Shown here: positions 1 through 64,000 of the stretch, piece after piece | Layout: each line of letters opens with the position of its first letter | Numbering within the stretch: position 1 is the first letter of the stretch | NCBI RefSeq assembly: GCF_053078305.1 | Contig: NZ_CP166879.1 | DNA: 64,000 bases | Reading direction: 5' to 3' (one strand) | Made by a program: the position numbers and the translations under genes | The notes under the pieces: generated by a model | Database searches by the model: none | Seen by the model: the letters and a program-made list of their open reading frames with translations, nothing else | Told to the model about the DNA's origin: nothing

Positions 1-251
1 ATATCAGCGAAGTTTCCCGCGTGATGGAAAACCTGCTGCTGGAATCGGCGGATAAACTGCTGCGTTACAAAGGGATGCTGTGGATTGACGGCGAACCTAA
101 CCGCCTGCTGTTCCAGGGCGTCCAGCGCCTCTACAGCGCCGACTGGGACCGCCCGTGGGGCGATGAAAAACCGCATAGCACGATGGTGTTTATCGGGATT
201 CAGTTGCCGGAGGAAGAGATTCGGGCGGCGTTTGCGGGGTTGAGGAAGTAA
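1..251 (+). CDS. yjiA: C-terminal part of a CobW/YjiA-family GTPase; 5' end lies outside the window
   Basis: Reading frame is open from position 3 to the stop at 249-251. The C-terminal sequence (…GEPNRLLFQGVQRLYSADWDRPWGDEKPHSTMVFIGIQLPEEEIRAAF) matches my recollection of E. coli YjiA. Confidence 0.6.
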   Translation, partial: ISEVSRVMENLLLESADKLLRYKGMLWIDGEPNRLLFQGVQRLYSADWDRPWGDEKPHSTMVFIGIQLPEEEIRAAFAGLRK

Positions 252-284
252 TTTTGGATGATGGCCGCCATGTGGCGGCCTGAA

Positions 285-587
285 TTATTTTTTGTTCTGA
301 TCGCGCAGCATCGCTTCACGTAAAATTGCGTTCAGGCGAGTTTGATAGCCTTTACCTGGTCGCTTCAACCATTCCATCACATCAGCATCAATACGCACCG
401 AAGCCTGAGTTTTCAATGGCCGATAAAACTTACCACGTTCGGCGTTAGACCATTGCTCATCGCTGGAAGGTGGGATATCACTGTAATCAATATCTTCGTC
501 GGATTTATTCGCCAGCGCCTTCAGTTCGGCCTCATGCTGCACATCGAGTGTAGAGGGTGCCCCTCGTTTATGTTTAACCATGCTCAT
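285..587 (-). CDS. BrnA-like antitoxin (RHH/DUF4415 type) of a BrnT/BrnA toxin-antitoxin pair
   Basis: About 100 aa from the internal Met (MSMVKHKRG…). The C-terminal motif RIDADVMEWLKRPGKGYQTRLNAILREAM is BrnA-like. The start overlaps the 3' end of the upstream toxin gene, as is usual for TA operons. Confidence 0.6.
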   Translation of the reverse strand: MSMVKHKRGAPSTLDVQHEAELKALANKSDEDIDYSDIPPSSDEQWSNAERGKFYRPLKTQASVRIDADVMEWLKRPGKGYQTRLNAILREAMLRDQNKK

Positions 588-855
588 AGCGACTCCTCTC
601 TTTACGATCTGCTTTTCGTGCACTGATGATTCGAATAATTTCATTTCCGCTTTCGAAACGGATGGTATGCGCAACCAGAATAACCACGATACCGTGAACC
701 AAGCCGATAGTCTGCCAGCGATACTCACCGTTTTCTATGCGATCTTGCTGTGACAAATGTTGTGGATCATCAAACACTAACACCGCATCTTCAAAGCGGA
801 TGCCATGTTTCACCCGATTACTTTTGGCCTTGTTTGCATCCCATTCAAACTCCAT
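574..855 (-). CDS. BrnT-like toxin (DUF497 ribonuclease toxin)
   Basis: 93 aa from MEFEWDANKAKSNRVKHGIRFEDA… with the characteristic RIISARKA motif. It sits upstream of and overlaps the BrnA-like gene. Confidence 0.65.
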   Translation of the reverse strand: MEFEWDANKAKSNRVKHGIRFEDAVLVFDDPQHLSQQDRIENGEYRWQTIGLVHGIVVILVAHTIRFESGNEIIRIISARKADRKERSRYEHG

Positions 856-1057
856 TGGCATAGTTGCCATCCCTAATTGTATATACAAAAATGTATCTAC
901 AATTATTCTGCAATTATAGCGTTGATGTTGGAAATAGCATCACGTTTTGGATAATCAACCATGAAATTGACAATGAGTAAGTTGGACTTGATTCATCCAA
1001 TAGAATTTCTCGCCTGACATGGCACACTAAACACCTCGCTGTCGTTAAGGGATTACC

Positions 1058-2224
1058 GTGAAAAACTATAAAGTTATTACCCCGCTTTTTCCTACCTATG
1101 CACAGGTTAAAGCTATGATGAAAGCCGTCTCAGGCTATTCCCTGAAAGCGGTACGCAATATGATTACCGCCATTCACGAGCAAACCGGTACGCCGCAAAA
1201 ACCCGTTGACTGGTCGGAACCCGACTTGTGGATCAGCGAGCGCTTAACGGGTGAAGATGCCGACATCGCCCGTCGTATTTGGGATACCGATAATCACATA
1301 TTGAACCCGCGCCACAGCTACGGCTGCTACTTATTCCTCAACTATCCCCAGTTTGAGCTGATGGAAAGCACTCCAGATGATACCTGGCAGCCCACCTCGC
1401 GCGGGCAAAAATTCCTGCAAGATGACGAAAAAACGCTGCGTTCACTGGACGACCAGGAAGGAATTCTGCAACTGCTTGAGCTGCTGGCTGGCCGGGAAAT
1501 GTCGCGCCGCGCCGATTTACTGCCGGAATGGCAGGCCTTTTTGCATCAGCATTCCAAATTCGCTTCCGACCGGTCAGCCAAAAGTACGCTCTACTCCCGT
1601 CTCTATAACCTTATCGACCGCGACATGGTTACTCGCGAAGGCATGAGCTATCGCATCACCGATACCGGGCGCGCCTGGCTTGGAAAAGCGTTGCCAGCAC
1701 GAAAAAGCGATCCGCGTAAAGAGCTGCTGGAAGCGGTGAAACGCTACAACGAGCAGCAAAAAGAGCTGCTGCGCGAACAAATCAGCACAATGAACCCGTA
1801 CAAATTTGAACAACTGGTCGGTCAATTACTGGAAGCAATGGGCTACGAGCAGGTCGAAGTGACCAAAGCCTCAGGCGATAAAGGCGTGGACGTGATTGGT
1901 CAGGTGCAGGTCGGCATCACCACTATTACCGAAGTGGTGCAGGTCAAAAGAATGCAGAACACCATCACTCGACCGTATATCGACCAGTTGCGCGGAGCGT
2001 TACCTTACCACAAGGCCATTCGCGGTACGCTTATCACCACCGGGAAATTTGCGGCGAAATGTGCAGAAGCGGCGCTCTTTCCGGGGGCAGCGCCCATTAC
2101 GCTTATCGACGGCGATCGCTTACTGGAACTGTTAATCGAAAATAACGTCGGCATTCGCCGCAGCAATGCAGTGGAATTGCTGGATGTGGATTTGCAGTTG
2201 TTTGATGAGCTGGAGATGGATTAA
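1058..2224 (+). CDS. Mrr-family (type IV, modification-dependent) restriction endonuclease, long form with N-terminal winged-helix region
   Basis: 388-aa ORF with a GTG start. The C-terminal ~150 aa have an Mrr catalytic (PD-(D/E)XK) signature (…GDKGVDVIGQ…EVVQVKR…). It is not the 304-aa K-12 Mrr sequence as I remember it, and it lies 63 bp upstream of hsdM on the same strand. Confidence 0.6.
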   Translation: MKNYKVITPLFPTYAQVKAMMKAVSGYSLKAVRNMITAIHEQTGTPQKPVDWSEPDLWISERLTGEDADIARRIWDTDNHILNPRHSYGCYLFLNYPQFELMESTPDDTWQPTSRGQKFLQDDEKTLRSLDDQEGILQLLELLAGREMSRRADLLPEWQAFLHQHSKFASDRSAKSTLYSRLYNLIDRDMVTREGMSYRITDTGRAWLGKALPARKSDPRKELLEAVKRYNEQQKELLREQISTMNPYKFEQLVGQLLEAMGYEQVEVTKASGDKGVDVIGQVQVGITTITEVVQVKRMQNTITRPYIDQLRGALPYHKAIRGTLITTGKFAAKCAEAALFPGAAPITLIDGDRLLELLIENNVGIRRSNAVELLDVDLQLFDELEMD

Positions 2225-2287
2225 AGGGCGAAATCCGCCGCCTCAACCATTACAATAGCGACCCAATTTATCTGAACAGAGTTCATC

Positions 2288-3903
2288 ATGGCCAAAGCAC
2301 CAACTAAAAAAGCCAAAGCAAAGAAAGGCTTTGAAGAAACATTATGGGATACCGCAAACCAGCTTCGCGGTAGCGTTGAGTCCTCCGAATACAAGCACGT
2401 GGTGTTGAGCCTCGTATTCCTGAAATTCATCAGCGATAAGTTTGAAGCACGCCGCAAAAAAATGATTGCCGATGGGCAAGCAGACTTCCTTGAGATGGAA
2501 GTGTTCTACCAGCAGGACAACATTTTCTACCTGCCGGAAGAGGCGCGCTGGTCGTTTATCAAACAAAATGCCAAACAGGACGATATTGCGGTTCGTATTG
2601 ACACCGCCCTCTCGACCATTGAGAAACGTAACCCAACCCTGAAAGGCGCGCTGCCAGACAACTACTTCAGCCGTCAGAATCTGGAAACCAAAAAACTGGC
2701 GTCACTGATTGATACCATCGACAACATCGAAACGCTGGCACACGAAACTGACGTTGAAACGTTGTCGAAAGAAGACCTGGTCGGACGCGTTTACGAATAC
2801 TTCCTCGGTAAGTTTGCCGCAACCGAAGGCAAAGGCGGTGGAGAGTTCTACACGCCCAAATGTGTGGTCACGCTGTTAACTGAAATGCTCGAACCCTTCC
2901 AGGGCAAAATTTATGACCCGTGCTGCGGCTCGGCAGGGATGTTCGTGCAGTCGGTGAAGTTCGTCGAGAGCCATCAGGGTAAAAGCCGTGATATCGCGCT
3001 GTATGGTCAGGAACTGACACGACGTATAAACTGGCAAAAATGAACCTCGCCATTCGCGGTCTTTCAGCTAACCTCGGCGAACGACCGGCAGACACCTTCT
3101 TTAGCGACCAGCACCCGGACCTGAAAGCCGACTACATTCTGGCGAACCCGCCGTTCAACCTGAAAGACTGGCGTAATGAAGCCGAATTAACCAAAGACCC
3201 ACGTTTTTCCGGTTATCGTATGCCGCCAACCGGTAACGCCAACTACGGCTGGATTTTGCATATGCTCTCCAAGCTGTCGGCTAACGGTACAGCAGGTTTT
3301 GTGCTGGCAAACGGTTCGATGAGTTCTAACACCAGCGGTGAAGGCGAGATCCGTGCACAGATGATCGAAAATGATCTGATCGACTGCATGATTGCTCTGC
3401 CAGGTCAGTTGTTTTACACCACGCAGATCCCGGTGTGTTTATGGTTTATGACCAAATCGAAGGCTGCCGATCCGGCCAAAGGTTATCGTGATCGTCAGGG
3501 CGAGACGCTGTTTATTGATGCGCGTAACCTCGGCACCATGATTAGCCGCACAACTAAAGAATTAACGGCGGAAGATATTGCCACAATCGCCGATACCTAC
3601 CATGCCTGGCGCAGTACGCCAGAAGAACTGGCTGCACGGATTGCGCGTGGTGACAGCAAGCTGGAAAAATATGAAGACCAGGCAGGCTTCTGCAAAGTTG
3701 CGACCCTGCAAGATATTAAAGATAACGACTACGTGCTGACGCCGGGCCGCTATGTGGGTGCAGCCGAGCAGGAAGAAGACGGCGTGGCATTTGAGACCAA
3801 AATGCGTGAATTGTCGAAGACGTTGTTTGAGCAGATGAAGCAGGCGGAAGAACTGGATCGTGCGATTCGCCAGAATCTGGAGGCGCTGGGTTATGGGGAG
3901 TAA
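2288..3903 (+). pseudogene. hsdM: Type I R-M DNA methyltransferase subunit HsdM, interrupted by a frameshift around 3011-3043
   Basis: Two adjacent ORFs (2288-3043 and 3040-3903) carry the N-terminal HsdM region with the AdoMet motif DPCCGSAGMF and the catalytic NPPF motif respectively. The frame changes inside …[20 protein letters not shown]…, consistent with a single-nucleotide indel. This may be a real mutation or a sequencing error. Confidence 0.7.
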
Positions 3904-5293
3904 AATTACACTCGCTGAAATATGTACAGATATTTCATATGGATATACAGCAAGCGCAACTGCGAAACCTGTTGGTCCTAAATTTCTCCGTATAACAGAT
4001 ATACAAGGAGGCAAGGTCAATTGGGAAAATGTACCTTATTGTGAAATAGATGAGAAAGACTCTTTAAAGTATTTATTGCAAGATGGTGATATCGTAATCG
4101 CAAGAACCGGAAACAGTACTGGCGAAAACTTTATATTTAGCTCAAATACAAAAGTAGTATTTGCATCATACCTAATTCGGTTCCGTATTGATCCAAAGAA
4201 AGCAAATCCCAAATTTATTTGGCTTCAAATGAGAACACCTCAATGGTGGAGTTTTATTGATTCCGTAAAAACTGGCTCAGCCCAAGCTGGAGCTAATGCA
4301 AAGGTTTTGGGACTGTATGAGGTTGAATTACCCGAAAGAAAAATTCAAGACCACATTGCTGATATTGGATTTAATTTACTAAAAAAACAGGATATTAACT
4401 CCAAAATAAACCAAACCCTGGAACAAATGTCCCAAACCCTGTTCAAATCCTGGTTTGTGGATTTTGATCCAGTGATTGATAACGCTCTGGATGCAGGAAA
4501 TCCAATCCCGGAAGCCCTGCAAACTCGCACCAAATTGCGTCAAAAAGTACGTAATAGTGCAGATTTTAAACCACTTCCGGCGGAAATCCGCTCGCTTTTC
4601 CCAAGTGAATTTGAAGAAACGGAGTTGGGTTGGGTACCTAAAGGTTGGGATGTCGTAAAAACTGAAGATATTGCTATAAAAATTGGCATGGGGCCGTTTG
4701 GTTCAAATATTAAAGCATCACAATTTGTTAGTAGCGGTATCCCAATCATTAATGGCCAACAACTTAAAGGGCTTATTTTAGAAAAAAATTTTATCAACTA
4801 TATTACTGATGAGCATGCAAATATTCTCAAGAATTCATTAGTATATGAACACGACATTGTGCTAACTCATCGTGGCACACTTGGTCAAGTTTCATTAATA
4901 CCAAAAAGAAAGGGAAATGAAAAATTTGTAATCTCTCAGAGCCAATTCTACTTAAGAGTTGATAGGAAAAAATGTTCACCTTTTTATATGATACATTTTT
5001 TAAAATCTAGAATTGGTCAGGAAGCATTACTCTCCAATGCTTCTCAGGTGGGGGTTCCTTCTATAGCTCGTCCATCAACCCATTTAAAAAAAATAACTTT
5101 CATAAACCCACCATTATCACTGCATAAACTCTTTGACAATGAATTTGAAGTGATACTAGAAAAAATCATGAATTGCAAAGAGCAGTCACTGGCCCTAACC
5201 GCACTCCGCGACACCCTGCTCCCGAAACTCATCTCCGGTGAGCTATCCCTGGAAGATCTTCCGGATCTCACCACCGATACAGAAGCCGCATAA
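3893..5293 (+). CDS. hsdS: Type I R-M specificity subunit HsdS
   Basis: The start ATG at 3893 overlaps the hsdM stop (ATGGGGAGTAA). The two-target-recognition-domain layout is typical of HsdS. The middle of the gene is AT-rich, as expected for variable recognition domains. Confidence 0.7.
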
Positions 5294-5387
5294 CGCATTT
5301 TGCCCCTGTAAAATCAGGGGCTTTCTGGTAAGGTTTTCTACTGATACAGGAATGCTTACCAGAAATTAGCCAGGGTTGGAGCGCGAT

Positions 5388-8300
5388 ATGAGTCTCTCTT
5401 TCAGTGAAGCAAAATTAGAACAAGCGATCATTGAACTGCTACAGGATCAGGGATATCAACACCTGATCGGCGATAATGTCCCACGTTCGAGTCTCGATCA
5501 GGTCATTATCGAAGACGATCTCCGTCATTATTTAGCGGCACGCTACCAGCCTGATGGCATTACTGAAGAAGAGATTCAGCGACTGATCAAACAGTTCACC
5601 ACGCTTCCGGCCTCCGACCTTTATGAAAGCAACAAAACATTTTGTCGCTGGCTGGCAAATGGTTTTCTGTTCAAACGCGACGATCGGCAACAAAAAGATC
5701 TCTATATTGAATTGCTCGACACCCGGCATCTACCTGCCGCACTGCGCCAGATATTTGACGCCGAAGATGTCCCGTTGCAACAGGCGGCGGAACTCCCGCC
5801 TTCCTATATGAATCCGCCGCTTAACCGGATTAAGATTGTTAACCAGCTTAAAATCTCCGGCAAAGATAATCAGACTCGTATTCCTGACGGCATTCTCTAT
5901 ATCAATGGTCTGCCATTGGTCGTCTTTGAATTTAAAAGTGCGGTGCGCGAGCAGGAAGCCAGTATTGGCGATGCCTGGAAGCAGCTCTGTAAACGCTATC
6001 GCCGGGATATTCCGCAACTGTTTATCTACAACACGCTCTGCATTATTAGCGATGGCGTAAATAACCGGATGGGCAACCTGTTTGCGCCCTATGAATACTT
6101 TTACTCATGGCGCAAAGTCACCGGTAATGAAAACCGTGAACAGGACGGAATTCCATCATTGCACTCAATGATTCAGGGGCTGTTTCATCCGGTACGTCTG
6201 CTGGATGTGATTAAAAACTTTATCTGCTTCCCGGATAAAGCCAAGCACGAAGTAAAAATTTGCTGCCGATATCCGCAGTACTATGCCGCCCGCAAACTCT
6301 ATTACAGCATCAAGCAAGCGCGTAAACCTTTCGGTAGCGGTAAAGGCGGCACCTACTTTGGCGCAACGGGCTGTGGCAAAAGTTACACCATGCAATTTTT
6401 AACGCGTCTTTTGATGAAGAGCGTGGAGTTTGCCAGCCCGACCATTGTTTTGATCACCGACCGCACCGATCTGGACGATCAGCTTTCTGCGCAAATGTGC
6501 AACGCCAAAAATTACATTGGCGACGACACCATCGTTCCTGTTACCAGCCGTGAAGATTTGCGTAATCAACTGGCGGGACGCAATAGTGGCGGTGTATTCC
6601 TGACAACGATCCATAAATTCACCGAAGACACCGAACTCCTTTCTGAACGCAGCAATATCATTTGCATCTCGGACGAAGCACATCGCAGCCAGGTTAACCT
6701 CGACCAGAAAGTCATCGTCGATAAAGAAAGCGGAAAAGTACGCAAAACGTATGGCTTTGCAAAATACCTGCACGATTCACTGCCAAACGCCACCTATGTT
6801 GGCTTTACCGGCACACCGATTGACGCGACGCTCGATGTCTTCGGTGAGGTGATCGACAGTTACACCATGACCGAATCCGTTCAGGATGAAATCACTGTAC
6901 GCATCGTGTACGAAGGCCGTGCGGCTAAAGTGATCCTGGACTCCAGCAAACTGGAAGAAGTCGAAAAGTATTACGAAGAGTGCGCAAACGCAGGCACCAA
7001 TGAGTGGCAAATCGACGAAAGCAAAAAAGCCACCGCAACCATGAATGCGGTACTGGGTGATGAAGATCGGTTAAAAGCCCTCGCGGAAGATTTTGCCAAA
7101 CATTATGAAAAACGCGTAGCCGAAGGTTCCACCGTAAAAGGCAAAGCCATGTTTGTTTGTGCCAGCCGTGAAATTGCCTGGGATTTCTACCGTCAGCTTA
7201 AAGCTATTCGCCCTGCCTGGTTTGAAGTGAAGCAAGCACCCGATGGCGTCGTCCTGACGGAACAGGAACAAAAAGAGTTACCGCCTTCTGAAATGGTGAA
7301 GATGGTCATGACGCGCGGTAAAGATGACGACGAGGCGCTTTATGATTTACTGGGCACAAAAGAATATCGTAAAGAGCTGGATAAGCAATTCAAAAACGCT
7401 AAATCGAATTTCAAAATTGCCATTGTTGTTGATATGTGGCTGACCGGTTTCGACGTCCCGGAACTGGATACCATCTATATTGATAAACCCTTACAAAAAC
7501 ATAATCTTATCCAGACCATTTCTCGCGTTAACCGTAAACTGGAAGGCAAAAGTAAAGGGTTAGTGGTGGACTACATCGGCATTAAAAGCCAGATGAACCA
7601 GGCACTGGCAATGTATTCCCGCATTGATGCCACCAACTTTGAAGATATTCAGCAATCGGTAATAGAAGTTAAAAACCATCTCGATTTGTTGGGGCAAGTC
7701 TTTTACGAATTTGACAGTCGGGATTATTTTAGTGGTGAGCCACAAGCGCAATTATCCTGCCTCAACCGCGCGGCGGAATTTGTTCTGCGTACCCAGAAAG
7801 TTGAACGTCGTTTTATGGGACTGGTTAAACGCATGAAAGCCGCCTACGACGTCTGCTGCGGCAGCGAAGCATTATCACAGACAGAACGTGACTATATTCA
7901 CTATTATCTTGCTGTTCGTTCAATTGTTTTCAAACTGACGAAAGGTGACGCACCGGATGTTACCCAGATGAATGCACGCGTTCGTGAAATGATTGCAGAA
8001 GCGTTAAAAGCTGATGGCGTAGAAGAAATTTATTTTCTTGGGGATAAAAAAGCGGAATCCATCGATATTTTTGACGAAGATTATCTGGCGCGAATTAACA
8101 AAATCAAACTTCCGGCAACAAAGATCCAGTTATTACAAAAATTACTGGAAAAAGCGATCAGCGACTTCAAGAAAGTGAACCAGTTACAAGGGATTAACTT
8201 CACCCGCCGCTTCCAGGCGATTATAGATCGTTATAATGAGCGGCGAGAAGATGATGTACTCAACGGTGAAGAATTCGATACATTCAGTCAGGAAATGACC

Positions 8301-8651
8301 GATATTATCTATGATATTAAAACCGAAATGGGCACCTGGGCCGATTTAGGTATTGATATTGAAGAAAAAGCGTTTTTCGACATTCTTGCTCATATGCGCG
8401 ATAAATATCAGTTCACCTATGACGATGAAAAAATGCTGTCACTGGCAAAAGAGATGAAAAGCGTGGTTGACAACACATCGAAATATCCTGACTGGAGTAA
8501 ACGCGATGATATTAAAGCGAAACTGAAAGTTGAACTTATTCTGCTTCTACACAAGCATAAGTTCCCGCCAGTAGCGAATGATGATGTTTATATGGGTGTG
8601 CTGGCACAGGCAGAGAATTTTAAAGAACACCATATGAATGCTTTAAATTAA
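5388..8651 (+). CDS. hsdR: Type I R-M restriction subunit HsdR (SF2 helicase/nuclease)
   Basis: About 1087 aa with helicase motifs GATGCGKS (Walker A), DEAH (ICISDEAHRSQ), GFTGTP and LTGFDVP…ISRVNR. The ATG at 5388 has a GGAG ribosome-binding site 6 nt upstream; the ORF list used an upstream TTG. Confidence 0.75.
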   Translation: MSLSFSEAKLEQAIIELLQDQGYQHLIGDNVPRSSLDQVIIEDDLRHYLAARYQPDGITEEEIQRLIKQFTTLPASDLYESNKTFCRWLANGFLFKRDDRQQKDLYIELLDTRHLPAALRQIFDAEDVPLQQAAELPPSYMNPPLNRIKIVNQLKISGKDNQTRIPDGILYINGLPLVVFEFKSAVREQEASIGDAWKQLCKRYRRDIPQLFIYNTLCIISDGVNNRMGNLFAPYEYFYSWRKVTGNENREQDGIPSLHSMIQGLFHPVRLLDVIKNFICFPDKAKHEVKICCRYPQYYAARKLYYSIKQARKPFGSGKGGTYFGATGCGKSYTMQFLTRLLMKSVEFASPTIVLITDRTDLDDQLSAQMCNAKNYIGDDTIVPVTSREDLRNQLAGRNSGGVFLTTIHKFTEDTELLSERSNIICISDEAHRSQVNLDQKVIVDKESGKVRKTYGFAKYLHDSLPNATYVGFTGTPIDATLDVFGEVIDSYTMTESVQDEITVRIVYEGRAAKVILDSSKLEEVEKYYEECANAGTNEWQIDESKKATATMNAVLGDEDRLKALAEDFAKHYEKRVAEGSTVKGKAMFVCASREIAWDFYRQLKAIRPAWFEVKQAPDGVVLTEQEQKELPPSEMVKMVMTRGKDDDEALYDLLGTKEYRKELDKQFKNAKSNFKIAIVVDMWLTGFDVPELDTIYIDKPLQKHNLIQTISRVNRKLEGKSKGLVVDYIGIKSQMNQALAMYSRIDATNFEDIQQSVIEVKNHLDLLGQVFYEFDSRDYFSGEPQAQLSCLNRAAEFVLRTQKVERRFMGLVKRMKAAYDVCCGSEALSQTERDYIHYYLAVRSIVFKLTKGDAPDVTQMNARVREMIAEALKADGVEEIYFLGDKKAESIDIFDEDYLARINKIKLPATKIQLLQKLLEKAISDFKKVNQLQGINFTRRFQAIIDRYNERREDDVLNGEEFDTFSQEMTDIIYDIKTEMGTWADLGIDIEEKAFFDILAHMRDKYQFTYDDEKMLSLAKEMKSVVDNTSKYPDWSKRDDIKAKLKVELILLLHKHKFPPVANDDVYMGVLAQAENFKEHHMNALN

Positions 8652-8658
8652 TTATGAA

Positions 8659-8692
8659 GGCCGGATACACTTTGTTATCCGGCCATTCTGAA
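8659..8692 (+). terminator. Probable intrinsic terminator after hsdR
   Basis: Stem-loop GGCCGGATA…TATCCGGCC starts 8 nt after the hsdR stop and is followed by an A/T-rich tail. Confidence 0.45.
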
Positions 8693-8770
8693 TTAACGTT
8701 AATTTCTCTTCCAGATCTTTCCAGTAACGCTTTTATTATTTTCTATTTTTAGCTGGACTTTCCCTGTATT

Positions 8771-8790
8771 TACTGATGATATATCCAGGT
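8771..8790 (+). promoter_or_regulatory. Candidate LexA (SOS) box upstream of symE
   Basis: TACTGatgatatatcCAGgt fits the CTG-N10-CAG LexA consensus and lies about 80 bp upstream of the symE start. symE is known to be SOS-induced. Confidence 0.45.
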
Positions 8791-8794
8791 ATTT

Positions 8795-8871
8795 AGCGCG
8801 GTGCGGATGTGCGCCAACACACCCGCACCGCTAATCACAATCACTATTTATAGGGAATAGCAGTTATGACT
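8795..8871 (-). ncRNA. symR: Probable SymR antisense sRNA covering the symE ribosome-binding site and start codon (boundaries approximate)
   Basis: On the minus strand inside the 5' end of symE there is a sigma70-like promoter (TTCTGC-N17-TAGAAT) that would start transcription about 3-6 nt inside symE and read antisense across its RBS. This matches the known SymR arrangement. Confidence 0.4.
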
Positions 8872-9204
8872 GATACGCATTCTATTGCACAACCGTTCGA
8901 AGCAGAAGTCTCCCCGGCAAATAACCGTCAATTAACCGTGAGTTATGCGAGCCGCTACCCGGATTACAGCCGTATTCCCGCCATCACCCTGAAAGGTCAG
9001 TGGCTGGAAGCCGCCGGTTTTGCCACTGGCACGGCGGTAGATGTCAAAGTGATGGAAGGCTGTATTGTCCTCACCGCCCAACCACCCGCCATCGAAGAGA
9101 GCGAACTGATGCAGTCGCTGCGAAAGGTGTGCAAGCTATCGGTGCGTAAACAAAAGCAGGTGCAGGAATTTATTGGGGTGATTAGTAGCAAAACGCCACG
9201 CTAA
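8866..9204 (+). CDS. symE: SymE, SOS-induced type I toxin (AbrB-fold)
   Basis: 112-aa [55 protein letters not shown]… that I recognise as SymE (YjiW). Confidence 0.8.
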
Positions 9205-9212
9205 GTTTCTCT

Positions 9213-9238
9213 CCCCTTCCCCACACGGGAAGGGGAAT
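9213..9238. terminator. GC-rich hairpin between convergent symE and yjiS (possible bidirectional terminator)
   Basis: CCCCTTCCC-acac-GGGAAGGGG inverted repeat with a 9-bp stem between the two convergent stop codons. The U-tract is weak. Confidence 0.35.
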
Positions 9239-9246
9239 TTCCCCCC

Positions 9247-9411
9247 TCACTCCACATCCTCCCTGCGTAACCCGATATCCCTCAACCGTTCATCACTCAT
9301 CTGCTGTAACACCCGTCGGGCCTGCATTTGCCGCCGCCAACGCCTCACCGCCTGCCAGAGTTGTACAAGTCTGATAAACGGCGTTTTGGCTTTGTTTTCG
9401 TGAAATTCCAT
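9247..9411 (-). CDS. yjiS: DUF1127 small protein YjiS
   Basis: 54-aa minus-strand ORF below the ORF-track cutoff: MEFHENKAKTPFIRLVQLWQAVRRWRRQMQARRVLQQMSDERLRDIGLRREDVE. It matches YjiS as I remember it. Confidence 0.65.
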   Translation of the reverse strand: MEFHENKAKTPFIRLVQLWQAVRRWRRQMQARRVLQQMSDERLRDIGLRREDVE

Positions 9412-9587
9412 CTGCTGCCTCCTCATCTTTCAGAGGCTTCATCATCCGTCTTCTGGCAGTTCACAATACAGATGCAAATATTAGTTTTATTTAACATACA
9501 GACAGGTTAAAACAGCATCTGCATCCGGTTTTTTAGCCTCATCTGTACCGGTTTTTCTCTCTGTATGGTCCAAATAAGGAATACAGC

Positions 9588-22565: not shown

Positions 22566-25500
22566 ATGGCTTCGACAAATGCGCATCAAATAAAAAATAA
22601 TGATCAAAACTCTTTATGTGGTCTGGGTGACAAAATACGCCGCCTGACCGCCGGAGTTTGTTTATTTACACAATTTTTTTTCCCCGTCATGGCGACGGCA
22701 CAAAATGTGGTACACGCTAAACCTCAGACGACAGTTTCATCTGCCCCCCCTCTACTAGAAAATAATACGGTGCCTTACACGCTTGGTGCGCTGGAATCAG
22801 CGCAAAGCGTTGCTGATCGATTCGGTATTTCACTGGAGGAGCTTCGTCGTCTTAATCAGTTCCGTACTTTTGCTCGCGGCTTTGATAACGTGCGCCAGGG
22901 TGAAGAACTGGATGTTCCGGCAACAACCTCGCAGAAAAGCCATGAGCAACAAAATGCCGTACCGCCTGCGAATGGCGAAAACACGCTGGAGAATCAAATA
23001 GCCAGCACCTCGCAGCGAGTTGGCACTCTGCTTTCACAAGATATGAATAGTGAGCAGGCCAGCGGCATGGCGCGTGGTTGGGCGTCTTCAGAAGCCTCTG
23101 GCGCGATGACTGATTGGTTAAATAACTTTGGCACTGCGAAAATCTCTCTGGGTGTGGATGAAGATTTTAGCCTGAAAAATTCGCAATTCGACTTCCTGCA
23201 TCCGTGGTATGACACACCTGATTATCTGCTCTTCAGCCAGCATACCCTTCACCGAACAGACGATCGTACCCAGATCAACACCGGTTTGGGCTGGCGTCAT
23301 TTCACCTCCAGCTGGATGTCAGGCATCAACCTGTTTTTTGACCACGACCTGAGCCGCTATCACTCCCGCGCAGGGCTTGGCGCAGAATACTGGCGTGATT
23401 ATCTGAAGTTGAGCAGCAACGCTTATATCGGCCTGACCGGCTGGCGTAGCGCACCAGAATTGGATAACGACTTCGAAGCCCGCCCGGCCAACGGCTGGGA
23501 TTTACGCGCGGAAGGCTGGTTACCTGCCTGGCCACAACTGGGGGGAAAACTGGTCTATGAACAATACTATGGCGATGAAGTGGCGCTGTTTGACAAGAAT
23601 GATCGTCAAAGTAACCCCCATGCTATTACCGCAGGCCTCAACTATACCCCCTTCCCGCTTCTGACTCTCAGTGCGGAACAGCGTCAGGGGAAGCAAGGTG
23701 AAAATGACACACGTTTTGCCGTTGATCTGACCTGGCAACCCAGCAGTTCAATGCAGAAACAGCTTAATCCGGACGAAGTGGCCGGACGGCGCAGTCTGGC
23801 CGGTAGTCGTTATGACCTGATTGATCGCAACAACAACATCGTTCTGGAATACCGCAAGAAAGAGCTGATTCGCCTGAGTCTGCTGGATCCGGTGAAAGGG
23901 AAGTCTGGAGAAATAAAACCGCTGGTTTCCTCGCTACAGACCAAATATGCCCTGAAAGGCTATAACATCGAAGCCGCTGCGCTGGAAGCTGCCGGAGGTA
24001 AAGTCAGCACGTCTGGAAAAGATATCACGGTCACGCTGCCAGGTTACCGCTTCACTAACACCCCAGAAACCGATAATACATGGTCGATAGACGTTACCGC
24101 CGAGGATGTAAAAGGTAACCTGTCACGGCATGAACAAAGCATGGTAGTTATTCAGGCTCCGACATTAAGCCAGAAAGATTCTCTGTTATCCGTCAATCCG
24201 CTAACCGTGGCTGCAGATAAAAAATCGACGACCACATTGACCGTTACTGCGCACGATTCCGACGGAACTCCGGTGCCGGGGCTGGCGCTGCAAACCCGCA
24301 GTGAAGGCGTTCAGGATATCACCCTGTCTGACTGGACAGATAACGGTGATGGTAGTTACACACAGATACTGACCGCCGGAACGACATCAGGTTCAGTAAC
24401 ACTGACGCCGCAAATTAACGGTGAGAGTGCGGTAAAAGAATCCATCGTCGTTAATATCGTCCCTGTTGTCTCATCCCGCGACCATTCATCAATAACAATT
24501 GATAACGTATCGTATTATGCCGGAGACGACATCAAGGTTAGGGTGGAACTGAAAGACGACAGCAATCAACCGGTTGCATATCAAAAAGAGGAATTGGTAA
24601 AAGCCGTTACTGTCGAAAACAGCAAACCTGGCACCACGATTGTCTGGCACGAAGAGCAGCCGGGGGTTTATGCCGCGAATTATCCGGCCCATAAGCAAGG
24701 GACTGCACTAAGGGCACAACTTAGCCTTCACAACTGGAATGCTCCACTGCAATCGCATATTTATAACATTGAGGCAAACCAGAATAAGGCTCGCGTTGCC
24801 ACATTATCAGCGACAAATAATGACGTTTACGCCGATAAAAAGACATTTAATACCCTCACGATCAACGTCACTGATGAGAGTGATAATCCCCTGACAAATC
24901 ATCAGGTCACCTTTAAGAATGAAAAAGGAAGCGCGGAGTTTGTCGAACCGCCGCAGCAAAATACGGATGCATATGGTGTTGCCACAATAAACATGGTAAG
25001 TCAGGTTGCGGAAGAAAATACGATTAGCGCCACGCTGCCAAATGGTTTCTCACAACGGATAATTGCGAAATTCGTTAGCGATTCGAGTACGCCAAAATTC
25101 AAACAACTGGTTGCCGATCCAGATACCATTATTGCTGGCAACAGCCAGGGCAGTACTCTGACCGCCATCGTCACAGACTTTCATAACAACCCGTTAAAAG
25201 ATATGAAAGTGAATTTTGTGGCACCTGGTGGCTCGCAACTGGACAACACGACCGCCACAACAGACCAGTCCGGTATTGTGCGGGTGCACCTGACCAGTTC
25301 AAAAGCTGGTAGCTATTCCGTCGATGCCTCGCTTGAGGTGGATAAAAATATTCACCAGTCGGTCACGATCACCGTGGTCCCAAACAGGGAACAATCGGTA
25401 ATGACCTTGAATGCCGGGTCGGGCAGTGCGATCGCTAACAATACAAATATCGTTACCCTGACTGCCAGTGTGAAAGATGTTTATGGACACCCGTTGCCGG

Positions 25501-27806
25501 ATGAGGATGTGAAATTTACCTTGCCAGCCTCCATGACCGGGAACTTCACGCTAAGTAGTGAAACCGCCCGCACCGATGCAAACGGTGATGCCGTGGTCAC
25601 ATTGCGAGGCACAAAAGCGGGTGAGTTTACAGTTACGGCGACGCTGACCAGAAATAATACCGTTGTTTATCAGCAAGTCACTTTTATTGGGGATACAAAC
25701 AGTGCGCAGCTCCAGCCGCTGACTGCCTCATTAAATTCCATTGTTGCGGGTAACAGTACGGGGAGTACCCTGACGGCAACGATCCTGGACGCTTACCAAA
25801 ATCCGCTTAAAGACCAGTTGGTCACTTTCCAGAGTAACGATGTCACTCTAAGCGGAACAGAAGTCACCACCAATACGCTGGGTCAGGCGACGGTAACAAT
25901 GACCAGCAATATTGCCGGGCAACATAACGTCGTGGTGAGCCGGAAAGCGCAAGCCTCCGATAATAAAACGTTTAGTTTATCAGTGCTCCCGGATGAAAGT
26001 TCGGCGAAGGTAATAAGTATAACCGGAGCCGAAAAAACGATAACGGTTGGCGAAAACATCACGCTACGGATACTCGTCCAGGACGCGTTTAACAATGTAA
26101 TCGCGGGTCAACGCGTCAGATTAAGTGCGCAGCCAACAACTAACATTACGATAGGCGATACGGCTTACACCGATAATAACGGTTATGCGTACGTTAACCT
26201 TCTCAGCACCCAACCTGGGGTTTATCAGGTGACGGCAACGCTGGACAATAACAGTAGTAGTAAGGTTGACGTGAATGTGGCAAATGGCAAACTCGAGTTA
26301 ACATCATCGAAACCAGAAACCACGGTCCATAATAGTGAGGGTATTACGCTGACCGCAACGGCGAGAAATGCGCGGGGTGAATTGATGCCAGGGCAAATTA
26401 TCACCTTTAGCGTAACGCCTGAAGGTGCAACGCTAAGCAATACAGGGGAAGTCCTTACTGACCAGTCAGGTCAGGCCAAAGTGACGCTGACCAGTGACAA
26501 AGTGAATGTCTATACCGTTACGGCCATAATGAGCAAAGATGTTCCCGTTCAGAGCCAGGTAACGGTTGCGGTTAAGGCAGATGCTAAAACGGCACATGTT
26601 GTGAGCGTCGTGGCTTCTCCTGACACCATCACCGCCGACGGCATCGATAGCAGCACCATCACTTCACGAGTAGAAGATGATTACGGATTCCCGGTTGAAG
26701 GTGTCGATGTTAGTTATACCTTAGACACCAAAGGTCGCCCGGTAGTTAATATTCCAACTACGCGTACCGATCAATCCGGGCAAGTCACGGCGACAATAAC
26801 CAGTACATTGGCAGAAACCTTAACAGTCAATGTGCAAGTTCCTGGTACAGCCAACCAATCCGCAGCTATTACCTTGATTGCCGGCACGGCGGATGAAAGT
26901 AAGTCAATTTTGAAATCCGACGTTAGCACTCTGATGGCTGACTACCAGCATAGCGCGAAACTTACGCTAACATTGCAAGACAAGTACGGTAACCCGATAG
27001 TGACGTCTGATCATCTGGAATTTGTCCAGTCAGGTCCCTTCGTGAACTTTCTCAAGTTGAGCGATATTGATTACAGCCAAAGAAATTATGGCGAGTACAC
27101 CGTGACTGTCACTGGCGGAAAAGAGGGAACAGCGACTCTCATTCCCATGCTGAACGGGGTTCATCAGGCAAACTTAAGCGTATCGCTGAATCTCATCCGC
27201 TCGATAAAAGAAATGTCCGGTCATGTCACTGCAAACAACCATACCTTCTCCACGGCTAAATTCCCGAGCGAAGGTTTTGCAGGAGCGTATTACACACTCA
27301 ACAATGATAACTTTGAAGCGGGTAAAACCGTTGATGATTATATGTTTTCAAGTTCACAGAGTTGGGTGTCGGTCGATGCTTCAGGTAAGGTTTCTTTCGC
27401 AAATATCGGCGATCAAACGTCAGTCACAATAAGCGCTGTTCCCCGACAAGGAGGTACAACCTACCAGACCTTAATTAAGCTGAAAGGCTGGTGGGTGAAT
27501 AATGGAAATCATACCAATATCTGGCTAGCTGCCAATGCGCTCTGTCATGCTAAAAATGATGGATATAATCTTCCAGGCATCACACATTTGACGTCTGGCG
27601 AAAACAAACGCACGCAGGGATCACTGTATGGTGAATGGGGGAACGTTGGAGCGTTTTCCAGTAATTCGCAATTTACACAAGGAGCTTACTGGACAAGTGA
27701 ATCTGATGATTACAATCGGCACTACTATGTGCAGATGCTAACCGGTATGACTGGAAGCGACGCTGATTCCAGCCCCCAACTGACCGCCTGCCGTAAATCA
27801 CTATAA
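22566..27806 (+). CDS. Inverse-autotransporter (intimin/invasin-family) adhesin with LysM, beta-barrel, many Ig-like repeats and a C-terminal lectin-like domain
   Basis: 1746 aa. N-terminal LysM-like segment (YTLGALESAQSVADRFGISLEELRRLNQF), an intimin/invasin-type barrel region, then about a dozen roughly 100-aa Big_1-like repeats, and a Cys-containing C-terminal domain. Confidence 0.7.
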   Translation: MASTNAHQIKNNDQNSLCGLGDKIRRLTAGVCLFTQFFFPVMATAQNVVHAKPQTTVSSAPPLLENNTVPYTLGALESAQSVADRFGISLEELRRLNQFRTFARGFDNVRQGEELDVPATTSQKSHEQQNAVPPANGENTLENQIASTSQRVGTLLSQDMNSEQASGMARGWASSEASGAMTDWLNNFGTAKISLGVDEDFSLKNSQFDFLHPWYDTPDYLLFSQHTLHRTDDRTQINTGLGWRHFTSSWMSGINLFFDHDLSRYHSRAGLGAEYWRDYLKLSSNAYIGLTGWRSAPELDNDFEARPANGWDLRAEGWLPAWPQLGGKLVYEQYYGDEVALFDKNDRQSNPHAITAGLNYTPFPLLTLSAEQRQGKQGENDTRFAVDLTWQPSSSMQKQLNPDEVAGRRSLAGSRYDLIDRNNNIVLEYRKKELIRLSLLDPVKGKSGEIKPLVSSLQTKYALKGYNIEAAALEAAGGKVSTSGKDITVTLPGYRFTNTPETDNTWSIDVTAEDVKGNLSRHEQSMVVIQAPTLSQKDSLLSVNPLTVAADKKSTTTLTVTAHDSDGTPVPGLALQTRSEGVQDITLSDWTDNGDGSYTQILTAGTTSGSVTLTPQINGESAVKESIVVNIVPVVSSRDHSSITIDNVSYYAGDDIKVRVELKDDSNQPVAYQKEELVKAVTVENSKPGTTIVWHEEQPGVYAANYPAHKQGTALRAQLSLHNWNAPLQSHIYNIEANQNKARVATLSATNNDVYADKKTFNTLTINVTDESDNPLTNHQVTFKNEKGSAEFVEPPQQNTDAYGVATINMVSQVAEENTISATLPNGFSQRIIAKFVSDSSTPKFKQLVADPDTIIAGNSQGSTLTAIVTDFHNNPLKDMKVNFVAPGGSQLDNTTATTDQSGIVRVHLTSSKAGSYSVDASLEVDKNIHQSVTITVVPNREQSVMTLNAGSGSAIANNTNIVTLTASVKDVYGHPLPDEDVKFTLPASMTGNFTLSSETARTDANGDAVVTLRGTKAGEFTVTATLTRNNTVVYQQVTFIGDTNSAQLQPLTASLNSIVAGNSTGSTLTATILDAYQNPLKDQLVTFQSNDVTLSGTEVTTNTLGQATVTMTSNIAGQHNVVVSRKAQASDNKTFSLSVLPDESSAKVISITGAEKTITVGENITLRILVQDAFNNVIAGQRVRLSAQPTTNITIGDTAYTDNNGYAYVNLLSTQPGVYQVTATLDNNSSSKVDVNVANGKLELTSSKPETTVHNSEGITLTATARNARGELMPGQIITFSVTPEGATLSNTGEVLTDQSGQAKVTLTSDKVNVYTVTAIMSKDVPVQSQVTVAVKADAKTAHVVSVVASPDTITADGIDSSTITSRVEDDYGFPVEGVDVSYTLDTKGRPVVNIPTTRTDQSGQVTATITSTLAETLTVNVQVPGTANQSAAITLIAGTADESKSILKSDVSTLMADYQHSAKLTLTLQDKYGNPIVTSDHLEFVQSGPFVNFLKLSDIDYSQRNYGEYTVTVTGGKEGTATLIPMLNGVHQANLSVSLNLIRSIKEMSGHVTANNHTFSTAKFPSEGFAGAYYTLNNDNFEAGKTVDDYMFSSSQSWVSVDASGKVSFANIGDQTSVTISAVPRQGGTTYQTLIKLKGWWVNNGNHTNIWLAANALCHAKNDGYNLPGITHLTSGENKRTQGSLYGEWGNVGAFSSNSQFTQGAYWTSESDDYNRHYYVQMLTGMTGSDADSSPQLTACRKSL

Positions 27807-27929
27807 TTTCTGCAGTTGTTATTAAAGGATACCCTTTTACGAGGGTATCCTTTCAGACTGATAACAAACGCTACATTGCCGGATGTGCTGCGCTTATCAG
27901 GCCTATATAGCCCCTGCAATATATTGAAT

Positions 27930-28514
27930 TTATTGTTTTTGTACCCCAGTCGGCATAAACGACCACTCAAGAAACTCAACAGCAACCGTTGATGTCAGCC
28001 AGACCCCGTTTTCCGCTTGCCAGAAAGGGATGCCTCGTTTCGCCATCTCCTGTGCTTTGACGGTTAAGATAACCGGCGATCCGTGTCTTGCTCCCACTTT
28101 GCGTGCCGTTGCTTCATCAGCAGAGAGATGCACGTAATGACGATCCCCTGCAATCAGCCCCTGTTTTTTTATCTCGTCAAGGAAACGGCTTGCCGTACCG
28201 TGGTAGAGAAACTGTGGCGGTGTTTTTTCGGCAAAGGAAATAGCGACCTGCGAAGTCGAATGCCCCTGAACCGCGCGGATGCACCTACCATCACTGGAAT
28301 AATTAAAACGCTTTTTATCGCTGGTTGCGACCACGGTATCCAGCAATGCACGGGTTAACCGCTTGCCCGCTTTTTGGGCACAGAGTATAAGCTTATCGAT
28401 ATCCGCCCATCCTTCACGGTCCAGTACGATACCAATCGCCTCCGGTTTGTGTCGGAGGACAAAACTTAAAAACTTGCTCGTATCCGCCAGCTCTTTTTCG
28501 TTGTACTTTGCCAT
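27930..28514 (-). CDS. kptA: RNA 2'-phosphotransferase KptA (Tpt1 family)
   Basis: Start at the internal Met [25 protein letters not shown]…; conserved HGT/Tpt1 motifs. Confidence 0.75.
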
Positions 28515-28751
28515 CGCGTTTTCGTCCCTGGATTTTCTGTTTTTATTTACTGATGTCATTGTCACTGGGTTTATGAATTTTCTGCAACTCAATCCTGCGC
28601 AGAGCCTTTTCCACACAGCGTAATTTTACCGCTATGCAAAAAACGCATAGCCAGAAACATACTTGCATTTTCCCCATACCCACATGGCTGATAAGGTTTT
28701 TCCGCTCCAGGAATTTTCCTGGCTCAAGCAACACACAAACACAAAAAAACA

Positions 28752-29447
28752 ATGGGGATTGTTATGACACAACAAGGGGATGCTGTAGCCGGGGAGCTGG
28801 CGACAGAAAAAGTGGGCATTAAAGGGTATCTGGCTTTTTTTCTCACCATAATCTTTTTTTCCGGTGTTTTTTCCGGAACAGACAGCTGGTGGCGCGTTTT
28901 TGATTTTTCCGTGCTGAACGGATCGTTTGGGCAACTGCCTGGTGCGAATGGAGCCACCACCTCATTTCGCGGGGCGGGTGGCGCGGGGGCTAAAGATGGC
29001 TTTCTCTTTGCGCTGGAGCTGGCACCGTCAGTCATTCTCTCTCTGGGGATTATTTCAATTACCGATGGTCTTGGTGGATTACGCGCCGCGCAGCAGTTAA
29101 TGACACCTGTGCTAAAACCGTTGTTGGGCATTCCAGGGATCTGCTCGCTGGCGCTGATCGCTAACTTGCAAAACACTGATGCCGCCGCCGGTATGACCAA
29201 AGAGCTGGCGCAGGAAGGTGAAATTACCGAACGCGATAAAGTGATTTTCGCCGCATATCAAACCAGCGGTAGCGCCATCATCACCAACTACTTCTCTTCC
29301 GGCGTCGCGGTGTTCGCCTTTCTGGGCACGTCCGTAATCGTACCTTTAGCCGTCATCCTGGTGTTTAAATTTGTCGGAGCCAACATTTTGCGCGTCTGGC
29401 TTAACTTCGAAGAACGTCGCAACCCAACGCAAGGAGCGCAAGCATGA
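28752..29447 (+). CDS. yjiH: Inner-membrane protein YjiH
   Basis: Hydrophobic 231-aa ORF; start may be the downstream ATG at 28764. Coupled to yjiG. Confidence 0.65.
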   Translation: MGIVMTQQGDAVAGELATEKVGIKGYLAFFLTIIFFSGVFSGTDSWWRVFDFSVLNGSFGQLPGANGATTSFRGAGGAGAKDGFLFALELAPSVILSLGIISITDGLGGLRAAQQLMTPVLKPLLGIPGICSLALIANLQNTDAAAGMTKELAQEGEITERDKVIFAAYQTSGSAIITNYFSSGVAVFAFLGTSVIVPLAVILVFKFVGANILRVWLNFEERRNPTQGAQA

Positions 29448-29905
29448 CAACTCAGGTCCGCAAAAACGTCATGGATATGTTTATCGATGGCGCGCGCCGT
29501 GGCTTTACTATCGCCACGACCAACCTGCTGCCAAACGTGGTGATGGCGTTTGTCATCATTCAGGCGCTGAAAATTACCGGCCTGCTCGACTGGGTGGGGC
29601 ATATCTGTGAACCCGTAATGGCGCTGTGGGGATTACCCGGTGAAGCGGCAACCGTCCTTTTAGCCGCATTAATGAGTATGGGTGGCGCAGTCGGTGTTGC
29701 CGCCAGTCTGGCAACCGCTGGCGCATTAACCGGTCACGATGTCACCGTTTTACTGCCCGCGATGTATTTAATGGGCAACCCAGTGCAAAATGTCGGTCGC
29801 TGCCTGGGGACAGCCGAAGTGAATGCCAAATATTACCCGCATATCATTACGGTCTGCGTGATTAACGCATTGCTGTCGATCTGGGTTATGCAGCTTATTG
29901 TTTAA
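29444..29905 (+). CDS. yjiG: Inner-membrane protein YjiG (SpmB-like)
   Basis: 153-aa hydrophobic ORF overlapping the yjiH stop. Confidence 0.65.
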   Translation: MTTQVRKNVMDMFIDGARRGFTIATTNLLPNVVMAFVIIQALKITGLLDWVGHICEPVMALWGLPGEAATVLLAALMSMGGAVGVAASLATAGALTGHDVTVLLPAMYLMGNPVQNVGRCLGTAEVNAKYYPHIITVCVINALLSIWVMQLIV

Positions 29906-29917
29906 CAAGGAGTTACC

Positions 29918-31090
29918 ATGATTGATTATACCGCAGCCGGTTTTACCCTGCTGCAGGGAGCGCATTTGTATGCGCCGGAAGATCGGGGAATTTGCGATGT
30001 CCTCGTCGCTAACGGCAAAATTATCGCCGTTGCCAGCAATATCCCTTCTGACATTGTACCGGACTGCACGGTTGTCGATCTCAGCGGGCAGATCCTCTGC
30101 CCAGGTTTTATTGATCAACACGTCCATTTGATTGGCGGTGGCGGCGAAGCAGGTCCCACGACGCGCACGCCGGAAGTGGCGCTAAGTCGCCTGACGGAAG
30201 CGGGCGTCACGTCAGTGGTTGGTCTGCTGGGCACCGACTCTATCTCTCGCCACCCGGAATCCCTGCTCGCCAAGACCCGTGCGCTCAATGAAGAAGGCAT
30301 CAGCGCCTGGATGCTGACCGGCGCTTATCATGTCCCTTCCCGCACCATTACGGGTTCCGTGGAAAAAGACGTGGCGATTATCGATCGTGTGATTGGTGTG
30401 AAATGCGCCATCTCTGATCACCGTTCTGCCGCACCGGACGTTTATCACCTGGCTAATATGGCGGCCGAATCCCGCGTTGGCGGTTTGCTCGGCAGTAAAC
30501 CTGGCGTCACCGTGTTCCACATGGGCGACAGTAAAAAGGCGTTACAGCCTATCTATGACCTGCTGGAAAACTGCGATGTGCCGATCAGCAAGCTGCTGCC
30601 GACCCACGTTAACCGCAACGTACCGTTGTTTGAGCAGGCGCTGGAGTTCGCGCGCAAAGGCGGCACCATCGATATCACCAGCAGCATTGACGAACCGGTC
30701 GCCCCTGCCGAAGGTATTGCCCGCGCCGTTCAGGCGGGTATTCCGCTGGCACGCGTCACCCTCAGCTCCGACGGCAACGGTAGCCAGCCGTTCTTCGACG
30801 ACGAAGGGAATTTAACCCATATCGGTGTTGCAGGTTTTGAAACGTTGCTGGAAACCGTGCAGGTGCTGGTTAAAGACTATGATTTCAGTATCAGCGATGC
30901 CCTGCGCCCGCTCACCAGTAGCGTAGCCGGTTTCCTTAACCTGAGCGGGAAAGGCGAAATTCTGCCAGGCAATGACGCAGACTTACTGGTCATGACGCCA
31001 GAATTGCGCATTGAGCAGGTATACGCTCGCGGCAAACTGATGGTCAAAGACGGCAAAGCCTGCGTGAAAGGAACGTTTGAAACGGCATAA
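29918..31090 (+). CDS. iadA: Isoaspartyl dipeptidase
   Basis: 390-aa amidohydrolase with the HVHLIGGGGE metal-binding motif; matches IadA. Confidence 0.8.
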   Translation: MIDYTAAGFTLLQGAHLYAPEDRGICDVLVANGKIIAVASNIPSDIVPDCTVVDLSGQILCPGFIDQHVHLIGGGGEAGPTTRTPEVALSRLTEAGVTSVVGLLGTDSISRHPESLLAKTRALNEEGISAWMLTGAYHVPSRTITGSVEKDVAIIDRVIGVKCAISDHRSAAPDVYHLANMAAESRVGGLLGSKPGVTVFHMGDSKKALQPIYDLLENCDVPISKLLPTHVNRNVPLFEQALEFARKGGTIDITSSIDEPVAPAEGIARAVQAGIPLARVTLSSDGNGSQPFFDDEGNLTHIGVAGFETLLETVQVLVKDYDFSISDALRPLTSSVAGFLNLSGKGEILPGNDADLLVMTPELRIEQVYARGKLMVKDGKACVKGTFETA

Positions 31091-31154
31091 ACGGTTGTCA
31101 GCCGCCCTAATGGACGTAGAATGCCCGCAAGGGCGGCTGACAGAGTAAAACGTA

Positions 31155-32066
31155 ATGGATGACTGTGGTGCGGTTTTGCATAATATTGAAACTAAATGGC
31201 TTTATGATTTTCTGACCCTGGAAAAATGCCGCAATTTTTCCCAGGCGGCAGTTAGTCGCAACGTCTCGCAACCGGCATTCAGCCGCCGCATCCGTGCACT
31301 GGAACAGGCGATTGGCGTTGAATTGTTTAACCGCCAGGTGACGCCGCTGCAACTCTCAGAACAAGGGAAAATCTTCCATTCGCAGATCCGCCATCTGTTG
31401 CAACAGTTAGAAAGTAACCTTGCAGAGCTGCGTGGCGGCAGCGATTACGCGCAACGTAAAATCAAGATAGCCGCTGCACACTCTCTTTCCCTCGGTCTGT
31501 TACCGTCCATTATCAGCCAGATGCCGCCGCTTTTTACCTGGGCAATTGAAGCCATTGATGTCGATGAAGCGGTCGATAAACTGCGTGAAGGGCAAAGTGA
31601 CTGTATTTTTTCCTTTCACGACGAAGATTTGCTGGAAGCGCCGTTTGACCACATTCGCTTATTTGAATCTCAATTATTCCCTGTCTGCGCCAGTGACGAA
31701 CACGGAGAAGCACTTTTTAACCTCGCGCAGCCACACTTTCCGTTACTGAATTACAGCCGCAACTCCTACATGGGACGATTGATTAATCGCACCCTGACGC
31801 GCCACAGTGAGTTAAGTTTCAGCACCTTTTTTGTCTCTTCGATGAGCGAGCTTTTAAAGCAGGTTGCCCTCGACGGCTGTGGGATTGCCTGGCTGCCGGA
31901 GTATGCCATCCAACAAGAAATTCGCAGCGGGCAGCTCGTTGTGCTGAATCGGGACGAACTGGTGATCCCGATTCAGGCCTACGCATACCGGATGAATACC
32001 CGCATGAATCCAGTTGCCGAACGCTTCTGGCGTGAACTGCGCGAGCTGGAGATTGTGCTTAGCTGA
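31155..32066 (+). CDS. hypT: LysR-type transcriptional regulator (HypT/YjiE)
   Basis: 303 aa with an N-terminal LysR helix-turn-helix (…[24 protein letters not shown]…). Confidence 0.7.
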
Positions 32067-32451
32067 CATTCTCCAGCGTCGCACTGCGCCAACCGCCATT
32101 ATCCCAGACCAGATCAAACGTTAGCGGTTCATCGTCGTGGTACAGCATTATCTCAAGGCTGATCGCCAGAGTGTGGCAGTACGCTTCTTTCAAATTAACC
32201 TGCAACGCCGCAATCCGTGGCTCATGAAATAACAGTGCAGAACGCAGCTGACGGCAATACCAGCTCTGGAGATGTTTGTCGCTCGAGTTATGCACTTGCC
32301 ACTCGGGCATGCCTGAAACAAGTAATGACGGTAATGCCGAATGAGGAGAATTAAAAAGAGTGAGGAGATCGCTGCATACCGATTTACGCAGCGATGACGT
32401 TTTATTGCCTGAAATTTCAGGTAAAACAGCCTGAAGTGATTGGCGCATCAT
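32059..32451 (-). CDS. iraD: Anti-adaptor protein IraD
   Basis: 130 aa from [21 protein letters not shown]…; matches IraD. Confidence 0.7.
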
Positions 32452-33122
32452 TTTGCGCACTCCTGACGTTTAGCAACATATGCGGCTTGCCCTGAACACC
32501 GGGCACCACTGTATTGATGCTCATTTTCCATAGCCATTCCCTTTTGTTCATTACATCCATGTCAGTCTGAGACAGGCCTGAATCCTGTCAGCAAAGTATA
32601 AAACCTTACTTGCCTATGAATATCTACTGACTTTTCAGGAAAAAAGTCATGATTTGATAAAAATCATCAAACTCAAAAAAAAACCGCTAGTATATTCTGA
32701 ATATTCCGAATAGTTACGTAGATGAAAATACTTGTCACCGCCGCTACTTAATTCCGGTGGGAAATTATTTATTTCCGCATAATCAGCCATGTATTATTTG
32801 AAACAATTAGTTTGTAAATAATATAAATTGATAACATATCAAATACATCAAAAATACCATTCATAGGCATTATTAATATAGACATCAATATAGCAACATC
32901 AAATTCCAATTAGTAATAAGATATGCTTTTTAATTGCATGAAAATAATTTCAAATGAGCGTTTTTTGATACTTTAGAGTGTTTCCTACCCTTTAATATCA
33001 CCGTGTAGAGTTGATATCACTACAACAGAAACATGCATGTCATTTTTTTACTTCTTTTTTACTACAGAAAAATTTATCTATTTTTCTAAACATCAGTGAA
33101 ATACTCATAAAAGGTAACTATT

Positions 33123-33953
33123 ATGTCTATGCCATTAAGCAATACCCTTCAGAGCCAAATTATTACAGATAATCACTTCCTTCATCATCCAAAAGTCGAC
33201 AGTGAGTTAACACGTAAATATGAACGTGCACGCCTGGATACGGAAAATATCTATCTTCTGCCTCTTGCTCGTGGCAATAACCATAATTACGATGGAAAAA
33301 GCGTTGTCGAAATTAGAAAACTTGATATTAGTAAAGAGTCCTGGCCATTTAATTATGTGACAGAAGCATGCAGAGAATCCGATGGTATTACAACAACAGG
33401 ACGTATGCTCTATCGAAACTTGAAAATCACCTCAGCTTTAGACGAAATATATGGTGGCATATGTAAAAAGGCGCATGCTGCTACAGAATTAGCAGAAGGT
33501 TTACGGCTAAATTTATTTATGAAGAGCCCTTTCGATCCTGTTGAGGACTATACAGTTCATGAAATAACATTAGGCCCTGGTTGCAATGTTCCAGGTTACG
33601 CCGGAACCACGATAGGATATATTTCAACCCTTCCAGTTTCTCAGGCAAAAAGATGGACCAATGAGCAGCCAAGAATTGATATCTATATTGATCAGATAAT
33701 AACTGTCTCAGGGGTAGCAAATTCTTCCGGATTCGCCCTTGCCGCATTACTTAATGCTAATATTGAGATGGGAAATGACCCAATCATTGGTATAGAAGCC
33801 TATCCTGGTACCGCGGAGATCCATGCAAAAATGGGATATAAAGTTATCCCCGGTGATGAAGATGCGCCACTCAAACGCATGACTCTGCAACCGTCATCTC
33901 TTCCAGAACTGTTTGAATTAAAAAATGGTGAATGGAATTATATTGGTAAATAG
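33123..33953 (+). CDS. yjiC: Uncharacterised protein YjiC
   Basis: 276-aa ORF preceded by a roughly 650-bp AT-rich intergenic region. Confidence 0.55.
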   Translation: MSMPLSNTLQSQIITDNHFLHHPKVDSELTRKYERARLDTENIYLLPLARGNNHNYDGKSVVEIRKLDISKESWPFNYVTEACRESDGITTTGRMLYRNLKITSALDEIYGGICKKAHAATELAEGLRLNLFMKSPFDPVEDYTVHEITLGPGCNVPGYAGTTIGYISTLPVSQAKRWTNEQPRIDIYIDQIITVSGVANSSGFALAALLNANIEMGNDPIIGIEAYPGTAEIHAKMGYKVIPGDEDAPLKRMTLQPSSLPELFELKNGEWNYIGK

Positions 33954-34093
33954 CCACTGAGAAGAATGAGTACTAATATTCAGGTTATACAGATATTTAA
34001 ACAATACCCTGCAATTTACAAAGTAATACTCATTGCGACTTCTTAATTTAAGAAAGCGCAAGGAACGTTTACCCTTGCGCTTATTATAATCAG

Positions 34094-34867
34094 TCAGGCG
34101 TCGACTTTATCCAGCGGCCATGAATCAAACAGATAGCCGTCAAAATAAATATCGTCAACGTTCGAGAATTCCAGCAGACGTTGCTTAACGTTTTCCAGAT
34201 GCTGCCACATTGCCAGCTTCGCCGCTCGGGCATCTTTTTTGATTAACGCGGCGAGGATCTGTTTGTGATCGCCCAACCACTCTTTACGATACAGGCTGTC
34301 ATCCAGATGGCTGTGCAACTGGATCCACATTGGATTGTTTTCCCGCCACTGCCAGGACTGACGGAATAACTCCACCAGCATGCTGTTATGCGTTGCTTCG
34401 GCAATAGCGAGATGGAACTGCATGTCACCGCTTTCGCTGCTGCCCGGCGCACTGGAAGCCAGTTCACGCTCTTCCAGTTGCAATGCCTGACGCATTTTGA
34501 CGATATCTTCGCGGGTAGCCTGCAGGGCGGCAAACTCGGCGATGTTACTTTCCAGTAACTGACGCGCCTGTAACAGCTCAAAAGGACCCGCATCATTGCA
34601 GACGTTGGCATCCGGACTGTCTGTGTTGTGGCTGCCTGAGCTATCAAGAACATAGATACCGGCACCCCGGCGCACTTCCACCAGCCCTTTGATCTCCAGC
34701 ATGATCAGCGCTTCACGTACCACCGTCCGCGTGACATCAAGCATTTCTGCAATTTCACGCTCCGGCGGCAGCCGTTCGCCAGGATTGTACGGCGTCTTTA
34801 TGATCAGATCGCGGATCATCGCCCCGACTTCCTGGTAAGGTCTTTGCGCAGAGGTGGCAGATTTCAT
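34094..34867 (-). CDS. uxuR: GntR/FadR-family repressor of the hexuronate regulon UxuR
   Basis: 257 aa, MKSATSAQRPYQEVGAMIRDLI…; matches UxuR. Confidence 0.8.
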   Translation of the reverse strand: MKSATSAQRPYQEVGAMIRDLIIKTPYNPGERLPPEREIAEMLDVTRTVVREALIMLEIKGLVEVRRGAGIYVLDSSGSHNTDSPDANVCNDAGPFELLQARQLLESNIAEFAALQATREDIVKMRQALQLEERELASSAPGSSESGDMQFHLAIAEATHNSMLVELFRQSWQWRENNPMWIQLHSHLDDSLYRKEWLGDHKQILAALIKKDARAAKLAMWQHLENVKQRLLEFSNVDDIYFDGYLFDSWPLDKVDA

Positions 34868-34904
34868 GGTGTTGTGTCCGTTAGGTGCGGTTAATCAAAT
34901 TTTT

Positions 34905-34937
34905 GCCGGATGCGGCGTGAACGCCTTATCCGGCCTA
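34905..34937. repeat. REP element
   Basis: GCCGGATGCGGCGTGAACGCCTTATCCGGCCTAC. Confidence 0.6.
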
Positions 34938-35081
34938 CAACGGGCAATTTTACGGCCCCCGTTAATCTCAAACTATACCATTAGCACTGGAAGTTGGCAC
35001 GTACAGGTGGGCAAAAAAACGAAAACTGGTCAACCAAATATCAGTTTGATTGACCAGTAAGTCTGTAGGGTAATCAGTTAG

Positions 35082-36542
35082 TTACAGCGCAGCCACACAC
35101 TCGCGCGCACCGCGTTCGCACAGCTGCTGATATGCCGCAGTCACCGCGCCAACAAAGTCGGCATTCTGCGGCAGATCATCGGCAAAAATACCGCTCAGGC
35201 CCAGCAGCGCTTTCACGCGGTCTGCGCCCTGATACTGCGCGTTAATCTTCTGGAACTCGGCCAGCATCGGGTCGACCACGTCAATGGCATTACCCTGCTC
35301 ATCCACGCCCTGGGTGTAACGCATCCAGCCAGCCACGCCCAGCGCCAGGTGACGCCAGCTGCCGCCGTTTTGCAGGTGCAGACGCACCGGATCCAACAGA
35401 CGCTGCGGTAACTTCTGGCTGCCGTCCATCGCAATCTGCCAGGTACGGTGACGCAGAGACGGGTTGCTGAAACGCTCGATCAGCAGCGTCGCATAGGCGT
35501 TCAGGTCCGTACCTTCCGGCATCGACAGCGTTGGCGCTTGTTCCTGCATCATCAGGGCAAAGGCCGCTTTGCGATAATCCGGGTTAGTCATGGTGTCGGC
35601 AATAGTTTCATAGCCGCCGAGGTAACCGAGGTATGCCAGGAAAGAGTGGCTGCCGTTCAGCATACGCAGTTTCATCATTTCGAACGGCACAACGTCTGCA
35701 ACGAACTGTGCGCCAACTTTATCCCAGTCCGGACGACCATTAACGAAGTTATCTTCAATCACCCACTGACGGAACGGTTCGCAGGCAATGGCGCACGGGT
35801 CGTAAACACCCAGCTGGTCAGCAATTTCCTGTAAGGTTTCTGGCGTCGCCGCCGGAACGATGCGGTCAACCATGGTGCACGGGAAGGTGACGTTCTCTTC
35901 AATCCATGCCGCCAGCTGCGGATCACGCGCCTGAGCCAGCCCCAGAACCGCGACCTTTGCCACATGACCGTTCTCACGCACGTTGTCGCAGGACATGACA
36001 GTAAACGCTTTCAGCCCTTTTTCACGACGCAGACGCAAGGCTTCGACGATGTAACCAATTGCAGACTTCGGCGCAGTCGGGTTTTCCAGATCGTGCTTGA
36101 TCAGCGGGTTATTGAGATCCAGTTGACCGCTTGCCGCATCAGCGCAGTAGCCTTTTTCCGTGACCGTCAGAGAGACAATCGCCGTTTGCGGACGCGCCAT
36201 CGCGTTGAGAATACCTTCGCAGCCGTCGATTTCCGGGTGCAGAGCTTCTTTCATCGAACCGATAATTTTCAGCTCGGTGCTTTCCGCGCCTTTTTCCGCC
36301 ACGGTGTACAGCAGTTGCTGTTTTTTCAGGTTTTCGATCAGCACGCGGTCGTTGCCTGGCATCAGGTTAACTTCGCAGATGCCCCAGTCGCTGTCGGTGC
36401 TTTCCAGCAGATGATGGGTATACAGCGCCTGGTGCGCGCGGTGAAACGCCCCGCAACCGAGATGCACAATGCGTGATTCCAGACGAGAATGATCCCATGA
36501 CGGGCGGGCAACCGGCAGATTGCTGTCAACAATAGTAGTCAT
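35082..36542 (-). CDS. uxuB: D-mannonate oxidoreductase
   Basis: 486-aa mannitol-dehydrogenase-family ORF in the uxuAB operon. Confidence 0.85.
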   Translation of the reverse strand: MTTIVDSNLPVARPSWDHSRLESRIVHLGCGAFHRAHQALYTHHLLESTDSDWGICEVNLMPGNDRVLIENLKKQQLLYTVAEKGAESTELKIIGSMKEALHPEIDGCEGILNAMARPQTAIVSLTVTEKGYCADAASGQLDLNNPLIKHDLENPTAPKSAIGYIVEALRLRREKGLKAFTVMSCDNVRENGHVAKVAVLGLAQARDPQLAAWIEENVTFPCTMVDRIVPAATPETLQEIADQLGVYDPCAIACEPFRQWVIEDNFVNGRPDWDKVGAQFVADVVPFEMMKLRMLNGSHSFLAYLGYLGGYETIADTMTNPDYRKAAFALMMQEQAPTLSMPEGTDLNAYATLLIERFSNPSLRHRTWQIAMDGSQKLPQRLLDPVRLHLQNGGSWRHLALGVAGWMRYTQGVDEQGNAIDVVDPMLAEFQKINAQYQGADRVKALLGLSGIFADDLPQNADFVGAVTAAYQQLCERGARECVAAL

Positions 36543-36622
36543 CGTAAACTCCAGAATCCGTCTTCAGAGAGTGACGGCAAGGAAGAAGGAACCGGCACGG
36601 CGCGCAGCCATGCCGGTGGGTA

Positions 36623-37807
36623 TTAACGGCTAAAGAAAGCGCGCTGAATCGCCAGTTCGACACCGCGAACTTCGGCCAGGCCTTTCAGACGACCAATTGC
36701 GGAGTAACCTGGGTTGGTTTTCTTCTTCAGGTCGTCCAGCATCTGATGACCGTGGTCCGGACGCATCGGGATCAGGTCTTCTTTGCCTTCCGCTTTACGA
36801 CGGTGTTCTTCTTCAACAATCGCTTTCACCACTTCGTACATATCAACGTCACCGTTCAGGTGCGCCGCTTCGTGGAAGGTTTTCGGGTTATCTTCACGCA
36901 TGGTGGAGCGCAGATGGGTGAAGTAAATACGCGGACCGAACTGCTTGATCATATCAACCAGATCGTTGTCAGCACGCACGCCGTAGGAACCGGTGCACAT
37001 GGTGAAACCGTTCGCCATGCTGTTTACGGTATCAACCATCCACTGCATATCTTCAATGGTGGAAACAATGCGCGGCAGGCCGAGGATCGGGCGCGGCGGA
37101 TCGTCCGGGTGAACCGCCATACGCACGCCAACTTCTTCAGCAACTGGAATAATCGCTTTCAGGAAGACCGCAAAGTTTTCGCGCAGCTTCGCTTTATCGA
37201 TATCTTTGTACAGCTCCAGGTGCTTACGGAACTGGTCGAGGGTATACCCTTCTTCCGCGCCCGGCAGACCGGCAATGATGTTACGGGTCAGACGCGCTTT
37301 GTCTTCGTCGCTCATGGTGGCGAAGCGTTCTGCGGCCTGAGCAATTTCTTCTTCGGTGTAATCCGCTTCCGCGCCTGGACGTTTCAGGATATGCATTTCG
37401 AATGCAGCGAATTCGATCTGGTCGAAGCGCAGAGCTTTGGAGCCGTCTGGCAGCACGTATTCGAGGTCAGTACGGGTCCAGTCGAGCACCGGCATGAAGT
37501 TGTAGCACACGGTGCGAATGCCACACTGCGCCAGGTTGCGCAGAGTCTGCTGATAGTTAGCGATCCACTGCTCATAGTTACCAGTGTGGGTTTTGATATC
37601 TTCGTGAATTGGTACGCTTTCTACGACAGACCACACCAGGCCTGCGTCTTCAACGATCGCCTTGCGTTTGAGGATCTCTTCTACGGACCATACTTCGCCG
37701 TTCGGGATATGGTGCAGCGCGGTAACCACGCCAGTTGCGCCCGCCTGACGGACATCAGCTAAAGAAACCGGATCGTTTGGGCCGTACCAGCGCCAGGTCT
37801 GTTCCAT
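36623..37807 (-). CDS. uxuA: Mannonate dehydratase
   Basis: 394 aa from [28 protein letters not shown]…. Confidence 0.85.
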
Positions 37808-38146
37808 GATTTTTCCTCTTTCACATAGTGGGTTCCACAGCAAAGAGACGCGGAACCCTGGAGTTGTTTAGGTATCCGGATGAACAACCAGACCGCAGCC
37901 GTGGCGTTGCATCGGATGAGATGGCGTATAAGTTCTACCTTTTGGTAAGACATGTCAACCCGAATTCTAAAATTGGTTAACCACATCACAAGAATTTCAC
38001 TCTCATGGTTGTTGCTGCAAATTGCAGCAAAGGGTAATCGATGGTTATTGATCAGAGGATGTGACATTCATCGCAACAATGGTTGACCAATTTACATAAC
38101 ATGTCGCCCAAAATAACAACGGTTCAACCAGGTAAGGTAAAACGTT

Positions 38147-39490
38147 ATGCATGTGCTTAACATTCTCTGGGTGGTATTCGGCATTGGTCTGATGCTGGTA
38201 CTGAATTTGAAGTTCAAAATCAATTCAATGGTGGCTTTGTTGGTGGCGGCGCTGTCCGTCGGGATGCTGGCGGGCATGGATTTGATGTCGCTGCTGCACA
38301 CCATGAAAGCGGGCTTCGGCAACACGCTGGGGGAACTGGCTATCATCGTGGTGTTCGGTGCGGTCATCGGTAAATTGATGGTCGACTCCGGCGCGGCTCA
38401 CCAGATAGCGCATACGCTGCTGGCGCGTCTCGGTCTGCGCTATGTACAGCTGTCAGTGATTATCATCGGCCTGATTTTTGGTCTGGCGATGTTCTATGAA
38501 GTGGCCTTTATCATGTTAGCGCCGCTGGTTATTGTTATTGCCGCCGAAGCTAAAATTCCGTTCCTGAAACTGGCGATCCCGGCAGTAGCAGCTGCCACTA
38601 CCGCACATTCACTGTTCCCACCGCAGCCGGGTCCGGTGGCGCTGGTGAATGCTTATGGCGCAGATATGGGGATGGTTTATATCTATGGCGTACTGGTGAC
38701 GATCCCAAGTGTAATCTGCGCAGGTCTGATCCTGCCGAAGTTCCTCGGCAATCTTGAGCGCCCAACGCCATCATTCCTGAAAGCAGATCAACCGGTAGAT
38801 ATGAACAATCTGCCCTCTTTCGGCGTTTCGATTCTGGTGCCGCTGATCCCGGCGATCATTATGATCTCTACCACCATCGCCAATATCTGGCTGGTAAAAG
38901 ATACCCCTGCCTGGGAAGTGGTTAACTTTATCGGTTCCTCGCCGATTGCAATGTTTATTGCGATGGTGGTTGCATTCGTACTCTTTGGCACCGCACGTGG
39001 TCATGACATGCAATGGGTGATGAACGCTTTTGAAAGTGCGGTGAAAAGCATTGCAATGGTGATTCTGATCATCGGTGCGGGTGGCGTGCTGAAGCAAACT
39101 ATCATCGACACCGGCATTGGCGACACCATCGGCATGTTGATGTCCCACGGCAATATCTCGCCCTACATTATGGCATGGCTGATCACTGTGCTAATTCGTC
39201 TGGCGACGGGTCAGGGTGTCGTTTCGGCGATGACCGCCGCCGGGATTATCAGTGCTGCAATCCTTGATCCAGCAACTGGTCAGCTGATTGGCGTGAATCC
39301 GGCGCTGCTGGTGCTGGCGACGGCTGCGGGTTCCAACACCCTCACCCACATTAATGATGCCTCATTCTGGCTGTTCAAAGGTTACTTTGACCTGTCAGTA
39401 AAAGACACGTTGAAAACCTGGGGACTGCTGGAGCTGGTCAACTCCGTGGTTGGGCTGATTATTGTGTTGATTATTAGCATGGTAGCGTAA
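38147..39490 (+). CDS. gntP: Gluconate/fructuronate transporter GntP
   Basis: 447-aa GntP-family permease, divergent from uxuA. Confidence 0.8.
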
Positions 39491-39555
39491 AAGAACACCA
39501 GAGCCTGCCAATGGCAGGCTCAGTTCGGATTGTCGGCAAAGTGCGCTTTGTTTAT

Positions 39556-39591
39556 GCCAGATGCGACGCTGACGCGTCTTATCTGGCCTAC
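39556..39591. repeat. REP element
   Basis: GCCAGATGCGACGCTGACGCGTCTTATCTGGCCTAC, preceded by a GCCTGCC…GGCAGGC hairpin after gntP. Confidence 0.55.
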
Positions 39592-39664
39592 AAAGGGCTA
39601 ACGTGCAGGTTTTTAGCTTCAGGTAATATTTGCGTACCTGCATTAGCAATGCCCTGTGATTTCT

Positions 39665-40567
39665 TTATTGATAAACAAAAGTCACGCCAATAATCGATTG
39701 CACATTCCCTGCAGTCACCTGCCCTCCGGTACGTGCGTAATTTGCCGTTAATCCCAGACTTACCGCCGAAGTTCCTACTGCTCCTAACGATACCGTGTTA
39801 TTCGCTGGAATAATCGTACCGTTGCGCGTCAACTGTACGCCGACGCCCTGCGCTGGTGAAAACGACGCGGTATTGGTGAAAATCGAGTTGCCCGCATCTG
39901 CGGTTGTGCCGGAGAGGTAATACCCCAGGTTTTGGCTTTTCGCACAATAAACGGTAAGAGGAATTGGCACTGAACCAGGGTAGTCCGGCAGAGTAACAGT
40001 GACATCACGAGCAGAAACATCGCAGCCGCCAGTAGGCACCACCACATCATTATTGGCGTAAATATTCCACACAAACTGGAAATCATCGCTGTTATAGTTG
40101 TTGGTCTGTCGCAAAATAAGCACGGCAATTAATGAGCCAGCTTTAATCGCCACCCCGCCCGCACTGCTCACAGGCGTCAAATAAAGCGCCACCGGCCACG
40201 GCTTATCCGTTCTCGAATTATAAACAACCCGCGGCGTTTCGCTGGTGGTCGGAAATGGATAGCTACTGCCACTATATTTTACGGTCCCGGAAAAATTAGA
40301 TAACACGCCGCCATAAGCCGAGCCTCGTTGCAGTGTGACATAGTCTGTAATGGTTTCCGGATAATCGTTATGGCAAAAGATTTGCGTCGAAAGATCTACG
40401 ACCAGGTTTTGCCCCACATTCACGGCAGGCGCAAGGTTTACATAAACATTAGCGCTGCCACCGCCAATAGGGATAGCGGTACCATTGGCGGTTTTACAGG
40501 CGAATGACCAGGCATTTACCGACCAGCCCATCAGCAGTACAGCAAACAGGGTAATAACTCGTTTCAT
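39665..40567 (-). CDS. fimH: Type 1 fimbrial mannose-binding adhesin FimH
   Basis: 300 aa, MKRVITLFAVLLMGWSVNAWSFACKTANGTAIPIGGG…. Confidence 0.9.
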   Translation of the reverse strand: MKRVITLFAVLLMGWSVNAWSFACKTANGTAIPIGGGSANVYVNLAPAVNVGQNLVVDLSTQIFCHNDYPETITDYVTLQRGSAYGGVLSNFSGTVKYSGSSYPFPTTSETPRVVYNSRTDKPWPVALYLTPVSSAGGVAIKAGSLIAVLILRQTNNYNSDDFQFVWNIYANNDVVVPTGGCDVSARDVTVTLPDYPGSVPIPLTVYCAKSQNLGYYLSGTTADAGNSIFTNTASFSPAQGVGVQLTRNGTIIPANNTVSLGAVGTSAVSLGLTANYARTGGQVTAGNVQSIIGVTFVYQ

Positions 40568-40586
40568 TACAATTATCTCTTCGGGT

Positions 40587-41090
40587 TCAGCTGTAGGTAT
40601 AGGTGATGCTAATCACTGCCTGAATGGTTCCCTGAGTGGCTCCGCCATTTACCGTCAATGCTCTGACCTGTAACGGGAAGTGCGCTGATTGTGAGGAATC
40701 ATCCACCTGAACTGTTTTGGTTGCGCCAGTATTCAATGTGTTGCCACTGTCATCCTGTAGCTCTAACTGGATGTTTTGCGCGGTCCCCTGGTTTTTATAA
40801 TATCCGGTACTGTCGGCTGCCCCGCTGAAGCTGGCAGTGACCCTCGACGTTCCCACCGGACAATTAGTCAACTCAAGCGCAACATCATGCCAGGCCGATG
40901 CCGCCCCGGCAGACATCAGACTGAAAGAATAAAGATCGCCGAGATCAACCGTGGCATTGGTGGTGGAAACTGTGCACGGTTTGGCGACGACCTTACCGTT
41001 CACCGTGATGGTGACATCAGCTGCCTGTATCGTCGCACTTGCGAGCGCCAATATTGCCGCCAATAAATACCCACGTTTGCGCCATTTCAT
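40587..41090 (-). CDS. fimG: Type 1 fimbrial minor subunit FimG
   Basis: 167 aa from MKWRKRGYLLAAILALASATIQA…. Confidence 0.85.
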   Translation of the reverse strand: MKWRKRGYLLAAILALASATIQAADVTITVNGKVVAKPCTVSTTNATVDLGDLYSFSLMSAGAASAWHDVALELTNCPVGTSRVTASFSGAADSTGYYKNQGTAQNIQLELQDDSGNTLNTGATKTVQVDDSSQSAHFPLQVRALTVNGGATQGTIQAVISITYTYS

Positions 41091-41102
41091 GAGCATCTCC
41101 AG

Positions 41103-41633
41103 TTACTGATATTCGAGAGTGAAGGTAGCCGTGGCATTGATATGCCCCGCAGTGACAGGCACCTGTGTCGCCATTAGCCGGGCGTAAAAATTCAACGTAT
41201 TTGGTTTACCCGGCGTCAGGGTCGTCCACGAAATCGCGGACGATGGAGCATTAAGGGGTATCTGATTTTGCTGCTCATTCAGAAGCTGTATTCCCAGTCC
41301 CGAAGCCGCTGACACCGTATTTTCAAGTGCAAGCAGGTTGGCATTGTGGCTATCTGCAACGCCGGTAAACCCAACCTTTACGGCAGAAACGGCGTTACCA
41401 CAGGGTGACAGCAAAATACGAAATGGAACGACAGGAGTCGTTGCGCCAATGTTGTTAAATTGCTTCGCCGCGTTTTCCATCAGATCAACAGTAAAATTGG
41501 CTGATTCAGCGGCCACACTACAGCCGTTATCTCTGACATAGCCGCGGATAGTAATCGTGCTATCCGCAGCCAAAACGCGACTTACCGCCAGCCACAAAAA
41601 AGCGCACAGAAGATAAAAAGGTTTGTTTCTCAT
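41103..41633 (-). CDS. fimF: Type 1 fimbrial minor subunit FimF
   Basis: 176 aa from [18 protein letters not shown]…. Confidence 0.85.
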
Positions 41634-41642
41634 CACGCCCCC

Positions 41643-44279
41643 TTAACGACATTCAGCTGATAGCTGGGTTAATAACTGCTGCTGACTCTCTGGTGGCAGT
41701 TGATAATTGGCGACACAGTGAGCATTTTCCTCTTCTCCCCATTTCACCTGAACTTTTCCCGCTAGAGGCATTCCGCTGAGGTAAACCTGACCATTATCCG
41801 CAACAATGCCGCTACTCTGGCTACTCTCTGATGTCACCATCGCCCCGAACGGCAGCGGCTTATTATTGTGGGTTAGCGTCATGAGCAGTTTTATCCCAAC
41901 GCGCGCTTTAAACTCTGCTCGCACGATCGCCCCACGAGTGGGAACAACGTTAGCGACCGCGTTATCTAAATCGACGTTATCAGCCAGGGTATTGGTATCC
42001 AGCGCCACTCTGTTTTCCCGATATTCGGTGGCATAAGGCAGCACGGCATAACCGCGCCAGTCGGTACGCACCCCCGTCTGGTTTTCGACTTTTGCATCTT
42101 TTGCGCCAGGCGCTTTAACAAGTACCACCGTATCGTTTAACGGCTGCCCCAGCGTTACACCATTGGCATGAGCCAGTACCCCACCGCTGACTCCGTAATA
42201 GAGCTGCTTAATATCATCGCTATGGCTGTAACCGATATTGGCATTGCCGTAACCACCGCGATAATTCAGCGTGGTGTAGCCTGTACTTCCGCTATTACCA
42301 TCGCCTCCCCCGGCATAGCCGGTTTGCACGCTATAACTGAGGTTGTTGTCTTCCAGCAACGTACCGTATACACCAGCCAGATTGGTCATCCGACCGTTGA
42401 GATCGTGTGACATGCTGTAGCTGGCACTGGCATGTCGCCACTGAGATTTACTGTCAGAACGCAGCCAGTGGCTGAAAGGAATATTGACGTTAAGCGCTAA
42501 CATCTGATCCCGTCCTTTTTGCCAGGCGTTTTTCGTCAGGCTATAGCTGAGCGTCCAGTTGATATCTTCGAACGCAGTATTTAATCCAGCCTGGAATTGC
42601 TCATCGACATTACTCGTTCCCCAATAAGTTTGATGGCTACCACTCAAATACAGTGTTGATGTGCGCCCGAGTTGCTGAGTAACGGTGAGCTGTAATTTCC
42701 CGCGTTTGTTATAAGCGAGGTTGTAATAGTCGGTGAATTTCGGCTTAACCTGAATAACTCCGTCCTGTGTTTCGATGTTGTAGCCATTCATTCGACTGTA
42801 TGTTGTATCAGCGAAATTAAAATATCCGCTGGTCGAATAACGGTAACCCACTAACTGAATATTCGTGCCTGACTCATTGAGCGATTTGTTATAGAGAAAA
42901 CGCACCGATTGTCCGTCATGCTGACTGTCATCGGGAAGTGTGGAATTAGCCTGCGTCATATCCACAGACAGAGCGCCCAGTGCCCCCATGTTTTTCCCGA
43001 TACCGAAATTAAAAGCACGATAACGATCCGCCAGTTGCGTTCCACCATATATTGTCCAGCCAGCCGGAAGGCCGTGGAGTAATGTACTCTGGAAAAAGCG
43101 GGTTTTTTCCTGCTGCGCATTTCCACTACGGTATTCTCCTGCCGTAATGGAATAACGAGTATGCCCTTCACGTTGCAAAAGCGGGACTGACGAATAGGGT
43201 ACGGTAAAAATCTGCGTGCTGCCGTCAGCCTCTTTGATCGTTACCTGCAAGTCACCACTATTACCTGCGGCATAGATATCGTTGATGGTAAAAGGCCCCG
43301 GTGGCACCGTACTATTATAAATGTCATACCCATTTTGTTTAATAGTGACCTGTGCAGTACCACGAGCAATACCGTGGATCACCGGGGCAAATCCTCTTTG
43401 GCTATCGGGTAACATATTGTCATCTGAGGCCAATTGTGCGCCGCGAAAGTTAATACCATCGAAAATATCGCCCTGAGTATAACCATCACCCAGCGTCAGC
43501 CGGGAACGTAAAGGAATTATGTCTCGCTCAAGCCAGGTATTGATATGCTGCCATTTATTTTTGCTACCTGATGAACTGTCGCTACTGTTATAACTCCAGG
43601 TGGTATTGTCGCGTAAACGCCACGCACCAATATTTAACCCACTCTGTAGGTTTAAATATGCATAATGGCTGTTACCCCCAATCCGATTCTGTACACTATT
43701 TCCGCTGAAATTATAATTGAGCAATCCGGCATTAATACCAGGATCCCATAACTCAGGAGGAATATAACCACGCGCGCGATTACTCATAAATGCCTGAGGG
43801 ATCGTCAGGTTCAGTCGCTGCTGACCAACATCTAAATGCGCAGTAGCGTCCTGGACCATTGTGGTTAATGGCACACAGGCATCATCCGCCAGCAGATTCA
43901 TACCGGCGACAGAAGCCGTATTCAGCCCCATACTGGCAAGTTGCGCGCGTGTCAGGCAGGGAACAATCCCTTGTTCACTGTCGCCCGTATTAAATGTGAC
44001 ATCACGCGTTGCCATATAACCATTATTCAAATAGATATCGACACGATACGTCCCTGGCGGTAATTCTTGCCCATTTTCAAAACGCGATAAATCGGCCACA
44101 GCCTGGGGATCATCCGCTAAAAAACGCGGGTTAAAATAGAGTTCGGCAGATGACAAAGGTGCCTGTGCGGCAAAAGCACAGGCAACAAAGAGCCGGACAA
44201 AAAAACCAGCCAAACGATGCTTACGAATATGCAAGCATTGTGTGTTTCGCTGGTAAAGTCTTAAATTCAGATATGACAT
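41643..44279 (-). CDS. fimD: Outer-membrane usher FimD
   Basis: 878-aa usher at the conserved position. Confidence 0.9.
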   Translation of the reverse strand: MSYLNLRLYQRNTQCLHIRKHRLAGFFVRLFVACAFAAQAPLSSAELYFNPRFLADDPQAVADLSRFENGQELPPGTYRVDIYLNNGYMATRDVTFNTGDSEQGIVPCLTRAQLASMGLNTASVAGMNLLADDACVPLTTMVQDATAHLDVGQQRLNLTIPQAFMSNRARGYIPPELWDPGINAGLLNYNFSGNSVQNRIGGNSHYAYLNLQSGLNIGAWRLRDNTTWSYNSSDSSSGSKNKWQHINTWLERDIIPLRSRLTLGDGYTQGDIFDGINFRGAQLASDDNMLPDSQRGFAPVIHGIARGTAQVTIKQNGYDIYNSTVPPGPFTINDIYAAGNSGDLQVTIKEADGSTQIFTVPYSSVPLLQREGHTRYSITAGEYRSGNAQQEKTRFFQSTLLHGLPAGWTIYGGTQLADRYRAFNFGIGKNMGALGALSVDMTQANSTLPDDSQHDGQSVRFLYNKSLNESGTNIQLVGYRYSTSGYFNFADTTYSRMNGYNIETQDGVIQVKPKFTDYYNLAYNKRGKLQLTVTQQLGRTSTLYLSGSHQTYWGTSNVDEQFQAGLNTAFEDINWTLSYSLTKNAWQKGRDQMLALNVNIPFSHWLRSDSKSQWRHASASYSMSHDLNGRMTNLAGVYGTLLEDNNLSYSVQTGYAGGGDGNSGSTGYTTLNYRGGYGNANIGYSHSDDIKQLYYGVSGGVLAHANGVTLGQPLNDTVVLVKAPGAKDAKVENQTGVRTDWRGYAVLPYATEYRENRVALDTNTLADNVDLDNAVANVVPTRGAIVRAEFKARVGIKLLMTLTHNNKPLPFGAMVTSESSQSSGIVADNGQVYLSGMPLAGKVQVKWGEEENAHCVANYQLPPESQQQLLTQLSAECR

Positions 44280-44345
44280 TATTCCTCCGGTTTAAAATCA
44301 CCCGGCAGTCAATTCTTTTTATTCAGGCGAAAAATTCCCCCTGCG

Positions 44346-45071
44346 TTATTCCATTATGCCCGTCATTTTGGGGGTAAGTGCGCCATAATCATTTATTGTT
44401 CGGTAAGTAATATTGCTTCCTGCATCAGAAGGCAATTTAACCGTGCTTTCGCCCATTGGAGGCACCAAGGCATTTTCAAGAACCCGGGTTCCGGCATTCA
44501 ACTCTGTTACCGTCAGGTAATAGGGTGTCGGGTTAATCAGCGTCAGAGAATTCGCGCTACGACGAAATCTTAATTTTTCTGCGGCCTGATCGGATGGCAA
44601 CGCTAATTTAGCCGGACGATAGTACAGTTTAATGCGGCTGATAATTGCGAGCTGTAGCGTATTCTCAGTCAATTTTGATTTATCCATTGACGGAATCGCT
44701 TTAACGTTCATCCAGAATAAACTTTCCCGGTCCTGTGGCAATTGGTTATTTGTTGCATCAAGAATACGCAAGGTATTCTCTTTTTTTCCCTTCATCGCAA
44801 ACAGAGGAGGCGTCACGATAAAACGACCATCCTTTACACCATCGGCATTTTCCACCCATGATTGAATTAAATAGGTACTATTTTCATCATTATTTGTCAC
44901 GGCAAGTTGCACTTGTTTTTGCCCTGCCGGATAAATTACGCGAGTCGCACCTAAGGCCACTCCCGCTTCAGCGCGTCCGGCAACCATCATTGCCATGAAC
45001 ATCAGGATACCTGCCAGCAAGCAGAATGTTATTTCCTGCGATTTCCTTACATTGACGTTTTTATTACTCAC
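44346..45071 (-). CDS. fimC: Periplasmic chaperone FimC
   Basis: 241-aa PapD-like chaperone. Confidence 0.9.
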   Translation of the reverse strand: MSNKNVNVRKSQEITFCLLAGILMFMAMMVAGRAEAGVALGATRVIYPAGQKQVQLAVTNNDENSTYLIQSWVENADGVKDGRFIVTPPLFAMKGKKENTLRILDATNNQLPQDRESLFWMNVKAIPSMDKSKLTENTLQLAIISRIKLYYRPAKLALPSDQAAEKLRFRRSANSLTLINPTPYYLTVTELNAGTRVLENALVPPMGESTVKLPSDAGSNITYRTINDYGALTPKMTGIME

Positions 45072-45107
45072 TGTCCTGTTCCTGTTATCACATTATCTGC
45101 TGAACAA

Positions 45108-45647
45108 TTACTGATAGGTTAAAGAGAACCAGGCCTGGGCATTGGCGATGCCGCCAGTAACCCGACGCCCGGTAGCACGATATTTGGCGATGAAATGTAG
45201 CGAAGTAGAGCCTGAGTAAAGCCGTTTCCAGTTTGCTGGAGGACGATTAATCGGTACGAGGTTTCCTTCATCATCAAACAACGCTACGCCAATATTGGTG
45301 GCTATCCCTGGCCCCTCTCCCACGGAAAGCACATCCGGATTTTTACCATCCGCGACACCGTGAAACGCCACACCCACACGTTCACTCACCACCGTGCTAC
45401 ATTCCCGTAAATGAATAACAAAAGGCACCGGTGCGCTATCTTCCCCTACCGCATGAAACCGGTTACTGCTGATTTGCCCCATATTGACCGTCATTTGTTT
45501 ATCACCGGCTTCAATCCGGCAAGTTTCCGCAATAATGACGCCCTGAAATTGCATATTTCCGCCGGGCAACGTGGTATTCCATTTATTTCCGGCCAGAGCA
45601 AACATTGGCAGCAACGACGCTAATAGAAATAATCTCTTCCTTTTCAT
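45108..45647 (-). CDS. fimI: Fimbrin-like protein FimI
   Basis: 179 aa from [19 protein letters not shown]…; the longer ORF upstream is probably untranslated. Confidence 0.75.
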
Positions 45648-45711
45648 CGTTATTTTTATCGCACAAGGGTGGGCATCCCTGCCCGTAATGACGTCCCTGA
45701 ACCTGGGTAGG

Positions 45712-46260
45712 TTATTGATACTGAACCTTGAAGGTCGCATCCGCATTAGCTGCGCCAGGGGTTGCGACACCGGTTGCATAATAACGCGCCTGGAACGGAA
45801 TGGTGTTAGTACCGTTATTCAGGGTTGTTTGCTCACTGAATGTCGCACCATCCAGCGTCAGCGCAGCACCCGTTCTGTCCAGGATCTGCACACCAACGTT
45901 TGTTGCACTACCTGCAGCAGAACTCTGCAGAGCCAGAACGTTGGTATGAGTCGCATCAATCGCCGTACCTAAAAAGGCAACAGCGGCTTTTGATGCAACA
46001 TTGGTATCGCAATCATTCAGCTGAATGTTAAAACCGACAGCAGAACTGGTTGCTCCGTCCTGTGCCAGCGATGCGGTACGAACCTGTCCTAACTGAACGG
46101 TTTGATCCACAGAGCCTGCATCAACTGCGCAAGCGGCGTTAACAACTTCCCCTTTAAAGTGAACGGTCCCACCATTAACCGTCGTGGCAGCGGCCAGAGC
46201 CGCTGTAGAACTGAGGGACAGAGCCGACAGAACAACGATTGCCAGAGTTTTAATTTTCAT
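45712..46260 (-). CDS. fimA: Type 1 fimbrial major subunit FimA
   Basis: 182 aa from [23 protein letters not shown]…. Confidence 0.9.
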
Positions 46261-46379
46261 GCTGCTTTCCTTTAAAAAAACTATTTCTAAATCGACATGG
46301 GCAGTCGTTCTGTACACTTTGTTTTGTCAACGAGTTTGACTGCCAACACTGCACAGTTTTCCCCCAAAAGATGAAACAT

Positions 46380-46693
46380 TTGGGGCCATTTTGACTCATA
46401 GAGGAAAGCATCGCGCACAAACTTTTTCAGTTTATTTGTTGGCTTAATATTCTATTGTTATCTTTATTTATAGATTTTTATATTGCATGAGGTGGTTTTT
46501 GGAGAGAAGAATGAGGAAGATGCGTCGAGCCACAGAAACGTTAGCTTTACATATAGCGGAGGTGATGTGAAATTAATTTACAAGAGAAATAATTTACATA
46601 TCAAACAGTTAGATGGTTTTTGTCGTTTTTTAAAATTTTTATGCTTGAGAAAAAATACGTAACTTATTTATGATATGGACAGTTTGGCCCCAA
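46380..46693. promoter_or_regulatory. fimS: fimS invertible phase-variation switch (314 bp), apparently in the OFF orientation
   Basis: Bounded by 9-bp inverted repeats TTGGGGCCA (46380-46388) and TGGCCCCAA (46685-46693). The only good sigma70 promoter inside (TTGAGA-N18-TATGAT, 46645-46674) lies at the fimE-proximal end and points toward fimE, away from fimA. Confidence 0.7.
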
Positions 46694-46740
46694 TTGTCTT
46701 GTATTTATTTGTTTTTTAACTTTATTATCAATAAGTTAAA

Positions 46741-47337
46741 TCAAACCTCTTCTCTTTTTAATTTTTCGTTTATGAGATTATTTCTTTCCCATAATCCGGC
46801 AAAACGAGCAGCATTACTGGCGGTATAACGTACAGTATGGCGAATATTTCGATGCCCGAGATAATCCTGAATTAAACGAGTATCTGCACCACGCTCCGCC
46901 AGTTCATAACCGCAAGCATGCCTTAACATATGAGGATGAGTCTGCGTTACGGTTCCAGCTTCAATACCGGCATCACGAATAATGCGATAGGCCTGCTGGC
47001 GAGAAAGCCGACTCCCGCGGCGAGAAATAAATATAGCGTCGGTCCGGTCAGCGCCTTTCCAGTTAGCACGTTCCAGGGTCCAGCGTTCCACAGCTTCACG
47101 CTCATCAAAACGTAACGGGTGAACGGTAGAAAATCCGTTCTTCAGTCGGCGAATATTTATTCGACCTTCATTAAGGTCAAGATCCTGATAATGCAGATCA
47201 AGCAGTTCACTAATACGCATCCCATGCCGATATGCCAACAGAATAAGACAATAATCTCTGGCTCCCGTTGCCCCGTAACAAACCGCCTGCATCATGGCCT
47301 GAACTTCTTTACCGGTAAGATAACGACGTTTACTCAC
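46741..47337 (-). CDS. fimE: Tyrosine recombinase FimE (ON-to-OFF switching)
   Basis: 198 aa, MSKRRYLTGKEVQAMMQAVCYG…. Confidence 0.9.
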   Translation of the reverse strand: MSKRRYLTGKEVQAMMQAVCYGATGARDYCLILLAYRHGMRISELLDLHYQDLDLNEGRINIRRLKNGFSTVHPLRFDEREAVERWTLERANWKGADRTDAIFISRRGSRLSRQQAYRIIRDAGIEAGTVTQTHPHMLRHACGYELAERGADTRLIQDYLGHRNIRHTVRYTASNAARFAGLWERNNLINEKLKREEV

Positions 47338-47814
47338 AATAGTAGTACTCCTAACTGAGATATATTTGAATGAATACCTATAGGAAACCTCAATCGGTCA
47401 AAATTAGCCCAATAGATAAAAAGATAACCACACACGAAGTGATGTGGCTATCAGTCAATTACATTAAATATCATACAAAAATAAAATATCACTGATGTGA
47501 CAACATCTATTTTCATTGATTTGATTCAATATAACAATAGATTGCAGTGGATTAACTTCCAGTTGCTTAAAAAATAAAGAAAAAAGTGCGAAAACAGGAG
47601 AATTTAAGCGATGTGTAAATTTATGAATGATTTTGTTTATTTATTTTGAAGAACATAAACCATTGTATTTTGTATGGATATGGTTAACTTAATGTTTATT
47701 ATGATAATTAAGAATTATACTTACAATAACATCAATTAATAAATGGTTAATCGTTTTTGATATATCGTAAGAATAATGTAGTTTTTAACACCATCCCTGG
47801 TATCTCAACTATCT

Positions 47815-48417
47815 CTATAAAACAGCGTGACGCTGTCGTCCTCTGGCTCTATCCCAGATGCCGTAAAAACGCCCTGCATTGCTGGCGGTATACCAGACAG
47901 TATGACGAATATTGCGATGCCCAAGATAATCCTGGATAAGTCGCGTATCTATTCCCATATTCGCCAAAGCAAAACCACACGAATGGCGTAACATGTGCGG
48001 ATGAATCTCCAGTGACAACCCGGCATTACCACCGGAAGTCGAGATAATATGGTAAAACTGTTGCCGAGAAAGCGGATTCCCCTTACGCGATAAAAATACC
48101 CACTCGCTCTCAGCATGCGGATAAGAAGTACGGATACTCAACCAGTTTTTTAAAGCCTGAATTTCTTTGTTCAATAGCGGGTGCGTTGTTGAAAAGCCTT
48201 TTTTTAATCGATGGATATATATACACTTTGCCTTAAGATCAATATCCGAAATCCTCAATCGACAAATTTCACTCGCCCGGAAACCATGAATAAAACAAAG
48301 CAAAGTCAGACAATAATTACGTGCTGCATGAGGCCCGGTATTTGCTGCTTTAAGGAGTGATTCGATTTCACTATGGGTCAGGAAGTTCCTTTTTTTGTTA
48401 TCAGCCTTATTCTTCAT
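47815..48417 (-). CDS. fimB: Tyrosine recombinase FimB
   Basis: 200 aa from MKNKADNKKRNFLTHSEIESLL…. Confidence 0.9.
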   Translation of the reverse strand: MKNKADNKKRNFLTHSEIESLLKAANTGPHAARNYCLTLLCFIHGFRASEICRLRISDIDLKAKCIYIHRLKKGFSTTHPLLNKEIQALKNWLSIRTSYPHAESEWVFLSRKGNPLSRQQFYHIISTSGGNAGLSLEIHPHMLRHSCGFALANMGIDTRLIQDYLGHRNIRHTVWYTASNAGRFYGIWDRARGRQRHAVL

Positions 48418-49863
48418 CGTTTTTCCCTTATAATTACAGACGCGCACTAGCTGTGCTGGGTTAGCAATAATCCAACATTTTTATCCTGATTATGTTTATA
48501 AAAGCGAACGTTTGCTTAATAACTAACGTAAGTGGACCAGTTCTTCTGAGTGAACTTAAATGGAGTAGCAACAGTTAATTATAATAACGTTGCCATACAA
48601 ACGCTATGCTCTTGCATGCTATGTACCTTTATATATTTATCAATCGGATACGAATCTAATAATAACCCTCATCATTAATGCAACTAATCTTATCTATATA
48701 TCATGTGATATGTTCTGTAACAAGTAAAATCAACATAAAAAATTCAGCAAAATTTAATATTCGTTCAACTAGCCGTCTCACATATGACATTATTAGTCAA
48801 CTCAATTTGCCACAAAATGGCTATTTCATGGAACACAGTAATTTCTTAGTGGCTATTATCAAGCTAATTCTTAGGTCCCTAGCGATTATTCCTGGCTGGT
48901 TCGTCAGTTTAAGCCATGAGATTGTTACATTCCTTTTTATCCTGGAGATATGGGGGAACGCAGGAGACGATTTTTTCATCTACATTCGCTGGTAAATATG
49001 GCTTTGGTCACTGCGACTTAAACCTTCCTCAATCACAGCCATTCGCCGGGCGATACGGCAAACAAACTAAGTGAAACATCATCCTGAAAACACCAACATC
49101 AACAAGCCTCTCCAGATCGACTTCAGAAGTGACCAGTTACAAGCCACAAACCAGGAAACATATTTCATGATGAGAGTTATGCTCAGCCTGATGGCGGGTA
49201 AACACTTATTTTCACCAAGCTCACTGAGTTAGCTTGCAAAGCTTCCCTTGTTTAGACTCTAAATAAATTATTTATAAAACATATAGTTAAAAGAAGATCT
49301 TTAGTTTTTGAAGACCACCGCAAGTGTTCGTCTGGCTTCACATGGCATCTTCTTCTTAGAAAAAGATCGACATATTTTGTGACACGAATTGCAAATCTGG
49401 TTTTGTTGTATGGATTGCGTGATTTTTGATCTGGTATAACAGGTATAAAGGTGCACCACGATAGACAATGAGACAGGGCATCTTGCAATCTATGGCAAAC
49501 ATCGCTTCAGTTCTTTCTCATCGGGTGATGAAAACGCACTTCAGTCTGAAAGGAATATGAAAATGAGATCAACAGACACTCTATTTTATGACTCTGGGTA
49601 AAATGGATTGAGTAAGTGATATAGCTTACGAACATTCAAATCAATTAAACATCAGAAGAGATTTTATACTCAGGTATTTAATCTGGATCTCTGTTTATTT
49701 AAATAATGTGAAAAGAGATTTTTCACAGGAGACCTTATACAAAAAAATATAAAATACAGCTACCGGTTGCCAAAGACACTATAAGCCTGGCAAAAAATAT
49801 TACACAACATAAATGCTAATTGTTTATGCGGGCTTTGTATTGCTTTCTGTATCCTACAAATGA

Positions 49864-50589
49864 GTGAAATTTATGAAAAAGGCTAAAATACTTTCTGGCG
49901 TATTATTACTGTGCTTTTCGTCCCCATTAATTTCTCAGGCTGCGACACTGGACGTACGTGGTGGATATCGTAGTGGAAGCCACGCCTATGAGACTCGACT
50001 CAAAGTCAGTGAGGGATGGCAAAATGGATGGTGGGCAAGTATGGAAAGTAATACCTGGAATACCATTCATGATAATAAAAAGGAAAATGCCGCACTCAAT
50101 GATGTTCAGGTTGAAGTTAATTACGCGATTAAACTTGATGATCAATGGACGGTGCGCCCGGGAATGTTAACGCATTTTAGCAGCAACGGCACACGCTACG
50201 GACCCTACGTAAAACTGTCCTGGGACGCGACAAAAGATCTTAATTTTGGCATTCGCTATCGTTACGACTGGAAAGCTTACCGACAACAAGACTTATCCGG
50301 TGATATGTCTCGTGATAACGTTCATCGTTGGGATGGATATGTCACTTACCATATTAATAGTGATTTCACCTTCGCATGGCAAACGACGCTATACAGCAAA
50401 CAGAACGATTATCGCTATGCAAACCATAAGAAATGGGCGACGGAAAATGCATTTGTTCTACAATACCATATGACGCCGGATATTACGCCATACATAGAAT
50501 ATGACTACCTTGACCGTCAGGGTGTTTACAACGGCAGAGATAATTTATCGGAAAACAGTTATCGCATTGGTGTGTCATTTAAACTGTAG
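49864..50589 (+). CDS. nanC: N-acetylneuraminic acid outer-membrane channel NanC
   Basis: KdgM-family porin; probable start at ATG 49873 (MKKAKILSGVLLLCFSSPLISQA). Confidence 0.75.
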   Translation: MKFMKKAKILSGVLLLCFSSPLISQAATLDVRGGYRSGSHAYETRLKVSEGWQNGWWASMESNTWNTIHDNKKENAALNDVQVEVNYAIKLDDQWTVRPGMLTHFSSNGTRYGPYVKLSWDATKDLNFGIRYRYDWKAYRQQDLSGDMSRDNVHRWDGYVTYHINSDFTFAWQTTLYSKQNDYRYANHKKWATENAFVLQYHMTPDITPYIEYDYLDRQGVYNGRDNLSENSYRIGVSFKL

Positions 50590-50608
50590 TAGACAGGAGA
50601 CAGTCACA

Positions 50609-51715
50609 ATGAATAAAACAATAACGGCGCTTGCTATCATGATGGCTTCATTTGCCACAAACGCGTCTGTATTACCGGAAACTCCTGTGCCATTTAAAAG
50701 TGGTACCGGAGCAATTGATAACGACACTGTCTACATTGGTTTAGGTAGCGCAGGTACGGCATGGTACAAGCTGGATACACAGGCCAAAGATAAAAAATGG
50801 ACAGCGTTAGCTGCATTCCCTGGTGGACCAAGAGATCAAGCAACCTCGGCATTTATTGATGGCAATCTGTATGTGTTTGGCGGCATTGGAAAAAATAGCG
50901 AGGGCTTGACTCAGGTATTTAATGACGTACACAAATACAACCCTAAAACCAATAGCTGGGTTAAATTGATGTCGCACGCACCGATGGGCATGGCGGGCCA
51001 TGTGACTTTTGTACACAACGGCAAGGCTTATGTTACTGGCGGTGTTAACCAGAATATCTTCAATGGCTATTTTGAAGATCTCAACGAAGCTGGAAAAGAT
51101 TCAACCGCTGTAGATAAAATCAATGCCTACTATTTTGACAAAAAAGCAGAAGATTATTTCTTCAATAAGTTTCTGTTGTCTTTTGATCCCTCAACACAGC
51201 AATGGAGTTACGCTGGCGAATCGCCCTGGTACGGAACGGCTGGTGCGGCGGTTGTGAATAAAGGTGATAAAACCTGGCTTATTAATGGCGAAGCCAAACC
51301 AGGATTGCGAACGGATGCCGTATTTGAACTTGATTTCACCGGTAATAATTTAAAATGGAATAAGCTTGCTCCCGTCTCATCACCAGATGGCGTCGCTGGC
51401 GGTTTTGCGGGGATAAGCAATGATTCTCTTATATTTGCCGGAGGGGCCGGATTCAAAGGTTCACGAGAAAATTACCAGAACGGTAAGAACTATGCGCATG
51501 AAGGCCTGAAAAAATCATATAGCACTGATATTCATCTTTGGCATAACGGGAAATGGGATAAATCGGGTGAATTATCGCAAGGTCGGGCCTACGGAGTATC
51601 ATTGCCCTGGAATAATAGTCTATTAATTATTGGCGGTGAAACTGCAGGCGGCAAAGCGGTGACGGATTCAGTTTTGATCTCTGTGAAGGATAATAAAGTT
51701 ACAGTACAAAACTAA
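50609..51715 (+). CDS. nanM: N-acetylneuraminate mutarotase NanM (Kelch-repeat beta-propeller)
   Basis: 368 aa from MNKTITALAIMMASFATNASV…, with an AGGAGA ribosome-binding site. Confidence 0.8.
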   Translation: MNKTITALAIMMASFATNASVLPETPVPFKSGTGAIDNDTVYIGLGSAGTAWYKLDTQAKDKKWTALAAFPGGPRDQATSAFIDGNLYVFGGIGKNSEGLTQVFNDVHKYNPKTNSWVKLMSHAPMGMAGHVTFVHNGKAYVTGGVNQNIFNGYFEDLNEAGKDSTAVDKINAYYFDKKAEDYFFNKFLLSFDPSTQQWSYAGESPWYGTAGAAVVNKGDKTWLINGEAKPGLRTDAVFELDFTGNNLKWNKLAPVSSPDGVAGGFAGISNDSLIFAGGAGFKGSRENYQNGKNYAHEGLKKSYSTDIHLWHNGKWDKSGELSQGRAYGVSLPWNNSLLIIGGETAGGKAVTDSVLISVKDNKVTVQN

Positions 51716-51779
51716 CGCTTCAGGGCCCCAGTAAAGGGGCCCAGCTATCAATTTGTCATTTCAATTACGCGAAAATTAT

Positions 51780-52760
51780 ATGAACGCAATAATATCGCCC
51801 GATTATTACTATGTTCTTACCGTTGCTGGTCAGTCTAATGCTATGGCGTATGGCGAAGGACTGCCATTACCGGACAGGGAAGATGCGCCTCATCCCAGAA
51901 TTAAACAATTAGCGAGATTTGCGCATACGCATCCCGGAGGCCCGTCATGTCACTTTAACGACATTATTCCACTGACTCACTGCCCACACGATGTTCAGGA
52001 TATGCAGGGTTATCACCATCCTCTGGCAACGAATCATCAAACACAGTACGGCACCGTTGGCCAGGCACTGCATATTGCACGGAAATTACTGCCCTTCATT
52101 CCTGATAATGCAGGGGTTCTCATCGTTCCATGTTGTCGTGGCGGCTCGGCTTTTATCGCAGGCAGCGAAGGGACATATTCAGAACGGCACGGAGCCAGCC
52201 ATGATGCTTGTCGTTGGGGAACGGATACTCCGCTATACCAGGATTTAGTCAGCAGAACGCGAGCCGCACTGGCAAAAAATCCGCAGAACAAATTCCTCGG
52301 CGTATGCTGGATGCAAGGCGAATTTGACTTAATGACCAGTGACTACGCGTCACACCCTCAACACTTTAATCATATGGTTGAAGCCTTTCGTAGGGATCTA
52401 AAACAATACCATTCTCAGCTTAATAATATTACTGATGCGCCCTGGTTTTGCGGCGATACCACCTGGTACTGGAAAGAAAATTTCCCTCATGCGTATGAAG
52501 TTATTTATGGCAATTATCAAAATAATGTTTTAGCCAATATTATTTTCGTCGACTTCCAGCAACAAGGTGAAAGAGGACTGACGAACGCGCCTGATGAAGA
52601 CCCGGACGATTTAAGCACGGGATATTACGGTTCAGCGTACCGGTCACCGGAGAACTGGACGACGGCACTGCGAAGCAGTCATTTCAGCACGGCAGCCCGT
52701 CGGGGGATTATTTCTGACAGGTTTGTAGAAGCAATTTTGCAGTTTTGGCGCGAAAGGTGA
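51780..52760 (+). CDS. nanS: 9-O-acetyl-N-acetylneuraminate esterase NanS
   Basis: 326 aa from MNAIISPDYYYVLTVAGQSNAMAYGEGLPLPD…. Confidence 0.8.
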   Translation: MNAIISPDYYYVLTVAGQSNAMAYGEGLPLPDREDAPHPRIKQLARFAHTHPGGPSCHFNDIIPLTHCPHDVQDMQGYHHPLATNHQTQYGTVGQALHIARKLLPFIPDNAGVLIVPCCRGGSAFIAGSEGTYSERHGASHDACRWGTDTPLYQDLVSRTRAALAKNPQNKFLGVCWMQGEFDLMTSDYASHPQHFNHMVEAFRRDLKQYHSQLNNITDAPWFCGDTTWYWKENFPHAYEVIYGNYQNNVLANIIFVDFQQQGERGLTNAPDEDPDDLSTGYYGSAYRSPENWTTALRSSHFSTAARRGIISDRFVEAILQFWRER

Positions 52761-52767
52761 GCGTTCA

Positions 52768-53418
52768 TTAATTTGATTTATTCGCATCCATCAACGCTTT
52801 TAACTCCTCCGGCGTAAACGGTGGTTTGCGTCGGTGCAACATCGCATGGCAATTAGGGCACACAGGAAGTAAATCATTAACTGGATCCAGCAGGTAATCC
52901 TCTTTAATGGCTGAAAGCGGCACCAGGTGATGCATATGGATAAAGCCCTCAGCGATATCGCCATAGATCTTCACCAGATCAACGCCGCATACGTTGCACT
53001 GGCATCCGTGATATTCGACTGCTTTCTCGCGAGCTTTTTTATCGCGTTCATAGCTGTTTACCGTCACCTTTATCGCCGCACCTTCAACGTAGGTCCCCTG
53101 CGACGGCAACTCATCCGGGAACAGAACATCGGCTATGGGAGCCGCAGCGGCTTTATCCTGATGAATATGAAATCCCTGATCTATAAGTAGCTTGACGCAT
53201 TTAGATTTTATTCCGCCGGTGAAATCCGCAGGGGTAAATTGCGTCCCCGTCATCAATGTCGCTGCGATGCCAGCAATCGCCTTCGAGGGGTAACGTCGGC
53301 CATGATATTCAATCTCATACAACCGTGCAGGCTGGAACTGATGAGTTTCTCCCGCATCCCATAAATGAATAGCTTTGATGATATACCGCCGAGGAAGATG
53401 ATCGGGGAGTTTATTCAT
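52768..53418 (-). CDS. HNH-endonuclease-domain protein (possible modification-dependent restriction nuclease)
   Basis: 216 aa with a C-terminal HNH/zinc-finger signature CQCNVCG…HMHHLVP…N…CPNCH. The N-terminal domain is unidentified. Confidence 0.55.
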   Translation of the reverse strand: MNKLPDHLPRRYIIKAIHLWDAGETHQFQPARLYEIEYHGRRYPSKAIAGIAATLMTGTQFTPADFTGGIKSKCVKLLIDQGFHIHQDKAAAAPIADVLFPDELPSQGTYVEGAAIKVTVNSYERDKKAREKAVEYHGCQCNVCGVDLVKIYGDIAEGFIHMHHLVPLSAIKEDYLLDPVNDLLPVCPNCHAMLHRRKPPFTPEELKALMDANKSN

Positions 53419-53497
53419 GGAGAATGTCCTTATACGTTCTCAGAACAAGCAGCAAAAAAACAAATGAGATCAAAGTAATATATCTTCACTTGCAGGC

Positions 53498-54427
53498 TTG
53501 AACAGCAGAAAATTTGCGAGCATGATCGCAATTATTTCACTGCCAGGGATATCAATGGCTTCCAGTAAATCGCTACAGCAGGCAATTGCCAATATAAAAA
53601 TCTGGCATAAGGGTGAACAGCGCGCGCCGCATAAGCCATTGTTATTGCTATACGTATTAGCGGGATACCTGCATGGACATCCGCGCCTTTTCGATTATGG
53701 CTCGGAAATCTACGAACCTCTGCACAGTTTACTGGAACGTTTTGGGCCACAGCGTTCACAGTACCGACCTGATATGCCGTTCTGGCGATTACAAGGCGAC
53801 GGATTCTGGCAATTACACAATGCCGAGCGTTGCTCAACAGCAGGGAGCAGCCGACAACCGCCAGTGAAGGAACTGAACGAATACCACGTTGCAGGCGGTT
53901 TCGATGAACAGCACTACGCCCTGGTAACCGGCAATAAAAAACTCATCAATACTCTGGCGCAACAGATACTCGAAGCGCACTTCACCGAGAGTATTCAGGA
54001 AGAAATTGCTGACGAGCTGGGTTTTGATCTCCAGCAAATCCGTAAACAGCGCGACCCGTTATTTCGCAAAAATGTATTACGCGCTTATAAATACCAGTGC
54101 GCGATATGTGGCTTTAATATGCGCCACGACGACACCACCGTCGCGCTGGAAGCGGCGCATATAAAATGGAAACAGCACGGCGGTCCTTGTGAAATTCCTA
54201 ATGGCCTGGCGCTTTGCGCAATTCACCATAAAGCCTTTGATAAAGGATCGATTGGCCTGGACGAAAATATGCGGGTACTGGTATCAGATGCGGTAAACGG
54301 CGGAGGGATCGTTGAGAGATTATTCTGGGATTTTGACGGGAAAACTATTGCGTTGCCGCAGGTGCGTAAAAATTACCCTTATGAGGGGTTTGTGGAGTGG
54401 CATCGGAAAGAGGTTTTTAGGGGGTGA
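53498..54427 (+). CDS. HNH-endonuclease-domain protein (second copy, divergent)
   Basis: 309 aa with a C-terminal HNH signature YQCAICGF…AAHIKW…NGLALCAIHHKAFDKG. The N-terminal domain is unidentified. Confidence 0.55.
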   Translation: MNSRKFASMIAIISLPGISMASSKSLQQAIANIKIWHKGEQRAPHKPLLLLYVLAGYLHGHPRLFDYGSEIYEPLHSLLERFGPQRSQYRPDMPFWRLQGDGFWQLHNAERCSTAGSSRQPPVKELNEYHVAGGFDEQHYALVTGNKKLINTLAQQILEAHFTESIQEEIADELGFDLQQIRKQRDPLFRKNVLRAYKYQCAICGFNMRHDDTTVALEAAHIKWKQHGGPCEIPNGLALCAIHHKAFDKGSIGLDENMRVLVSDAVNGGGIVERLFWDFDGKTIALPQVRKNYPYEGFVEWHRKEVFRG

Positions 54428-54468
54428 GGTTGATAACTATCGCAGTATGTTCAATATTGCTGACATAA

Positions 54469-54651
54469 TCAGTGCAGGATCTTGCCGCTAGTTTACAACT
54501 CGCCTTCGATAGCGGCGCAAAACGAGTTCTGTTGCCGATATCCTCGGCTATGGATATTCCAACAGTTCCGGCAGAGTTGTTTACCAAGTTTCAGGTAAGT
54601 TTTTACTCAGAACCGGTTGATGCGGTTTATAAGGCGCTGGATGTGAATTAA
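54469..54651 (+). pseudogene. Possible 3' remnant of a Lon-like protease gene
   Basis: Start-less 60-codon frame ending …LQLAFDSGAKRVLLPISSAMDIPTVPAELFTKFQVSFYSEPVDAVYKALDVN*. This resembles the extreme C-terminus of Lon-family protease domains. Confidence 0.3.
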
Positions 54652-55049
54652 CACATTCCTCAGCTTATTTATAAAAGGATTATTCCCATTTGATATAATA
54701 TCAGTGCCAATTTACTTTTTTCAATGGAATATATCTCGGCTAAATAACAATAAAACTTATCGCTAATGGATTAAATAAACAATTTTCTAATTCATTTCAC
54801 CACCTTTGATATAGAAATTGATGGTGTTGTCGCTGCCATTGCTTATGGTGATGATAAAATCCACGTTTCTGGATCGTTGCGTAGAAAATCATCACTACCT
54901 TGATATTTTGATGCGATATGATCATACCGTTCCGTAGTACCAATTTCAATTTCAGGCTAAACCCCAACATTAAAAAAATTAGAGTTATTCACTGATTATA
55001 TTATCAATAATATAATCAGTGAATAACATGGACTATATAATAAATTGCT

Positions 55050-57320
55050 CTAATCATTTCCCTTACGAATATATGGGCCAAAAGCCCAAGAATCATAATA
55101 AGGGTGATGGACTAGTTTTTCATTAAATCGAACACTATAAGTTAATTTTTTTATATTTTTACGTACAGCATTAATACTGGGCAAAGAGGAAAGATAATCT
55201 ATAAACTTATCGATAGTGATTTCCCCTTCGCAACACTCAAACCCATCAATGATATTTTTCGCCATTTTTCCATTTTCATTTGTTTGATATATCACTCCAG
55301 GTATTCGTTGAAAAAAACTAGATAATGCATATTTGTCCGCTACATATGTATCATCCACATGATATTTCCCACCGAGCATAGTTGTAGTAACAATAAGCTT
55401 ATACACACCTTTGGGTTGCCATGTTGATGGTAGTTCGAATTCTTTAATGATCACATCAAGATGATTAAGATAATGTTCAGAAATTCGATTTATTTGTTGA
55501 AAATAAGAACGCATAAATTTATTATTATGATCATGTATTAATGAGCTATCTCCAACGATGTTACACACTTGCTGATAGTACTTACCATAATATATTGGTT
55601 GACCATTTGATTTTAGTTCTGTAAAAATCAAACAATCATCCAGGAGAATCACGCAATCGCACTGATAATTAGCATGAGCATCAATTGGAGAAGCTTTAAT
55701 CCCCGCATCACGAACTTGTTTTATAAATTGTTGCTCATGAAATCGCCCTTTACTTGCTTGAGAAATTTTTTTGGAACCAAATAATGACATTAGAGAGCGA
55801 GTCACTGAGCTATTTGCTATTAATGCAGGCATTAAGCATAAACCGTCCATACAGGGAATAAATGGGCAATCATTAAGATCATGTGATTTTGAATTGAAGG
55901 TAAAATAATCTATCAGTTTTTTTGCTGCATCTGCTGCAATCCCCTTACGTTGAAAGAATGATAACCAACTCTCACGGCTTTTTATGATCAGCCAGCGATC
56001 CAACTGTAGGGGTATAGGTTTTGTCGATGAAAATCTTTTGCTCATTTCTTCTTTAGATAACTCGACTAAACATTGATAAGCGTGCACCCAATTAAATAAT
56101 GATATATTCCCATATTCTTCATGAAGGTCATCAGGAGATATATTTTCCAACTCGCTTAGATGAAATGAGCTAAAAACGCCATCAGAATTTAAGTAAGATG
56201 GCATATGATCCTTTACCCAACTATTTAGATGAAAATGTTTGTTACTAAATTCATGAACTTCGCTATATAGATGTGACGCTCTCATCATTAGTCTATTTCT
56301 TGCAATCTCATAATCTCGGTATAAACAAAAACTATCAACCTCAAGAGAGTAAATGTTATTATCCAATTTTGTAAATACTGCACTACTTAGTCTGAAAAAG
56401 TCTCTTACTCTGCTTAATGAGTCAAAAACATTCCACTCATTAAGGTACCCTCCCATTGAAAGCAAGGTTTGTTTATTCACACAAGAAGTTAGTTTCAATG
56501 GCTCATGAGTCCGTAAATAAGAAAATATTCGTCCGGTGTAATTGGCTACCTCATCAAATGCCCTATCGATAACTCGAAAATATTCGATATCAGGTTCAGC
56601 ATGAATATTAATATTTTCAGAAACGATTACTCTGCTTAATGAGTCAAAAACATTCCACTCATTAAGGTACCCTCCCATTGAAAGCAAGGTTTGTTTATTC
56701 ACACAAGAAGTTAGTTTCAATGGCTCATGAGTCCGTAAATAAGAAAATATTCGTCCGGTGTAATTGGCTACCTCATCAAATGCCCTATCGATAACTCGAA
56801 AATATTCGATATCAGGTTCAGCATGAATATTAATATTTTCAGAAACGATAAATAATGGAAAAATCCTCTTCATTTTTTTAGGATCATTGACCACAACCAA
56901 GGATGATAATGATGATAAAAACATCTCACAAAACATGATGAGATTAAGTATTAATGCATGTGATTTTTTTGTATTTTTACGCCAAATACCAGCACATTTT
57001 GTAGCCGCAAAGAAAGAATTATTTATATCATGCATAATTTTACATTGACTCTCGAACTCAGAAATTAGTTCAATGTTATCAGGAAATGAGTTTACTAGCT
57101 CATTAATACATTTTTTGAATGTATTGTTATACTCAACTTCAGTCTGAACTGAAAATCTATTATAATAGATGGAAGATATTCTCAGCACATCCAAGGCGAT
57201 ATCTATACTAATATCATCTCTTTTTATGTACTCACAAAAAAAAGAACAAAACTGTTTCGGGTCGTTAGCAAGATTACTAATTCTAGTGGTATCATAAACT
57301 TTTTCCATTTTTCCATACAT
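55050..57320 (-). CDS. Large low-GC hypothetical protein (756 aa) with an internal 74-aa perfect tandem duplication
   Basis: Long minus-strand ORF with its own AT-rich upstream region and no recognisable family by eye. A possible PD-(D/E)XK-like motif (CDCVILLDD…TELK) lies in the C-terminal third. Confidence 0.5.
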   Translation of the reverse strand: MYGKMEKVYDTTRISNLANDPKQFCSFFCEYIKRDDISIDIALDVLRISSIYYNRFSVQTEVEYNNTFKKCINELVNSFPDNIELISEFESQCKIMHDINNSFFAATKCAGIWRKNTKKSHALILNLIMFCEMFLSSLSSLVVVNDPKKMKRIFPLFIVSENINIHAEPDIEYFRVIDRAFDEVANYTGRIFSYLRTHEPLKLTSCVNKQTLLSMGGYLNEWNVFDSLSRVIVSENINIHAEPDIEYFRVIDRAFDEVANYTGRIFSYLRTHEPLKLTSCVNKQTLLSMGGYLNEWNVFDSLSRVRDFFRLSSAVFTKLDNNIYSLEVDSFCLYRDYEIARNRLMMRASHLYSEVHEFSNKHFHLNSWVKDHMPSYLNSDGVFSSFHLSELENISPDDLHEEYGNISLFNWVHAYQCLVELSKEEMSKRFSSTKPIPLQLDRWLIIKSRESWLSFFQRKGIAADAAKKLIDYFTFNSKSHDLNDCPFIPCMDGLCLMPALIANSSVTRSLMSLFGSKKISQASKGRFHEQQFIKQVRDAGIKASPIDAHANYQCDCVILLDDCLIFTELKSNGQPIYYGKYYQQVCNIVGDSSLIHDHNNKFMRSYFQQINRISEHYLNHLDVIIKEFELPSTWQPKGVYKLIVTTTMLGGKYHVDDTYVADKYALSSFFQRIPGVIYQTNENGKMAKNIIDGFECCEGEITIDKFIDYLSSLPSINAVRKNIKKLTYSVRFNEKLVHHPYYDSWAFGPYIRKGND
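56405..56849 (-). repeat. Perfect 222-bp direct tandem duplication, in frame, inside the 756-aa ORF
   Basis: The two adjacent 222-bp copies are identical by eye and encode …SENINIHAEPDIEYFRVIDRAF…NEWNVFDSLSRV twice. Confidence 0.85.
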
Positions 57321-57975
57321 CCTATTGTCTAAATTACTATAAAACTAGCCACTTAACTAATAATTATAAATTTCATCTTTTACACCTTGCATTTTTATAA
57401 CCAATGAAATCTACAACAAGCAACTGATGGATAATCCGATATTGGTCGCATTTAATGGCATGGTAGCAAAGTTTTCATCACATACCTCCTTTGCACCAGA
57501 ATAAACGCCAGAGATCTGAAATTGCGAGTACACTACAGAAATTGTACTGCTGGTCCCATCAGCATAAAACCATAGTTACACAGGTAATCATCATTATTCG
57601 CCAAGATAATAAATATTATTCGGTAGAATAGCGTTCTCAGGTGGTCAGTAAAATTGTCTTCAACAAGATGTCTGCGCATCTCGTCTGCTAGCCCTACATA
57701 ACTGCTCTCGACCGAAACTATTTATTGAATGTTCACCAAGGTGGGCGTGGAGACAAAATGACGTCTTTTGATATTAGCTACCTGAGCCACATGGTCAAAA
57801 CGTTCAAGTAGCATAGCGAAACCACCCTGCCCACGTAATGTGGACGATGCAGCTTCCAGCCAGAGCAAACTTGGGACCATCGACTACAAAATGAAGAATA
57901 CTGAACTGCTTTTCTGGCAGGCCTATATACTGCACGGATATGGGTGATTTCAGACACAAAAAAAGCCGCCCTTGA

Positions 57976-57998
57976 GCGACTCGATTTGCATACGGTGT
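57976..57998 (-). repeat. att-site remnant: partial copy of a tRNA-Leu (leuX-like) 3' end
   Basis: The minus strand reads GTTCGAGTCCGGCCTTCGCACCA (T-arm, acceptor stem, CCA) with one base missing relative to leuX as I recall it. There is no upstream tRNA body, so this is not a functional tRNA. Confidence 0.5.
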
Positions 57999-58285
57999 GG
58001 TGCGAAGGCCGGACTCGAACATTTAATTAAACAACTGTATTTAAATAGTTTTTGTATTTAAAAATGAATTGATGCCCCTTTTTGTGCCCCCATTACCAAA
58101 ATAACAACCTAACCTTGTACTAAAAAAGAGATTTTTCAATGTAGGCACTCTGGTTCGGCTACGCTTACCGGAGACGAACCTGAACATAAGAAATCTGAGA
58201 TAACTTCATAGTAATCATCTTTAACACTTTTGACCAATAATATCTATCATAAAGGCAGAGAAATTAATCTCTGCCTTTATTAAGG

Positions 58286-59154
58286 TCACATAAAAAGATT
58301 ATTAATTAGAGTACACTGTTGACATCCATTAATATCTACAGCTTTTAAAAAATCTGTGTTACTAATCAAAACAGCATTACTAACACCTGAAAACTGCAGC
58401 TGTGCATACATACCTAAGATAGATTTTTTTTCGTAATACTGAGATCTTCCTGTATAACTTTCACCAGTATTAGAACTTATAAATCGCCTCGTTCTTTCTT
58501 GTATCAATAAATTATTTTTAAGGAAGCTCAAAATATCTTGCTGCAATTGTTTGTTTTTGTTATGAAAATAACATAACAATTGATCCTCTAAGGTACCAAG
58601 CTGAGTGTTAACGTCATGAAAAATATACCCCCCCATTCACTCCCATTAAACTCAATAATACTTCCATTGGAGAGTTGAGTAGTATCTTCTAAACCTATCT
58701 CATTTTTAATCTCTGTTATTCTGGCATCAATGCCAAGTTCATCAGCATCAAAAAAATATAAAAATCTATATGCAATTTCTATACTGAAGTCATCTGTACC
58801 AGAAAGTTCTTTATACATAGTGACTAACTCAGCCCTTTCACGACTTCTGCCATCACCATTTAGATTATGTATAAAAATTAAGTTCCCGTTATGATAGAAA
58901 CAAACAGAAGGTAGTTTTGGCCCGTTTGGCTGAAAGCCAAGTTTTTTATCTGGAATTCTTACTTGACTTAGTTCTTTTTCAAAGCGTTTATCAAACGGTG
59001 GAGGTAATTGACCAATTTTAAGATCTTGAAGTTGGAATCCATTAACTAAAAGAATTCTGCTAAGAAAAGCGACGTCATGCTGTCCTTCACAAAAGGCAAC
59101 TATGACTCTATTATAAGATACACTCACAATTTTAGCCTCTAATATCAAGATCAA
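58286..59154 (-). pseudogene. Toprim-like (OLD/AriB-like) gene split by a frameshift at a G7 tract
   Basis: ORFs 58588-59154 and 58286-58636 overlap across a C7/G7 homopolymer (58628-58634). The N-terminus has VAFCEGQHD and a later FFDADELG (Glu … DxD), suggestive of a Toprim fold. Fusing the frames gives an approximately 300-aa protein. Confidence 0.45.
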
Positions 59155-61369
59155 TATTTTTTATCAAATAGCCAAATCTTTCGCCATCAGCCCTTTTCAC
59201 TACTACTTTATCGTCAACTTTGCTTAACTGAAATCCAGTAATGCAATCATTATTATAATCATTATTTAAAAAAGCTCTGATACATTCACCCGAATGTGAC
59301 GTAAGGAACACTTGCACATTGAAACGTTCTGCAAGTTGTTGCGTAAATTTAGTAAACTCCAATAGTAAACTATAATGAATCGCAGTTTCAAATTCATCAA
59401 TAAAAAGTACACCGTTACGACATGCAGCAAAAGATAAAGCTATATAAAAGATGCGCTGAATACCCTCTCCATAAGAAGTAAGATCGAAACTTCTGTTAAA
59501 ATCATATGCTGATTCTACGATAAACCTTTTGAGCTCCATGTCTTCAGTAAATCTGACATCTTTTATCGTTGGCTCAATTTTATTCATGAATTCAATAACA
59601 AGGCCGATAGCGGATTGTATATTTAAATCATCTGATTCTGAGTCAGTTACAGACGTTAAATTTGCACCTATACTTTTGTTATAATCAGTGAGCAAATCGT
59701 CTATATCGTAGAAATAAGGGCTTTTAAATGACGATGAACACAAATGCGAAACTTGATCAGCGTTCCTTCTCATACGTTCATGGATAAAAGTATGGACTGT
59801 GTTATTTCTAAATTCTCCATCAATGCTAGACTTTAAGCTATAAGATGCTATATAGTCATCTTGTTTATCAATTGAAGAATCATCATATTTAATCATTTCA
59901 ACAGTAACATTACTATCATCAAATACTCCTGACAAGATTATTTTATCTTGGAAAAGAGCATTTAGCAATGTTGGACTCAAAGTACTGATTTTATTTTTTT
60001 GCCTAATAAGATTAAAATGCGATGAAATATCATTACGCTGCGTCAATAAGTAAATTGCTTCAAGCAATGAAGTTTTTCCAGCATTATTAAAGCCAGCAAT
60101 GATATTAATCTTATTGAAATTATCCAATGAGAAGTTTTTAAAGAATTTATATTTTTTGATATAAATGGATTTAAAATGTTTTTTTACTCCATACTCAAAA
60201 TTAGTTGTATAGTTTCCTCCTTCGATATTTATAGCCATCTGCTTTGGCATTATTTGTGTTAGTTTTTCTTTTGCATCATCTAATAAGCGCAAATCCTCTT
60301 GGTTTATGAGGCTACTATATAGATTTAAATCCTTTAAGGCGTCTTCAAGCTTGCTTAAAGCATTTTTATAGTTTTGCTGATTTACTGAACCGCTCGCAGC
60401 TAATCCTCTTGCAAGGCTACGTTCATCCTCCATTACCTTCAAGGCTTTTTCATTATTGATGAACAAAGCAAGATCTCGTATCTCAAGAGATTTAGTAATT
60501 ATAGGTTCTAGCTCAACGTATTCACCATTACTTTCCTCTTCAATATCATCTTCTAGCTCATTTTTCTCAAGGTATTCATCTGTTTTAGAGATCCACGAAA
60601 AAAGCCTATCAAGATTCACTAAATTTCTAGCATAATAACCGTTATCACTCCAGTCTAACCAAGATTTAATTACAGGCTTTTTGATTATTTCTTCAAAAAT
60701 ACCAAACATACTTGGTTCGAATTGCTCACCATACTCACTTGTTTTATATAAGGAAATTAGATTATAAACTCTAAGCATAGAGCGAAGACGCGTTTTAGAA
60801 ATACCGAGCGAACTAACTAGCTCATCTTCTTTTTCAACATACTCATCTCGAGTTTTGTCTTCATATGGTTTTAAAAAATCATAAAGCAGTTTGGACTGAT
60901 TATATGTTGACCACTTTTTATTACCACTTATATGCTTTAATCCCATTACAATCAGATGTTTTTCAACATCTTGATTATTATGGATTTCGAAAGGAACACT
61001 TCTAAAAATAGATGGATCTAGTTTTCCAATATCAAACCCCTTTTCATATGCTTCTTGCAATGCTTTCAGCGCCGTTACACGACGATTTCCCTCAAGGACT
61101 AAATAATTGTTATCTCCTAAATCCTTTACTTGAATAACATCAACATCTAAGTATCCATTAGATTTAAAACTTGCTATTAGATCTTTGATATTCTCTTGTC
61201 TATTTCCTTCTATAAAAAAGCGAGTCCTACGCTGAATTGTTGGATCTAGCATGTCCTTTTCTGAGACTGGCTTGTGCTGGTCATTGTCAACAAAACGGTA
61301 GTTATTAGGATCTAGAAATAAATTTTTTAAATTTTTGCTAATGCGCGGGCGAATTTGCTCGACATTCAT
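59132..61369 (-). CDS. Fusion of an N-terminal ParB/Srx-like domain with a C-terminal ABC-type (SMC/RecF/OLD-like) ATPase
   Basis: 745 aa. ParB box LVLEGNRRVTALKAL near the N-terminus; Walker A GFNNAGKTS, Walker B LFIDEFE and H-loop LTSHS in the C-terminal half. Low GC. Confidence 0.6.
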   Translation of the reverse strand: MNVEQIRPRISKNLKNLFLDPNNYRFVDNDQHKPVSEKDMLDPTIQRRTRFFIEGNRQENIKDLIASFKSNGYLDVDVIQVKDLGDNNYLVLEGNRRVTALKALQEAYEKGFDIGKLDPSIFRSVPFEIHNNQDVEKHLIVMGLKHISGNKKWSTYNQSKLLYDFLKPYEDKTRDEYVEKEDELVSSLGISKTRLRSMLRVYNLISLYKTSEYGEQFEPSMFGIFEEIIKKPVIKSWLDWSDNGYYARNLVNLDRLFSWISKTDEYLEKNELEDDIEEESNGEYVELEPIITKSLEIRDLALFINNEKALKVMEDERSLARGLAASGSVNQQNYKNALSKLEDALKDLNLYSSLINQEDLRLLDDAKEKLTQIMPKQMAINIEGGNYTTNFEYGVKKHFKSIYIKKYKFFKNFSLDNFNKINIIAGFNNAGKTSLLEAIYLLTQRNDISSHFNLIRQKNKISTLSPTLLNALFQDKIILSGVFDDSNVTVEMIKYDDSSIDKQDDYIASYSLKSSIDGEFRNNTVHTFIHERMRRNADQVSHLCSSSFKSPYFYDIDDLLTDYNKSIGANLTSVTDSESDDLNIQSAIGLVIEFMNKIEPTIKDVRFTEDMELKRFIVESAYDFNRSFDLTSYGEGIQRIFYIALSFAACRNGVLFIDEFETAIHYSLLLEFTKFTQQLAERFNVQVFLTSHSGECIRAFLNNDYNNDCITGFQLSKVDDKVVVKRADGERFGYLIKNIDLDIRG

Positions 61370-61630
61370 ATGTCACCTCAATGGTGTAGGAACTATACAA
61401 TGCAACTTTACTTGATACCTCAGCAATCAACAACTTCATGTTTTTGAAACTAAGCGCGCGCAGCCCCGCACGCCTGCCCGCTTCGCTTAACAGACTGGTT
61501 TTCATGCACCTCATAAATCGTCTCAGAAGCCACCAAACAAGGGTTTTCTCGTCAAAAATGGTGCATAAGACTCATGCGTTTTCATGCGCCATAGACATGC
61601 ACTCATTCGCTCTCATGCCAGCCAGGAAAA

Positions 61631-61662
61631 GGGGATAAAAAATCCCGGTACTGGACCGGGAT
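61631..61662 (-). terminator. Intrinsic terminator after the ogr/delta gene
   Basis: The minus strand reads ATCCCGGTCCAGTACCGGGAT followed by TTTTTAT, 21 nt after the stop. Confidence 0.55.
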
Positions 61663-61682
61663 TACGTGGGCGTTCTTTCTAA

Positions 61683-61964
61683 TCAGACAGGAATCTGCTG
61701 ACGGCTTGACAGTTTTGACGCGGAGCCATAGCGATTAAGTGTTTGCTGTTGTTTTTCCGGGGATTGTGCTTTGTCTGATAGCTGTTCATTGCGTCGGGGT
61801 TTCATGATTATCTTATCCACACTCTCCAGTGCCGTAAATGTGCAGGAACATTCCAGATTCTGGCACTGATACCACGAGCGTTTAACTGACGGAGCTTCAT
61901 AGGCTGCTGTTCTGGCGTGTGCAACTGTACCGCATTCCGGACATTTAAGTGCCATTAATATCAC
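61683..61964 (-). CDS. Ogr/Delta-family zinc-finger late-gene activator
   Basis: 93 aa with a CPECG…HARTA…YQCQNLECSCTF four-cysteine motif, like P2 Ogr and P4 Delta. Confidence 0.8.
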   Translation of the reverse strand: MILMALKCPECGTVAHARTAAYEAPSVKRSWYQCQNLECSCTFTALESVDKIIMKPRRNEQLSDKAQSPEKQQQTLNRYGSASKLSSRQQIPV

Positions 61965-62512
61965 TCCTGTATATCGTTAATGTCATTCAGGCGTTGCTGA
62001 AAACGCAGATGTTGTGCCGGGGTGTAAGAGCCCTGGCAATCACGAATCATCCCGGGGTCAGGCATCAAACCGGATTCATCCAGGATCTCACGATAATCCC
62101 CGGCAATTTCAGGCGGTGTTATTGTCAGCTGGCGAACCAGAGCACTGCGTAATATACGGGACGCAACGTCAACCCCTCCGCGCCCCTTCAGGAACGGAGC
62201 CAGTGCAGATGTCAGGGCTGCCCCATTCGCCTGCATAAAATTGCTGAGAGCGGCTTCTGTGCAGGCTTCCATCAGTAAATGCTGCGAGTAAATGCATTCG
62301 CGCGCAGCACAGTTAATTTGCCATTTCAGCACATCCAGACGTTCCCGCAGTAATTCGAGCTGTCGGGCATAATCTGCTGGTTTTTCTGTGGCAGCGAGGA
62401 GAGATGCTATCTGTTGTTCAACGGCTTTTCGGCTCTCACTATGTCCGGCCCACAGAATACGGGCATTCCGAAAACTGGTAAGTGCCTGGTCAGGCGTGCC
62501 TCGGGCCGTCAT
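61961..62512 (-). CDS. Psu-like (polarity suppression / capsid decoration) protein, tentative
   Basis: 183 aa, helical composition, size close to P4 Psu (about 190 aa). Operon position is between the sid-like and ogr-like genes. Confidence 0.5.
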   Translation of the reverse strand: MTARGTPDQALTSFRNARILWAGHSESRKAVEQQIASLLAATEKPADYARQLELLRERLDVLKWQINCAARECIYSQHLLMEACTEAALSNFMQANGAALTSALAPFLKGRGGVDVASRILRSALVRQLTITPPEIAGDYREILDESGLMPDPGMIRDCQGSYTPAQHLRFQQRLNDINDIQE

Positions 62513-63252
62513 ACTGCTTTCTCCTTCTCAGCAAGTTCCTGACGAACCTTAATTTTATGCATAGCTGCCGGAGAGAGTTGATTACTGAAATCCAGACGCG
62601 CCGCATAATCCGGGGCAATTCCCGCCAGTTTAAACACCGGGTCCTGTTCAGGCATCGCATCGTTAGCCAGAGCCGGTCTGGTGATATGTTTATGAATAAA
62701 GTCTTTCAGCACTGTGTCCGGGTCATTAACTGAATTCACCACACCCACAACGGCACTGGCTTCCCGGCCCATTGTGGATTTAAGCAGGCTCAGCGTCTGA
62801 ATAAGCGCTTTTCCATGCGATTGCATAAAATCTTCCCAGATTTGTTTTGCGCGAATATCCACAAGAATGTTATGCGCGTGGATATACTTTCCGGCTAATT
62901 CCGCAGCTTTCTGCGGCAAAAGTGCATTTTCGCTTTCCTGAGCCGCCAGCAGCTCATCAAAATCCTCAAGCGTTTCTCGTCCCAGCGCAATTTCCGTGCG
63001 CAGTTTTTTCATTTCCTTTGAAACCACGCCCTGACTTTCACGAAACAGCGTGCGCCACTCCTCATTCAGTGTGTTCGTCGTGGCTTCCATCTCAGCGCGA
63101 CGCTGGCGGATTGTCGCAATATTATCCGCTGCCGCTTTCTGCTGACGACGTGCTTCAAGCCATGCGTTTCTGGCTGTGTTCATGGTTTCCAGTGCCCGCT
63201 GCGTTACAGCCGGAAAAGTGGAAAGGTTGTTATTCACTGCGGTGTTGTTCAT
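62509..63252 (-). CDS. Sid-like capsid size-determination protein, tentative
   Basis: 247 aa (P4 Sid is about 244 aa), first gene of the operon, with an AGGAG ribosome-binding site before the ATG at 63252 and TGT-N12-ACA dyads upstream. Confidence 0.5.
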   Translation of the reverse strand: MNNTAVNNNLSTFPAVTQRALETMNTARNAWLEARRQQKAAADNIATIRQRRAEMEATTNTLNEEWRTLFRESQGVVSKEMKKLRTEIALGRETLEDFDELLAAQESENALLPQKAAELAGKYIHAHNILVDIRAKQIWEDFMQSHGKALIQTLSLLKSTMGREASAVVGVVNSVNDPDTVLKDFIHKHITRPALANDAMPEQDPVFKLAGIAPDYAARLDFSNQLSPAAMHKIKVRQELAEKEKAV

Positions 63253-63276
63253 GGCTTCTCCTGTCGGGTTGGTTCG

Positions 63277-63332
63277 TTACGTCAATTGTGTCGTGGCTGA
63301 CACAAGCACACTATCGGTGCTCAGTGTGTGGT
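63277..63332 (-). promoter_or_regulatory. Two TGT-N12-ACA dyads (candidate Ogr/Delta activator sites) upstream of sid
   Basis: TTGTGTCGTGGCTGACACAA (63276-63295) and TGTGTGGTGGCTGGCACA (63315-63332), about 38 bp apart. Confidence 0.45.
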
Positions 63333-63430
63333 GGCTGGCACAACGGGCGCTTGCGGTTATTCAGACGTGGCTATGAAAGCCAGCCAGATAAAAATGCCCT
63401 CAGTTTCAGTCTGCTTTATGTCCCTGATGC

Positions 63431-63619
63431 GGTGGAACAGGTGAAACATGTGTTACAGCTTTGTTTTATAAAGCACTTATATACACTGCACCGGTGGAAC
63501 ATCGCGGGTAACAAGGTGGAACAGCGGATTGGCTGGCGTTACATCTGTTCCACCTCACTATTTCAGAAGGTGGAACAGGTTCAGCCCTGTAAAATACGGT
63601 TGTTCCACCTGTTTCACCT
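63431..63619. repeat. Iteron cluster: about 8 copies of GGTGGAACA/TGTTCCACC in both orientations (P4 crr/ori-like)
   Basis: Perfect copies at 63431, 63493, 63515, 63546 (rc), 63569 and 63601 (rc), plus variants GGTGAAACA (63441) and TGTTTCACC (63611). P4 crr/ori carry TGTTCACC repeats bound by the alpha protein. Confidence 0.6.
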
Positions 63620-63652
63620 GTTACCCTTAATAAATAAGACTCACGCAAAGCC

Positions 63653-64000: not shown

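Follow-up and report, generated by a model that had tools for sequence, protein, structure and literature searches.

The two overlapping genes beside yjiA at the start of the window (the whole 64,000-nt stretch of DNA analysed here) most probably constitute an intact chromosomal BrnT/BrnA type II toxin-antitoxin (TA) operon that works by the family mechanism set out below, and we put the probability of this reading as a whole at about 0.87. The pair displays every defining feature that can be tested at the level of sequence and on these grounds is a genuine module of this type; nothing in it departs from the known kind. Its RNase activity, toxicity and DNA binding are expected from its homologues. 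The pair as such is already known, as it is annotated in RefSeq and the structure of a Salmonella orthologue has been deposited. Our analysis adds the synteny of brnTA with yjiA as an ancient fixture of the edge of the enterobacterial immigration-control region, pinpoints a very strongly conserved candidate operator and documents a clean toxin-first decay in natural E. coli populations. The locus is of little importance beyond its correct annotation, and the pair may serve as a convenient E. coli model in which to study BrnTA and as a candidate for phage-defence testing.

As proposed in the first-pass annotation, two overlapping open reading frames lie on the minus strand at this place, and the downstream one, described there as roughly 100 amino acids long, has exactly that length (Table 1). 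The toxin had been read as a 93-residue protein starting at position 855 (MEFEWD...), which is two codons short. Its frame contains three in-frame ATGs, at 870, 861 and 855, of which ATG 861 (MPMEFEWD...) is the best-supported start, because it is preceded by an AGGGA ribosome-binding site at a distance of 8 nt, PGAP picks the same start in Nissle 1917 (288-nt CDS) and the solved Salmonella homologue opens with PMEFEWD. Among orthologues this ribosome-binding site is kept as AGGGA or AGGA. The 3' end of brnT runs over the start of brnA by 14 nt, implying that translation of the two genes is coupled. The ATG starts, the lengths of 95 and 100 residues and the 14-nt overlap are unchanged in 20 of 20 Enterobacteriaceae orthologues (L004-L025), and in a tblastn survey brnA follows brnT in 66 of 80 related loci. 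The genes are thus small, adjacent, co-oriented and conserved as a pair, as in a type II TA operon.

Table 1. Coordinates and basis of the features at the brnTA locus (window positions unless given as residues).
Feature	Position	Strand	Description and basis
brnA	285..587	-	100-aa BrnA-family (DUF4415/COG3514) antitoxin, ATG start; ORF list and sequence
brnT	574..861	-	95-aa BrnT-family (DUF497/COG2929) toxin, predicted RelE-like ribonuclease; first gene of the operon; ORF list and sequence
brnT/brnA overlap	574..587	-	14 nt; brnT 3' end over brnA start
brnA start and RBS	ATG 587..585; RBS 593..600	-	RBS GAGAGGAG inside brnT; sequence
brnT RBS	870..874	-	AGGGA, 8 nt 5' of ATG 861
BrnA N-terminal toxin-binding segment (putative)	residues ~14-57		match to 7VD7 chain B
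BrnA C-terminal ribbon-helix-helix domain (predicted)	residues ~58-100		tandem-fusion model
Putative BrnA/BrnTA operator	874..905		imperfect palindrome TAATTGTAGATACA-tttt-TGTATATACAATTA; inverted and direct repeats
Promoter-proximal core of the operator	878..886		GTATATACA
Third direct copy, weaker	907..916		TAATTGCAGA
Putative -10 of brnTA	913..918	-	TATAAT; tentative
GC-rich hairpin	263..280		GGCCGCCATGTGGCGGCC, between convergent yjiA and brnA; terminator scan
Mrr-family nuclease	1058..2224		388 aa; Mrr_cat E=1.6e-29

The family assignment, which had been suggested from the appearance of the two proteins together with a profile search as its check, is borne out by that search. With the Pfam family BrnT_toxin (PF04365; cutoff 34.5 bits) BrnT scores 87.6 bits (E=6.9e-25) and spans profile positions 1-77 of 77, and with BrnA_antitoxin (PF14384; cutoff 26.1 bits) BrnA scores 63.8 bits (E=2e-17) and spans positions 1-68 of 68. 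This is further supported by PHROGs matches to a 'ribonuclease toxin of AT system' and an 'antitoxin'; NCBIfam gave no match for either protein. Over its full length BrnT shares 85% identity with chain A of PDB entry 7VD7, described in Foldseek as 'Toxin - Antitoxin complex from Salmonella enterica serovar Typhimurium' and released in 2022, the toxin of which is identical to the STM4528 homologue at 94 of 95 positions. By its identity to this solved chain, BrnT would in effect share the RelE-like fold predicted for it, in which a four-stranded antiparallel sheet packs on short helices. A direct phmmer search also links BrnT to Brucella BrnT (3U97, E=4.5e-4); a match to the same entry obtained with a profile was discarded as circular, the Brucella sequence being already in the alignment (A2) behind that profile.

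All invariant columns of a 32-member family alignment that includes Brucella BrnT (N15, K18, H19, F23, R48, G53, S80, R82 and E88) are present in the E. coli toxin, and the RIISARKA motif singled out earlier is indeed found at residues 77-84, in nearly invariant family columns. In Brucella BrnT the residues D6, E7, K9, R41 and E78 are reported as important for RNase activity (PMC5086665); four of these five are conserved as D8, K11, R48 and E88. The fifth, E7, corresponds to A9 in the E. coli protein, in a column that varies across the 32 family members, and its replacement would count only weakly against RNase activity. The Brucella K16-H17 pair is kept as K18/H19 (residue list in PMC10714953), and the residues that the Acidovorax homologue was shown to require (K17, H18 and E86; PMC10714953) correspond to K18, H19 and E88.

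The antitoxin divides into two parts. Residues 14-57 of BrnA align end to end with 7VD7 chain B (~80% identity, E=1.5e-16), and because this chain is the antitoxin fragment co-crystallised with the toxin, the segment is the probable toxin-binding part of BrnA. For the remainder, a ribbon-helix-helix (RHH) antitoxin has been proposed for the BrnA family (PMC2701414, PMC11980606). A tandem fusion of BrnA residues 56-100, modelled with 25 orthologues, folds into strand-helix-helix twice (pLDDT ~87-93, pTM 0.75) (E4-12/H13-20/H26-44). Its best PDB matches are F-plasmid relaxosome chains (110-120 residues, probability 1.0, TM ~0.6), and a weak match to VirC2 appears at rank 9 (E=1.1, probability 0.21); these we take to be single-chain tandem RHH proteins (TraY and VirC2). 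The model supports an RHH dimer formed by the C-terminal half of BrnA. The AlphaFold model of the BrnA monomer (pLDDT 75, pTM 0.33) has 7VD7_B as its sole PDB match and is uninformative on this point; a profile search of PDB sequences with BrnA returned no RHH protein, and lax Pfam scans of BrnA returned no other RHH family.

We then compared the neighbourhood of the pair with that in other genomes. The window opens with the 3' end of yjiA (bases 1-251, CobW_C domain), 97% identical to K-12 yjiA. The order yjiX-yjiA, brnA<brnT, 388-aa Mrr-family nuclease, hsdM-hsdS-hsdR and symE/symR is shared by the window, Nissle 1917 and mip270_04, the closest genome (99.4%). In K-12 MG1655 mrr is convergent on yjiA with no gene between them and brnTA is absent, as the first-pass annotation had supposed of K-12. 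Homology between the window and K-12 breaks off at position 251, with the yjiA stop codon, and is not seen again before symE (8735), which places brnTA inside the segment that differs between alleles of the immigration-control region. The restriction gene on the other side of a 196-bp gap, divergent from brnT, belongs to the Mrr family, but by sequence it is a different gene from K-12 mrr, with which it shares only ~30% identity over 173 residues. The same nuclease matches the PADLOC models PDC-S02, a candidate defence family (E=6.8e-207), and mREase_IV.

Within E. coli the pair is widespread. Of the 5426 complete genomes searched, 5382 contain the yjiA part of the query and 2112 (39%) contain brnTA, always as a single copy and on the chromosome in 2111 of the 2112. 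Carriers are annotated by RefSeq with the names 'BrnT family toxin' and 'BrnA antitoxin family protein', and the exact window proteins are found under those family names on at least 1000 public contigs. The earlier description of the pair as accessory cargo therefore stands at the level of the species, in which it is present in 2112 of 5426 genomes and absent from K-12; it does not stand if cargo is taken to mean a recent arrival, as the linkage to yjiA extends across genera. In a scan of one genome per species, brnT-brnA followed by convergent yjiA is found in several Citrobacter species, an Enterobacteriaceae MAG and Pluralibacter, and in Enterobacter no more than a few kb separate brnTA from yjiA. 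In Salmonella the orthologues STM4528/STM4529 (LT2 locus tags) lie between a K-12-type mrr and yjiA. The E. albertii contig ends inside brnA, and its Mrr-like/hsdM/hsdR side matches the window. The gene beyond brnT varies, being the Mrr-like nuclease, a K-12-type mrr or, in strain S21EC, Fic and GmrSD. The stable linkage is thus that between brnTA and yjiA, and the K-12 arrangement is a derived state that lacks brnTA. Because this linkage spans genera while the genes on the restriction side differ, brnTA is, as judged from synteny, an old resident of the yjiA border, and recent horizontal acquisition is rejected.

The divergence of the pair from its relatives exceeds that of the neighbouring core gene. 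Between the window and Citrobacter, dS of brnTA is saturated (>1.5), and yjiA in the same loci gives values of 0.58-0.99, suggesting that brnTA may have an older history than yjiA or one with more recombination; a deeper allelic history or exchange may account for this. Homologues also occur in 762 plasmid records, with 72-74% identity on small enterobacterial plasmids. Few plasmid records reach at least 94%, and these comprise replicons of 655-834 kb and one 22-kb record. In two distant proteobacterial MAGs (L042 and L047) a 58-60%-identical brnT-brnA pair sits between hsdM and hsdS of a type I restriction-modification (R-M) operon, where, as read from the ORF coordinates, it overlaps hsdM in both and hsdS in L042.

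Both genes are under strong purifying selection with dN/dS below 0.1. Values of dN are 0.08-0.13 for brnT and 0.10-0.16 for brnA, dS is saturated (>1.5), and ω is ~0.03-0.08 wherever it is computable across genera. In natural E. coli populations the two genes nevertheless differ in how often they are lost. Of 2112 carrier genomes, 2110 retain at least 80% of the segment specific to brnA (285..573); for the segment specific to brnT (588..861) the count is 1780 of 2111. The toxin has thus been lost in ~16% of E. coli carriers, counted as genomes, which are not clonally independent, and not as independent events. By these segment counts, which were not resolved genome by genome, there is no sign of brnT surviving without brnA. 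Two forms of loss were examined. Strain D8 carries an internal deletion of brnT (window 597..758) with brnA intact, a type for which we estimate ~215 carriers by subtraction only (331 minus 116). In strain S21EC the stretch 637..924 is replaced and followed by Fic and GmrSD, so that the 5' half of brnT and the promoter/operator are gone and brnA is intact; this junction occurs in 116 genomes. Loss of the toxin first with retention of the antidote fits the pattern that an active toxin would predict, an asymmetry that is partly confounded by position, with brnT facing the hypervariable restriction region and brnA facing the core gene yjiA.

With regard to its role, brnTA most likely perpetuates itself by addiction as a resident of the yjiA border of the immigration-control region, and a selfish addictive resident is our default reading. 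The addiction or abortive-infection role raised in the first-pass annotation is plausible, as is a role in stabilising the island, in view of the location in a defence island. A contribution to phage defence is possible. In its strong form, the pair would be mainly an abortive-infection element acting together with the restriction systems next to it, such that the shutdown of host transcription by a phage depletes BrnA and frees BrnT, leading to death or arrest. Its position at the edge of the immigration-control region beside the Mrr-like nuclease (PDC-S02), a type I R-M system and symE/symR is in line with this, as are the two distant loci between hsdM and hsdS, where the association with R-M recurs independently, and the Fic and GmrSD neighbours in S21EC. 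Yet the cross-genus linkage is to yjiA and not to a particular defence gene, ~16% of carriers do without the toxin, and the literature searched yielded no phage-protection data; moreover, TA modules are found everywhere, so that their neighbours say little about their function. We therefore consider such cooperation unlikely. That the pair represents a known defence system is rejected, since neither BrnT nor BrnA matches any PADLOC-DB v2 model at E<=0.01.

A related proposal makes brnTA a 'gatekeeper' of the yjiA border that is tied to the restriction systems, either through post-segregational stabilisation of R-M cassettes or as an abortive-infection back-up, which would be triggered when restriction fails. 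It is suggested by the retention of the pair in Escherichia, Salmonella and Citrobacter together with its independent embedding between hsdM and hsdS in distant proteobacteria, and we regard it as improbable.

The pair might alternatively be an evolutionary relic, in which an attenuated or non-toxic BrnT persists through its linkage to yjiA and the sole function of BrnA is perhaps that of a transcription factor or of an anti-addiction antidote to plasmid-encoded BrnT. Almost universal retention of brnA even where brnT is deleted would agree with this, as would the homologues on small plasmids (72-74% identity), against which a chromosomal BrnA could protect, and the observation that deletions of chromosomal TA systems are often without phenotype (PMC7280312). 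However, brnT of the window is full-length and has every family-invariant residue, and ω of ~0.03-0.08 across genera is unexpected for a dead gene. In S21EC-type strains brnA has lost its promoter/operator and may be unexpressed; passive retention fits those strains and not the window strain. For the latter, decay into a relic is quite unlikely, and an active addictive pair remains our preferred reading.

The 196-bp gap upstream of brnT holds a strongly conserved palindrome located between the putative -10 element and the brnT ribosome-binding site. Its promoter-proximal core shows no change across the upstream regions of 27 orthologues, which range from Escherichia to Xenorhabdus, Photorhabdus and Erwinia, in a context where the flanking DNA upstream of the palindrome is unalignable between groups and synonymous sites are saturated. 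Changes in the palindrome arms are uncompensated across the 27 orthologues. The palindrome thus appears to be conserved as sequence and not as pairing, which favours a DNA site recognised by a protein, because the variation is one-sided, uncompensated and no better than in shuffled controls. This site is likely to be the BrnA operator by analogy with Brucella, where BrnA/BrnTA is reported to bind its own promoter (PMC5086665, PMC10714953). The Acidovorax antitoxin did not bind its promoter (PMC10714953), showing that autorepression is not universal in the BrnTA family.

An RNA hairpin in the 5' leader, controlling mRNA stability or translation, was weighed against a BrnA operator as the reason for conservation of the palindrome. 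For the 58-nt leader, folding predicts one stable hairpin plus another, small stem with the start codon in it (-16.4 kcal/mol, z=-4.3), a stability reached by 0 of 200 shuffled sequences. The alignment of the 27 orthologues argues against a function of this structure: one arm, GTATATACA, is invariant and the other varies without compensation, double changes occur in 3 of 14 pairs, no more than in shuffles, of which 394 of 500 attain this number, and the share of paired cells is 78%, compared to 76% in shuffles. There is also no match to an Rfam family, and the palindrome may not be fully transcribed. Taken together, an RNA element is an unlikely explanation, and we retain the palindrome as a candidate BrnA operator.

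The -10 element is kept as TATAAT or TATACT in the orthologues of Escherichia, Salmonella, Citrobacter, Klebsiella and Raoultella, where an upstream block, GTGAnGCTATTTCCAACA, is conserved together with it. Its assignment is tentative because a scan with the sigma-70 consensus gave no minus-strand promoter, and no convincing -35 was found for brnTA. At the other end of the operon, the GC-rich hairpin is, judging from the T-run on the plus strand, the terminator of yjiA and possibly terminates brnTA as well.

The mechanism proposed for the pair is as follows. Gene structure, family membership, selection, synteny, the conserved palindrome and the pattern of loss come from the present analysis, and four of its properties are carried over by analogy from the Brucella, Acidovorax and Salmonella homologues: the RNase activity of the toxin, the 2:2 stoichiometry of the complex, repression of the operon by its own product and lability of the antitoxin. 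The genes brnT and brnA would be co-transcribed from the promoter in the 196-bp gap and their translation coupled through the overlap. BrnT would act as a small RelE-fold ribonuclease that stops growth by RNA degradation and a block of translation. The N-terminal segment of BrnA (~residues 14-57) would wrap around the toxin and neutralise it, while BrnA is predicted to dimerise via its C-terminal RHH domain. By analogy, the RHH dimer would bind the conserved TGTATATACA palindromes over the -10 element and leader and thereby repress the operon. When BrnA is degraded or not replenished, BrnT would be freed.

The BrnT/BrnA family was predicted in 2009 by Makarova et al. (PMC2701414) and characterised in Brucella in 2012 by Heaton et al., as summarised in PMC5086665 and PMC10714953. 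The closest known counterpart of the E. coli pair is Salmonella STM4528/STM4529 (7VD7), an orthologue whose genes likewise encode 95 and 100 residues, with the same 14-nt overlap, the same slot beside yjiA and the same upstream palindrome. It differs in its surroundings, which are K-12-type mrr/hsdR/hsdM in Salmonella, in contrast to the 388-aa Mrr-like nuclease and the differently oriented hsdMSR of the E. coli window. A literature search yielded no publication describing 7VD7 and nothing relevant on STM4528 or on BrnT with yjiA; experimental papers on the BrnTA pair of either E. coli or Salmonella were likewise not found.

The Brucella abortus pair (3U97) shares with the E. coli one the Pfam families, the toxin-first order, the RHH antitoxin, four of the five RNase residues and the K-H pair. 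Its toxin is only ~33% identical to E. coli BrnT, which has ~15 additional residues in the middle, giving a longer β-hairpin region. Stress induction and the 2:2 stoichiometry of the Brucella pair go back to Heaton et al. 2012, as summarised in PMC5086665 and PMC10714953. The Acidovorax citrulli pair Aave_1720/Aave_1719 has a BrnT-like RNase toxin with equivalent K, H and E residues, and its antitoxin is reported to have RNase activity itself (PMC10714953), whereas nothing in the E. coli pair suggests such an activity of the antitoxin. The Acinetobacter baumannii pair SplTA belongs to the same two families (DUF497/COG3514; PMC4963858) and shows, together with other plasmid-encoded BrnTA pairs, that such modules can function as TA systems on plasmids. 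SplTA and its kin are plasmid-borne and less than 60% identical to the E. coli pair, the lineage of which is essentially chromosomal.

Homology to the E. coli K-12 chromosome, which lacks the BrnT/BrnA toxin-antitoxin pair (brnTA), resumes at 8735..9183, where symE and the symR antisense RNA bound the variable restriction region on its far side. With these two genes at that end, the restriction island is flanked on both sides by toxin-antitoxin-like modules. The G+C content of the whole 64-kb window is 46.4%, while roughly 50.8% is typical of E. coli; this low value is in keeping with the presence of much horizontally exchanged material in the region.

Features of the variable region and of two brnTA-containing type I restriction-modification (R-M) loci from other genomes (L042 and L047, in their own coordinates)
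Feature	Coordinates	Strand	Remarks
388-aa nuclease with Mrr_cat	1058..2224	+	only about 30% identity to K-12 Mrr
hsdM, both ORFs	2288..3903
hsdM, first ORF	2288..3043
hsdM, second ORF	3040..3903
symE	about 8774..9112	+
symR antisense RNA	8795..8871	-	Rfam RF01809, 94.3 bits
L042, hsdM/brnT-brnA/hsdS	4794..10176
L047, hsdM/brnT-brnA/hsdS	3578..8165

Along its whole length the Mrr-like nuclease next to brnT matches PDC-S02, a candidate defence family in PADLOC (E=6.8e-207), and Pfam gave no assignment for its extra N-terminal domain of ~240 aa. Its gene and brnT share a divergent promoter region of 196 bp with 37% GC, and BrnA could therefore conceivably also affect expression of the nuclease gene.

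In the adjoining type I R-M system, hsdM lacks 4 bp (CAGC) at about 3017 relative to the intact 1620-nt gene of E. coli Nissle 1917, and this deletion breaks it into two ORFs. The hsdM genes of mip270_04, the closest genome, and of E. coli D8 are likewise annotated as 'frameshifted'. Judged from these reading frames, the system beside brnTA is probably inactive for modification and restriction alike.

The association of BrnTA with type I R-M systems is recurrent and independent of the enterobacterial locus. In each of two uncultured-proteobacterium MAGs (L042 and L047), a type I R-M operon has a brnT-brnA pair (58-60% identical) between its hsdM and hsdS genes. In both of them hsdM and brnT overlap, as do brnA and hsdS in L042, where the hsdM reading frame is fragmented; L047 carries an additional DUF2442 gene.

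Compared with Citrobacter, dS is saturated (>1.5) for brnT and brnA (285..861) but only 0.58-0.99 for the adjoining yjiA (loci L004-L018), although synteny is kept across these loci. The higher brnTA values could stem from alleles of greater age, from exchange between lineages or from weak codon bias; the GC content is 46% for brnTA and 57% for the yjiA tail.

In two Raoultella orthologues (L016 and L020) the nearly invariant Asp8 of BrnT, which corresponds to D6 among the Brucella RNase residues, is replaced by Tyr, and Glu4 by Gly. They may be attenuated toxin alleles within otherwise intact operons.

An intact 'orphan' brnA, with brnT deleted or truncated, is found in about 331 complete E. 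coli genomes, among them D8 and S21EC. The 116 genomes of the S21EC type have also lost the brnTA promoter as well as the operator, the candidate palindrome upstream of brnT, and Fic and GmrSD genes come next.

Follow-up and report, generated by a model that had tools for sequence, protein, structure and literature searches.

Which genes fill the immigration-control region (ICR) of this strain, and does the type I restriction–modification system that they encode still work? In the 64 kb of DNA analysed here (the window), the ICR slot, bounded by yjiA and yjiS, is occupied by a cassette that differs from that of E. coli K-12. The left anchor is the conserved 3′ end of yjiA (1–251, + strand; 97.2% DNA identity to K-12 yjiA), a gene annotated as such in TUM13936 and Nissle, and the right conserved flank begins with yjiS (9247–9411, − strand; 54 aa, DUF1127; 90.7% identical to K-12 YjiS). 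Homology to K-12 ends at 251, resumes over 8735–9183 and again from 9237, which bears out the proposal of a preliminary description that a known defence hotspot is present here as an alternative allele. That description delimited the block as 1058–9411; the block that stands in place of K-12 sequence is nevertheless wider (252–8734) and includes brnA and brnT.

The K-12 order, rightly given there, is a divergent mrr followed by hsdR-hsdM-hsdS, symE, mcrBC, yjiV, yjiT and yjiS. In the window, by contrast, the list of open reading frames and their translations place a Mrr-like gene, hsdM, hsdS and hsdR in this order on the + strand, and symE and yjiS converge across a gap of 42 bp (9205–9246), both as previously described. 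The genes are true hsd and Mrr-family homologues in a layout distinct from that of K-12, the point on which the proposal hinged. Both loci share a chromosomal slot, pair a type I system with a Mrr-family nuclease and keep symR/symE (93.5% DNA identity), whereas the window has brnTA and lacks mcrBC, yjiV and yjiT. These last genes are absent from the whole 64 kb, as the description had stated, and neither the K-12 yjiT-yjiV-mcrCB stretch nor the K-12 hsdSMR-mrr segment has a DNA match within the window.

To be recognized as type I, a locus should encode HsdM (HsdM_N and N6_Mtase domains), HsdS (two target-recognition domains, TRDs) and HsdR (a nuclease with an SF2 motor). NCBIfam models identify both hsdM and hsdR, and PADLOC returns MTase_I (642 bits) together with Specificity_I and REase_I; the supporting Pfam matches were obtained on the intact 539-aa HsdM and the identical HsdS of a closely related contig (L004). 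The hsdS gene (3893–5293, + strand; 466 aa; Specificity_I, 404 bits) overlaps hsdM by 11 nt, and hsdR (5388–8651, + strand; 1087 aa) is intact (TIGR00348, 469 bits against a cut-off of 285; REase_I, 1718 bits). With regard to family, the window HsdR is 99.6% and the repaired HsdM 99.4% identical to EcoMII, above the approximately 90% that is usual between members of one type I family (PMC2481252). Given that the R subunit of EcoMII is reported to be 92% identical to that of StySBLI, the type ID prototype (PMC4659465), we assign the system to type ID. Likeness to the named members StySBLI (CGA N6 TACC), EcoR9I and KpnAI, which hold the same allelic ICR position, is known through EcoMII rather than from direct alignment; compared with these prototypes, the window system is probably inactive (see below). 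In the targets of type ID enzymes, 6 bp separate the two methylated adenines (PMC12707154, Table 1), and the EcoMII motif, A(m6A)C N4 CTTT (PMC4659465), would fit this spacing if the second methylated A lies opposite its first T.

Other families fit poorly. HsdM is only 24% identical to that of EcoKI (type IA), and HsdR 25% over only 219 aa; against type IC, HsdR gives a partial match to EcoR124 HsdR (E = 2e-24, residues 142–510), and the M-S-R order shared with type IC does not by itself define a family.

The cassette is already known. It was described in the ST131 strain EC958 (PMC4659465) and reviewed among ICR systems (PMC12707154), in which types IA, IB and ID each come with their own type IV partner and toxin–antitoxin modules include brnAT, symE/symR and rpn (PMC12707154); the ICR is a textbook defence island whose cassettes, partners and toxin–antitoxin modules are already reviewed, and the field gains little from this locus. 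In EC958, RM.EcoMII is reported as an hsdM-hsdS-hsdR operon with an adjacent, syntenic ‘Mrr’ gene, and m6A at AAC(N4)CTTT is lost when the system is knocked out (PMC4659465). The EC958 locus (RM.EcoMII and ‘Mrr’, EC958_0076-0079) has a layout identical to that of the window, that is, yjiA, brnAT, Mrr-like gene, hsdM-S-R, symE and yjiS; its Mrr-like protein is 98.2% identical to ours, and EcoMII proteins occur in Nissle 1917 as well. The comparison across E. coli genomes that the preliminary description had called for shows the arrangement to recur, with the same order and near-identical proteins in Nissle 1917, TUM13936 and EC958. In total, the same cassette (brnTA, Mrr-like gene, hsdM-S-R and symER) is found in approximately 880 (about 1 in 6) of the 5426 complete E. 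coli genomes, including Nissle 1917 and EC958. Counted separately, the Mrr-like gene occurs in 880 genomes and this hsdM in 872, and 700 contain 80% or more of the 11 kb. What was earlier called ‘restructured’ is nothing out of the ordinary for E. coli: it is the usual type ID form of the ICR.

What sets the window apart from EC958 is a frameshifted hsdM, intact in that strain, and an HsdS in which both TRDs differ. TRD1 is 99.4% identical to that of strain AF16 and TRD2 100% to that of strain GF3-3: HsdS is a rare reassortment of two TRDs that occur separately in other strains; the whole allele is found in 1 of the 5426 genomes. TRD1 is just 26% identical to TRD2 of EcoKI. As both TRDs are only about 20% identical to those of EcoMII, the target of this HsdS should not be AAC(N4)CTTT. 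Over 4001–5000, in the hsdS region, the GC content dips to 0.36.

The preliminary description had read hsdM as one gene, yet the window holds two open reading frames. The 5′ fragment (2288–3043, + strand; open reading frame list and translation) encodes 251 aa, of which 244 are native and 7 out of frame before a stop, and contains HsdM_N and the AdoMet motif DPCCGSAGMF; the 3′ fragment (3040–3903, + strand), in another frame, encodes 287 aa corresponding to native residues 253–539 and contains the catalytic NPPF motif. They are separated by a 4-bp deletion (AGCC/CAGC; junction at 3017–3019, + strand) relative to every intact copy, in the non-repetitive context CTGAC[AGCC]ACGACG. The fragments were defined by alignment to the HsdM of TUM13936, which is intact at 539 aa. 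No other indel is present over 11 kb relative to TUM13936, or over 9.2 kb relative to contig L004, which is otherwise 3 SNPs apart. None of the 872 genomes with this hsdM among the 5426 carries the deletion: all align to the deletion segment at no more than 96.8% (121/125), none reaching 99%, and neither truncated product was found among approximately 15 billion proteins. The lesion is best explained as private to this strain and recent. Of the type I genes, hsdS and hsdR are intact and hsdM alone is split; since HsdM is required for both methylation and restriction, the strain has probably lost type I activity altogether (predicted r−m−). We consider it very probable that 252–8734 is a type ID cassette (StySBLI/EcoR9I/KpnAI family) in which a private 4-bp deletion breaks hsdM, with a predicted r−m− phenotype. 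Because the type I half carries this genetic lesion, the earlier phrase, which has type IV and type I systems combined, holds for the ancestry of the cassette but not for the likely phenotype. For the strain, we would expect easier DNA uptake and a methylome that lacks a bipartite m6A motif, with neither type I methylation nor type I restriction. Separately, the ATG of the 3′ open reading frame overlaps the upstream stop (ATGA), such that the cell could produce the two halves and complementation between them is conceivable. The window also contains a second indel, at about 58627, where a C8 run is short by 1 bp, and the assembly may contain indel errors.

The Mrr-like gene (1058–2224, + strand) encodes a 388-aa protein with a winged-helix N terminus (approximately residues 1–212) and a C-terminal Mrr_cat domain (Pfam, E = 3.8e-29). 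The D...QxK signature of the catalytic family is present as D278, Q295 and K297, which match the GID...VQAKR motif of EcoKMrr in the alignment and do not vary across 43 homologues. Only this domain is shared with EcoKMrr (31% identity), whereas the N-terminal 215 aa are unrelated to it in sequence and do not form an EcoKMrr-type DNA-binding domain. A sequence search of the PDB with this protein returned nothing, and fold searches alone were informative. PADLOC matches the protein to PDC-S02 (PDLC04796; 685 bits, residues 1–386 against profile positions 1–383 of 390), which it treats as a single-gene candidate; in the literature on PDC-S02 we found survey mentions only, and neither a functional test nor an experimental report. 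The designation ‘type IV’ thus derives from the nuclease domain, and dependence on modification is presumed with it.

Two readings that would change the diagnosis of the system itself have to be weighed. Were the 4-bp deletion an error of sequencing or assembly, the strain would be r+m+, with an intact type ID system of the rare TRD1(AF16)/TRD2(GF3-3) specificity. The rest of the cassette is indeed intact and merely 3 SNPs from L004, and the other indel in the window sits in a homopolymer, as is typical of read errors; the hsdM lesion, however, spans 4 bp in a non-repetitive context, unlike the usual error of a platform, and the surrounding 11 kb is otherwise free of indels. On balance, we regard such an error as unlikely. 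A different family, type IB (the EcoAI family), might be suggested by the relatedness of Nissle 1917, which has the arrangement of the window, to CFT073, for which type IB has been reported (PMC8287963). The CFT073 locus, however, is a different cassette in the same slot (type IB EcoCFTI), in which DUF262, hsdR (810 aa, ‘EcoAI/FtnUII family’), hsdM (489 aa) and hsdS (589 aa) precede symE and GmrSD; it keeps symE but differs from the window in type I family, in gene order (R-M-S) and in its type IV partner, GmrSD replacing the Mrr family. Given that the window HsdM is only 26% identical to that of CFT073 and that its HsdR has no significant match there, type IB was rejected and retains virtually no probability.

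The remaining readings concern the bond between the nuclease and its neighbours. One would have the Mrr-like gene work with the type ID system as its fourth component, for example as a co-transcribed partner or back-up nuclease. The Mrr-like gene and this hsdM co-occur almost one to one in E. coli (880 and 872 genomes) and lie on one strand with a gap of 63 bp and no significant hairpin, and the Mrr-like gene is reported to be syntenic wherever the type I system occurs (PMC4659465). Yet this linkage is explicable by a single cassette inherited at one locus, and close homologues (61–80% identity) stand beside BREX (L005) and beside other type I families, in varied orders and orientations (L006, L010/L011), while a distant one (53%) stands alone (L008). 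Moreover, this hsdM occupies 896 places in the 872 genomes, the second-site copies coming without an extra Mrr-like gene, which is always present once per genome, and PADLOC models PDC-S02 as a single-gene candidate. A fourth component is thus improbable, and the nuclease is best explained as an independent module that, judged by its genomic neighbourhoods, also occurs without type ID genes. Bolder still are the proposals that the nuclease and hsdMSR form a two-tier unit, or that the ATGA-coupled hsdM halves are a working split methyltransferase; these draw on the co-occurrence and the ATGA overlap, and we consider them highly improbable speculation. An example of two tiers would be a nuclease that acts on DNA escaping or inhibiting the type I enzyme.

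In type I systems, an HsdM2-HsdS1 complex methylates both adenines of a bipartite target, and the addition of two HsdR subunits yields an ATP-driven translocase-nuclease that cuts unmodified DNA. In the intact relatives of this cassette, hsdM and hsdS, with their 11-nt overlap, would probably be co-translated, with hsdR following after a hairpin, and the Mrr-like enzyme, as a winged-helix DNA binder with a PD-QxK nuclease, may attack foreign-modified DNA. The sequence itself establishes which genes are present, their family (by identity), and the frameshift with its uniqueness; the loss of type I function and the modification dependence of the Mrr-like nuclease are predictions. The deletion shifts the frame after residue 244 and so parts the AdoMet-binding motif I from the catalytic NPPF motif on separate open reading frames, while the Mrr-like gene, hsdS, hsdR and both toxin–antitoxin modules (brnTA and symER) are still intact.

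Two toxin–antitoxin modules flank these genes. On the left, on the − strand, are brnA (285–587; 100 aa) and brnT (574–861; 95 aa), antitoxin and toxin, respectively. The BrnA annotated in TUM13936 and the BrnT annotated in both Nissle and TUM13936 match their products at 100% identity, and Pfam BrnA_antitoxin and BrnT_toxin match the same genes in contig L004. On the right, symE (8866–9204, + strand; 112 aa; NF010128, 219 bits against a cut-off of 132) encodes a protein 88.5% identical to K-12 SymE, and the antisense RNA antitoxin symR (8795–8871, − strand; full-length match to Rfam RF01809, 94.3 bits against a gathering threshold of 61) overlaps its start at 8866, as in a SymE/SymR type I toxin–antitoxin pair. 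Scans for regulatory signals were uninformative: promoter-like sites numbered 8 where 12.6 were expected, and terminator-like sites 10 where 10.8 were expected. The terminator scan includes a hairpin with a U-rich tail between hsdS and hsdR (5302–5321, + strand; −14.9 kcal/mol, z = −2.25), possibly a terminator or attenuator. The 42-bp gap between symE and yjiS holds a G+C-rich 10-bp hairpin (9212–9236; −20.2 kcal/mol, z = −3.8, with none of 200 shuffles as good), probably a bidirectional terminator, at the very site (homology breaks at 9183 and 9237) where K-12 carries the 7.6 kb of mcrBC, yjiV and yjiT.

At the immigration-control region (that is, the chromosomal slot from yjiA to yjiS), the window and K-12 share DNA homology only over 1–251 (yjiA), 8735–9183 (symR/symE) and the stretch from 9237 onward (yjiS, yjiR and beyond), so that 252–8734 stands in place of the K-12 mrr–hsdRMS block. 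The K-12 order given in the preliminary description matches the MG1655 locus (yjiA, divergent mrr, hsdR-hsdM-hsdS, symR/symE, mcrB, mcrC, yjiV, yjiT, yjiS), and its view that a known hotspot here carries an alternative allele holds, given the K-12 homology on both sides of the replaced block. The 7.6 kb of K-12 comprising mcrBC, yjiV and yjiT is replaced by a 53-bp stretch; neither this segment nor K-12 mrr–hsdRMS has a DNA match within the whole 64-kb window, in agreement with the reported absence of mcrBC, yjiT and yjiV.

The plus strand carries a gene for a 388-aa Mrr-like protein (1058–2224; ORF call, Pfam Mrr_cat on residues 243–359), hsdM (2288–3903; NCBIfam hsdM, PADLOC MTase_I), hsdS (3893–5293; PADLOC Specificity_I), which overlaps hsdM by 11 nt, hsdR (5388–8651; NCBIfam, 469 bits, cut-off 285; PADLOC REase_I) and symE (8866–9204; NCBIfam SymE, 219 bits, cut-off 132), with the symR antisense RNA (8795–8871; Rfam match) and yjiS (9247–9411; ORF call) on the minus strand. 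A strong hairpin (−20.2 kcal/mol, z −3.8) lies in the 42-bp interval between symE and yjiS. All ORFs described earlier at the locus are thus present, and NCBIfam, PADLOC and Pfam matches identify them as the proposed hsd and mrr homologues; that account was accurate except that it overlooked a frameshift in hsdM and a BrnT/BrnA toxin–antitoxin pair (285–861, minus strand) inside the block that replaces K-12 sequence. Downstream of yjiR, an Rpn-family recombination-promoting nuclease gene (11242–12186, minus strand) with an intact 314-aa ORF sits where K-12 has the pseudogene rpnD.

Among 5426 complete E. coli genomes, the Mrr-like gene is found in 880 (always one copy), hsdM of the window type in 872 (896 places in all) and 80% or more of the 11-kb region in 700; about 16% of strains thus carry this arrangement, which makes it a standard allele. 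The proposed alternative allele is real, yet it is common and already described rather than new. For its type I system, type IB was considered, given that Nissle 1917 shares the arrangement and its relative CFT073 has been published as type IB (PMC8287963). This was ruled out, as the CFT073 locus differs (DUF262, an 810-aa hsdR of the ‘EcoAI/FtnUII family’, a 489-aa hsdM, a 589-aa hsdS, symE and GmrSD), with the window HsdM 26% identical and HsdR without a significant match. Against K-12's type IA system, identity is about 24%.

The Nissle 1917 locus has protein accessions identical to those of the EC958 locus. RM.EcoMII, the type I system of EC958 (ST131), is an hsdM-hsdS-hsdR operon, the knock-out of which removes m6A at AAC(N4)CTTT; the R subunit of EcoMII is reported to share 92% identity with the one from the type ID prototype StySBLI, and an adjoining ‘Mrr’ gene is syntenic in genomes with the system (PMC4659465). 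As the window HsdR and repaired HsdM are 99.6% and 99.4% identical to those of EcoMII, respectively, the window system is type ID by sequence, the formal family criteria being complementation and serology. Types IA, IB and ID have all been found in the immigration-control region, each with its own type IV partner, plus brnAT, symE/symR and rpn modules (2025 review, PMC12707154). The window HsdS shares the central and C-terminal conserved regions of EcoMII HsdS, but both target-recognition domains (TRDs) are only about 20% identical. Only one complete genome has the window hsdS allele in full. In the TRD1 region this allele shares 99.4% identity with that of strain AF16, and in the TRD2 region 100% with that of strain GF3-3, which is classic TRD reassortment.

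With EcoKMrr, the Mrr-like protein has only the C-terminal catalytic domain in common (31% identity over 173 aa), in which the D...QxK residues align and are invariant in 43 homologues. Along its whole length the protein matches PDC-S02, a single-gene candidate of PADLOC, and its AlphaFold2 model (pLDDT 83) comprises a helical, winged-helix-like N-terminal region, matching MarR/PadR winged-helix proteins in a fold search, and a nuclease domain resembling AF1548, AspBHI, MspJI and the LlaBIII nuclease in fold. We infer that the nuclease is modification-dependent. Homologues at 61–80% identity adjoin BREX or sit in different orders and orientations beside other type I families, one at 53% stands alone, and second-site copies of the window-type hsdM come without a second Mrr-like gene; on the basis of these contexts, we conclude that the gene is an independent defence module travelling with the cassette in E. 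coli and not a type I subunit.

In the window, hsdM is split into two ORFs in different frames (2288–3043, 251 aa; 3040–3903, 287 aa) by a 4-base loss, CTGAC[AGCC]ACGACG, at about 3017–3019, the sole indel in 11 kb relative to the best E. coli match. With a 121-bp probe over the site, matches are found in 872 complete genomes, all of which have the extra four bases (best identity 96.8%; none at 99% or above). A contig of GCA_043582385.1 encodes an identical HsdS and an intact 539-aa HsdM, and differs from the window over 9.2 kb by three SNPs and the hsdM indel. Neither fragment product is found among about 15 billion catalogued proteins, which include the window’s Mrr-like protein and HsdS. 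In these comparisons, the lesion is private to the window genome. A read error is the less likely explanation because the lesion lies outside any homopolymer. The frame is lost after HsdM residue 244, which divides the motifs between the two ORFs: AdoMet-binding DPCCGSAGMF in the first, catalytic NPPF in the second. Type I systems require HsdM for both modification and restriction, and a null in either hsdM or hsdS is r−m− (neither restricting nor modifying); an inactive system is therefore predicted in the window genome despite intact hsdS and hsdR. Both gene sets of the proposed joint type IV and type I block are present, but the type I half is probably dead here.

Further along, a phosphorothioated-DNA-binding restriction endonuclease (309 aa; NCBIfam NF045808, 439 bits) adjoins a 216-aa ORF (together 52768–54427), the counterparts of which are annotated as HNH endonuclease in strains D8 and fS58a; the ORF is intact in the window and a truncated pseudogene in fS58a. 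Between this endonuclease and the two-gene PADLOC candidate system PDC-M38 (58588–61369, minus strand), a 3.4-kb segment (54437–57858) replaces the ‘PDDEXK family nuclease’ of fS58a and holds an uncharacterised defence-island gene, a 756-aa ORF (55050–57320, minus strand) that matches nothing in Pfam, NCBIfam or PADLOC. The PDC-M38 A gene is intact (745 aa, 1109 bits). In the B gene, the loss of 1 bp at about 58627, where a C8 run has become C7, leaves 188 aa of the 280 aa seen in fS58a; this loss reflects either a true frameshift or a read error in the homopolymer. At 61961–64000 (minus strand), P4-like satellite genes (polarity-suppression proteins; in the matching strain, a TOPRIM/DUF927 primase) flank these candidate defence genes, suggesting that a satellite carries a defence hotspot beyond fim and nanCM.

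Follow-up and report, generated by a model that had tools for sequence, protein, structure and literature searches.

The stretch of DNA analysed here, a window of 64,000 nucleotides, starts in the immigration control region of E. coli, where the genes follow one another in the order yjiA - brnTA - mrr-like - hsdM - hsdS - hsdR - symE - yjiS. The 3' end of yjiA (21..251) is followed by brnA/brnT on the minus strand (285..861) and, directly upstream of hsdM, by a full-length gene on the plus strand for an Mrr-like (type IV) restriction endonuclease (1058..2224; PDC-S02 / mREase_IV, Mrr_cat). The hsdM pseudogene (2288..3903, plus strand), which is the subject of this work, is succeeded by hsdS and hsdR, and symE (8866..9204), yjiS and yjiR complete the locus.

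Both neighbours of hsdM in the type I restriction-modification (R-M) operon are intact, as the original prediction had held. The hsdS gene (3893..5293, plus strand), whose first 11 nt are shared with the end of hsdM, is full length at 466 aa, the same length as hsdS of strain TUM13936, from which it differs by 6 nt and 3 aa. NCBIfam S-subunit models match it in two stretches and Pfam Methylase_S is recorded for the exact protein, so that a specificity subunit lies beside hsdM, as in type I R-M systems. The hsdR gene (5388..8651, plus strand; 1087 aa) is likewise full length, with 0 nucleotide differences from hsdR of strain D8. It matches TIGR00348 with 469 bits against a cut-off of 284.55, and HSDR_N, ResIII, SWI2_SNF2 and T1RH-like_C are recorded for an hsdR gene of identical length; the helicase-nuclease subunit of a type I system is therefore also present. 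Between hsdS and hsdR lies a terminator-like hairpin (5302..5321, plus strand), which is a consensus match only, and a promoter and terminator scan of the region returned site counts no higher than in shuffled sequences. We note that, in the set of complete genomes, the hsd locus (2288-8651) is a recombination mosaic: strain D8 has the identical hsdR, but its hsdM differs at 46 sites and its hsdS carries other recognition domains, while the hsdS specificity of the window is common to only one complete genome, that of TUM13936 (99.6%).

The arrangement of an mrr-like gene, hsdM, hsdS and hsdR between yjiA and yjiS is common to Nissle 1917, TUM13936 and D8, and the system thus occupies the allelic location in the immigration control region (yjiA..yjiS). 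Membership of the type ID family is defined by HsdM and HsdR proteins roughly 80-90% or more identical to the prototype, or by subunit complementation; the HsdM of the window is 94% identical to HsdM proteins of Salmonella and Klebsiella. Type IA was ruled out, since the match to EcoKI HsdM reaches only E = 9e-19. Type IB was ruled out as well, because the HsdM of O157 Sakai is only 27% identical and its locus differs in gene order and sizes (hsdR-hsdM-hsdS, with proteins of 810/489/584 aa, against hsdM-hsdS-hsdR in the window); the O157 Sakai system is of type IB, as described in a paper on the CFT073 and O157 systems (PMC2481252). At the immigration control locus only types IA, IB and ID have been reported, with ID at 12% and IC absent, and type ID amounts to 12% and 3% at the two hotspots (PMC12707154); the hsdM family studied here was present in 872 of 5426 complete E. 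coli genomes (16%). By elimination, the system probably belongs to the type ID family (StySBLI / EcoR9I / KpnAI).

Further restriction and defence genes lie elsewhere in the window. A second restriction cluster (52768-54427) adjoins nanM and comprises an HNH / ScoMcrA_N-like gene on the minus strand (52768..53418; 216 aa) and a gene for a phosphorothioated-DNA-binding restriction endonuclease (53498/53555..54427; NF045808, 439 bits). One end of a P4-like satellite prophage, including the start of its primase region, occupies 57859-64000, with ogr/delta at 61683..61955 and two psu genes at 61961..63252. Near its border, at 57998-58020, a fragment matches about 24 nt of the 3' end of a tRNA-Leu with a 1-bp difference; no complete tRNA was found in the 64-kb window by ARAGORN. 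The satellite contains a second disrupted defence gene, PDC-M38B (58286-59127, minus strand), the partner of the AbiL-like ATPase PDC-M38A (59132..61369), which is frameshifted at a G-run (58628-58634). This run is G7 in the window and G8 in all 34 complete E. coli genomes that have the gene; G7 was also found in other public assemblies (at one place together with 13 similar ones, and at a second), and G9 in a further one. The tract is thus hypervariable and may be a phase-variable switch of this candidate defence system. In addition, the ORF at 55050..57320 (minus strand; 756 aa), for which no Pfam, NCBIfam or PADLOC match was found, contains a perfect in-frame tandem duplication of 222 bp, or 74 codons (56405-56848), and its best E. 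coli matches (99.8%) are 678 aa long and do not carry the duplication. Finally, an EspX-like pentapeptide-repeat gene (17826-20000) is longer than its counterpart in strain D8 by 18 bp (three ATAAAG units) and 24 bp, in frame.

A four-base gap in hsdM

Both the ORF listing and the raw sequence reveal hsdM split in two overlapping ORFs, 2288..3043 (251 aa) and 3040..3903 (287 aa), which are the halves of one 539-aa HsdM and which each match the corresponding half of the TIGR00497 hsdM model. Intact hsdM alleles consist of a single ORF of 1620 nt and 539 aa, whereas hsdM of the window measures 1616 nt. Pairwise alignment with hsdM of TUM13936 (98.8% identical) shows 15 substitutions and exactly one gap, of 4 bp; here the intact TUM13936 gene reads ...GAACTGACAGCCACGACG... 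and the window ...GAACTGACACGACG.... Across the junction region, 2960-3080, the form containing the four bases is ...CTGACAGCCACG... and the deleted form ...CTGACACGACG..., and the codons at the junction change from ...CAG GAA CTG ACA GCC ACG ACG TAT... in the intact gene to ...CAG GAA CTG ACA CGA CGT ATA... in the window. The frameshift is a deterministic feature of the sequence, to which a chance expectation does not apply.

The original prediction of a frameshift that leaves the two parts of hsdM in different frames is thus borne out by the ORF listing, the raw sequence and the alignment, and it had correctly placed the lesion within 3011-3043. It had also called for an alignment to intact homologues in order to pinpoint the indel, and this comparison locates a single 4-bp deletion at 3017-3020 (plus strand), the four bases being absent between these two positions. 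The join that had been proposed, YGQELT / TTYKLAKMN, lies at the correct junction but omits Ala245. The deleted bases can be written in three ways, as CAGC, AGCC or GCCA, because the intact sequence is CA-GC-CA, a 2-bp microhomology in which CA stands on both flanks (CAGCCA becomes CA). The context of the deletion, ACAGCCACG, is not a homopolymer, again in agreement with what had been reported for this site, and the nearby A5 run (3036-3040) is the same in intact alleles.

The deletion removes Ala245 and the first base of Thr246. The reading frame of HsdM is kept to Thr244 and then continues out of frame through RRINWQK (3020-3040) to a premature TGA at 3041-3043, the tail and stop together spanning 3020..3043 on the plus strand. 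The N-terminal ORF (2288..3043, plus strand) therefore comprises HsdM residues 1-244, 7 out-of-frame residues and the stop, and it covers TIGR00497 profile positions 3-260 only. The C-terminal ORF (3040..3903, plus strand), which covers profile positions 305-493, encodes HsdM residues 253-539 in the -1 frame. It starts MNLAIRG at the native Met253 codon, whose ATG (3040-3042) overlaps the premature stop (ATGA), and no Shine-Dalgarno-like sequence could be read upstream of this start.

Intact HsdM carries the two domains of a type I modification subunit, namely Pfam HsdM_N at residues 16-144 (PF12161, 4e-24) and the gamma-class N6-adenine methylase domain N6_Mtase at residues 161-499 (PF02384, 1e-105), together with motif I and NPPF. 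In the window, the methylase domain is split at residue 244/245. The AdoMet-binding motif I, DPCCGSAGMF (2915..2944, plus strand), which falls in mostly invariant alignment columns, lies upstream of the break, as does motif II (YGQE). Catalytic motif IV, NPPF (3145..3156, plus strand), with N288, P289, P290 and F291 all invariant, is out of frame with the hsdM start codon because it lies downstream of the break, and ribosomes that begin at the hsdM start no longer translate either this motif or any of the C-terminal 295 residues. The closest solved structure to HsdM is the M subunit 3KHK (E = 1.7e-134), the EcoR124 and EcoKI M proteins being far more distant; an AlphaFold model of intact HsdM, built from a 19-sequence alignment, had a mean pLDDT of 48 and was unusable, and no structural claim made here is based on it.

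Recoding, split-enzyme and switching readings

Overlapping ORFs in different frames, with an A-run beside the stop, recall phase-variable type I genes and genes of the dnaX type, and two routes can be envisaged by which hsdM would still be functional. In the first, recoding, tRNA-Lys would slip by -1 on CAA AAA TGA (3035-3043) and join the two frames. In the second, termination and reinitiation at the ATGA overlap would yield N- and C-terminal halves that reassemble into a split enzyme. The geometry suits both routes: the second ORF is in the -1 frame, the A5 run would allow AAA to pair again one base upstream beside the stop, a slip would place the ATG of Met253 in the A site, and the ATG of the downstream ORF overlaps the stop.

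However, the A5-TGA context is a product of the deletion and not of selection, since the same bases are found in every intact allele. The site offers no X XXY YYZ heptamer, only A AAA beside TGA, and no upstream Shine-Dalgarno-like element, and the downstream RNA folds no better than shuffled sequences (-18.1 kcal/mol, z = +0.51). The features of a programmed -1 frameshift, which are a conserved pair of frames, a slippery heptamer and a stimulatory element, are thus absent from hsdM. The products would also be altered at a conserved place, as RRINWQK would replace ATTYKLAK in the slipped protein and the split enzyme would be without those 8 residues, of which seven (T246-K252) are invariant across 19 aligned sequences ranging from Enterobacterales to Vibrio and Marinomonas.

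Homologues of HsdM point in the same direction. Each of the 120 listed homologues is a single protein of 498-557 aa in which both Pfam domains are present; they come from E. coli, Salmonella, Klebsiella, Xenorhabdus, Vibrio, Aliivibrio and Marinomonas. A naturally split methyltransferase, with intact homologues that normally consist of two ORFs, had been named as the observation that would overturn the prediction; none of the listed homologues is split, and this candidate is excluded. We therefore regard a still functional hsdM, through recoding or as a split enzyme, as very improbable. Rare slippage or reinitiation could at most supply a trickle of near-full-length or two-piece HsdM and leave an attenuated type I system, an outcome that we would hardly expect; if true, it would mean that a deletion had created a spontaneous recoding site.

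Frameshift switching of hsd genes is known from other bacteria, for example at type I loci of Haemophilus and Neisseria, and the deletion could by analogy represent one state of a reversible phase variation driven by a contingency repeat in hsdM. In such loci the frameshift falls in a simple-sequence repeat whose length varies from strain to strain. At hsdM, Tandem Repeats Finder detected no tandem repeat between 2200 and 4000, where the site itself holds only the 2-bp microhomology, and length variation at the position of the deletion occurs in 0 of the 872 E. coli genomes. Unlike phase-variable and dnaX-type genes, hsdM of the window thus has no repeat tract, heptamer or stimulatory structure, and its two-ORF state is not conserved. 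The chance that hsdM is switched in this manner seems to us close to negligible.

Rarity and origin of the deletion

Not one of the 872 complete E. coli genomes that carry the hsdM family has the deletion; the best match to a 121-nt junction query among them is 96.8% identical, which corresponds to exactly the four gap columns. Similarly, a 34-mer across the junction has no hit in 100,044 species-representative genomes or in the metagenome collection. Public gene calls contain neither the exact 251-aa nor the exact 287-aa fragment product, and hence no independent assembly confirms the deletion.

Close relatives of the window carry the intact gene. Three draft E. coli genomes, found via HsdS and via intact HsdM, are separated from the window by only 2-11 SNPs across 6.9-9.3 kb, and all three keep the four bases in an hsdM that is otherwise without difference from that of the window; the pseudogene is therefore identical to the hsdM of these drafts except for the 4-bp gap. 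For the exact intact version of this HsdM allele, 74 blocks of public assemblies are on record, and the exact HsdS protein of the window is present on at least 24 public contigs.

We find no further decay of hsdM. When the four bases are restored, HsdM agrees with 18 homologues at all 315 columns that are invariant among them and has no residue peculiar to itself. Decay following inactivation was considered because identity to the best complete genome is only 98.9% in the 3' half of the gene, against 99.7% in the 5' half, but it was rejected: the differing residues, D270, K304 and S309, are ordinary variants of the family, and the drafts carry the identical allele in intact form. From these comparisons, the deletion is the only fault in hsdM and arose either at the outermost tip of the lineage or during sequencing. 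The best reading of the sequences is a very recent loss-of-function deletion private to one genome.

A lesion private to one genome is, however, also how an error would look, and the organism may have an intact hsdM, with the four bases missing only from the consensus. This explanation draws on the fact that the deletion is private to the present sequence among 872 complete genomes and the near-identical drafts, and that hsdM is otherwise 100% identical to a common intact allele. Moreover, a second frame-breaking indel in the window sits in a G-run. On current platforms, the consensus errors that remain are overwhelmingly indels of 1 bp in homopolymers; the deletion in hsdM, in contrast, takes out 4 bp from a context without repeats, ACAGCCACG, and neither GATC nor CCWGG occurs nearby. 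A deletion of this size in non-repetitive sequence is not known as a typical residual error of any platform. The quality of the assembly around it speaks to the same point. About 50 annotated CDS from D8, LH09-a and ETEC6335 were mapped onto the window, and among them only hsdM and one gene containing a poly-G run are disrupted. The remaining indels comprise the repeat changes in the pentapeptide-repeat gene and in the ORF with the 222-bp duplication, all of which preserve the frame, differences of 1 bp between genes, gaps in the polymorphic fimA that compensate one another, and the one 1-bp change in a G-run (PDC-M38B). The hsdM deletion is thus the only frame-breaking indel outside a homopolymer among the roughly 50 genes checked, and no other non-homopolymer coding indel was found in the 64 kb. 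That the poly-G frameshift signals a poor assembly was rejected, given that the same G7 allele occurs in other, independent assemblies and a G9 allele is also found, as expected of a variable tract and not of sloppy assembly.

The original prediction had called a true mutation and a read error equally likely. We lean towards a genuine mutation rather than an artefact, since the lesion removes 4 bp outside any repeat and is the only frame-breaking indel outside a homopolymer among about 50 genes; an assembly artefact we consider unlikely, although clearly less so than recoding or switching. In sum, it is likely that hsdM was knocked out by a real, recent and private 4-bp deletion and that the strain is r-m- for this system.

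Predicted consequences for restriction and modification

The loss of 4 bp between two CA dinucleotides would be typical of a slippage or microhomology deletion. Translation from the hsdM start leaves the frame after Thr244, just beyond AdoMet motifs I and II, and would produce a truncated HsdM without NPPF, the remainder of the Rossmann-fold domain and the C-terminal part, which is the part that contacts HsdS in characterised type I enzymes.

A type I enzyme has the composition R2M2S1, in which M2S1 is the methylase, and HsdM is required for modification as well as restriction (PMC3874165, PMC12707154). If HsdM is missing, assembly of both the M2S1 methylase and the R2M2S1 nuclease would be expected to fail. 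The strain would then neither methylate nor restrict at the target of the system, and the intact hsdS and hsdR would be stranded. Since established type I biology makes HsdM necessary for both activities, we consider that the strain is most likely r-m- for this specificity, in support of the original prediction. The situation resembles that of the classical hsdM null mutants (r-m-), in which hsdR and hsdS are retained but a frameshift in the modification subunit ends both activities. Since HsdM is needed by the nuclease too, the loss of hsdM should not be lethal. Beyond the effect on HsdM itself, the 850 nt left untranslated may lower the expression of hsdS, either by lost translational coupling or by Rho polarity.

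Several expectations follow for the strain. The type I system of its immigration control region is predicted to be silent, ATP-dependent restriction and methylation at the corresponding bipartite m6A motif are both expected to be missing, and unmodified DNA should be accepted more readily. Because hsdS and hsdR are intact, hsdM supplied in trans in its intact form should restore both activities. For annotation, 2288..3903 should be treated as one pseudogene and not as two genes.

Frameshifted methyltransferase genes are a routine finding in methylome surveys. Disrupted ("decayed") R-M components are tracked in REBASE (PMC3874165). The present case is an ordinary pseudogene, formed by a frameshift in a known type I methylase gene, and a new private allele in one strain. 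The hsdM deletion bears on no open question, and its interest is local, residing in the phenotype of the strain, the annotation of the locus and the example of defence-gene loss that it provides. With one lesion and nothing further, it offers a clean snapshot of the first step in the decay of a defence gene.

Follow-up and report, generated by a model that had tools for sequence, protein, structure and literature searches.

Does the DNA that follows hsdR in this stretch carry a working symE/symR module with its antisense RNA and its SOS control in place, or is it an ordinary small gene with chance consensus matches around it? The stretch analysed here, which we call the window, comprises 64,000 nucleotides of contig NZ_CP166879.1. 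Having compared the locus with the dissected K-12 module and with related loci from other genera, we conclude with a probability of roughly 0.93 that it is a functional copy of the known symE/symR (symER) module of the Escherichia coli immigration control region. Every sequence part of the module is present, intact and conserved, and from orthology with K-12 we infer that the module is expressed in the window strain, that LexA binds its operator, where symE transcription starts and that SymE is toxic. The module is well studied and already known, and it stands in its usual place with all of its parts intact; mildly new are a hypervariable loop in SymR, a junction within the C-terminal tail of SymE, the position of the module as a hinge between cassettes, and a frameshift in hsdM. 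The value of the analysis lies mainly in correct annotation, as the RefSeq annotation tables of the close relatives that we examined list neither the symR gene nor the LexA operator, both of which are placed here to the base.

symE, the SymR antisense RNA and the activity of SymE

By direct reading of the sequence from 8400 to 9700, together with a listing of open reading frames, and by covariance-model search and folding, we placed the toxin gene and its antisense RNA as follows.

8866-9204, plus strand: symE coding sequence from the open reading frame list, 112 amino acids, ATG start, intact
8852-8856, plus strand: symE Shine-Dalgarno sequence AGGGA, read from the sequence, 9 nt before the ATG
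8795-8871, minus strand: symR, 77-nt cis-antisense RNA, placed by the Rfam RF01809 covariance model
8833-8871, minus strand: SymR hairpin 1, with its loop at 8849-8855
8798-8831, minus strand: SymR hairpin 2, the terminator, from the SymR fold

A first-pass annotation of this DNA had described SymE as intact and as lying directly after hsdR, and both descriptions proved correct. The symE frame is uninterrupted over 112 codons and its product exceeds the cutoffs of both family profiles by a wide margin, scoring 76.7 bits (cutoff 29) over positions 1-54 of the 54 in Pfam PF08845 (SymE_toxin) and 219.3 bits (cutoff 132) over positions 1-110 of the 113 in NCBIfam NF010128 (SymE equivalog), while hsdR, a gene of 1087 codons, stops at 8651 and is followed after a 214-bp gap by symE as the next gene. 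The protein is 92% identical to K-12 SymE over 109 amino acids. A 595-nt segment spanning symE is 100% identical to E. coli strain A16 and finds a match in 2881 of 5426 complete E. coli genomes; in strains A16 and TUM13936 the product is annotated as RefSeq WP_001672350.1. The K-12 symE/symR locus (yjiW/ryjC; Kawano, Aravind and Storz 2007, PMC1891008) occupies the same slot after a type I hsd cluster, between yjiA and yjiS, in the same orientation, with identical symR hexamers, the same SymR start and a LexA box in the same place.

An antisense RNA covering the symE ribosome-binding site in the manner of SymR had also been proposed, and the search with RF01809 bore this out: positions 1-77 of the model, its full length, match with 94.3 bits (gathering score 61; E = 1.7e-18). 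The RNA lies opposite the symE 5' UTR with its Shine-Dalgarno sequence and reaches 6 nt into the reading frame, and its Rfam-defined 5' end at 8871 lies 8 nt beyond the -10 hexamer of its promoter and 3 nt beyond the ATG. The Shine-Dalgarno sequence faces the loop and the 5' stem arm of hairpin 1. Compared with K-12 SymR, five of the 77 positions differ; four of these fall in the hairpin-1 loop, where the stretch ahead of the Shine-Dalgarno sequence reads CCTGGAG in K-12 and TATAGGG in the window, and the fifth replaces an A.C mismatch of K-12 hairpin 2 by a G-C pair. Further Rfam hits near symER (Ref66, snoRNAs, Clostridiales-2) were rejected as noise, with E values from 0.04 to 1 and scores far below their gathering scores.

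The two hairpins of SymR fold with a minimum free energy of -40.1 kcal/mol (z = -5.9), and the fold of the 91-nt symE mRNA leader is poorer, at -30.5 kcal/mol. For a comparative view, one genome per species was scanned with a pattern made only of SymR hairpin 1 and the first symE codons, which returned 39 loci outside the window, in Citrobacter, Klebsiella, Raoultella, Enterobacter, Kluyvera, Leclercia, Kosakonia, Pantoea, Pseudocitrobacter, Escherichia whittamii and others. Among 37 distinct sequences (alignment A3), 95.1% of cells were paired in the two-hairpin structure, against 24-50% in controls whose pairing partners had been slid by 1-3 columns. Compensatory changes were found at 11 pairs, 10 of them in hairpin 2, which lies outside the pattern that found the loci. 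Moreover, the alignment holds 229 G.U cells against 15 A.C cells, an excess which argues that it is SymR, and not the mRNA strand, whose fold has been maintained. This covariation demonstrates, at the level of comparative sequence evidence, that selection acts on the SymR fold.

By the mechanism that these parts and the K-12 work suggest, LexA bound at 8771-8790 would repress transcription of symE, and, since the operator overlaps a weak symE promoter, we propose that symE is transcribed only after RecA-stimulated LexA cleavage. The stable 77-nt SymR would be made constitutively from a promoter within symE codons 5-14. It is complementary without a mismatch to the entire symE 5' UTR together with the ribosome-binding site and start codon, and would mainly block translation, with a modest drop in symE mRNA; the SymE protein itself would be degraded by Lon. 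SymE is a small protein of the AbrB/MazE fold that would arrest growth upon accumulation. In K-12, repression of SymE by LexA, SymR and Lon is additive (PMC1891008; review PMC4147584); SymR is a stable RNA whose excess still amounts to about 10-fold after induction, and symE mRNA is lowered about 3-fold (PMC1891008).

Other toxin systems share parts of this layout. The tisB/istR-1 and dinQ/agrB pairs likewise combine a LexA-repressed toxin gene with a small RNA that holds down its translation (PMC4147584). Their toxins, however, are small hydrophobic membrane peptides, whereas SymE is a soluble AbrB-fold protein of 112 amino acids, and istR-1 and agrB are encoded divergently or trans-like with limited pairing, whereas SymR is a fully complementary and unusually stable cis-antisense RNA. 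In hok/sok, too, the antisense RNA lies over the translation initiation region of the toxin, but there the antisense RNA is labile and the mRNA stable, while symER combines a stable RNA with a Lon-labile protein (PMC1891008).

What SymE does once made is contested, and with it the label of toxin or endoribonuclease. The original work described RNase-like effects (PMC1891008); Thompson et al. 2022, as summarised in PMC11894785, reported no RNase activity but non-specific DNA binding and nucleoid compaction. On the latter findings symER may not be a functional toxin-antitoxin pair at all: SymE would be a nucleoid-associated DNA-binding protein, induced in the SOS response and limited in dose by SymR, that is toxic only as an artefact of overexpression. 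The MazE/AbrB DNA-binding fold of SymE (Pfam PF08845) agrees with such a role, as does the stability and roughly tenfold surplus of SymR, which is unlike a classical labile antitoxin, although overproduced SymE does inhibit growth, SymR does prevent this inhibition (PMC1891008), and the databases still carry the product name "endoribonuclease SymE". We hold this alternative to be evenly balanced between right and wrong. The sequence cannot decide between an RNase and a DNA-binding activity, and caution is warranted for the database product name.

Defence cassettes on either side of symER

As a copy of the known module in the immigration control region, symER has to be read together with its neighbours, for which three further features were placed.

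8745-9183: conserved symER core block of about 440 bp, from an alignment of six E. coli haplotypes
8656-8688, plus strand: stem-loop after the hsdR stop (GGCCGGATA...TATCCGGCC), fold of -21.7 kcal/mol, z = -6.0
9212-9236, both strands: G+C-rich hairpin between the convergent genes symE and yjiS, from folding

The gene order in the window is yjiA, brnTA, an Mrr-type endonuclease gene, hsdM, hsdS, hsdR, symE, yjiS (on the opposite strand), yjiR, rpn and mdtM; in K-12 it is yjiA, mrr, hsdR, hsdM, hsdS, symE, mcrB, mcrC, pseudogenes, yjiS and yjiR. The upstream neighbour of symE is therefore the hsdR of a type I system of M-S-R order in the window and the hsdS of EcoKI in K-12, and the downstream neighbour is yjiS in the window and mcrBC in K-12. 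We also considered whether symE is inverted relative to K-12, which the K-12 annotation rules out by giving the same position and orientation. The first-pass annotation had taken the neighbouring restriction genes to be rearranged, and this part of it has to be corrected. Because the HsdM of the window haplotype is only 24% identical to EcoKI HsdM, the hsd genes belong to another type I family with M-S-R order and are not rearranged K-12 genes; mcrBC is absent from the window arrangement. Its companion statement, that the module is kept while its neighbours change, stands, since six haplotypes share the common core and carry different cassettes around it.

Genomes of K-12 type align only to positions 8735-9183 of the window (query positions 84-532). 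To the left of the core the six E. coli haplotypes carry an EcoKI-type, an EcoAI-type or an M-S-R-type cassette, and to the right mcrBC, GmrSD with DUF262, or none; six of the nine possible left-right combinations occur, and every cassette type is found with more than one partner. Judged from these haplotypes, symER is a constant hinge between two independently assorting defence cassettes. It offers a stable landmark where defence genes swap as cassettes, and helps to parse other haplotypes of the immigration control region. The whole 12-kb arrangement of the window is present in about 700 complete E. coli genomes, the best match over this length being TUM13936 at 98.2%, and none is identical.

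Since the homology breaks off on the right within the last codons of symE, the tail of SymE depends on the right haplotype. In the window it ends in ..ISSKTPR, the last six to seven residues being unlike the ..IAGKQKVA of K-12; the ..ISSKTPR tail is specific to haplotypes in which yjiS directly follows symE, and ..IAGKQKVA is found elsewhere. Beyond this junction, in the six-haplotype alignment, the hairpin at 9212-9236 is part of a right-flank haplotype common to strain LCP30S3_I3. It folds with -20.2 kcal/mol on the plus strand and -22.6 kcal/mol on the minus strand (z = -3.8 and -3.0), and on these folding energies it is probably a two-way terminator for symE and yjiS. On the other side, the stem-loop at 8656-8688 lies in the haplotype-specific intergenic flank, which is not common to K-12. 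Its computed fold makes it a possible hsdR terminator, one that has no T-run and was left uncalled by a terminator scan of 8500-9600.

Within the core block, variation is concentrated in the seven-nucleotide loop of SymR hairpin 1 (8849-8855), a hot spot that lies just 5' of the symE Shine-Dalgarno sequence and extends into it. Among six E. coli alleles, six of its seven positions vary, compared with 43 of 432 elsewhere in the core (Fisher p = 9e-6), and the 40 sequences formed by the window and the 39 other loci display 21 different hairpin-1 loops. Despite this variation, a purine-rich, G-containing Shine-Dalgarno motif is retained in every allele. The variable loop could possibly serve allele-specific recognition between SymR and symE, or the tuning of translation.

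Both the neighbourhood and the loop invite the idea that symER is more than a passenger, being coupled to the adjacent defence cassettes, or using the SymR loop to define allele-specific recognition classes, or both. In E. coli the module adjoins the 3' end of three type I families that are unrelated to one another, and the arrangement recurs in Citrobacter, Klebsiella, Kluyvera, Raoultella and Pseudocitrobacter; type I subunit genes are present in the fetched flanks of 15 of the 39 other-species loci. If there were coupling, SOS-induced SymE might coat or condense DNA and so limit self-restriction when repair creates unmodified sites, or symER might instead guard the cassettes beside it or make the cell addicted to them; loops that define recognition classes would be comparable to plasmid incompatibility groups. 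Neither the coupling nor the recognition-class idea has specific support in the evidence, and we consider both improbable.

Some further observations concern the neighbouring DNA. The hsdM gene (2288-3903) is split into open reading frames at 2288-3043 and 3040-3903, with the break at about 3017/3018; relative to strain A16 it carries a 4-bp deletion (CAGC), leaving 1616 nt in place of the intact 1620 nt of A16 and TUM13936. The frameshift could be a sequencing error; if it is real, the type I system beside symE can neither modify nor restrict. By collinearity with TUM13936, whose numbering keeps step with that of the window here, a brnT/brnA type II toxin-antitoxin pair lies at 285-861 on the minus strand, between yjiA and the Mrr-type endonuclease gene, forming a second toxin-antitoxin module of this defence island that is absent from the K-12 arrangement. 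Farther away, a 322-bp segment between fimE and fimA (46376-46697) is inverted relative to strain A16; it is the fimS phase-variation switch, set in its other orientation. From 58020 to 64000 the window has no match to the syntenic region of A16 beyond an integrase-adjacent point, and this part is probably a different integrated element.

The LexA box, the two promoters and their conservation

Whether the symE/symR copy of the window is also under SOS control depends on a short segment upstream of symE, and production of SymR on a promoter inside the gene. These control elements were placed as follows.

8771-8790: predicted LexA operator, the 20-mer TACTGATGATATATCCAGGT, orthologue of the K-12 yjiW box, with its CTG-N10-CAG core at 8773-8788
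8754-8759, plus strand: putative symE promoter -35 element TGGACT, from cross-genus conservation
8777-8783, plus strand: putative symE -10 element TGATAT/GATATA, inside the LexA box
8879-8884, minus strand: symR promoter -10 element TAGAAT, identical to K-12
8902-8907, minus strand: symR promoter -35 element TTCTGC, identical to K-12

The LexA-type box that had been noticed upstream of the gene is the orthologue of the K-12 yjiW/symE operator with one substitution, and lies 95 nt upstream of the symE ATG. The published K-12 yjiW LexA box is CTGATGATATATACAG (PMC2585105), and the K-12 counterpart of the window box is TACTGATGATATATACAGGT, whose core is the listed yjiW site; the window differs from it by a single A-to-C change at 8785 (CCAG in place of ACAG). 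For K-12 yjiW, both PMC1891008 and PMC6590174 credit LexA binding and induction by damage to Fernandez De Henestrosa et al. 2000. We scored the box with a symmetrised weight matrix derived from the 16 published boxes in Table 4 of PMC3009722. The 20-mer is the best site in the 64 kb, where a random sequence of that length would be expected to hold 0.41 such sites, and it agrees with the consensus TACTG(TA)5CAGTA at 14 of 20 positions, with both triplets intact. The second-best site of the matrix, TATTGGGGATACAAACAGTG at 25685-25704 (12.4 bits), lies inside the iatD coding region by synteny with A16 and is probably a chance match.

The substitution raises the question of whether symER persists here with its SOS control decayed, the CCAG change and the deviant left half CTGA having lowered the affinity for LexA so that SymR and Lon are left as the only restraints on SymE. 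The score does fall, by 1.1 bits, from 14.0 bits in K-12 to 12.9 in the window, which is below all 16 training boxes (the weakest has 13.8), and some Citrobacter-type loci have poorer boxes still, of 1.2-3.4 bits. However, a C precedes CAG in eight of the 16 bona fide boxes, both triplets, CTG and CAG, are preserved at their proper spacing, and the position of the box is conserved across genera. Moreover, of the 2675 complete E. coli genomes that match a 49-mer covering the box (8767-8815), 1045 carry it exactly, and the same C allele is found in E. whittamii. By this distribution the A-to-C variant is a common natural E. coli allele and not a lesion, and decay of the SOS control is in our view very unlikely.

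We observed that a motif, cTGGAcTT, is kept in nearly all of 39 aligned sequences (the window and 38 other-species loci), 12-13 nt upstream of the LexA box; in the window 17-18 nt separate its TGGACT from the A/T-rich centre of the box downstream. If this motif is taken as the symE -35 element, the -10 element falls inside the LexA box and the start site near 8789-8795. The symE promoter would then be weak, TGGACT-N17/18-TGATAT/GATATA with poor hexamer matches, and the LexA box would cover its -10 element and the likely start. In other loci the putative symE -10 element reads TAGATT or TAAATT.

For the antisense RNA, the sigma70-like promoter TTCTGC-N17-TAGAAT that had been read inside the 5' end of symE is indeed there, at 8907-8879 on the minus strand, across codons 5-14 and with a spacer of exactly 17 nt, and the suggested comparison with K-12 symER found the symR promoter region identical base for base. 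From the ATG through both hexamers the window departs from K-12 only by one silent base in the third codon (8874). In K-12, changing the -10 region from CATTCT to CACTCC abolished SymR (PMC1891008), and the mutated site corresponds to 8878-8883 of the window. As bare motifs, these elements are at chance level. The symR promoter matches the consensus at two of six positions in the -35 and five of six in the -10 hexamer, and 896 equally good sites exist in the window; a consensus scan of 8500-9600 for promoters and terminators called no symR promoter, no symE promoter and no terminator; and the window holds 15 copies of CTG-N10-CAG where 10.8 ± 3.4 would be expected. The case for symER therefore rests on homology and conservation, each of which is strong.

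That the antisense promoter and the CTG-N10-CAG box are mere consensus coincidences in an ordinary small gene, as those counts and the silent scan taken by themselves would allow, is already refuted by the full-length RF01809 match, by identity to the dissected K-12 locus, by the compensatory covariation of SymR and by the fixed positions of these elements in 36-39 of about 40 loci, including other genera, and we give it next to no credence. The elements scored across loci (the symR -10 and -35 hexamers, the LexA core and TGGACT) all lie outside the search pattern. At an unchanged offset, 39 of 40 sequences have TAGAAT or TACAAT as the symR -10 hexamer, though the encoded residues switch between His-Ser and Asp-Cys, and the -35 hexamer is TTCTGG or TTCTGC in 36 of 40. 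Similarly, in 36 of the 39 aligned sequences CTG-N10-CAG precedes the ATG by 88-100 nt.

The symER loci of the other genomes (L009-L047) split into two sequence types. One begins with MTDTHSIA.., has the symR -10 hexamer TAGAAT and usually follows directly on a type I restriction-modification cluster. The other begins with MT.VDCIA.., has the hexamer TACAAT and a stronger LexA box (14-22 bits), and mostly lies in fetched flanks free of restriction-modification genes. Two of the contigs, L044 and L045, are labelled as Bacillota metagenome-assembled genomes; they carry an E. coli-like symER together with hsd genes, and because of this they are probably mis-binned.

Follow-up and report, generated by a model that had tools for sequence, protein, structure and literature searches.

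The type Ve inverse autotransporter adhesin gene iatD between yjiJ and kptA of Escherichia coli, and the diverged block in which it lies

IatD and its described relatives

The IatD protein of E. coli was named and tested by Goh et al. in 2019 (PMC6714894) in strain SMS-3-5, where the gene, EcSMS35_4876, is 5241 bp in length. SMS-3-5 IatD was found to be surface-exposed by immunofluorescence and to promote biofilm formation on IPTG-driven over-expression in K-12, with neither binding to extracellular-matrix proteins nor autoaggregation being seen; the same authors reported a LysM domain from InterPro, found identities above 98% among the IatD proteins of different strains and raised an unidentified host receptor as a possibility (Goh et al. 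2019, PMC6714894). A review (PMC7312957) also lists IatD as surface-located and as forming biofilm. SMS-3-5 encodes six inverse autotransporters, only three of which combine LysM with a lectin cap: YeeJ (2359 aa in that strain), IatC (2459–2965 aa, encoded at another locus) and IatD itself (PMC6714894).

The gene described here lies in a stretch of 64,000 nucleotides from contig NZ_CP166879.1 (RefSeq assembly GCF_053078305.1), referred to below as the window, and is almost certainly iatD, encoding a type Ve inverse autotransporter adhesin of the intimin/invasin family. As a discovery it matters little, since iatD is already known: it has a name, the automatic annotation of NCBI recognises it and a functional study was published in 2019. 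In the window strain, nevertheless, the adhesin gene is intact, whereas it is frameshifted in the O157:H7 strain Xuzhou21, and apparently in most of the O157:H7 records sampled, and what looks to be a linked, deeply diverged espX6/yjiK/yjiJ/iatD haplotype offers a neat example in which to follow how alternative blocks endure in a conserved E. coli neighbourhood.

SMS-3-5 IatD (WP_000168882.1) is encoded by the same gene, of the same length, at the same position and within the same flanking block, although the protein differs from that of the window by 43 amino-acid substitutions. YeeJ shares with IatD the plan of LysM-like segment, barrel, Ig array and lectin-like domain, with around 77% DNA identity in the barrel region and 44–57% protein identity in the tip, where both cysteines are kept, but is encoded at a different locus and has a different middle passenger sequence and a longer passenger. 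The N-terminal model of IatC, a protein with the same domain plan, is the best NCBIfam match of the window protein (residues 12–838) but its score of 1126.7 bits falls far below the cut-off of 2400. Invasin (Yersinia pseudotuberculosis InvA; 1cwv, 4e1t) has the barrel, an alignment across D1–D5 and the tip fold in common with IatD; however, the tips are only 24% identical, conservation of the Asp that binds integrin is not clear, and IatD has around 12 Ig-like domains, against four Ig-like domains plus one of lectin-like type in the invasin fragment of known structure. Intimin (Eae of EPEC and EHEC; 4e1s, 1f00) likewise matches IatD in the barrel (E 1.1e-65) and in the fold of the tip (E 1.3e-6), yet the NCBIfam intimin model, with a cut-off of 1400 bits, scores only 360 and, unlike intimin, iatD lies outside the LEE, has no Tir partner and encodes a much longer passenger. 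FdeC/EaeH and SinH are secreted in the same way as IatD; the Ig domain of IatD at 527–647 is matched by FdeC 4e9l (E 2.5e-28) and the SinH model matches the barrel with 303.5 bits against a cut-off of 999. The YchO/YchP equivalog scores 267.8 bits against 508. IatC, intimin, SinH and YchO/YchP were rejected as the identity of the protein, all four equivalog scores being under their curated cut-offs.

Identity, extent and distribution of the gene

The open reading frame begins with ATG and runs unbroken for 1746 codons between yjiJ (21177–22355, plus strand) and kptA (27930–28514, minus strand), where it had been predicted to lie. The features of the gene and its flanks, in window coordinates, are as follows.

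22566..27806, plus strand: coding sequence assigned to iatD, 1746 aa, 5241 bp, type Ve inverse autotransporter adhesin IatD
22356..22565, no strand: intergenic region upstream of iatD, 210 bp, 34% G+C, presumed promoter or regulatory region
22566..22700, plus strand: long signal peptide, approximately residues 1–45, from sequence reading and a Kyte-Doolittle profile
22744..22750, plus strand: C7 homopolymer tract, codons 60–62, the C8 form of which is the frameshift in Xuzhou21
22767..22916, plus strand: LysM-like periplasmic segment, residues ~68–117, from a weak Pfam LysM match
23007..23855, plus strand: inverse-autotransporter beta-barrel and linker, residues ~148–430, from Pfam PF11924 and barrel structures
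23874..27476, plus strand: passenger rod of ~12 tandem Ig-like domains, residues ~437–1637, of Big_1, Invasin_D3 and Invasin_D4 types
27477..27803, plus strand: C-type-lectin-like tip, residues ~1638–1746, with Cys1660 and Cys1742, from an AlphaFold2 model and fold search
27824..27853, no strand: hairpin with a 12-bp stem and no T-run, just 3′ of the iatD stop, from folding
27878..27906, no strand: REP-like sequence (GCCGGATG...CAGGCCTA), recognised by eye

An exact match to the window protein is available as WP_044189348.1, and RefSeq (PGAP) names the same gene at the same locus "inverse autotransporter IatD". The annotated iatD of strain D8 is 99.5% identical to the window frame at the DNA level and its product 99.5% identical, with 8 differences, whilst SMS-3-5 IatD, of equal length, is identical at 1703 of 1746 residues without gaps; at 97.5% this is slightly under the >98% of the 2019 survey. 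The original prediction was framed without knowledge of the gene's name or of its functional study.

That this large adhesin gene is accessory is borne out by its distribution, with carriers numbering 638–641 among 5426 complete E. coli genomes and some 88% lacking the gene. In the ~640 annotated E. coli genomes that have it, it is always found in the yjiJ/kptA gap, and carriers include pathogenic lineages (O157:H7, O145:H28, S88) as well as environmental strains. The short gap stated for K-12 proved correct: in J53, which derives from K-12, as in two further strains without the gene, 12 bp separate the stops of yjiJ and kptA. The neighbourhood had been described as otherwise conserved core synteny; this holds for gene order but not for sequence or content, as yjiK and yjiJ are only ~81% identical to the K-12 type in DNA and an espX6-like gene is present farther left.

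Of the flanking non-coding elements, the upstream region yielded 10 sites in a promoter scan against 7.1 +/- 3.2 in shuffled sequence, which is not above chance, and for this reason no promoter was assigned to iatD. Downstream, the 126-nt stretch holding the hairpin has a folding z of -5.1, and the terminator scan called no intrinsic terminator at the hairpin. The label REP-like reflects an apparent resemblance to the E. coli REP consensus. A 15-bp identity between this element (27886–27900) and the 3′ end of K-12-type yjiJ was judged to be due to chance (E 0.058).

Frameshifts and the question of decay

Whilst the window strain, D8, SMS-3-5 and O157:H7 ATCC 43889 all have iatD intact, this is not the case in O157:H7 strain Xuzhou21, where the C tract has eight bases, the frame is shifted and a stop is met at codon 67. 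When an even sample of 60 iatD carriers was examined, 27 (~45%), nearly all of them O157:H7-type records, had one extra base within the first 200 nt. The frameshift in Xuzhou21, together with the same one-base excess in these carriers, indicates that iatD is dispensable in at least the O157:H7 lineage of Xuzhou21. SMS-3-5 has CCGTCCCC where the window allele has its uninterrupted C7 tract. Changes between C7 and C8 in this tract might serve to switch the adhesin on and off by mutation.

These observations bear on whether iatD, though intact in the window, is an accessory gene that has fallen silent or is decaying, unexpressed under normal conditions and heading for loss. AT-rich upstream DNA is usual for H-NS-silenced adhesin genes, and the region upstream of iatD is AT-rich; the gene is missing from most E. 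coli genomes, the early one-base excess (located in Xuzhou21 to the C tract) recurs across the sample and strain Combat11I9 carries different frameshifts. Set against this, the intact copies span four strains including an O157:H7, alleles from distant lineages are of equal length with protein identities of 97.5–99.5%, and the SMS-3-5 protein is functional once expressed (PMC6714894). On balance we regard decay as rather unlikely and treat the window gene as iatD, an intact adhesin gene.

Signal peptide, LysM-like segment and barrel

By inspection, the N-terminus of IatD has the features of a signal peptide, with a basic KIRR sequence, a hydrophobic core at 27–45 and then A-T-A followed by Q, which would place the cleavage site here. 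A LysM-like segment was also part of the original prediction and fared less well than the rest: in the window protein taken alone the Pfam LysM match is partial and not significant (E 0.054), but among 16 homologous N-termini it reaches E<=0.001 in two and E<=0.1 in 14, lending the segment weak support.

The barrel is far clearer. Pfam IAT_beta (PF11924) matches residues 148–423 over model positions 2–279 of 279 with an E of 9.3e-108, and searches of PDB sequences return invasin 4e1t (E 1.5e-81) and intimin 4e1s as matches to this region, confirming an intimin/invasin-type barrel. With the barrel (148–430) N-terminal and the Ig-like domains and tip (437–1746) C-terminal, the domain order is inverted, and domain, PDB-sequence and fold searches all uphold an inverse-autotransporter architecture.

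Ig-like rod and tip

The passenger contains ten significant domains of Big_1/Invasin_D3 type, identified using Pfam and a self-built HMM, an Invasin_D4-like domain at residues 1564–1624 and a weak Ig-like match at about 640–735. Adding a post-barrel D00 domain, which would occupy residues ~437–535, brings the total to roughly 12, in agreement with the dozen or so Ig-like repeats predicted.

IatD has cysteines at positions 18, 32, 1660 and 1742 only, so that the mature protein has just two, both within the C-type-lectin-like domain. Both Cys1660 and Cys1742 are kept in 128 of 133 tip homologues and presumably form a disulfide. When the tip alone was compared with PDB sequences, the best match, to invasin, reached only E 0.018, making a comparison of folds necessary. 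Using a 62-sequence alignment from a search of a representative library, AlphaFold2 modelled residues 1540–1746 with a pLDDT of 96.2; an earlier model built on a shallow 14-sequence alignment (pLDDT 43.5) was discarded. Foldseek identified invasin 1cwv as the best PDB match of the model (E 2.4e-12, TMq 0.81, rmsd 2.7 A), followed by intimin 1f00 and then by snake-venom C-type-lectin-like proteins, whilst at the sequence level residues 1255–1713 align with D1–D5 of 1cwv (E 1e-24). The cysteine-containing, lectin-like C-terminus that had been read from the sequence is therefore well founded.

A motif check of the sequence found no EPN, QPD, WND or RGD. EPN, QPD and WND characterise the lectins that bind sugars in a calcium-dependent way; for the tip, as for invasin and intimin, a ligand that is a protein or a surface is more likely than a sugar. 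Asp911, the integrin-binding residue of invasin, falls where the alignment is of low confidence and is matched by an Asn in IatD, with an Asp one position later. As this position is not clearly conserved, it gives no grounds for deducing a receptor like that of invasin for IatD.

Proposed export and function

Taken together, these features suggest the following scheme. The long Sec signal peptide would deliver IatD to the periplasm, where the LysM-like segment would remain and, by analogy with intimin and on weak domain evidence, would probably touch peptidoglycan. Residues ~148–430 form a 12-stranded outer-membrane barrel, as shown by their homology to the barrels of invasin and intimin, for which structures exist, and the C-terminal passenger would thread this barrel and fold outside as a rod of ~12 Ig-like domains ending, from the domain and fold searches, in a superdomain resembling invasin D4–D5. 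The tip holds the only cysteine pair of the mature protein, presumably disulfide-bonded, and would probably engage a protein or surface ligand rather than a sugar. That the window allele acts as an adhesin is likewise suggested by analogy, from the 97.5%-identical SMS-3-5 protein over-expressed in K-12.

Could IatD be a host-cell invasin instead, its tip binding an integrin-like or other receptor on animal cells and its main role being attachment or entry in the gut rather than biofilm formation? In both fold and sequence the tip is nearest to the integrin-binding D4–D5 superdomain of Yersinia invasin, and pathogenic lineages (O157:H7, O145:H28 and S88) are found among the carriers besides environmental strains, but the tip is only 24% identical to that of invasin, the Asp911 position is not clearly conserved and Xuzhou21, like probably most of the sampled O157:H7 records, has an inactivated copy of the gene. 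Goh et al. considered a host receptor possible but saw no binding to extracellular-matrix proteins (PMC6714894). We consider this role unlikely, a shade more so than decay, and prefer to view IatD as a surface adhesin. Finally, although adhesin genes with repeats are sometimes mis-assembled, the idea that the long frame is a product of chance or of mis-assembled Ig-domain DNA can be dismissed, for it has no other support, Tandem Repeats Finder detects no DNA tandem repeats in iatD, the nine repeats that match Pfam Big_1/Invasin_D3 are just 14–39% identical pairwise and the 5241-bp gene recurs in hundreds of complete genomes.

The surrounding haplotype block

Comparison with an empty-site strain places iatD in the right-hand part of a longer block, with the following features.

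17458..27961, no strand: alternative haplotype block, ~10.5 kb, from comparison with the empty-site strain
17826..20000, plus strand: espX6-like gene of the pentapeptide-repeat type, 724 aa, missing from the haplotype of K-12 type
20267..22355, plus strand: yjiK′ (SdiA-regulated domain protein) and yjiJ′ (MFS transporter), divergent alleles, from comparison with the K-12 type
27930..28514, minus strand: kptA lengthened by 10 residues at the C-terminus, 194 aa versus 184 aa, from protein alignment

Outside the block, identity to the empty-site strain stands at 97.8% (left of 17457) and 98.6% (right of 27962). Within it, yjiK–yjiJ is 81.3% identical and the remainder is absent. Window-type yjiK/yjiJ is found in 640 complete E. 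coli genomes and iatD in 639–641, and SMS-3-5 carries the same block of espX6-like gene, yjiK′, yjiJ′ and iatD. Judged from these sequences, 17458–27961 appears to behave as one linked alternative haplotype. We found no description of it in the body text of Goh et al. (PMC6714894).

In DNA, yjiJ of the window has 82% identity to its K-12-type counterpart, whereas for yjiJ of E. whittamii and Escherichia sp. E1V33 the identity to the K-12 type is 94.6–95.2%. On this basis we tentatively suggest, at somewhat less than even probability, that the unit of variation is the 10.5-kb block rather than iatD alone and that it is an ancient haplotype carried by ~12% of E. coli, which would have entered by introgression from an unsampled lineage branching near the base of the genus Escherichia or have been kept as a long-lived polymorphism. 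A scan for relatives of yjiJ′ returned only K-12-type or more distant alleles and identified no donor of the block. Nor did a scan of 100,044 species-representative genomes find any sequence closely related to the passenger and tip of IatD, but the scan needs exact 8-residue words and so does not prove absence outside E. coli.

The YjiK′ and YjiJ′ proteins are 83.9% and 89.5% identical to the K-12 type, respectively (DNA ~81%). The espX6-like gene, low in G+C (31–39%), is named EspX6 in O157 strains and pentapeptide repeat protein elsewhere, and its product matches NCBIfam pentapeptide families with every score below cut-off. At the right-hand boundary the stop codon of K-12-type kptA is replaced; the NCBIfam RNA 2'-phosphotransferase model spans KptA residues 1–184, and kptA is annotated as 585 bp in D8. 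A sequence deposited as 'E. coli strain E69' was considered as a third haplotype but, in a best match covering 96% of the query, was ~89% identical throughout the compared stretch and so belongs to a different species-level lineage.

Identity and distribution of iatD

The 1746-codon reading frame originally predicted at 22566-27806 is present at exactly those coordinates on the + strand and is unbroken, and its interpretation as an inverse-autotransporter adhesin is supported by the matches of its barrel, Ig-like array and tip. Its neighbours are as follows:

21177-22355, + strand: yjiJ, left neighbour of iatD
27930-28514, - strand: kptA, right neighbour of iatD

G+C content is 49.1% in the ORF, 46.4% across the window and 34% in the 210-bp gap upstream. 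As a known gene that has a name, an annotation and a partial characterisation, it is of low interest in itself. The iatA-D genes were defined in strain SMS-3-5, where iatD is EcSMS35_4876 (5241 bp) (Goh et al. 2019, mSphere; PMC6714894). Window IatD is identical to the SMS-3-5 protein at 1703 of 1746 residues with zero gaps, differs from that of strain D8 at eight residues and has an exact match at NCBI (WP_044189348.1), whose pipeline labels the gene 'iatD: inverse autotransporter IatD' in matching genomes. Megablast located the entire stretch 22000-28700 in 636 of 5426 complete E. coli genomes. With iatD alone as query, at least 80% of the gene was present in 638 genomes at 95-99.5% identity, about 15 more divergent alleles among these falling outside that range, whilst the 3' half matched 641 genomes, always chromosomally and as a single copy.

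Over its N-terminal part the protein matches NCBIfam's IatC, YrIlm, Ilp, intimin, SinH, Inv and YchO models, but in each case scores far under the cut-off, indicating that iatD is none of these. The barrel-region DNA is ~77% identical to that of yeeJ, and YeeJ-type tips are 44-57% identical to the IatD tip.

Domain architecture and function

The N-terminus of IatD reads from its sequence as a long signal peptide, with KIRR, a hydrophobic core at residues 27-45 and A-T-A followed by Q. Residues ~68-117 look LysM-like, and on a weak, partial match to Pfam LysM (E 0.054) we call this segment a putative divergent LysM; among 16 aligned homologous N-termini, LysM was matched at E<=0.001 in two and at E<=0.1 in 14. 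The predicted intimin/invasin-type barrel was borne out by Pfam IAT_beta, the entire model of which is covered by residues 148-423 (E 9.3e-108), and by matches to the solved barrels of invasin (E 1.5e-81) and intimin (E 1.1e-65). Ig-like domains were sought with Pfam and with an HMM made from IatD's own repeats.

Ig-like domains of IatD (residues)
~437-535: post-barrel D00 position (inferred)
540-631, 746-835, 847-937, 946-1041, 1052-1135: Big_1/Invasin_D3-type, first five
643-713: Big_1/Invasin_D3-type, weak
1151-1238, 1244-1336, 1347-1436, 1448-1541: Big_1/Invasin_D3-type, last four
1564-1624: Invasin_D4-like

Ten clear Big_1/Invasin_D3-type domains are counted, plus the weak one, and together with the Invasin_D4-like domain and the inferred D00 these give ~12, in agreement with the 'about a dozen' repeats first proposed. 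Pairwise identity among the nine repeats compared is 14-39%, and no DNA-level tandem repeat was found in iatD.

Residues 1255-1713 align with invasin (1cwv) over D1-D5 (E 1e-24). Residues 1540-1746, modelled with AlphaFold2 on a 62-sequence alignment (pLDDT 96.2, pTM 0.90), have invasin 1cwv as their top PDB match (E 2.4e-12, TMq 0.81, rmsd 2.7 A), followed by intimin 1f00 and 1e5u and then by snake-venom C-type-lectin-like proteins. The suggestion of a lectin-like, cysteine-containing C-terminus thus held. Of the four cysteines in IatD, 18 and 32 fall within the signal-peptide region and 1660 and 1742 within the tip; both tip cysteines are kept in 128 of 133 homologues. The tips of invasin and intimin each contain one single disulfide, and the Cys1660/Cys1742 pair fits this pattern as a putative bond. 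The EPN, QPD and WND lectin motifs are absent from IatD.

Type Ve secretion is an established model and, applied by homology, would have IatD exported by Sec, its putative LysM contacting peptidoglycan, the barrel inserting and the passenger then passing out through the barrel. SMS-3-5 IatD was located to the cell surface by immunofluorescence, and its IPTG-driven expression in a flu mutant of K-12 gave strong biofilm but neither autoaggregation nor binding to extracellular-matrix proteins; an unidentified receptor was proposed for its lectin-like cap (Goh et al., PMC6714894). For IatD, a 2020 review lists 'biofilm formation' only (PMC7312957).

A linked haplotype at yjiK-kptA

In J53, a derivative of K-12, yjiJ and kptA converge, their stop codons lying 12 bp apart, confirming the short gap first proposed for K-12; two further strains without iatD have the same arrangement. 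Comparison of window 13000-33000 with one empty-site strain gave these block limits:

up to 17457: left flank, 97.8% identity
17458-20271: no match
20272-22300: yjiK-yjiJ stretch, 81.3% identity
22301-27961: no match
from 27962: right flank, 98.6% identity

Protein identity to the empty-site type is 83.9% for YjiK, 89.5% for YjiJ, 98.4% for KptA and 100% for YjiH. The window-type yjiK/yjiJ stretch (at least 90% identity) occurs in 640 genomes, all others having the ~81% version. This number agrees with that of iatD carriers (639-641) and the same block recurs in D8, O157:H7, Combat11I9 and SMS-3-5; the iatD site is therefore more than an insertion: the gene forms the right end of a linked alternative haplotype of ~10.5 kb. 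The block also contains the following:

17826-20000: espX6-like pentapeptide-repeat gene (724 aa), absent from the K-12-type haplotype
27824-27853: hairpin with a 12-bp stem and no T-run, between iatD and kptA
27878-27906: what we take to be a REP-like sequence, between iatD and kptA

The espX6-like gene has low G+C (31-39%) and varies from 1974 to 2202 bp among the carrier loci examined; annotations of O157 strains name it T3SS effector EspX6. The 126-nt stretch with the hairpin and REP-like sequence folds at z = -5.1. At the block's right edge (27930-27961, - strand) kptA has its usual stop codon replaced, giving a KptA of 194 rather than 184 aa; kptA is annotated as frameshifted in two O157:H7 records.

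The window's allele of yjiJ shares 82% DNA identity with the K-12 type, against 94.6-95.2% for yjiJ of E. whittamii and Escherichia sp. E1V33, and so appears to predate the split of those lineages. No donor of the block was found among species-representative genomes.

Intactness of iatD

Window iatD carries a C7 tract at 22744-22750 (codons 60-62), and also a T8 tract at 22674-22681. In Xuzhou21 (O157:H7) the former is C8; the reading frame shifts and ends at codon 67, and the annotation of this strain records iatD as frameshifted. In ATCC 43889, also O157:H7, the tract is C7 and iatD is intact; in SMS-3-5 the C tract is interrupted. Of the 639 carriers, 60 were sampled evenly and their assemblies read over the first 200 nt of iatD: 27 had one extra base, nearly all of them O157:H7-type records. 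Some of these differences may be assembly errors, and the tract may also slip reversibly. Scaled up, roughly 350 genomes (~6%) would be free of this frameshift, a figure that leaves other lesions (e.g. in Combat11I9) uncounted and lies near the 6% of strains that had complete iatD in the 2019 survey (PMC6714894). The main text of that paper has no occurrence of frameshift, pseudogene or O157; the haplotype block, kptA extension and homopolymer frameshift, not found in it, are small additions.

Related loci

Citrobacter sp. Cu233 (locus L029, 9962-15248) has a 1042-aa inverse-autotransporter gene ~1 kb downstream of its yjiJ homologue, the product having a barrel 60% identical to that of IatD and a distant lectin-like tip. 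This single case may reflect an old linkage of yjiJ with an inverse-autotransporter gene, or coincidence. A locus titled E. coli strain E69 (L011) was rejected as E. coli, since the E. coli collection matches it at ~89% identity at best, over 96% of a 6.8-kb stretch, and it represents a separate species-level lineage; the gene after its yjiJ was matched to iadA, and neither kptA nor yjiH was found in the 10 kb downstream. In SMS-3-5 (locus L065, 2155-22332) a ~20-kb insert (ptsP/dhaKL, gcl, ibeA, nhaC), missing from the window and D8, lies between iraD and hypT, another variable spot in the iatD neighbourhood.

Follow-up and report, generated by a model that had tools for sequence, protein, structure and literature searches.

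The fim switch of an Escherichia coli genome, recorded in the phase-OFF orientation

In Escherichia coli, the promoter of the type 1 fimbrial operon, P_fimA, is carried on a short invertible element, fimS, flanked by inverted repeats, and phase OFF is defined in the literature as the orientation in which P_fimA is directed away from fimA. In the published work, the recombinases FimB and FimE bind to either side of each repeat and carry out the exchange inside it, with FimE acting mainly from ON to OFF and with IHF, Lrp, Fis and H-NS shaping the bias between the two states. The element is also said, in second-hand accounts, to hold a Rho-dependent terminator that acts on the fimE mRNA in phase OFF only. 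Lineages in which the switch is locked OFF have been described as well, namely EHEC O157:H7, through a regulatory deletion, and ST131, through an insertion in fimB. Here, we describe a stretch of 64,000 nucleotides from contig NZ_CP166879.1 (RefSeq assembly GCF_053078305.1), referred to throughout as the window, in which the interval 46380–46693 is best explained, taking the evidence as a whole, as the canonical E. coli fimS in phase OFF, a reading to which we give a probability of about 0.97.

The element is bounded by the nonamer TTGGGGCCA, of which an exact-match search finds exactly two copies in the window. One of these, at 46380–46388 on the plus strand, forms the fimA-proximal inverted repeat (IRR), and the other, at 46685–46693 on the minus strand, forms the fimE-proximal inverted repeat (IRL), giving an element of 314 bp (46380–46693) with both repeats included, which is annotated here on the minus strand. 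Beyond the 9-mer of IRR there is weaker flanking complementarity, extending out to 22 nt at 77%. An intact 314-bp element with 9-bp inverted repeats had already been proposed in a preliminary description of this DNA, and the proposal stands in full, both repeats being perfect and the interval exactly that claimed. Scanning the element for restriction sites reveals a sole HinfI site (GACTC, 46393–46397), which adjoins IRR in the present orientation, a sole BstUI site (CGCG, 46412–46415), also near IRR, and one SnaBI site at 46656; the published position of the BstUI site is between LRP-2 and IRR (PMC9993118). The HinfI site had been placed about 13 bp inside the repeat, which is right when counted from the outer edge of the repeat and wrong when counted from its inner end, which is only four bases away.

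As placed by open reading frames, alignment to E. coli K-12 MG1655 and RefSeq annotation, the element lies between fimE and fimA, both on the minus strand, and upstream of fimAICDFGH. The fimA gene (45712–46260, minus strand), identified by its open reading frame, the MG1655 alignment and the RefSeq annotation of identical DNA, encodes the major fimbrial subunit and is cut off from its promoter in the present orientation. The remaining genes of the operon, fimI, fimC, fimD, fimF, fimG and fimH, occupy 39665–45647 on the same strand as uninterrupted open reading frames, assigned from the lists of reading frames and from synteny with the annotated locus of ETEC6335. A stretch of 602 bp, from the 3' end of fimE to the 5' end of fimA, is 99% identical to MG1655 (NC_000913.3) and colinear with it, without inversion, so that a chance match is of no concern; within the element itself, 309 of 314 bases are identical. 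A longer query of 1.7 kb is 100% identical to ETEC6335, where the flanking genes are annotated by RefSeq as fimE and fimA. Judged by this identity, the element is fimS itself and not an analogue of it.

The best match to a sigma-70 promoter in the region lies at 46645–46674 on the plus strand, with the -35 hexamer TTGAGA at 46645–46650, a spacer of 18 nt and the -10 hexamer TATGAT at 46669–46674, the end of which is 10 bp from the fimE-proximal repeat. It agrees with the consensus at 10 of 12 positions, and TTGAGA-N18-TATGAT is unique in the 64-kb window, where 0.04 occurrences would be expected by chance. A consensus scan of 46200–46800 returned three promoter-like matches, where chance would be expected to yield 1.9; as the other two reach 9 of 12 positions each, the label of only strong sigma-70 promoter that this sequence had been given is a fair one. 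The match reads to higher coordinates, facing the fimE 3' end and leading away from fimA, whose ATG is at 46260 on the minus strand, in agreement with the earlier statement that the promoter sits just inside the fimE-proximal repeat and fires at fimE. We take TTGAGA/TATGAT to be the mapped fimA promoter from its position and from the promoter reportedly mapped by Olsen and Klemm 1994. Its position agrees with published schematics too, and a full-text literature search on these hexamers and fimA brought up no relevant paper. On the strength of this match, then, the element appears to carry a sigma-70 fimA promoter close to one of its repeats.

The orientation of the element was read with two published assays, run in silico. 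On the window as it stands, primers CMD1258 and CMD1259 define an amplicon of 650 bp that HinfI cuts into 411 and 239 bp, and with 46380–46693 reverse-complemented the fragments become 128 and 522 bp; the published fragments of this 650-bp product are 411+239 bp for OFF and 128+522 bp for ON (PMC6727828 and its supplement). Primers OL4 and OL20, combined with BstUI, yield 188+539 bp as the window stands and 434+293 bp when the element is flipped, the published values being 539+187 bp for OFF and 433+293 bp for ON (PMC9993118). With deviations of at most 1 bp, the unaltered window shows the OFF pattern in both assays, and the ON pattern appears for the flipped element alone. The promoter tells the same story, since P_fimA occupies the plus strand, with fimA at lower coordinates on the minus strand, which is the arrangement by which the literature defines phase OFF. 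The central claim of the preliminary description, a fim switch in the OFF orientation, is confirmed by the two digests and by a promoter that faces away from fimA, and its interpretation of a HinfI site near the fimA-proximal repeat as the OFF configuration is borne out by the published 411+239 pattern. It had also suggested alignment to a reference switch, and here the window proves colinear with MG1655, whose own orientation is OFF, so that the refutation proposed there, a match to the reference ON orientation, fails. No feature of the sequence speaks against the OFF call.

Other primers touch on the same question. The gel-shift primers BSFORBIO and BSREVBIO converge on the window as it stands; their source paper gives them solely as a gel-retardation probe, presumably the right end of the switch in phase OFF that the paper's Fis figure shows. 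A further pair, for a putative 559-bp HinfI assay, produces 358+201 bp as the window stands and 75+484 bp when flipped. A literature check matched its fimA-side primer alone, in unrelated virulence-gene surveys, and the OFF call leaves this assay aside.

Could the element in fact be ON, with fimA driven by a different promoter that faces it? A minus-strand sequence, TTGATA-N18-TAAATT (46604–46575), does point toward fimA and agrees with the consensus at 9 of 12 positions. With three promoter-like matches found in this AT-rich DNA against a chance expectation of 1.9, however, a match of 9 in 12 is no evidence of a promoter; the window is, moreover, colinear with MG1655. This arrangement was rejected because the HinfI and BstUI assays are both OFF in silico, the ON pattern arising from the flipped element only, and we consider it to have practically no chance of being correct.

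The phase-OFF orientation suggests how the locus would behave. Beside the fimE-proximal repeat and aimed at the 3' end of fimE, the promoter cannot read into fimA; fimAICDFGH would be left without a promoter, and no type 1 fimbriae would therefore be expected from cells with the present arrangement of DNA. FimB and FimE, encoded intact just upstream, would recombine the two 9-bp repeats and so flip the element, after which the promoter would read into the fim operon; when the element is inverted in silico, the -10 hexamer comes to lie on the fimA strand, 139 bp upstream of the start codon (ATG) of fimA. The base composition of the element also fits the published Rho-dependent terminator that truncates the fimE mRNA only in phase OFF, as the fimE-sense strand is C-rich and G-poor in the present orientation, with a C/G ratio of 1.76 as it stands versus 0.57 when flipped. 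The strongest 80-nt C-rich, G-poor stretch on that strand runs from 46567 to 46488 (minus strand; 28 C, 9 G) and is a candidate for the rut region of the OFF-specific terminator, a position that we infer from composition.

The switch looks competent and not locked, because fimB, fimE, both repeats and the genes from fimA to fimH are intact and the 16-bp deletion of O157:H7 is absent. Both recombinase genes are on the minus strand: fimE (46741–47337), whose name is given by RefSeq on identical DNA, encodes an intact tyrosine recombinase of 198 aa that shares 197 of 198 residues with MG1655 FimE and catalyses the ON-to-OFF step, and fimB (47815–48417) encodes an intact tyrosine recombinase of 200 aa, active in both directions, that shares 199 of 200 residues with MG1655 FimB. 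In PNUSAE145743, a genome presumed to be of the O157:H7 type, the gap between fimA and fimE is 16 bp shorter, and alignment maps the deletion to 46613–46628 of the window, a stretch missing from the locked-OFF switches of O157:H7 but present here; since it is retained, the element is not the O157:H7-type locked variant. No insertion sequence interrupting the locus was found in the list of open reading frames or in the MG1655 alignment.

These observations bear on a different view of the locus, in which the DNA itself holds the switch OFF, as happens in O157:H7 and in mutants of fimB or fimE, and the assembly records a fixed genotype instead of a snapshot of phase. Such a state has precedent in the O157:H7 and ST131 lineages, and the fimS allele of this strain is itself unusual: over the 66 nt just upstream of the -35 hexamer (46588–46653), identity of at least 99% is seen in 10 of the 3,416 matching complete genomes, most of the 3,416 differing from the window at two positions of this segment, and the window allele reads G at position 46616 and A at position 46634. 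Against a locked state, however, stand the two perfect repeats of an element of exactly 314 bp, the presence of the 16-bp O157:H7 segment, the full-length FimB and FimE, each one residue different from K-12, and a locus free of insertion sequences, and we judge it highly improbable. There is likewise only a slender prospect that the rare allele might alter promoter strength or the binding of cofactors and in this way shift the ON/OFF bias of the lineage. With the switch, both recombinases and the fim operon intact, the strain is expected to be capable of producing type 1 fimbriae once the element has inverted, and fimA is not to be read here as promoterless or defective.

How common the present orientation is among sequenced genomes was established by a census of 5,426 complete E. 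coli genomes, using junction queries of 129 nt, each spanning the repeat with 60 nt of flanking DNA on one side and 60 nt of the interior on the other. The whole 1.7-kb fimE–fimA query was dropped as an orientation test in favour of these junctions, being blind to orientation because the invertible part makes up only 18% of it and both orientations clear a coverage threshold of 80%. The window-type (OFF) junction on the fimA side was found, at a coverage of 80% or more, in 4,464 of the 5,426 genomes, and the flipped (ON) junction in 246 on the fimA side and 248 on the fimE side, two independent counts that agree. OFF is therefore the norm, recorded in about 95% of the complete E. coli assemblies in which the locus is present, where the unit counted is the assembly, as distinct from the independent lineage or culture, and O157:H7-type locked-OFF genomes are included. 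The undeleted 16-bp segment is present in at least 3,413 genomes, a lower bound because two rare substitutions in the window leave a single 28-nt megablast seed; under the conservative correction that all other genomes are assumed to be locked OFF, the share of OFF among those shown to carry the segment is still at least about 93%. The UTI89 reference is also OFF, according to the literature. Among the roughly 5% of assemblies recorded as ON is one of strain DH5alpha (NZ_CP026085.1), while MG1655 is OFF, and the recorded orientation thus varies among assemblies of K-12 derivatives. Taken together, these counts (4,464 OFF against about 247 ON) may serve as a baseline for reading the orientation of invertons in assemblies.

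What the orientation says about the sequenced culture is a separate matter. FimE drives fast switching from ON to OFF, and shaken cultures in rich medium are predominantly OFF. We infer that this assembly is OFF because ordinary cultures would be mostly OFF and a consensus would record the majority. The preliminary description had concluded that most of the culture lacked fimbriae, or else that the OFF allele was the assembler's choice, which is plausible and indeed expected; an OFF record is in any case not distinctive here, because about 95% of complete assemblies with the locus agree with it. Reviews of the system that were consulted for the rate of switching per cell and generation do not state it in those terms. 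A sizeable ON subpopulation (of more than 20%, for example) might have been collapsed into an OFF consensus, and the assembly would then say little about fimbriation: preparations of fimS DNA can contain both orientations where a single consensus shows one, as the literature records, and the 5% or so of complete assemblies that are ON imply that cultures are sometimes ON in the majority. The rapid action of FimE and the prevalence of OFF in shaken rich-medium cultures would speak against a large hidden fraction, as does the 95% share of OFF among assemblies, which is consistent with cultures dominated by OFF cells, and on balance we think such a mixture unlikely. An assembly is best regarded as capturing, for fimS, the orientation that prevailed in the sequenced culture at the time, usually OFF, as in MG1655 and UTI89, and the significance of the orientation here goes little beyond good annotation.

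Several other features of the window were observed in passing. Two adjacent open reading frames on the plus strand, 2288–3043 and 3040–3903, overlap by four bases and match, respectively, the N-terminal half (profile positions 3–260) and the C-terminal half (305–493) of HsdM, the methylase of type I restriction-modification systems; together, they resemble an hsdM that has been split or frameshifted. Its neighbours are an HsdS-like reading frame (3860–5293) and HsdR (5376–8651), and directly after the hsdR-like gene lies the SymR antitoxin RNA (Rfam RF01809, 94 bits; 8795–8871, minus strand), which marks a K-12-like 'immigration control' region. SymR was the sole match in an Rfam scan of the window, which returned no family for the fimS element, and a search of the 64 kb for tRNA genes found none. 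A reading frame at 17826–20000 (plus strand) encodes a protein of 724 aa with a pentapeptide-repeat region at about residues 380–690 and weak matches, all below threshold, to the Qnr, PipB2 and HetL families. Further along the plus strand, 22566–27806 encodes an inverse autotransporter adhesin of 1,746 aa with an intimin/IatC-like N-terminus that scores below the curated IatC cut-off; K-12 is not known to have such a gene at the equivalent position. Beyond the genes on the nanC side are two large reading frames on the minus strand, one of 756 aa (55050–57320), for which no NCBIfam match was found, and one of 745 aa (59132–61369), in which a short RecF-like ATPase motif is the only match, and these may be strain-specific island or defence genes. 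The corresponding region of ETEC6335 differs in holding other genes, among them a restriction endonuclease that binds phosphorothioated DNA and an HNH endonuclease.

Set beside the systems described to date, what the window shows is the well-known fim switch of the textbooks, in the state most often recorded. Its closest counterpart is the fimS of MG1655, which lies between fimE (b4313) and fimA (b4314) and is alike in its 314 bp, its repeats, its position and its OFF orientation; the differences amount to five substituted positions within the element (46416, 46476, 46584, 46616 and 46634) and three differences in the flanks. The switch of O157:H7, locked OFF by its 16-bp deletion, shares with the window the locus, the orientation, the repeats and the promoter hexamers, but lacks the 16 bp that the window keeps at 46613–46628. 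A more distant likeness is seen in ipuS and hyxS of uropathogenic E. coli and in the fimS of Klebsiella, which follow the same logic, in that a short piece of DNA between inverted repeats carries a promoter and is turned by tyrosine recombinases of the FimB family, yet are found at other loci and with repeats other than those of the window, which in the case of ipuS are of 7 bp.

Follow-up and report, generated by a model that had tools for sequence, protein, structure and literature searches.

EcoWI has been described as a Type IIM/IV phosphorothioate-dependent restriction endonuclease (PMC7461809, PMC9521924) that cleaves and restricts DNA carrying the GpsAAC/GpsTTC phosphorothioate modification. 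It acts as a homodimer, is active by itself in vitro as well as in vivo, and leaves about one nick for every three double-strand cuts; the HR/HK and YP residues that recognise sulfur were reported to be only "relatively conserved" (PMC7461809). ScoMcrA from Streptomyces coelicolor (PDB 5ZMM) is a single 561-residue chain in which a head domain, a sulfur-binding domain (SBD), an SRA domain and an HNH domain follow one another. Its head domain was described without a known function and makes no dimer contacts in the crystal (PMC6224610). EcoKMcrA, from the e14 prophage of Escherichia coli K-12 (6GHC), is a 5mC/5hmC-dependent enzyme with a specificity domain termed NEco, and the wH-HNH as well as PUA-wH-HNH type IV enzymes, such as SruGXI and HhiV4I, combine a small N-terminal sensing domain with an HNH domain in stand-alone proteins of approximately 220-280 aa (PMC11037411). 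Here, we compare these enzymes with a pair of genes in a 64,000-nucleotide stretch of DNA (contig NZ_CP166879.1), referred to below as the window.

A first-pass annotation of the window had described two unlike proteins of 216 and 309 aa, each ending in an HNH motif and transcribed back-to-back from a shared 80-bp intergenic region just past nanS, and had proposed that both are modification-dependent (type IV) restriction enzymes which together broaden the range of targets. The open reading frames and the sequence bear out two intact HNH genes, divergently transcribed from opposite strands and spanning 52768-54427, which we call gene A and gene B. The adjacency to nanS also holds, with the stop codon of gene A (52768-52770) starting 8 nt past that of nanS (52758-52760), and nanC, nanM and nanS are annotated at the matching position in matching genomes. 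The features of the locus are as follows.

51753..52760, plus strand: nanS, sialate O-acetylesterase, convergent with gene A (open reading frame and annotation in matching genomes)
52679..52768, minus strand: 29-codon open reading frame directly 3' of gene A (TAATG overlap), antisense to the 3' end of nanS (translations; a 90-nt hypothetical protein in RefSeq)
52768..53418, minus strand: gene A, head(ScoMcrA_N)-HNH putative nuclease, 216 aa, "HNH endonuclease" in RefSeq (open reading frame, family alignment)
52819..53106, minus strand: McrA-type HNH domain of gene A, residues about 105-200, CxxC...HH...CPNCH (family profile)
53152..53403, minus strand: head domain of gene A, residues 6-89
53419..53554, no strand: intergenic region between the start codons, 136 bp (sequence)
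53514..53531, no strand: perfect palindrome TTGCGA-N6-TCGCAA, 18 bp, operator-like, 23 nt upstream of the gene B start
53555..54427, plus strand: gene B, SBD-HNH phosphorothioate-dependent restriction endonuclease, ecoWIR allele, 290 aa (NF045808, locus, identity)
53567..53980, plus strand: sulfur-binding domain of gene B, residues 5-142 (phmmer against 5ZMO/5ZMN/5ZMM, E 2e-8 to 1e-7)
54098..54262, plus strand: HNH_2 domain of gene B, residues 182-236 (Pfam PF13391, E 1.1e-9)
54472..54651, plus strand: brxL remnant (BREX Lon-like protease), last 59 codons, right neighbour of gene B

The brxL remnant matches TIGR02653 at positions 617-675 of 675 (E 3.8e-24) and the PADLOC BrxL model at positions 623-680 of 680. 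nanS is the left boundary of a variable island, and the gene pair sits between it and a decayed defence island. Annotation of the 49-64 kb part of the window showed neither a dnd nor an ssp gene.

The gene B half of the pair is already known, as a probable allele of EcoWI. Gene B scores 439.2 bits against the NCBIfam model NF045808 (cut-off 180; model positions 2-284 of 284), and 284 of its 290 residues (98%) are identical to those of WP_000168572.1, encoded by E. coli W at the matching nanS locus. No EcoWI accession was found in the text or supplement of the paper, and we infer that WP_000168572.1 is EcoWI from the REBASE naming convention, the locus, the family model and the matching size, its calculated mass being 33.31 kDa against the 33.4 kDa quoted for EcoWI (PMC7461809). 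The two proteins are of equal length and share the nanS locus, the HK and MP residues and the HNH_2 motif. They differ by six substitutions (H40N, R93L, G156R, K179N, H208Q and G278V, window residue first), none of which falls in the HK, MP or HNH_2 motifs, and also in their surroundings, since the neighbouring gene A is deleted in strain W and intact in the window. The SBD of gene B matches 5ZMO (E 2.3e-8) and is homologous to residues 97-233 of ScoMcrA, and PF26340 is present in clusters of gene B homologues. Within this domain H26-K27 and M74-P75 align with the HR and YP dipeptides of ScoMcrA, MP being found in the E. coli W enzyme as well. The HNH_2 domain is intact (C182-x2-C185, H202, N216, C221, H224-H225) and resembles the HNH of TagI (6GHS), and the dN/dS of the gene is 0.08-0.15. 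The proposal of modification dependence is thus upheld for gene B, by membership of the SBD-HNH family and by 98% identity to the inferred EcoWI, whose activity has already been demonstrated; at that identity, cleavage and restriction by the window protein would be expected to depend on phosphorothioate.

The proposed size of 216 aa stands for gene A, but the best length for gene B is 290 rather than 309 aa. The longer form is the longest open reading frame, starting at a TTG at 53498, and was rejected, given that the RefSeq orthologues are 290 aa (873 nt) long, which corresponds to the ATG at 53555 here. A conserved promoter-like block encloses the TTG, the leader that follows it carries an indel in Raoultella, the NCBIfam model begins only at residue 25 when aligned to the 309-aa form, and in K-12 the stretch from TTG to ATG has been lost through a repeat-mediated deletion, all of which counts against this start. 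The same stretch is a conserved non-coding leader, with an indel in other genera. With gene B starting at 53555, the distance from start codon to start codon, and so the intergenic region, comes to 136 bp and not approximately 80 bp. The description of this region as shared does not fit either, as its sole conserved element belongs to gene B and persists where gene A is absent.

Between genera, only the gene B-proximal half of the intergenic region is conserved. The palindrome within it is unique in the window, where 0.01 occurrences would be expected by chance, and in the 20 loci matched its arms are invariant upstream of the gene B homologues, Salmonella and a 51%-identical copy on an E. coli integrative conjugative element (ICE) among them. 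It is equally conserved without gene A, in E. coli W, Salmonella, Raoultella and Enterobacter. The palindrome overlaps a -10-like CATGAT (53521-53526), 17 nt after a -35-like TTGAAC (53498-53503), a sub-threshold reading of the hexamers with 8 of 12 matches, and a consensus promoter scan of the intergenic region gave nothing at threshold. We also considered the leader as a structured RNA and rejected this, its fold being no better than that of shuffled sequence (z -1.08). The invariant palindrome hints that a stand-alone restriction nuclease is controlled by a mechanism of which we found no description in the literature; a literature search on the head-domain Pfam names and the palindrome returned nothing beyond the 2018 ScoMcrA structure paper.

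The expectation that the two proteins have different N-terminal halves in front of C-terminal HNH domains was borne out, with an SBD in gene B and the ScoMcrA head domain (PF26345, ScoMcrA_N) in gene A, where residues 1-92 are basic (pI 9.4). Over its full length, gene A can be aligned with 31 homologues, and it keeps all of the residues that are invariant in the family, comprising the zinc ligands C141, C144, C187 and C190 together with H163, H164, N189, H191 and H195. PF26345 and PF01844 are carried by its homologue clusters. For the single sequence, the match to PF01844 (E 0.0012) and the PDB E-values are weak, and the assignment is convincing only at profile level, where the HNH family profile matches residues 182-271 of EcoKMcrA (6GHC; E 1.3e-5) and also the ScoMcrA HNH (462-534). 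Within E. coli its dN/dS of 0.15-0.19 indicates purifying selection. No NCBIfam family was found for gene A, and in PADLOC it gave only two weak mREase_IV matches.

The HNH domain of gene A shares the CxxC, HH and CPNCH elements with EcoKMcrA, but only residues 123-198 match 6GHC (chain residues 199-269) and the NEco specificity domain is absent from gene A; the label "5-methylcytosine-specific restriction enzyme A" that some sources attach to its homologues is unsupported. The plan of a small N-terminal domain joined to an HNH in a stand-alone protein recalls SruGXI and HhiV4I. Neither gene is an orthologue of ScoMcrA, gene A having the head and HNH only and gene B an SBD and HNH_2 with no head or SRA. 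What ScoMcrA carries on one chain is here divided, with head and SBD on two genes, HNH domains of different types (PF01844 in A and PF13391 in B), and no SRA.

For gene A the type IV reading is less straightforward than for gene B. It is favoured by a head domain shared with type IV-style architectures, by the stand-alone nature of the gene and by its defence context, and it is weakened by the lack of homology to a characterised modification reader: the N-terminal domain showed no homology to SRA, EVE/PUA, YTH, DUF3427, wH, SBD or NEco, and its structure matched none of the known modification readers. No methyltransferase adjoins gene A in E. coli, and loci with gene A only lie in defence islands, in Sulfurovum with type I R-M, AAA_15/21 and ArdA genes and in Pantoea with toxins and a helicase-PLD protein. 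The literature search found no experimental data on any head-HNH protein, and gene A is best regarded as an uncharacterised protein that may be a type IV enzyme. That genes A and B together might widen the target range is plausible.

The head domain itself occurs in 4138 representative clusters (50% identity) and is almost confined to type IV-style architectures. Among 67 long representatives scanned, it was fused to HNH, HNH_2, EVE, AAA_5 (McrB-like), NOV_C, DUF3427, SRA or AspBHI_N domains. Since in larger proteins it stands beside genuine readers (EVE, SRA, SBD), the head domain may be accessory and not the sensor, serving to bind DNA generally or to regulate.

The two genes recur together and yet are separable. 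The same divergent pair is found, at different sites in the chromosome, in Citrobacter sp. Cu233 and FP75, in C. amalonaticus and in K. quasipneumoniae, which argues that the adjacency is more than chance, and the E. coli ICE carries more distant copies of both genes, 4 kb apart. Among 5426 E. coli genomes, counted by coverage thresholds with reading frames unchecked and ignoring phylogenetic non-independence, gene A was detected in 1237 and gene B in 1706, with 325 carrying both, where independence predicts about 389; approximately 1380 have gene B only and approximately 910 have gene A without an intact gene B. E. coli W and LH09-a show a clean deletion of gene A of approximately 580 bp, BL21(DE3), a proxy for the EcoWI assay host T7 Express, retains only remnants of both genes, K-12 has only scars of them, and gene B is truncated or gene A deleted in many lineages. 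Elsewhere, gene B occurs alone in Salmonella and E. hormaechei, and gene A alone in Pantoea, Sulfurovum, Atlantibacter and Pseudescherichia. Behind gene B, Raoultella, C. portucalensis and Enterobacter MGH24 have a different small nuclease of 223 aa, with an HNH of the gene A type and an Mrr_N-like wH N-terminus of the SruGXI/HhiV4I kind. The absence of gene A from W and BL21(DE3) and the numbers of genomes with one gene only, set against the 325 with both, indicate that the genes are separable.

The locus is probably a cassette of two genes for HNH restriction nucleases, each a single chain that acts independently, at the edge of a variable defence island after nanS. In such a cassette, the SBD of gene B would dock onto Rp-phosphorothioate links in GpsAAC/GpsTTC, and the protein would dimerise so that its C-terminal HNH_2 domains cut both strands at a fixed distance (N7/N6), steps shown for EcoWI and carried over to the window allele from the 98% identity. 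Docking and cutting of this kind would destroy dnd+ donor DNA on entry and spare the unmodified host chromosome. Gene A may be a minimal relative of ScoMcrA that keeps only the head domain and a like type of HNH, forming a second stand-alone nuclease that would also be harmless to host DNA, with targeting to DNA or to a modification most likely supplied by its small basic head. The two would travel together in enterobacteria yet function and decay separately, with gene B controlled through a conserved palindrome of its own that lies over the probable -10.

It is decidedly unlikely that the two proteins are instead subunits of one cooperative, split ScoMcrA in which both nucleases are needed for full restriction, with the head-HNH protein binding, or being recruited by, the SBD-HNH protein and, for example, each of the two nicking one strand or gene A extending the specificity. 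The co-occurrence of head, SBD and A-type HNH in the ScoMcrA chain offers a "Rosetta-stone" argument for this arrangement, but none of the top 150 head-domain representatives has an EcoWI-like SBD, so that the argument is limited to the ScoMcrA lineage, and in the ScoMcrA crystal the head makes no dimer contact. The nicks left by EcoWI alone also count in favour; against it, the EcoWI homodimer is active by itself and both its native strain W and the BL21(DE3) proxy are without gene A. The divergent cassette is kept at different loci in Escherichia, Citrobacter and Klebsiella, a second and more divergent A/B pair sits on one ICE, and the wH-HNH nuclease takes up the place after gene B in Raoultella, C. 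portucalensis and Enterobacter MGH24; against these stand a co-presence in E. coli no higher than independence predicts, the many genomes with one gene only, and the genera in which either gene occurs alone. Given the recurrence of the cassette and the head-SBD fusion in ScoMcrA, the two proteins may yet cooperate to some degree.

Another reading, which we consider unlikely, is that the genes are mere neighbours in a hotspot and that gene A is a decaying or selfish HNH protein, of homing type or toxin-like, with no role in restriction. The locus does resemble a graveyard, with the brxL remnant just downstream, scars in K-12 and BL21 and frequent loss of A or truncation of B, and gene A has no NCBIfam model and weak PADLOC matches. 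However, gene A is intact with every invariant residue in place and is under purifying selection, the divergent arrangement recurs at unrelated sites in other genera, and its head domain occurs almost exclusively in architectures of type IV style. A phage origin was rejected, as no full-length copy of gene A was present among 50,697 phage records. Highly improbable is the notion that gene A regulates gene B as a controller or anti-toxin acting through the intergenic region, and is not a nuclease. The divergent arrangement and the perfectly conserved palindrome over the probable -10 of gene B would suit a regulator, but the palindrome is just as well conserved where gene A is missing, gene A lies 4 kb from it on the ICE, gene B is tolerated without gene A in approximately 1380 genomes and on a plasmid, and in gene A, which is under purifying selection, the catalytic and zinc-binding motif of the HNH is complete.

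If the cassette of independent nucleases is the correct reading, it places the biology of EcoWI, already a reagent for genome-wide phosphorothioate mapping, in a wider context, in which the ancestral form would be a two-gene cassette and strain W a deletion derivative. Gene A is a compact and easily cloned member of the very large head-domain family, for which a structure has been solved, and a role found for its head could carry over to many type IV-like systems; were it merely an ordinary, redundant nuclease, it would be routine defence-island content. Rather unlikely is that either the ScoMcrA head is a new sensor of DNA modification or of the backbone, making gene A a minimal type IV enzyme of undescribed specificity, or gene A and EcoWI work jointly as two nucleases of a split, ScoMcrA-like system. 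Both readings would explain the conservation of the cassette and the thousands of head-domain clusters.

Judged from its sequence, the small protein YthB of K-12 is a deletion scar of gene A. The 29-codon open reading frame 3' of gene A corresponds to the C-terminal frame of YthB, and YthB begins with the first five codons of gene A (MNKLP) behind a homologous upstream region. YthB has been detected as a tagged protein, and the shared start and upstream region indicate that the expression signals of gene A are active.

The window covers the fim, nanC, nanM and nanS region of E. coli, according to the annotation of matching genomes, and the features that concern us here are placed beside nanS as follows.

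52768-53418, minus strand: gene A, a 216-codon ORF lying 8 bases beyond the nanS stop codon
53514-53531, no strand: perfect 18-bp palindrome, TTGCGA-N6-TCGCAA, inside the conserved block of the spacer and ending 23 nt before the gene B ATG
53555-54427, plus strand: gene B, encoding 290 aa and diverging from gene A

The first-pass annotation had described two HNH genes of 216 and 309 aa, and whilst both ORFs, their divergent arrangement and the complete HNH motifs of both proteins are borne out, the length given for the gene B product is not. The 309-aa form represents the longest ORF, starting from a TTG at 53498, but RefSeq orthologues have 290 aa (873 nt), corresponding to the ATG at 53555, the NCBIfam model sets in at residue 25 of the longer form, and the 57 bases from TTG to ATG have the character of a leader that is conserved but non-coding, with an indel in other genera. 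We therefore rejected the upstream start, and the spacer between the start codons of the two genes becomes 136 bp rather than the shared 80 bp originally proposed.

Gene B shares all the testable defining features of the EcoWI family and is a member of it. The protein scores 439 bits (cut-off 180) against NCBIfam NF045808, 'phosphorothioated DNA-binding restriction endonuclease', its residues 1 to ~140 are homologous to the sulfur-binding domain (SBD) of ScoMcrA, and its C-terminus is an HNH_2 domain. The E. coli W orthologue, of 290 aa, adjoins nanS at the same site and is identical to the window protein at 284 of 290 residues. Given the REBASE naming convention, the agreement between its calculated mass (33.31 kDa) and the 33.4 kDa quoted for EcoWI, and the family model, we infer that this orthologue is EcoWI itself. 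The initial reading of gene B as a modification-dependent restriction enzyme was correct, and this function is already known. EcoWI is a dimer which cuts GpsAAC/GpsTTC at N7/N6 with Mg2+, is more active where two sites are present, and abolishes transformation by dnd+ plasmids (PMC7461809); it also serves to map phosphorothioates genome-wide (PMC9521924).

For gene A, a family profile of the first ~90 residues matched nothing in the PDB but the N-terminal 'head' domain of ScoMcrA (E 4.7e-10), and precomputed annotation labels this domain PF26345, ScoMcrA_N. The paper reporting the ScoMcrA structure describes a small head on a flexible attachment, whose function is unknown. The C-terminal half of gene A is a PF01844-type HNH domain that aligns to those of EcoKMcrA and ScoMcrA. 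Gene A is thus a member of a head-HNH family (PF26345 with PF01844), and is not a wH-HNH enzyme. It is not an orthologue of ScoMcrA, because it has neither SBD nor SRA, nor of McrA, because the NEco domain is absent; it is a minimal ScoMcrA relative.

Among 1.84 billion representative proteins, searched by profile, the head domain was recovered in 4138 clusters, within proteins of 96 to 1567 aa and in N-terminal or internal positions. A Pfam scan of 67 longer representatives revealed nuclease-type partners (HNH, 25; HNH_2, 14) together with EVE (11), McrB-type AAA_5 (7), nSTAND3 (6) and NOV_C (6), and more rarely DUF3427 (3), SAD/SRA (1) and AspBHI_N (1). These partners are the ones that modification-dependent restriction systems employ, and they support, by association only, a role for the head in DNA targeting, with which its basic character in gene A (pI 9.4) is consistent. 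Because genuine readers are frequently its neighbours, the head could serve as an accessory domain and not as the sensor. The type IV status first suggested for gene A is supported by context, but its N-terminal domain has no homology to a known reader.

The two genes form a cassette, but a separable one. Divergent copies occupy unrelated chromosomal sites in other genera, and an E. coli integrative conjugative element (ICE) carries more distant copies of A (57%) and B (51%), 4 kb apart.

Divergent copies of genes A and B in other genera
Citrobacter sp. Cu233 and FP75: A 69%, B 81% identity; spacer about 140 bp
C. amalonaticus: A 69%, B 78% identity; spacer 141 bp
K. quasipneumoniae: A 65%, B 79% identity; spacer 179 bp

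Raoultella planticola (L050:9683-10354), C. portucalensis and Enterobacter MGH24 (comparison loci L051 and L028 likewise) have B followed 23 nt on, on the same strand, by a gene for a 223-aa protein with an Mrr_N-like (winged-helix) N-terminus and an HNH domain 53% identical to that of gene A; an hsdR-like type I gene comes next in R. planticola, L051 and L028. EcoWI-family genes therefore repeatedly adjoin a second small McrA-type HNH nuclease whose N-terminal domain is swapped. B occurs without A in Salmonella and E. hormaechei, and A without B in Pantoea, Sulfurovum, Atlantibacter, Escherichia sp. ESNIH1 and Pseudescherichia. By coverage-based counts which ignore kinship (no phylogeny correction), the portion of gene A missing from strain W is present in 1237 of 5426 complete E. 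coli genomes, gene B at at least 80% coverage in 1706, and the entire 1.8 kb of A and B in 325, compared with about 389 predicted under independence.

E. coli W and LH09-a carry a clean deletion of ~580 bp (L010:33845-34050 and L009:14767-14971, respectively, against window 52873-53450) which leaves 105 nt of gene A and spares the B promoter and palindrome. Its junction, …CAGGAAGTAAA joined to AAAACAAATGAG…, is identical in both strains, and so reflects one inherited event, not recurrent loss. EC21Z-097 has gene A intact and gene B truncated after ~50 codons, and scars of both genes are found in K-12 and BL21(DE3). The K-12 small protein YthB (MNKLPAHLSRQNCKIASTNLSEIIPRRAAVLK; L012:4820-4918 in the K-12 derivative S17-1, L101:15100-15198 in BL21(DE3)) opens with gene A codons 1-5 (MNKLP, window 53404-53418) and continues in the frame of a 29-codon ORF just 3' of gene A (52679-52768, minus strand), antisense to the nanS 3' end. 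The 32-aa YthB of K-12 and BL21 is thus a deletion scar of gene A. Chromosomally tagged YthB has been detected as a protein (bioRxiv 10.1101/511675), which implies that the promoter, ribosome-binding site and start codon of gene A are functional in E. coli. A further loss in K-12, by deletion between a pair of ACAGCAG repeats, took out the palindrome along with B codons 1-8.

Within the spacer, conservation is confined to TTTTGCGAGCAT(C/G)ATCGCAATTATTT; the palindrome in this block occurs once in the window, with 0.01 chance matches expected. It lies upstream of all B homologues fetched, with or without gene A and down to 51% protein identity, including the Salmonella and ICE copies (comparison loci L002:11647-11664, L093:3956-3973, L050:8749-8766 and others). 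One arm in E. hormaechei reads TTGTGA, which resembles a CRP half-site. The palindrome overlaps a -10-like CATGAT, with a -35-like TTGAAC 17 nt before it, both read by eye and below the promoter-scan threshold. Its RNA fold is no better than that of shuffled sequence, making a DNA operator the likelier role; the palindrome probably acts as such at the gene B -10 region. Its sequence had no match in the papers searched, and the cassette with its conserved putative operator is apparently undescribed so far. In Klebsiella pneumoniae ATCC 13883 an A homologue is preceded, at a distance of ~140 nt, by the B-linked palindrome (L015:9847-9863), and a B coding sequence is not detectable, which suggests that the cassette was ancestral and that B was lost.

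We favour, with moderate confidence, an explanation in which gene B is an EcoWI-type enzyme and gene A a second, stand-alone nuclease within one separable defence cassette. As shown elsewhere, and as we would expect here, gene B dimers would use the SBD to recognise Rp-phosphorothioate at GpsAAC/GpsTTC and cleave a set distance away, destroying DNA from dnd+ donors. Gene A must spare Dam/Dcm-modified host DNA and so probably requires a foreign feature, which the head domain would recognise. The pair would be inherited together as a small cassette and lost independently.

A functionless or selfish gene A, which its losses might bring to mind, seems unlikely: the gene is real and maintained, retaining all invariant family residues, with a dN/dS of 0.15-0.19 and no full-length copy among 50,697 phage records. 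Cooperation of A and B as a split ScoMcrA is suggested by the head and SBD which they carry between them, and we likewise consider it unlikely. Gene A is missing both from the EcoWI native strain and from the B-lineage genome that stood in for the T7 Express assay host, so gene B does not need gene A, and no EcoWI-like SBD was present among the top 150 head-domain proteins. That gene A is a regulator, as its place across the putative operator from gene B could be taken to mean, is highly improbable; its HNH motif is complete, and the palindrome is kept where gene A is absent.

To the right of gene B, none of the complete E. coli genomes compared covers at least 80% of window 54400-64000. A remnant of brxL (BREX Lon-like protease), comprising the last 59 codons, directly follows gene B (54472-54651, plus strand), and the site probably once held a BREX system. 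The end of a P4-like satellite prophage occupies ~58286-64000, with psu-like, ogr/delta-like and TOPRIM-DUF927 primase genes in matching genomes; where the satellite has its variable defence slot, this one carries small ORFs and an AAA ATPase of 745 aa. Between these lies a large hypothetical gene, an AT-rich (33% GC) ORF of 756 codons (55050-57320, minus strand), whose protein has no NCBIfam match and only a faint PADLOC match (PDC-M29B). Within it, a perfect 222-bp tandem duplication (56405-56849; 2.0 copies at 100% identity) lengthens the protein by 74 residues in frame, and is either a very recent event or an assembly artefact.

Follow-up and report, generated by a model that had tools for sequence, protein, structure and literature searches.

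A truncated brxL at the leuX hotspot of Escherichia coli probably marks the deletion of a type I BREX cassette

The open frame at positions 54469–54651 (+) of the window, i.e. of the whole 64,000-nucleotide stretch of DNA that was analysed, is very probably (about 0.93 in our estimate) the 3' stub of brxL, the final gene of a type I BREX cassette, left by a deletion of about 14.56 kb at the leuX hotspot. The window belongs to an E. coli chromosome, the region being 100% identical to several RefSeq genomes, and the stub lies between nanC-nanM-nanS and the leuX tRNA gene, at E. coli defence hotspot #37, where BREX occurs in about 9% of isolates and which is known for cassette replacement (PMC12707154). 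The stub is predicted to be an ordinary, non-functional scar of defence-island turnover and matters little on its own; as a footprint, it would show that a BREX-plus-PLD locus (PLD, phospholipase-D-like) once existed at leuX, and was then lost, in this lineage and in 360 of 5426 complete E. coli genomes.

Translation of 54469–54651 (+) gave SVQDLAASLQLAFDSGAKRVLLPISSAMDIPTVPAELFTKFQVSFYSEPVDAVYKALDVN, ending at a TAA stop codon, and reproduced exactly the peptide given in an earlier, sequence-only reading of this DNA. Since a 60-codon open frame is unremarkable in the window, where dozens of similar frames appear in the ORF listing, the interest of the fragment above chance comes from its homology to BrxL and not from its ordinary length. 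Among the NCBIfam models, the 60 residues matched a single one, TIGR02653 ('protease Lon-related BREX system protein BrxL', E = 1.2e-24), over profile positions 617–675 of 675, i.e. the last 59 positions, with the alignment reaching the profile end; the score of 86.7 bits, against a full-length cut-off of 628 bits, falls short as expected of a fragment. The PADLOC BrxL model matched at 8e-20, and the BrxL chains in the PDB (8EMH, 8EMC and 8EIL; Acinetobacter, 679 aa) aligned over residues 621–678 with E about 1e-21. The nucleotide identity of the stub to annotated brxL was 93–94%. In the comparison with E. coli BrxL (WP_001193073.1, from strains 1506D011 and PapM-32-1, of the same kind as the E. 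coli HS BREX), 56 of 59 residues were identical to residues 636–694 of 694 (95% amino-acid identity, E = 4e-36), with 93.9% nucleotide identity over the last 59 codons.

By profile, the stub sequence is that of BrxL, while the full BrxL architecture (N-terminal, AAA+ ATPase and Lon-like C-terminal domains, about 680–700 aa) is absent: 70 brxL codons are left, broken by a TAA codon and a 19-codon deletion. Acinetobacter BrxL is a 679-aa AAA+ DNA-binding ring, in which the Lon-like C-terminal domain dimerises hexameric or heptameric rings (PMC10164562); the stub corresponds to the end of that domain and lacks about two thirds of it, together with the N-terminal and ATPase domains. Judged on sequence, it is a pseudogene derived from the BrxL family and no functional member of it. 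RefSeq has already flagged it as such: on identical DNA, PGAP annotates 54472–54651 as a partial pseudogene, named 'hypothetical protein' or 'peptidase' and 'incomplete; missing N-terminus'. BREX occupancy of the leuX hotspot is likewise already published, and our literature search returned no paper on this particular scar, only publications that treat BREX at leuX in Salmonella and E. coli in general terms.

Intact counterparts of the locus from strains 1506D011 (L003) and PapM-32-1 (L004) were used as references. Their gene order is nanC, nanM, nanS', HNH', PT-DNA endonuclease (+), PDDEXK nuclease (−), brxA, brxB, brxC, pglX, pglZ and brxL, the next gene after brxL in L004 being phospholipase-D-like. 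The sequence-only reading had mentioned a BREX link as speculation and had proposed a comparison with syntenic strains; that comparison recovered full-length brxL with its BREX neighbours in both, as part of a full type I BREX cassette at exactly the same position. The intact brxL shares with the stub its site, its left neighbour (the PT-DNA endonuclease gene, which in intact loci is conserved next to the BREX cassette) and its stop codon. In contrast to it, the stub keeps only codons 606–616 and 636–694 of 694, and the other BREX genes are absent from the locus: instead of the co-located brxA, brxB, brxC, pglX, pglZ and brxL that define a type I system, the window has the stub directly abutting the PT-DNA endonuclease gene, and the window ORFs of at least 150 aa that were scanned, a part of all such ORFs, gave no BREX family match. 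The scar and its flanks comprise the following features:

53555–54427 (+): PT-DNA ('phosphorothioated DNA-binding') restriction endonuclease gene, the intact left flank (RefSeq annotation; Pfam HNH_2, 5.8e-10)
54436–54438 (+): junction of the large deletion, GATAA/C/TATCGC, with microhomology of at most 2 nt
54438–54471 (+): upstream brxL piece, codons 606–616 (54439–54471), with Lys615 changed from AAA to TAA at 54466–54468
54472–54479 (+): single surviving 8-nt direct repeat, GTGCAGGA, marking a 57-bp in-frame deletion
54472–54651 (+): main brxL piece, codons 636–694 and the stop, which together with the codon 54469–54471 forms the open frame first noticed
54652–54749 (+): relic of the brxL-to-PLD intergenic spacer, within an 85.6% match to L004
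54750–54934 (+): relic of the PLD-like gene, first ~62 codons (tblastn of the L004 PLD-like protein)
54984–55027 (no strand assigned): perfect inverted repeat with a 20-bp stem and a 4-nt loop, GTTATTCACTGATTATATTA/TTGA/TAATATAATCAGTGAATAAC, at the right edge of the relic block
55050–57320 (−): AT-rich, unrelated 'hypothetical protein' gene (RefSeq annotation), in the place expected for the remainder of the PLD-like gene

The junctions were placed by blastn, short-word BLAST and pairwise or global alignment against L003 and L004. On the left, window 53445–54436 was colinear with L003 4358–5349 at 97.7% identity, covering the endonuclease gene and 9 bp past its stop codon; on the right, window 54472–54652 corresponded to L003 20001–20181, the last 59 brxL codons, at 93.9%. 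The 35 bp between them (54437–54471) were considered as foreign filler, an explanation rejected when short-word BLAST and global alignment showed them to be diverged brxL: window 54438–54479 aligned in frame with L003 19910–19951 (35 of 42 positions identical; blastn-short E = 3e-5 against L004). The junction, whose exact sequence is GATAACTATCGC ... TCAGTGCAGGATC, contains one base, the C at 54437, that matches neither L003 flank. Relative to L003, the missing DNA extends from 5350 to about 19909 (about 14.56 kb), from 9 bp past the endonuclease stop through brxL codon 605, and includes the PDDEXK gene (PADLOC candidate PDC-S11), brxA, brxB, brxC, pglX, pglZ and 605 of the 694 brxL codons. 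The earlier proposal that a truncated gene here would mark a deletion or replacement event is thus borne out by the comparison with intact syntenic loci. As the microhomology at the junction does not exceed 2 nt, the deletion was illegitimate and not site-specific or homologous.

Two further lesions lie within the brxL remnant. The upstream piece fell outside the frame that had been described because of the in-frame TAA at 54466–54468; the frame itself stands, and the remnant is longer than it by 31 nt on the left (54438–54651). This 34-nt piece is more diverged than the main one (82% against 94% identical). In intact brxL, the repeat GT(A/G)CAGGA occurs twice, at L003 19944–19951 and 20001–20008, and the alignment gap is 57 nt (19 codons, BrxL 617–635). 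Loss of 57 bp with one repeat copy kept is the mark of slippage between short direct repeats.

Homology to L004 did not stop at the end of brxL: window 54472–54934 was 85.6% identical to L004 20001–20484. The PLD relic within this match consists of three pieces in three frames (two frameshifts; combined E = 4e-16), its ATG has become ATA, and the remainder of the gene is cut off. A PLD stub downstream of the brxL stub shows that the ancestral locus was of the L004 type, i.e. BREX plus PLD. The surviving block of ~500 bp (brxL', spacer and PLD') lies between two separate rearrangements. Consistently with the AT-rich DNA that had been noticed downstream of the fragment, GC content was 0.30–0.34 over 54550–55300 and 0.48–0.51 upstream. 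The inverted repeat at 54984–55027 is followed by a T-run on the minus strand and is terminator-like, lying just 3' of the 756-aa minus-strand ORF.

The scar is widespread. A 141-nt probe spanning the double junction aligned without interruption in 360 of 5426 complete E. coli genomes, UTI89 included; NU14 and UM146 also carry the scar, and both junctions were common to all six scar loci compared. In 339 of the 360, the PLD' block and the downstream gene were present as well, whereas in the other 21 (SCZE5 type) different DNA began one base past the brxL stop. An intact brxL 3' end was found in 348 complete E. coli genomes, and among the E. coli genomes that retain brxL 3' sequence of any kind, about half have nothing more than a relic.

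From these data, an illegitimate deletion of ~14.56 kb joined the point 9 bp past the endonuclease stop to brxL codon 606, the stub bears in addition a 57-bp slippage deletion between 8-nt direct repeats and a nonsense codon, and the right side of the ancestral BREX-plus-PLD locus is now occupied by the unrelated AT-rich gene. The deletion probably arose once and then spread by descent and by recombination of its flanks. In E. coli BREX, brxL is required for protection and not for methylation, its expression alone is highly toxic, and plasmids deleted for brxZ or brxL gained multiple frameshifting deletions in other BREX genes (PMC6326788). The toxicity of brxL alone and the instability of partial BREX sets may thus have given loss of the system an advantage.

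In the 180-nt main piece, the differences from the intact allele were mostly synonymous (8 synonymous and 3 nonsynonymous; pS 0.19, pN 0.022), which traces the stub to a separate allele on which selection was still acting. Among scar copies, in contrast, the 7 segregating sites comprised 2 synonymous, 4 nonsynonymous and 1 nonsense change (GAA to TAA at 54610, in the SCZE5 locus L006 and in L008), a pattern expected under neutrality. No intact brxL more than ~94.5% identical to the stub was found in the E. coli genomes or plasmids searched, and therefore the exact parent allele appears to be unsampled.

This gap gives some weight to a different course of events, which we regard as unlikely while taking it more seriously than any other alternative: an already-scarred block (PT-DNA endonuclease, brxL' and PLD') might have come in from a different strain or species through recombination at the hotspot, with no deletion in situ in E. 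coli. Besides the lack of a close intact parent among E. coli genomes and plasmids, the stub and the E. coli brxL alleles of the locus share only ~94% identity, compared with ~98% for the flanking endonuclease, and the hotspot's documented cassette replacement (PMC12707154) fits an import. However, intact E. coli loci are colinear with the left flank up to and including the 9 bp that follow the endonuclease stop, and the scar haplotypes show a diversity (about 1–1.7%) like that of the flanking gene. If true, import would change the place of the deletion only, not the nature of the feature.

Wherever the deletion took place, the brxL stub itself seems to be inert: it lacks both a promoter and a ribosome-binding signal of its own, and its changes suggest neutral decay. 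That it has been retained for a reason, either as a homology anchor, with the brxL 3' end forming a shared module boundary for cassette swaps at hotspot #37, or as a translated 59-aa peptide that would disturb BrxL ring dimerisation, strikes us as quite improbable. Three different downstream contexts, those of L003, of L004 together with the window, and of SCZE5, start 1–2 nt from the brxL stop.

Slightly less credible still is a live small gene encoding a BrxL-tail decoy, or dominant-negative peptide, directed against incoming BREX systems. The frame had been described as start-less, which is nearly correct; its second codon is GTG, so that a 59-aa GTG ORF is present at 54472–54651, and its motif ELFTKFQ holds the equivalents of T658 and Q661, which mediate BrxL ring dimerisation (PMC10164562). 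The scar has, moreover, been kept in 360 genomes, and in Salmonella global effects followed when an 807-nt remnant of the brxL 3' end was over-expressed (PMC9009780). That remnant, however, was four times longer and was driven by the strong cat promoter (PMC9009780), whereas the 20 nt upstream of the GTG (caatattgctgacataatca) hold no Shine-Dalgarno-like purine run, and the only promoter-like match upstream on the + strand (54430–54458) is weak (9 of 12), the regional count being barely above shuffle expectation. In addition, 59 residues make up about a third of a ~180-residue domain and are unlikely to fold, some lineages have a premature TAA at codon 48, and the changes among scar copies are mostly nonsynonymous. 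A search for terminator-like sites in the stub and the downstream spacer (54428–54750) gave none.

An origin of the fragment in an S16 protease gene with no relation to BREX (canonical Lon, LonB or another), as the PGAP name 'peptidase' in some genomes and a weak match to Pfam Lon_C (PF05362; E = 0.28, 11.1 bits against a gathering score of 21.1) might suggest, is refuted by profile comparisons, PDB matches and identity to E. coli BrxL: the BrxL-specific models scored ~23 orders of magnitude better than Lon_C, a true Lon structure (PDB 7P6U) reached just E = 0.52, and the nucleotide identity is to annotated brxL. The resemblance to a Lon-type C-terminus that first drew attention to the frame was real in the sense that BrxL is a Lon-related BREX protein; the comparison then suggested, with Lon and BrxL sequences, separated a strong BrxL match (E = 1.2e-24) from weak true Lon ones (E = 0.28–0.52), making the fragment BrxL-specific and not generic Lon. 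The C-terminal domains of BrxL and Lon share ~14% identity and a distantly related fold, and the Lon catalytic motif has no obvious conservation in the BrxL domain, which dimerises two rings (PMC10164562). The Ser-Lys dyad would lie in a part of the domain that is deleted from the stub.

In practice, defence-system predictors should not count the brxL stub as BREX, and 'brxL pseudogene' would be a more precise PGAP name for it than 'peptidase' or 'hypothetical protein'. The scar could also be used as a marker to trace gains and losses at hotspot #37.

A comparable relic exists elsewhere in E. coli. A 330-nt pseudogene of strain BE2-5 (L009, 8782–9111), annotated as 'S16 family serine protease', is a brxL 3' stub that, like the one in the window, lacks the N-terminus, and it lies near a pglZ ('alkaline phosphatase') fragment. 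It differs from the window stub in locus and breakpoint, and it was cut by IS911 and not by a clean deletion. The independent occurrence of this relic argues that BREX decay is recurrent. In the SCZE5 locus (L006, 8213–11073), the new DNA after the scar is a Dcm-type methyltransferase cassette, whose first ~120 nt match the sequence that follows the BE2-5 relic, a coincidence hinting that brxL 3' ends may act as recombination boundaries.

Several other observations concern the wider island. Judging from its genes, the window seems to cover both the leuX hotspot and the side of the immigration control region. Its left part (1–34000) contains the type I R-M genes hsdS and hsdR (3860–8651), mdtM, a pentapeptide-repeat protein gene (17826–20000), an IatC-like inverse autotransporter gene (1746 aa, 22566–27806) and an isoaspartyl (beta-aspartyl) dipeptidase gene (29918–31090). 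Nearer the scar, an HNH endonuclease gene at 52768–53418 (−; 216 aa), divergent from the PT-DNA endonuclease gene, is intact in the window and reduced to a ~105-nt stub in L003, L005 and UM146, a further presence/decay polymorphism in the island.

The AT-rich gene at 55050–57320 carries a perfect in-frame tandem duplication of 222 bp at 56405–56849 (2.0 copies, 100% identical); its ORF encodes 756 aa with the duplication and 678 aa without it, as in L001, L002, L007 and L008, and the gene is frameshifted in UM146 and PapRG-04-4. Searches with the 678-aa protein gave no significant family in Pfam, NCBIfam or PADLOC, the only hit being a marginal match to PADLOC PDC-M29B (E = 0.0015). Homologues of the protein occur only within Enterobacterales (E. 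coli, Salmonella at 75%, Izhakiella, Xenorhabdus, Pectobacterium, and Pantoea at 40%), and its C-terminus holds an invariant PD-(D/E)xK-like motif with D477, D483, E490 and K492 ('...CDCVILLDD..FTELKS'). The AlphaFold model was poor (pLDDT 57), and the Foldseek matches that it gave, headed by the dual-nuclease defence protein Upx (E = 9e-6 but TM 0.21) and followed by weak matches to the McrC, Can2 and Shedu nucleases, serve as leads only. The gene may encode an uncharacterised defence nuclease.

The window contains no tRNA gene, only a 24-nt copy of the 3' end of leuX (tRNA-Leu) at 57997–58020, an attachment-site repeat lying between the old leuX-proximal island and a P4-like satellite that integrated later. 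To the right of the old island, this satellite carries a PADLOC candidate system, PDC-M38, with genes at 58289–59127 (−) and 59132–61369 (−). Its A gene is intact (745 aa, with a ParB-like N-terminus and an ATPase), and its B gene is split by a frameshift near 58597–58636 relative to the 280-aa gene of strain LH09-a.
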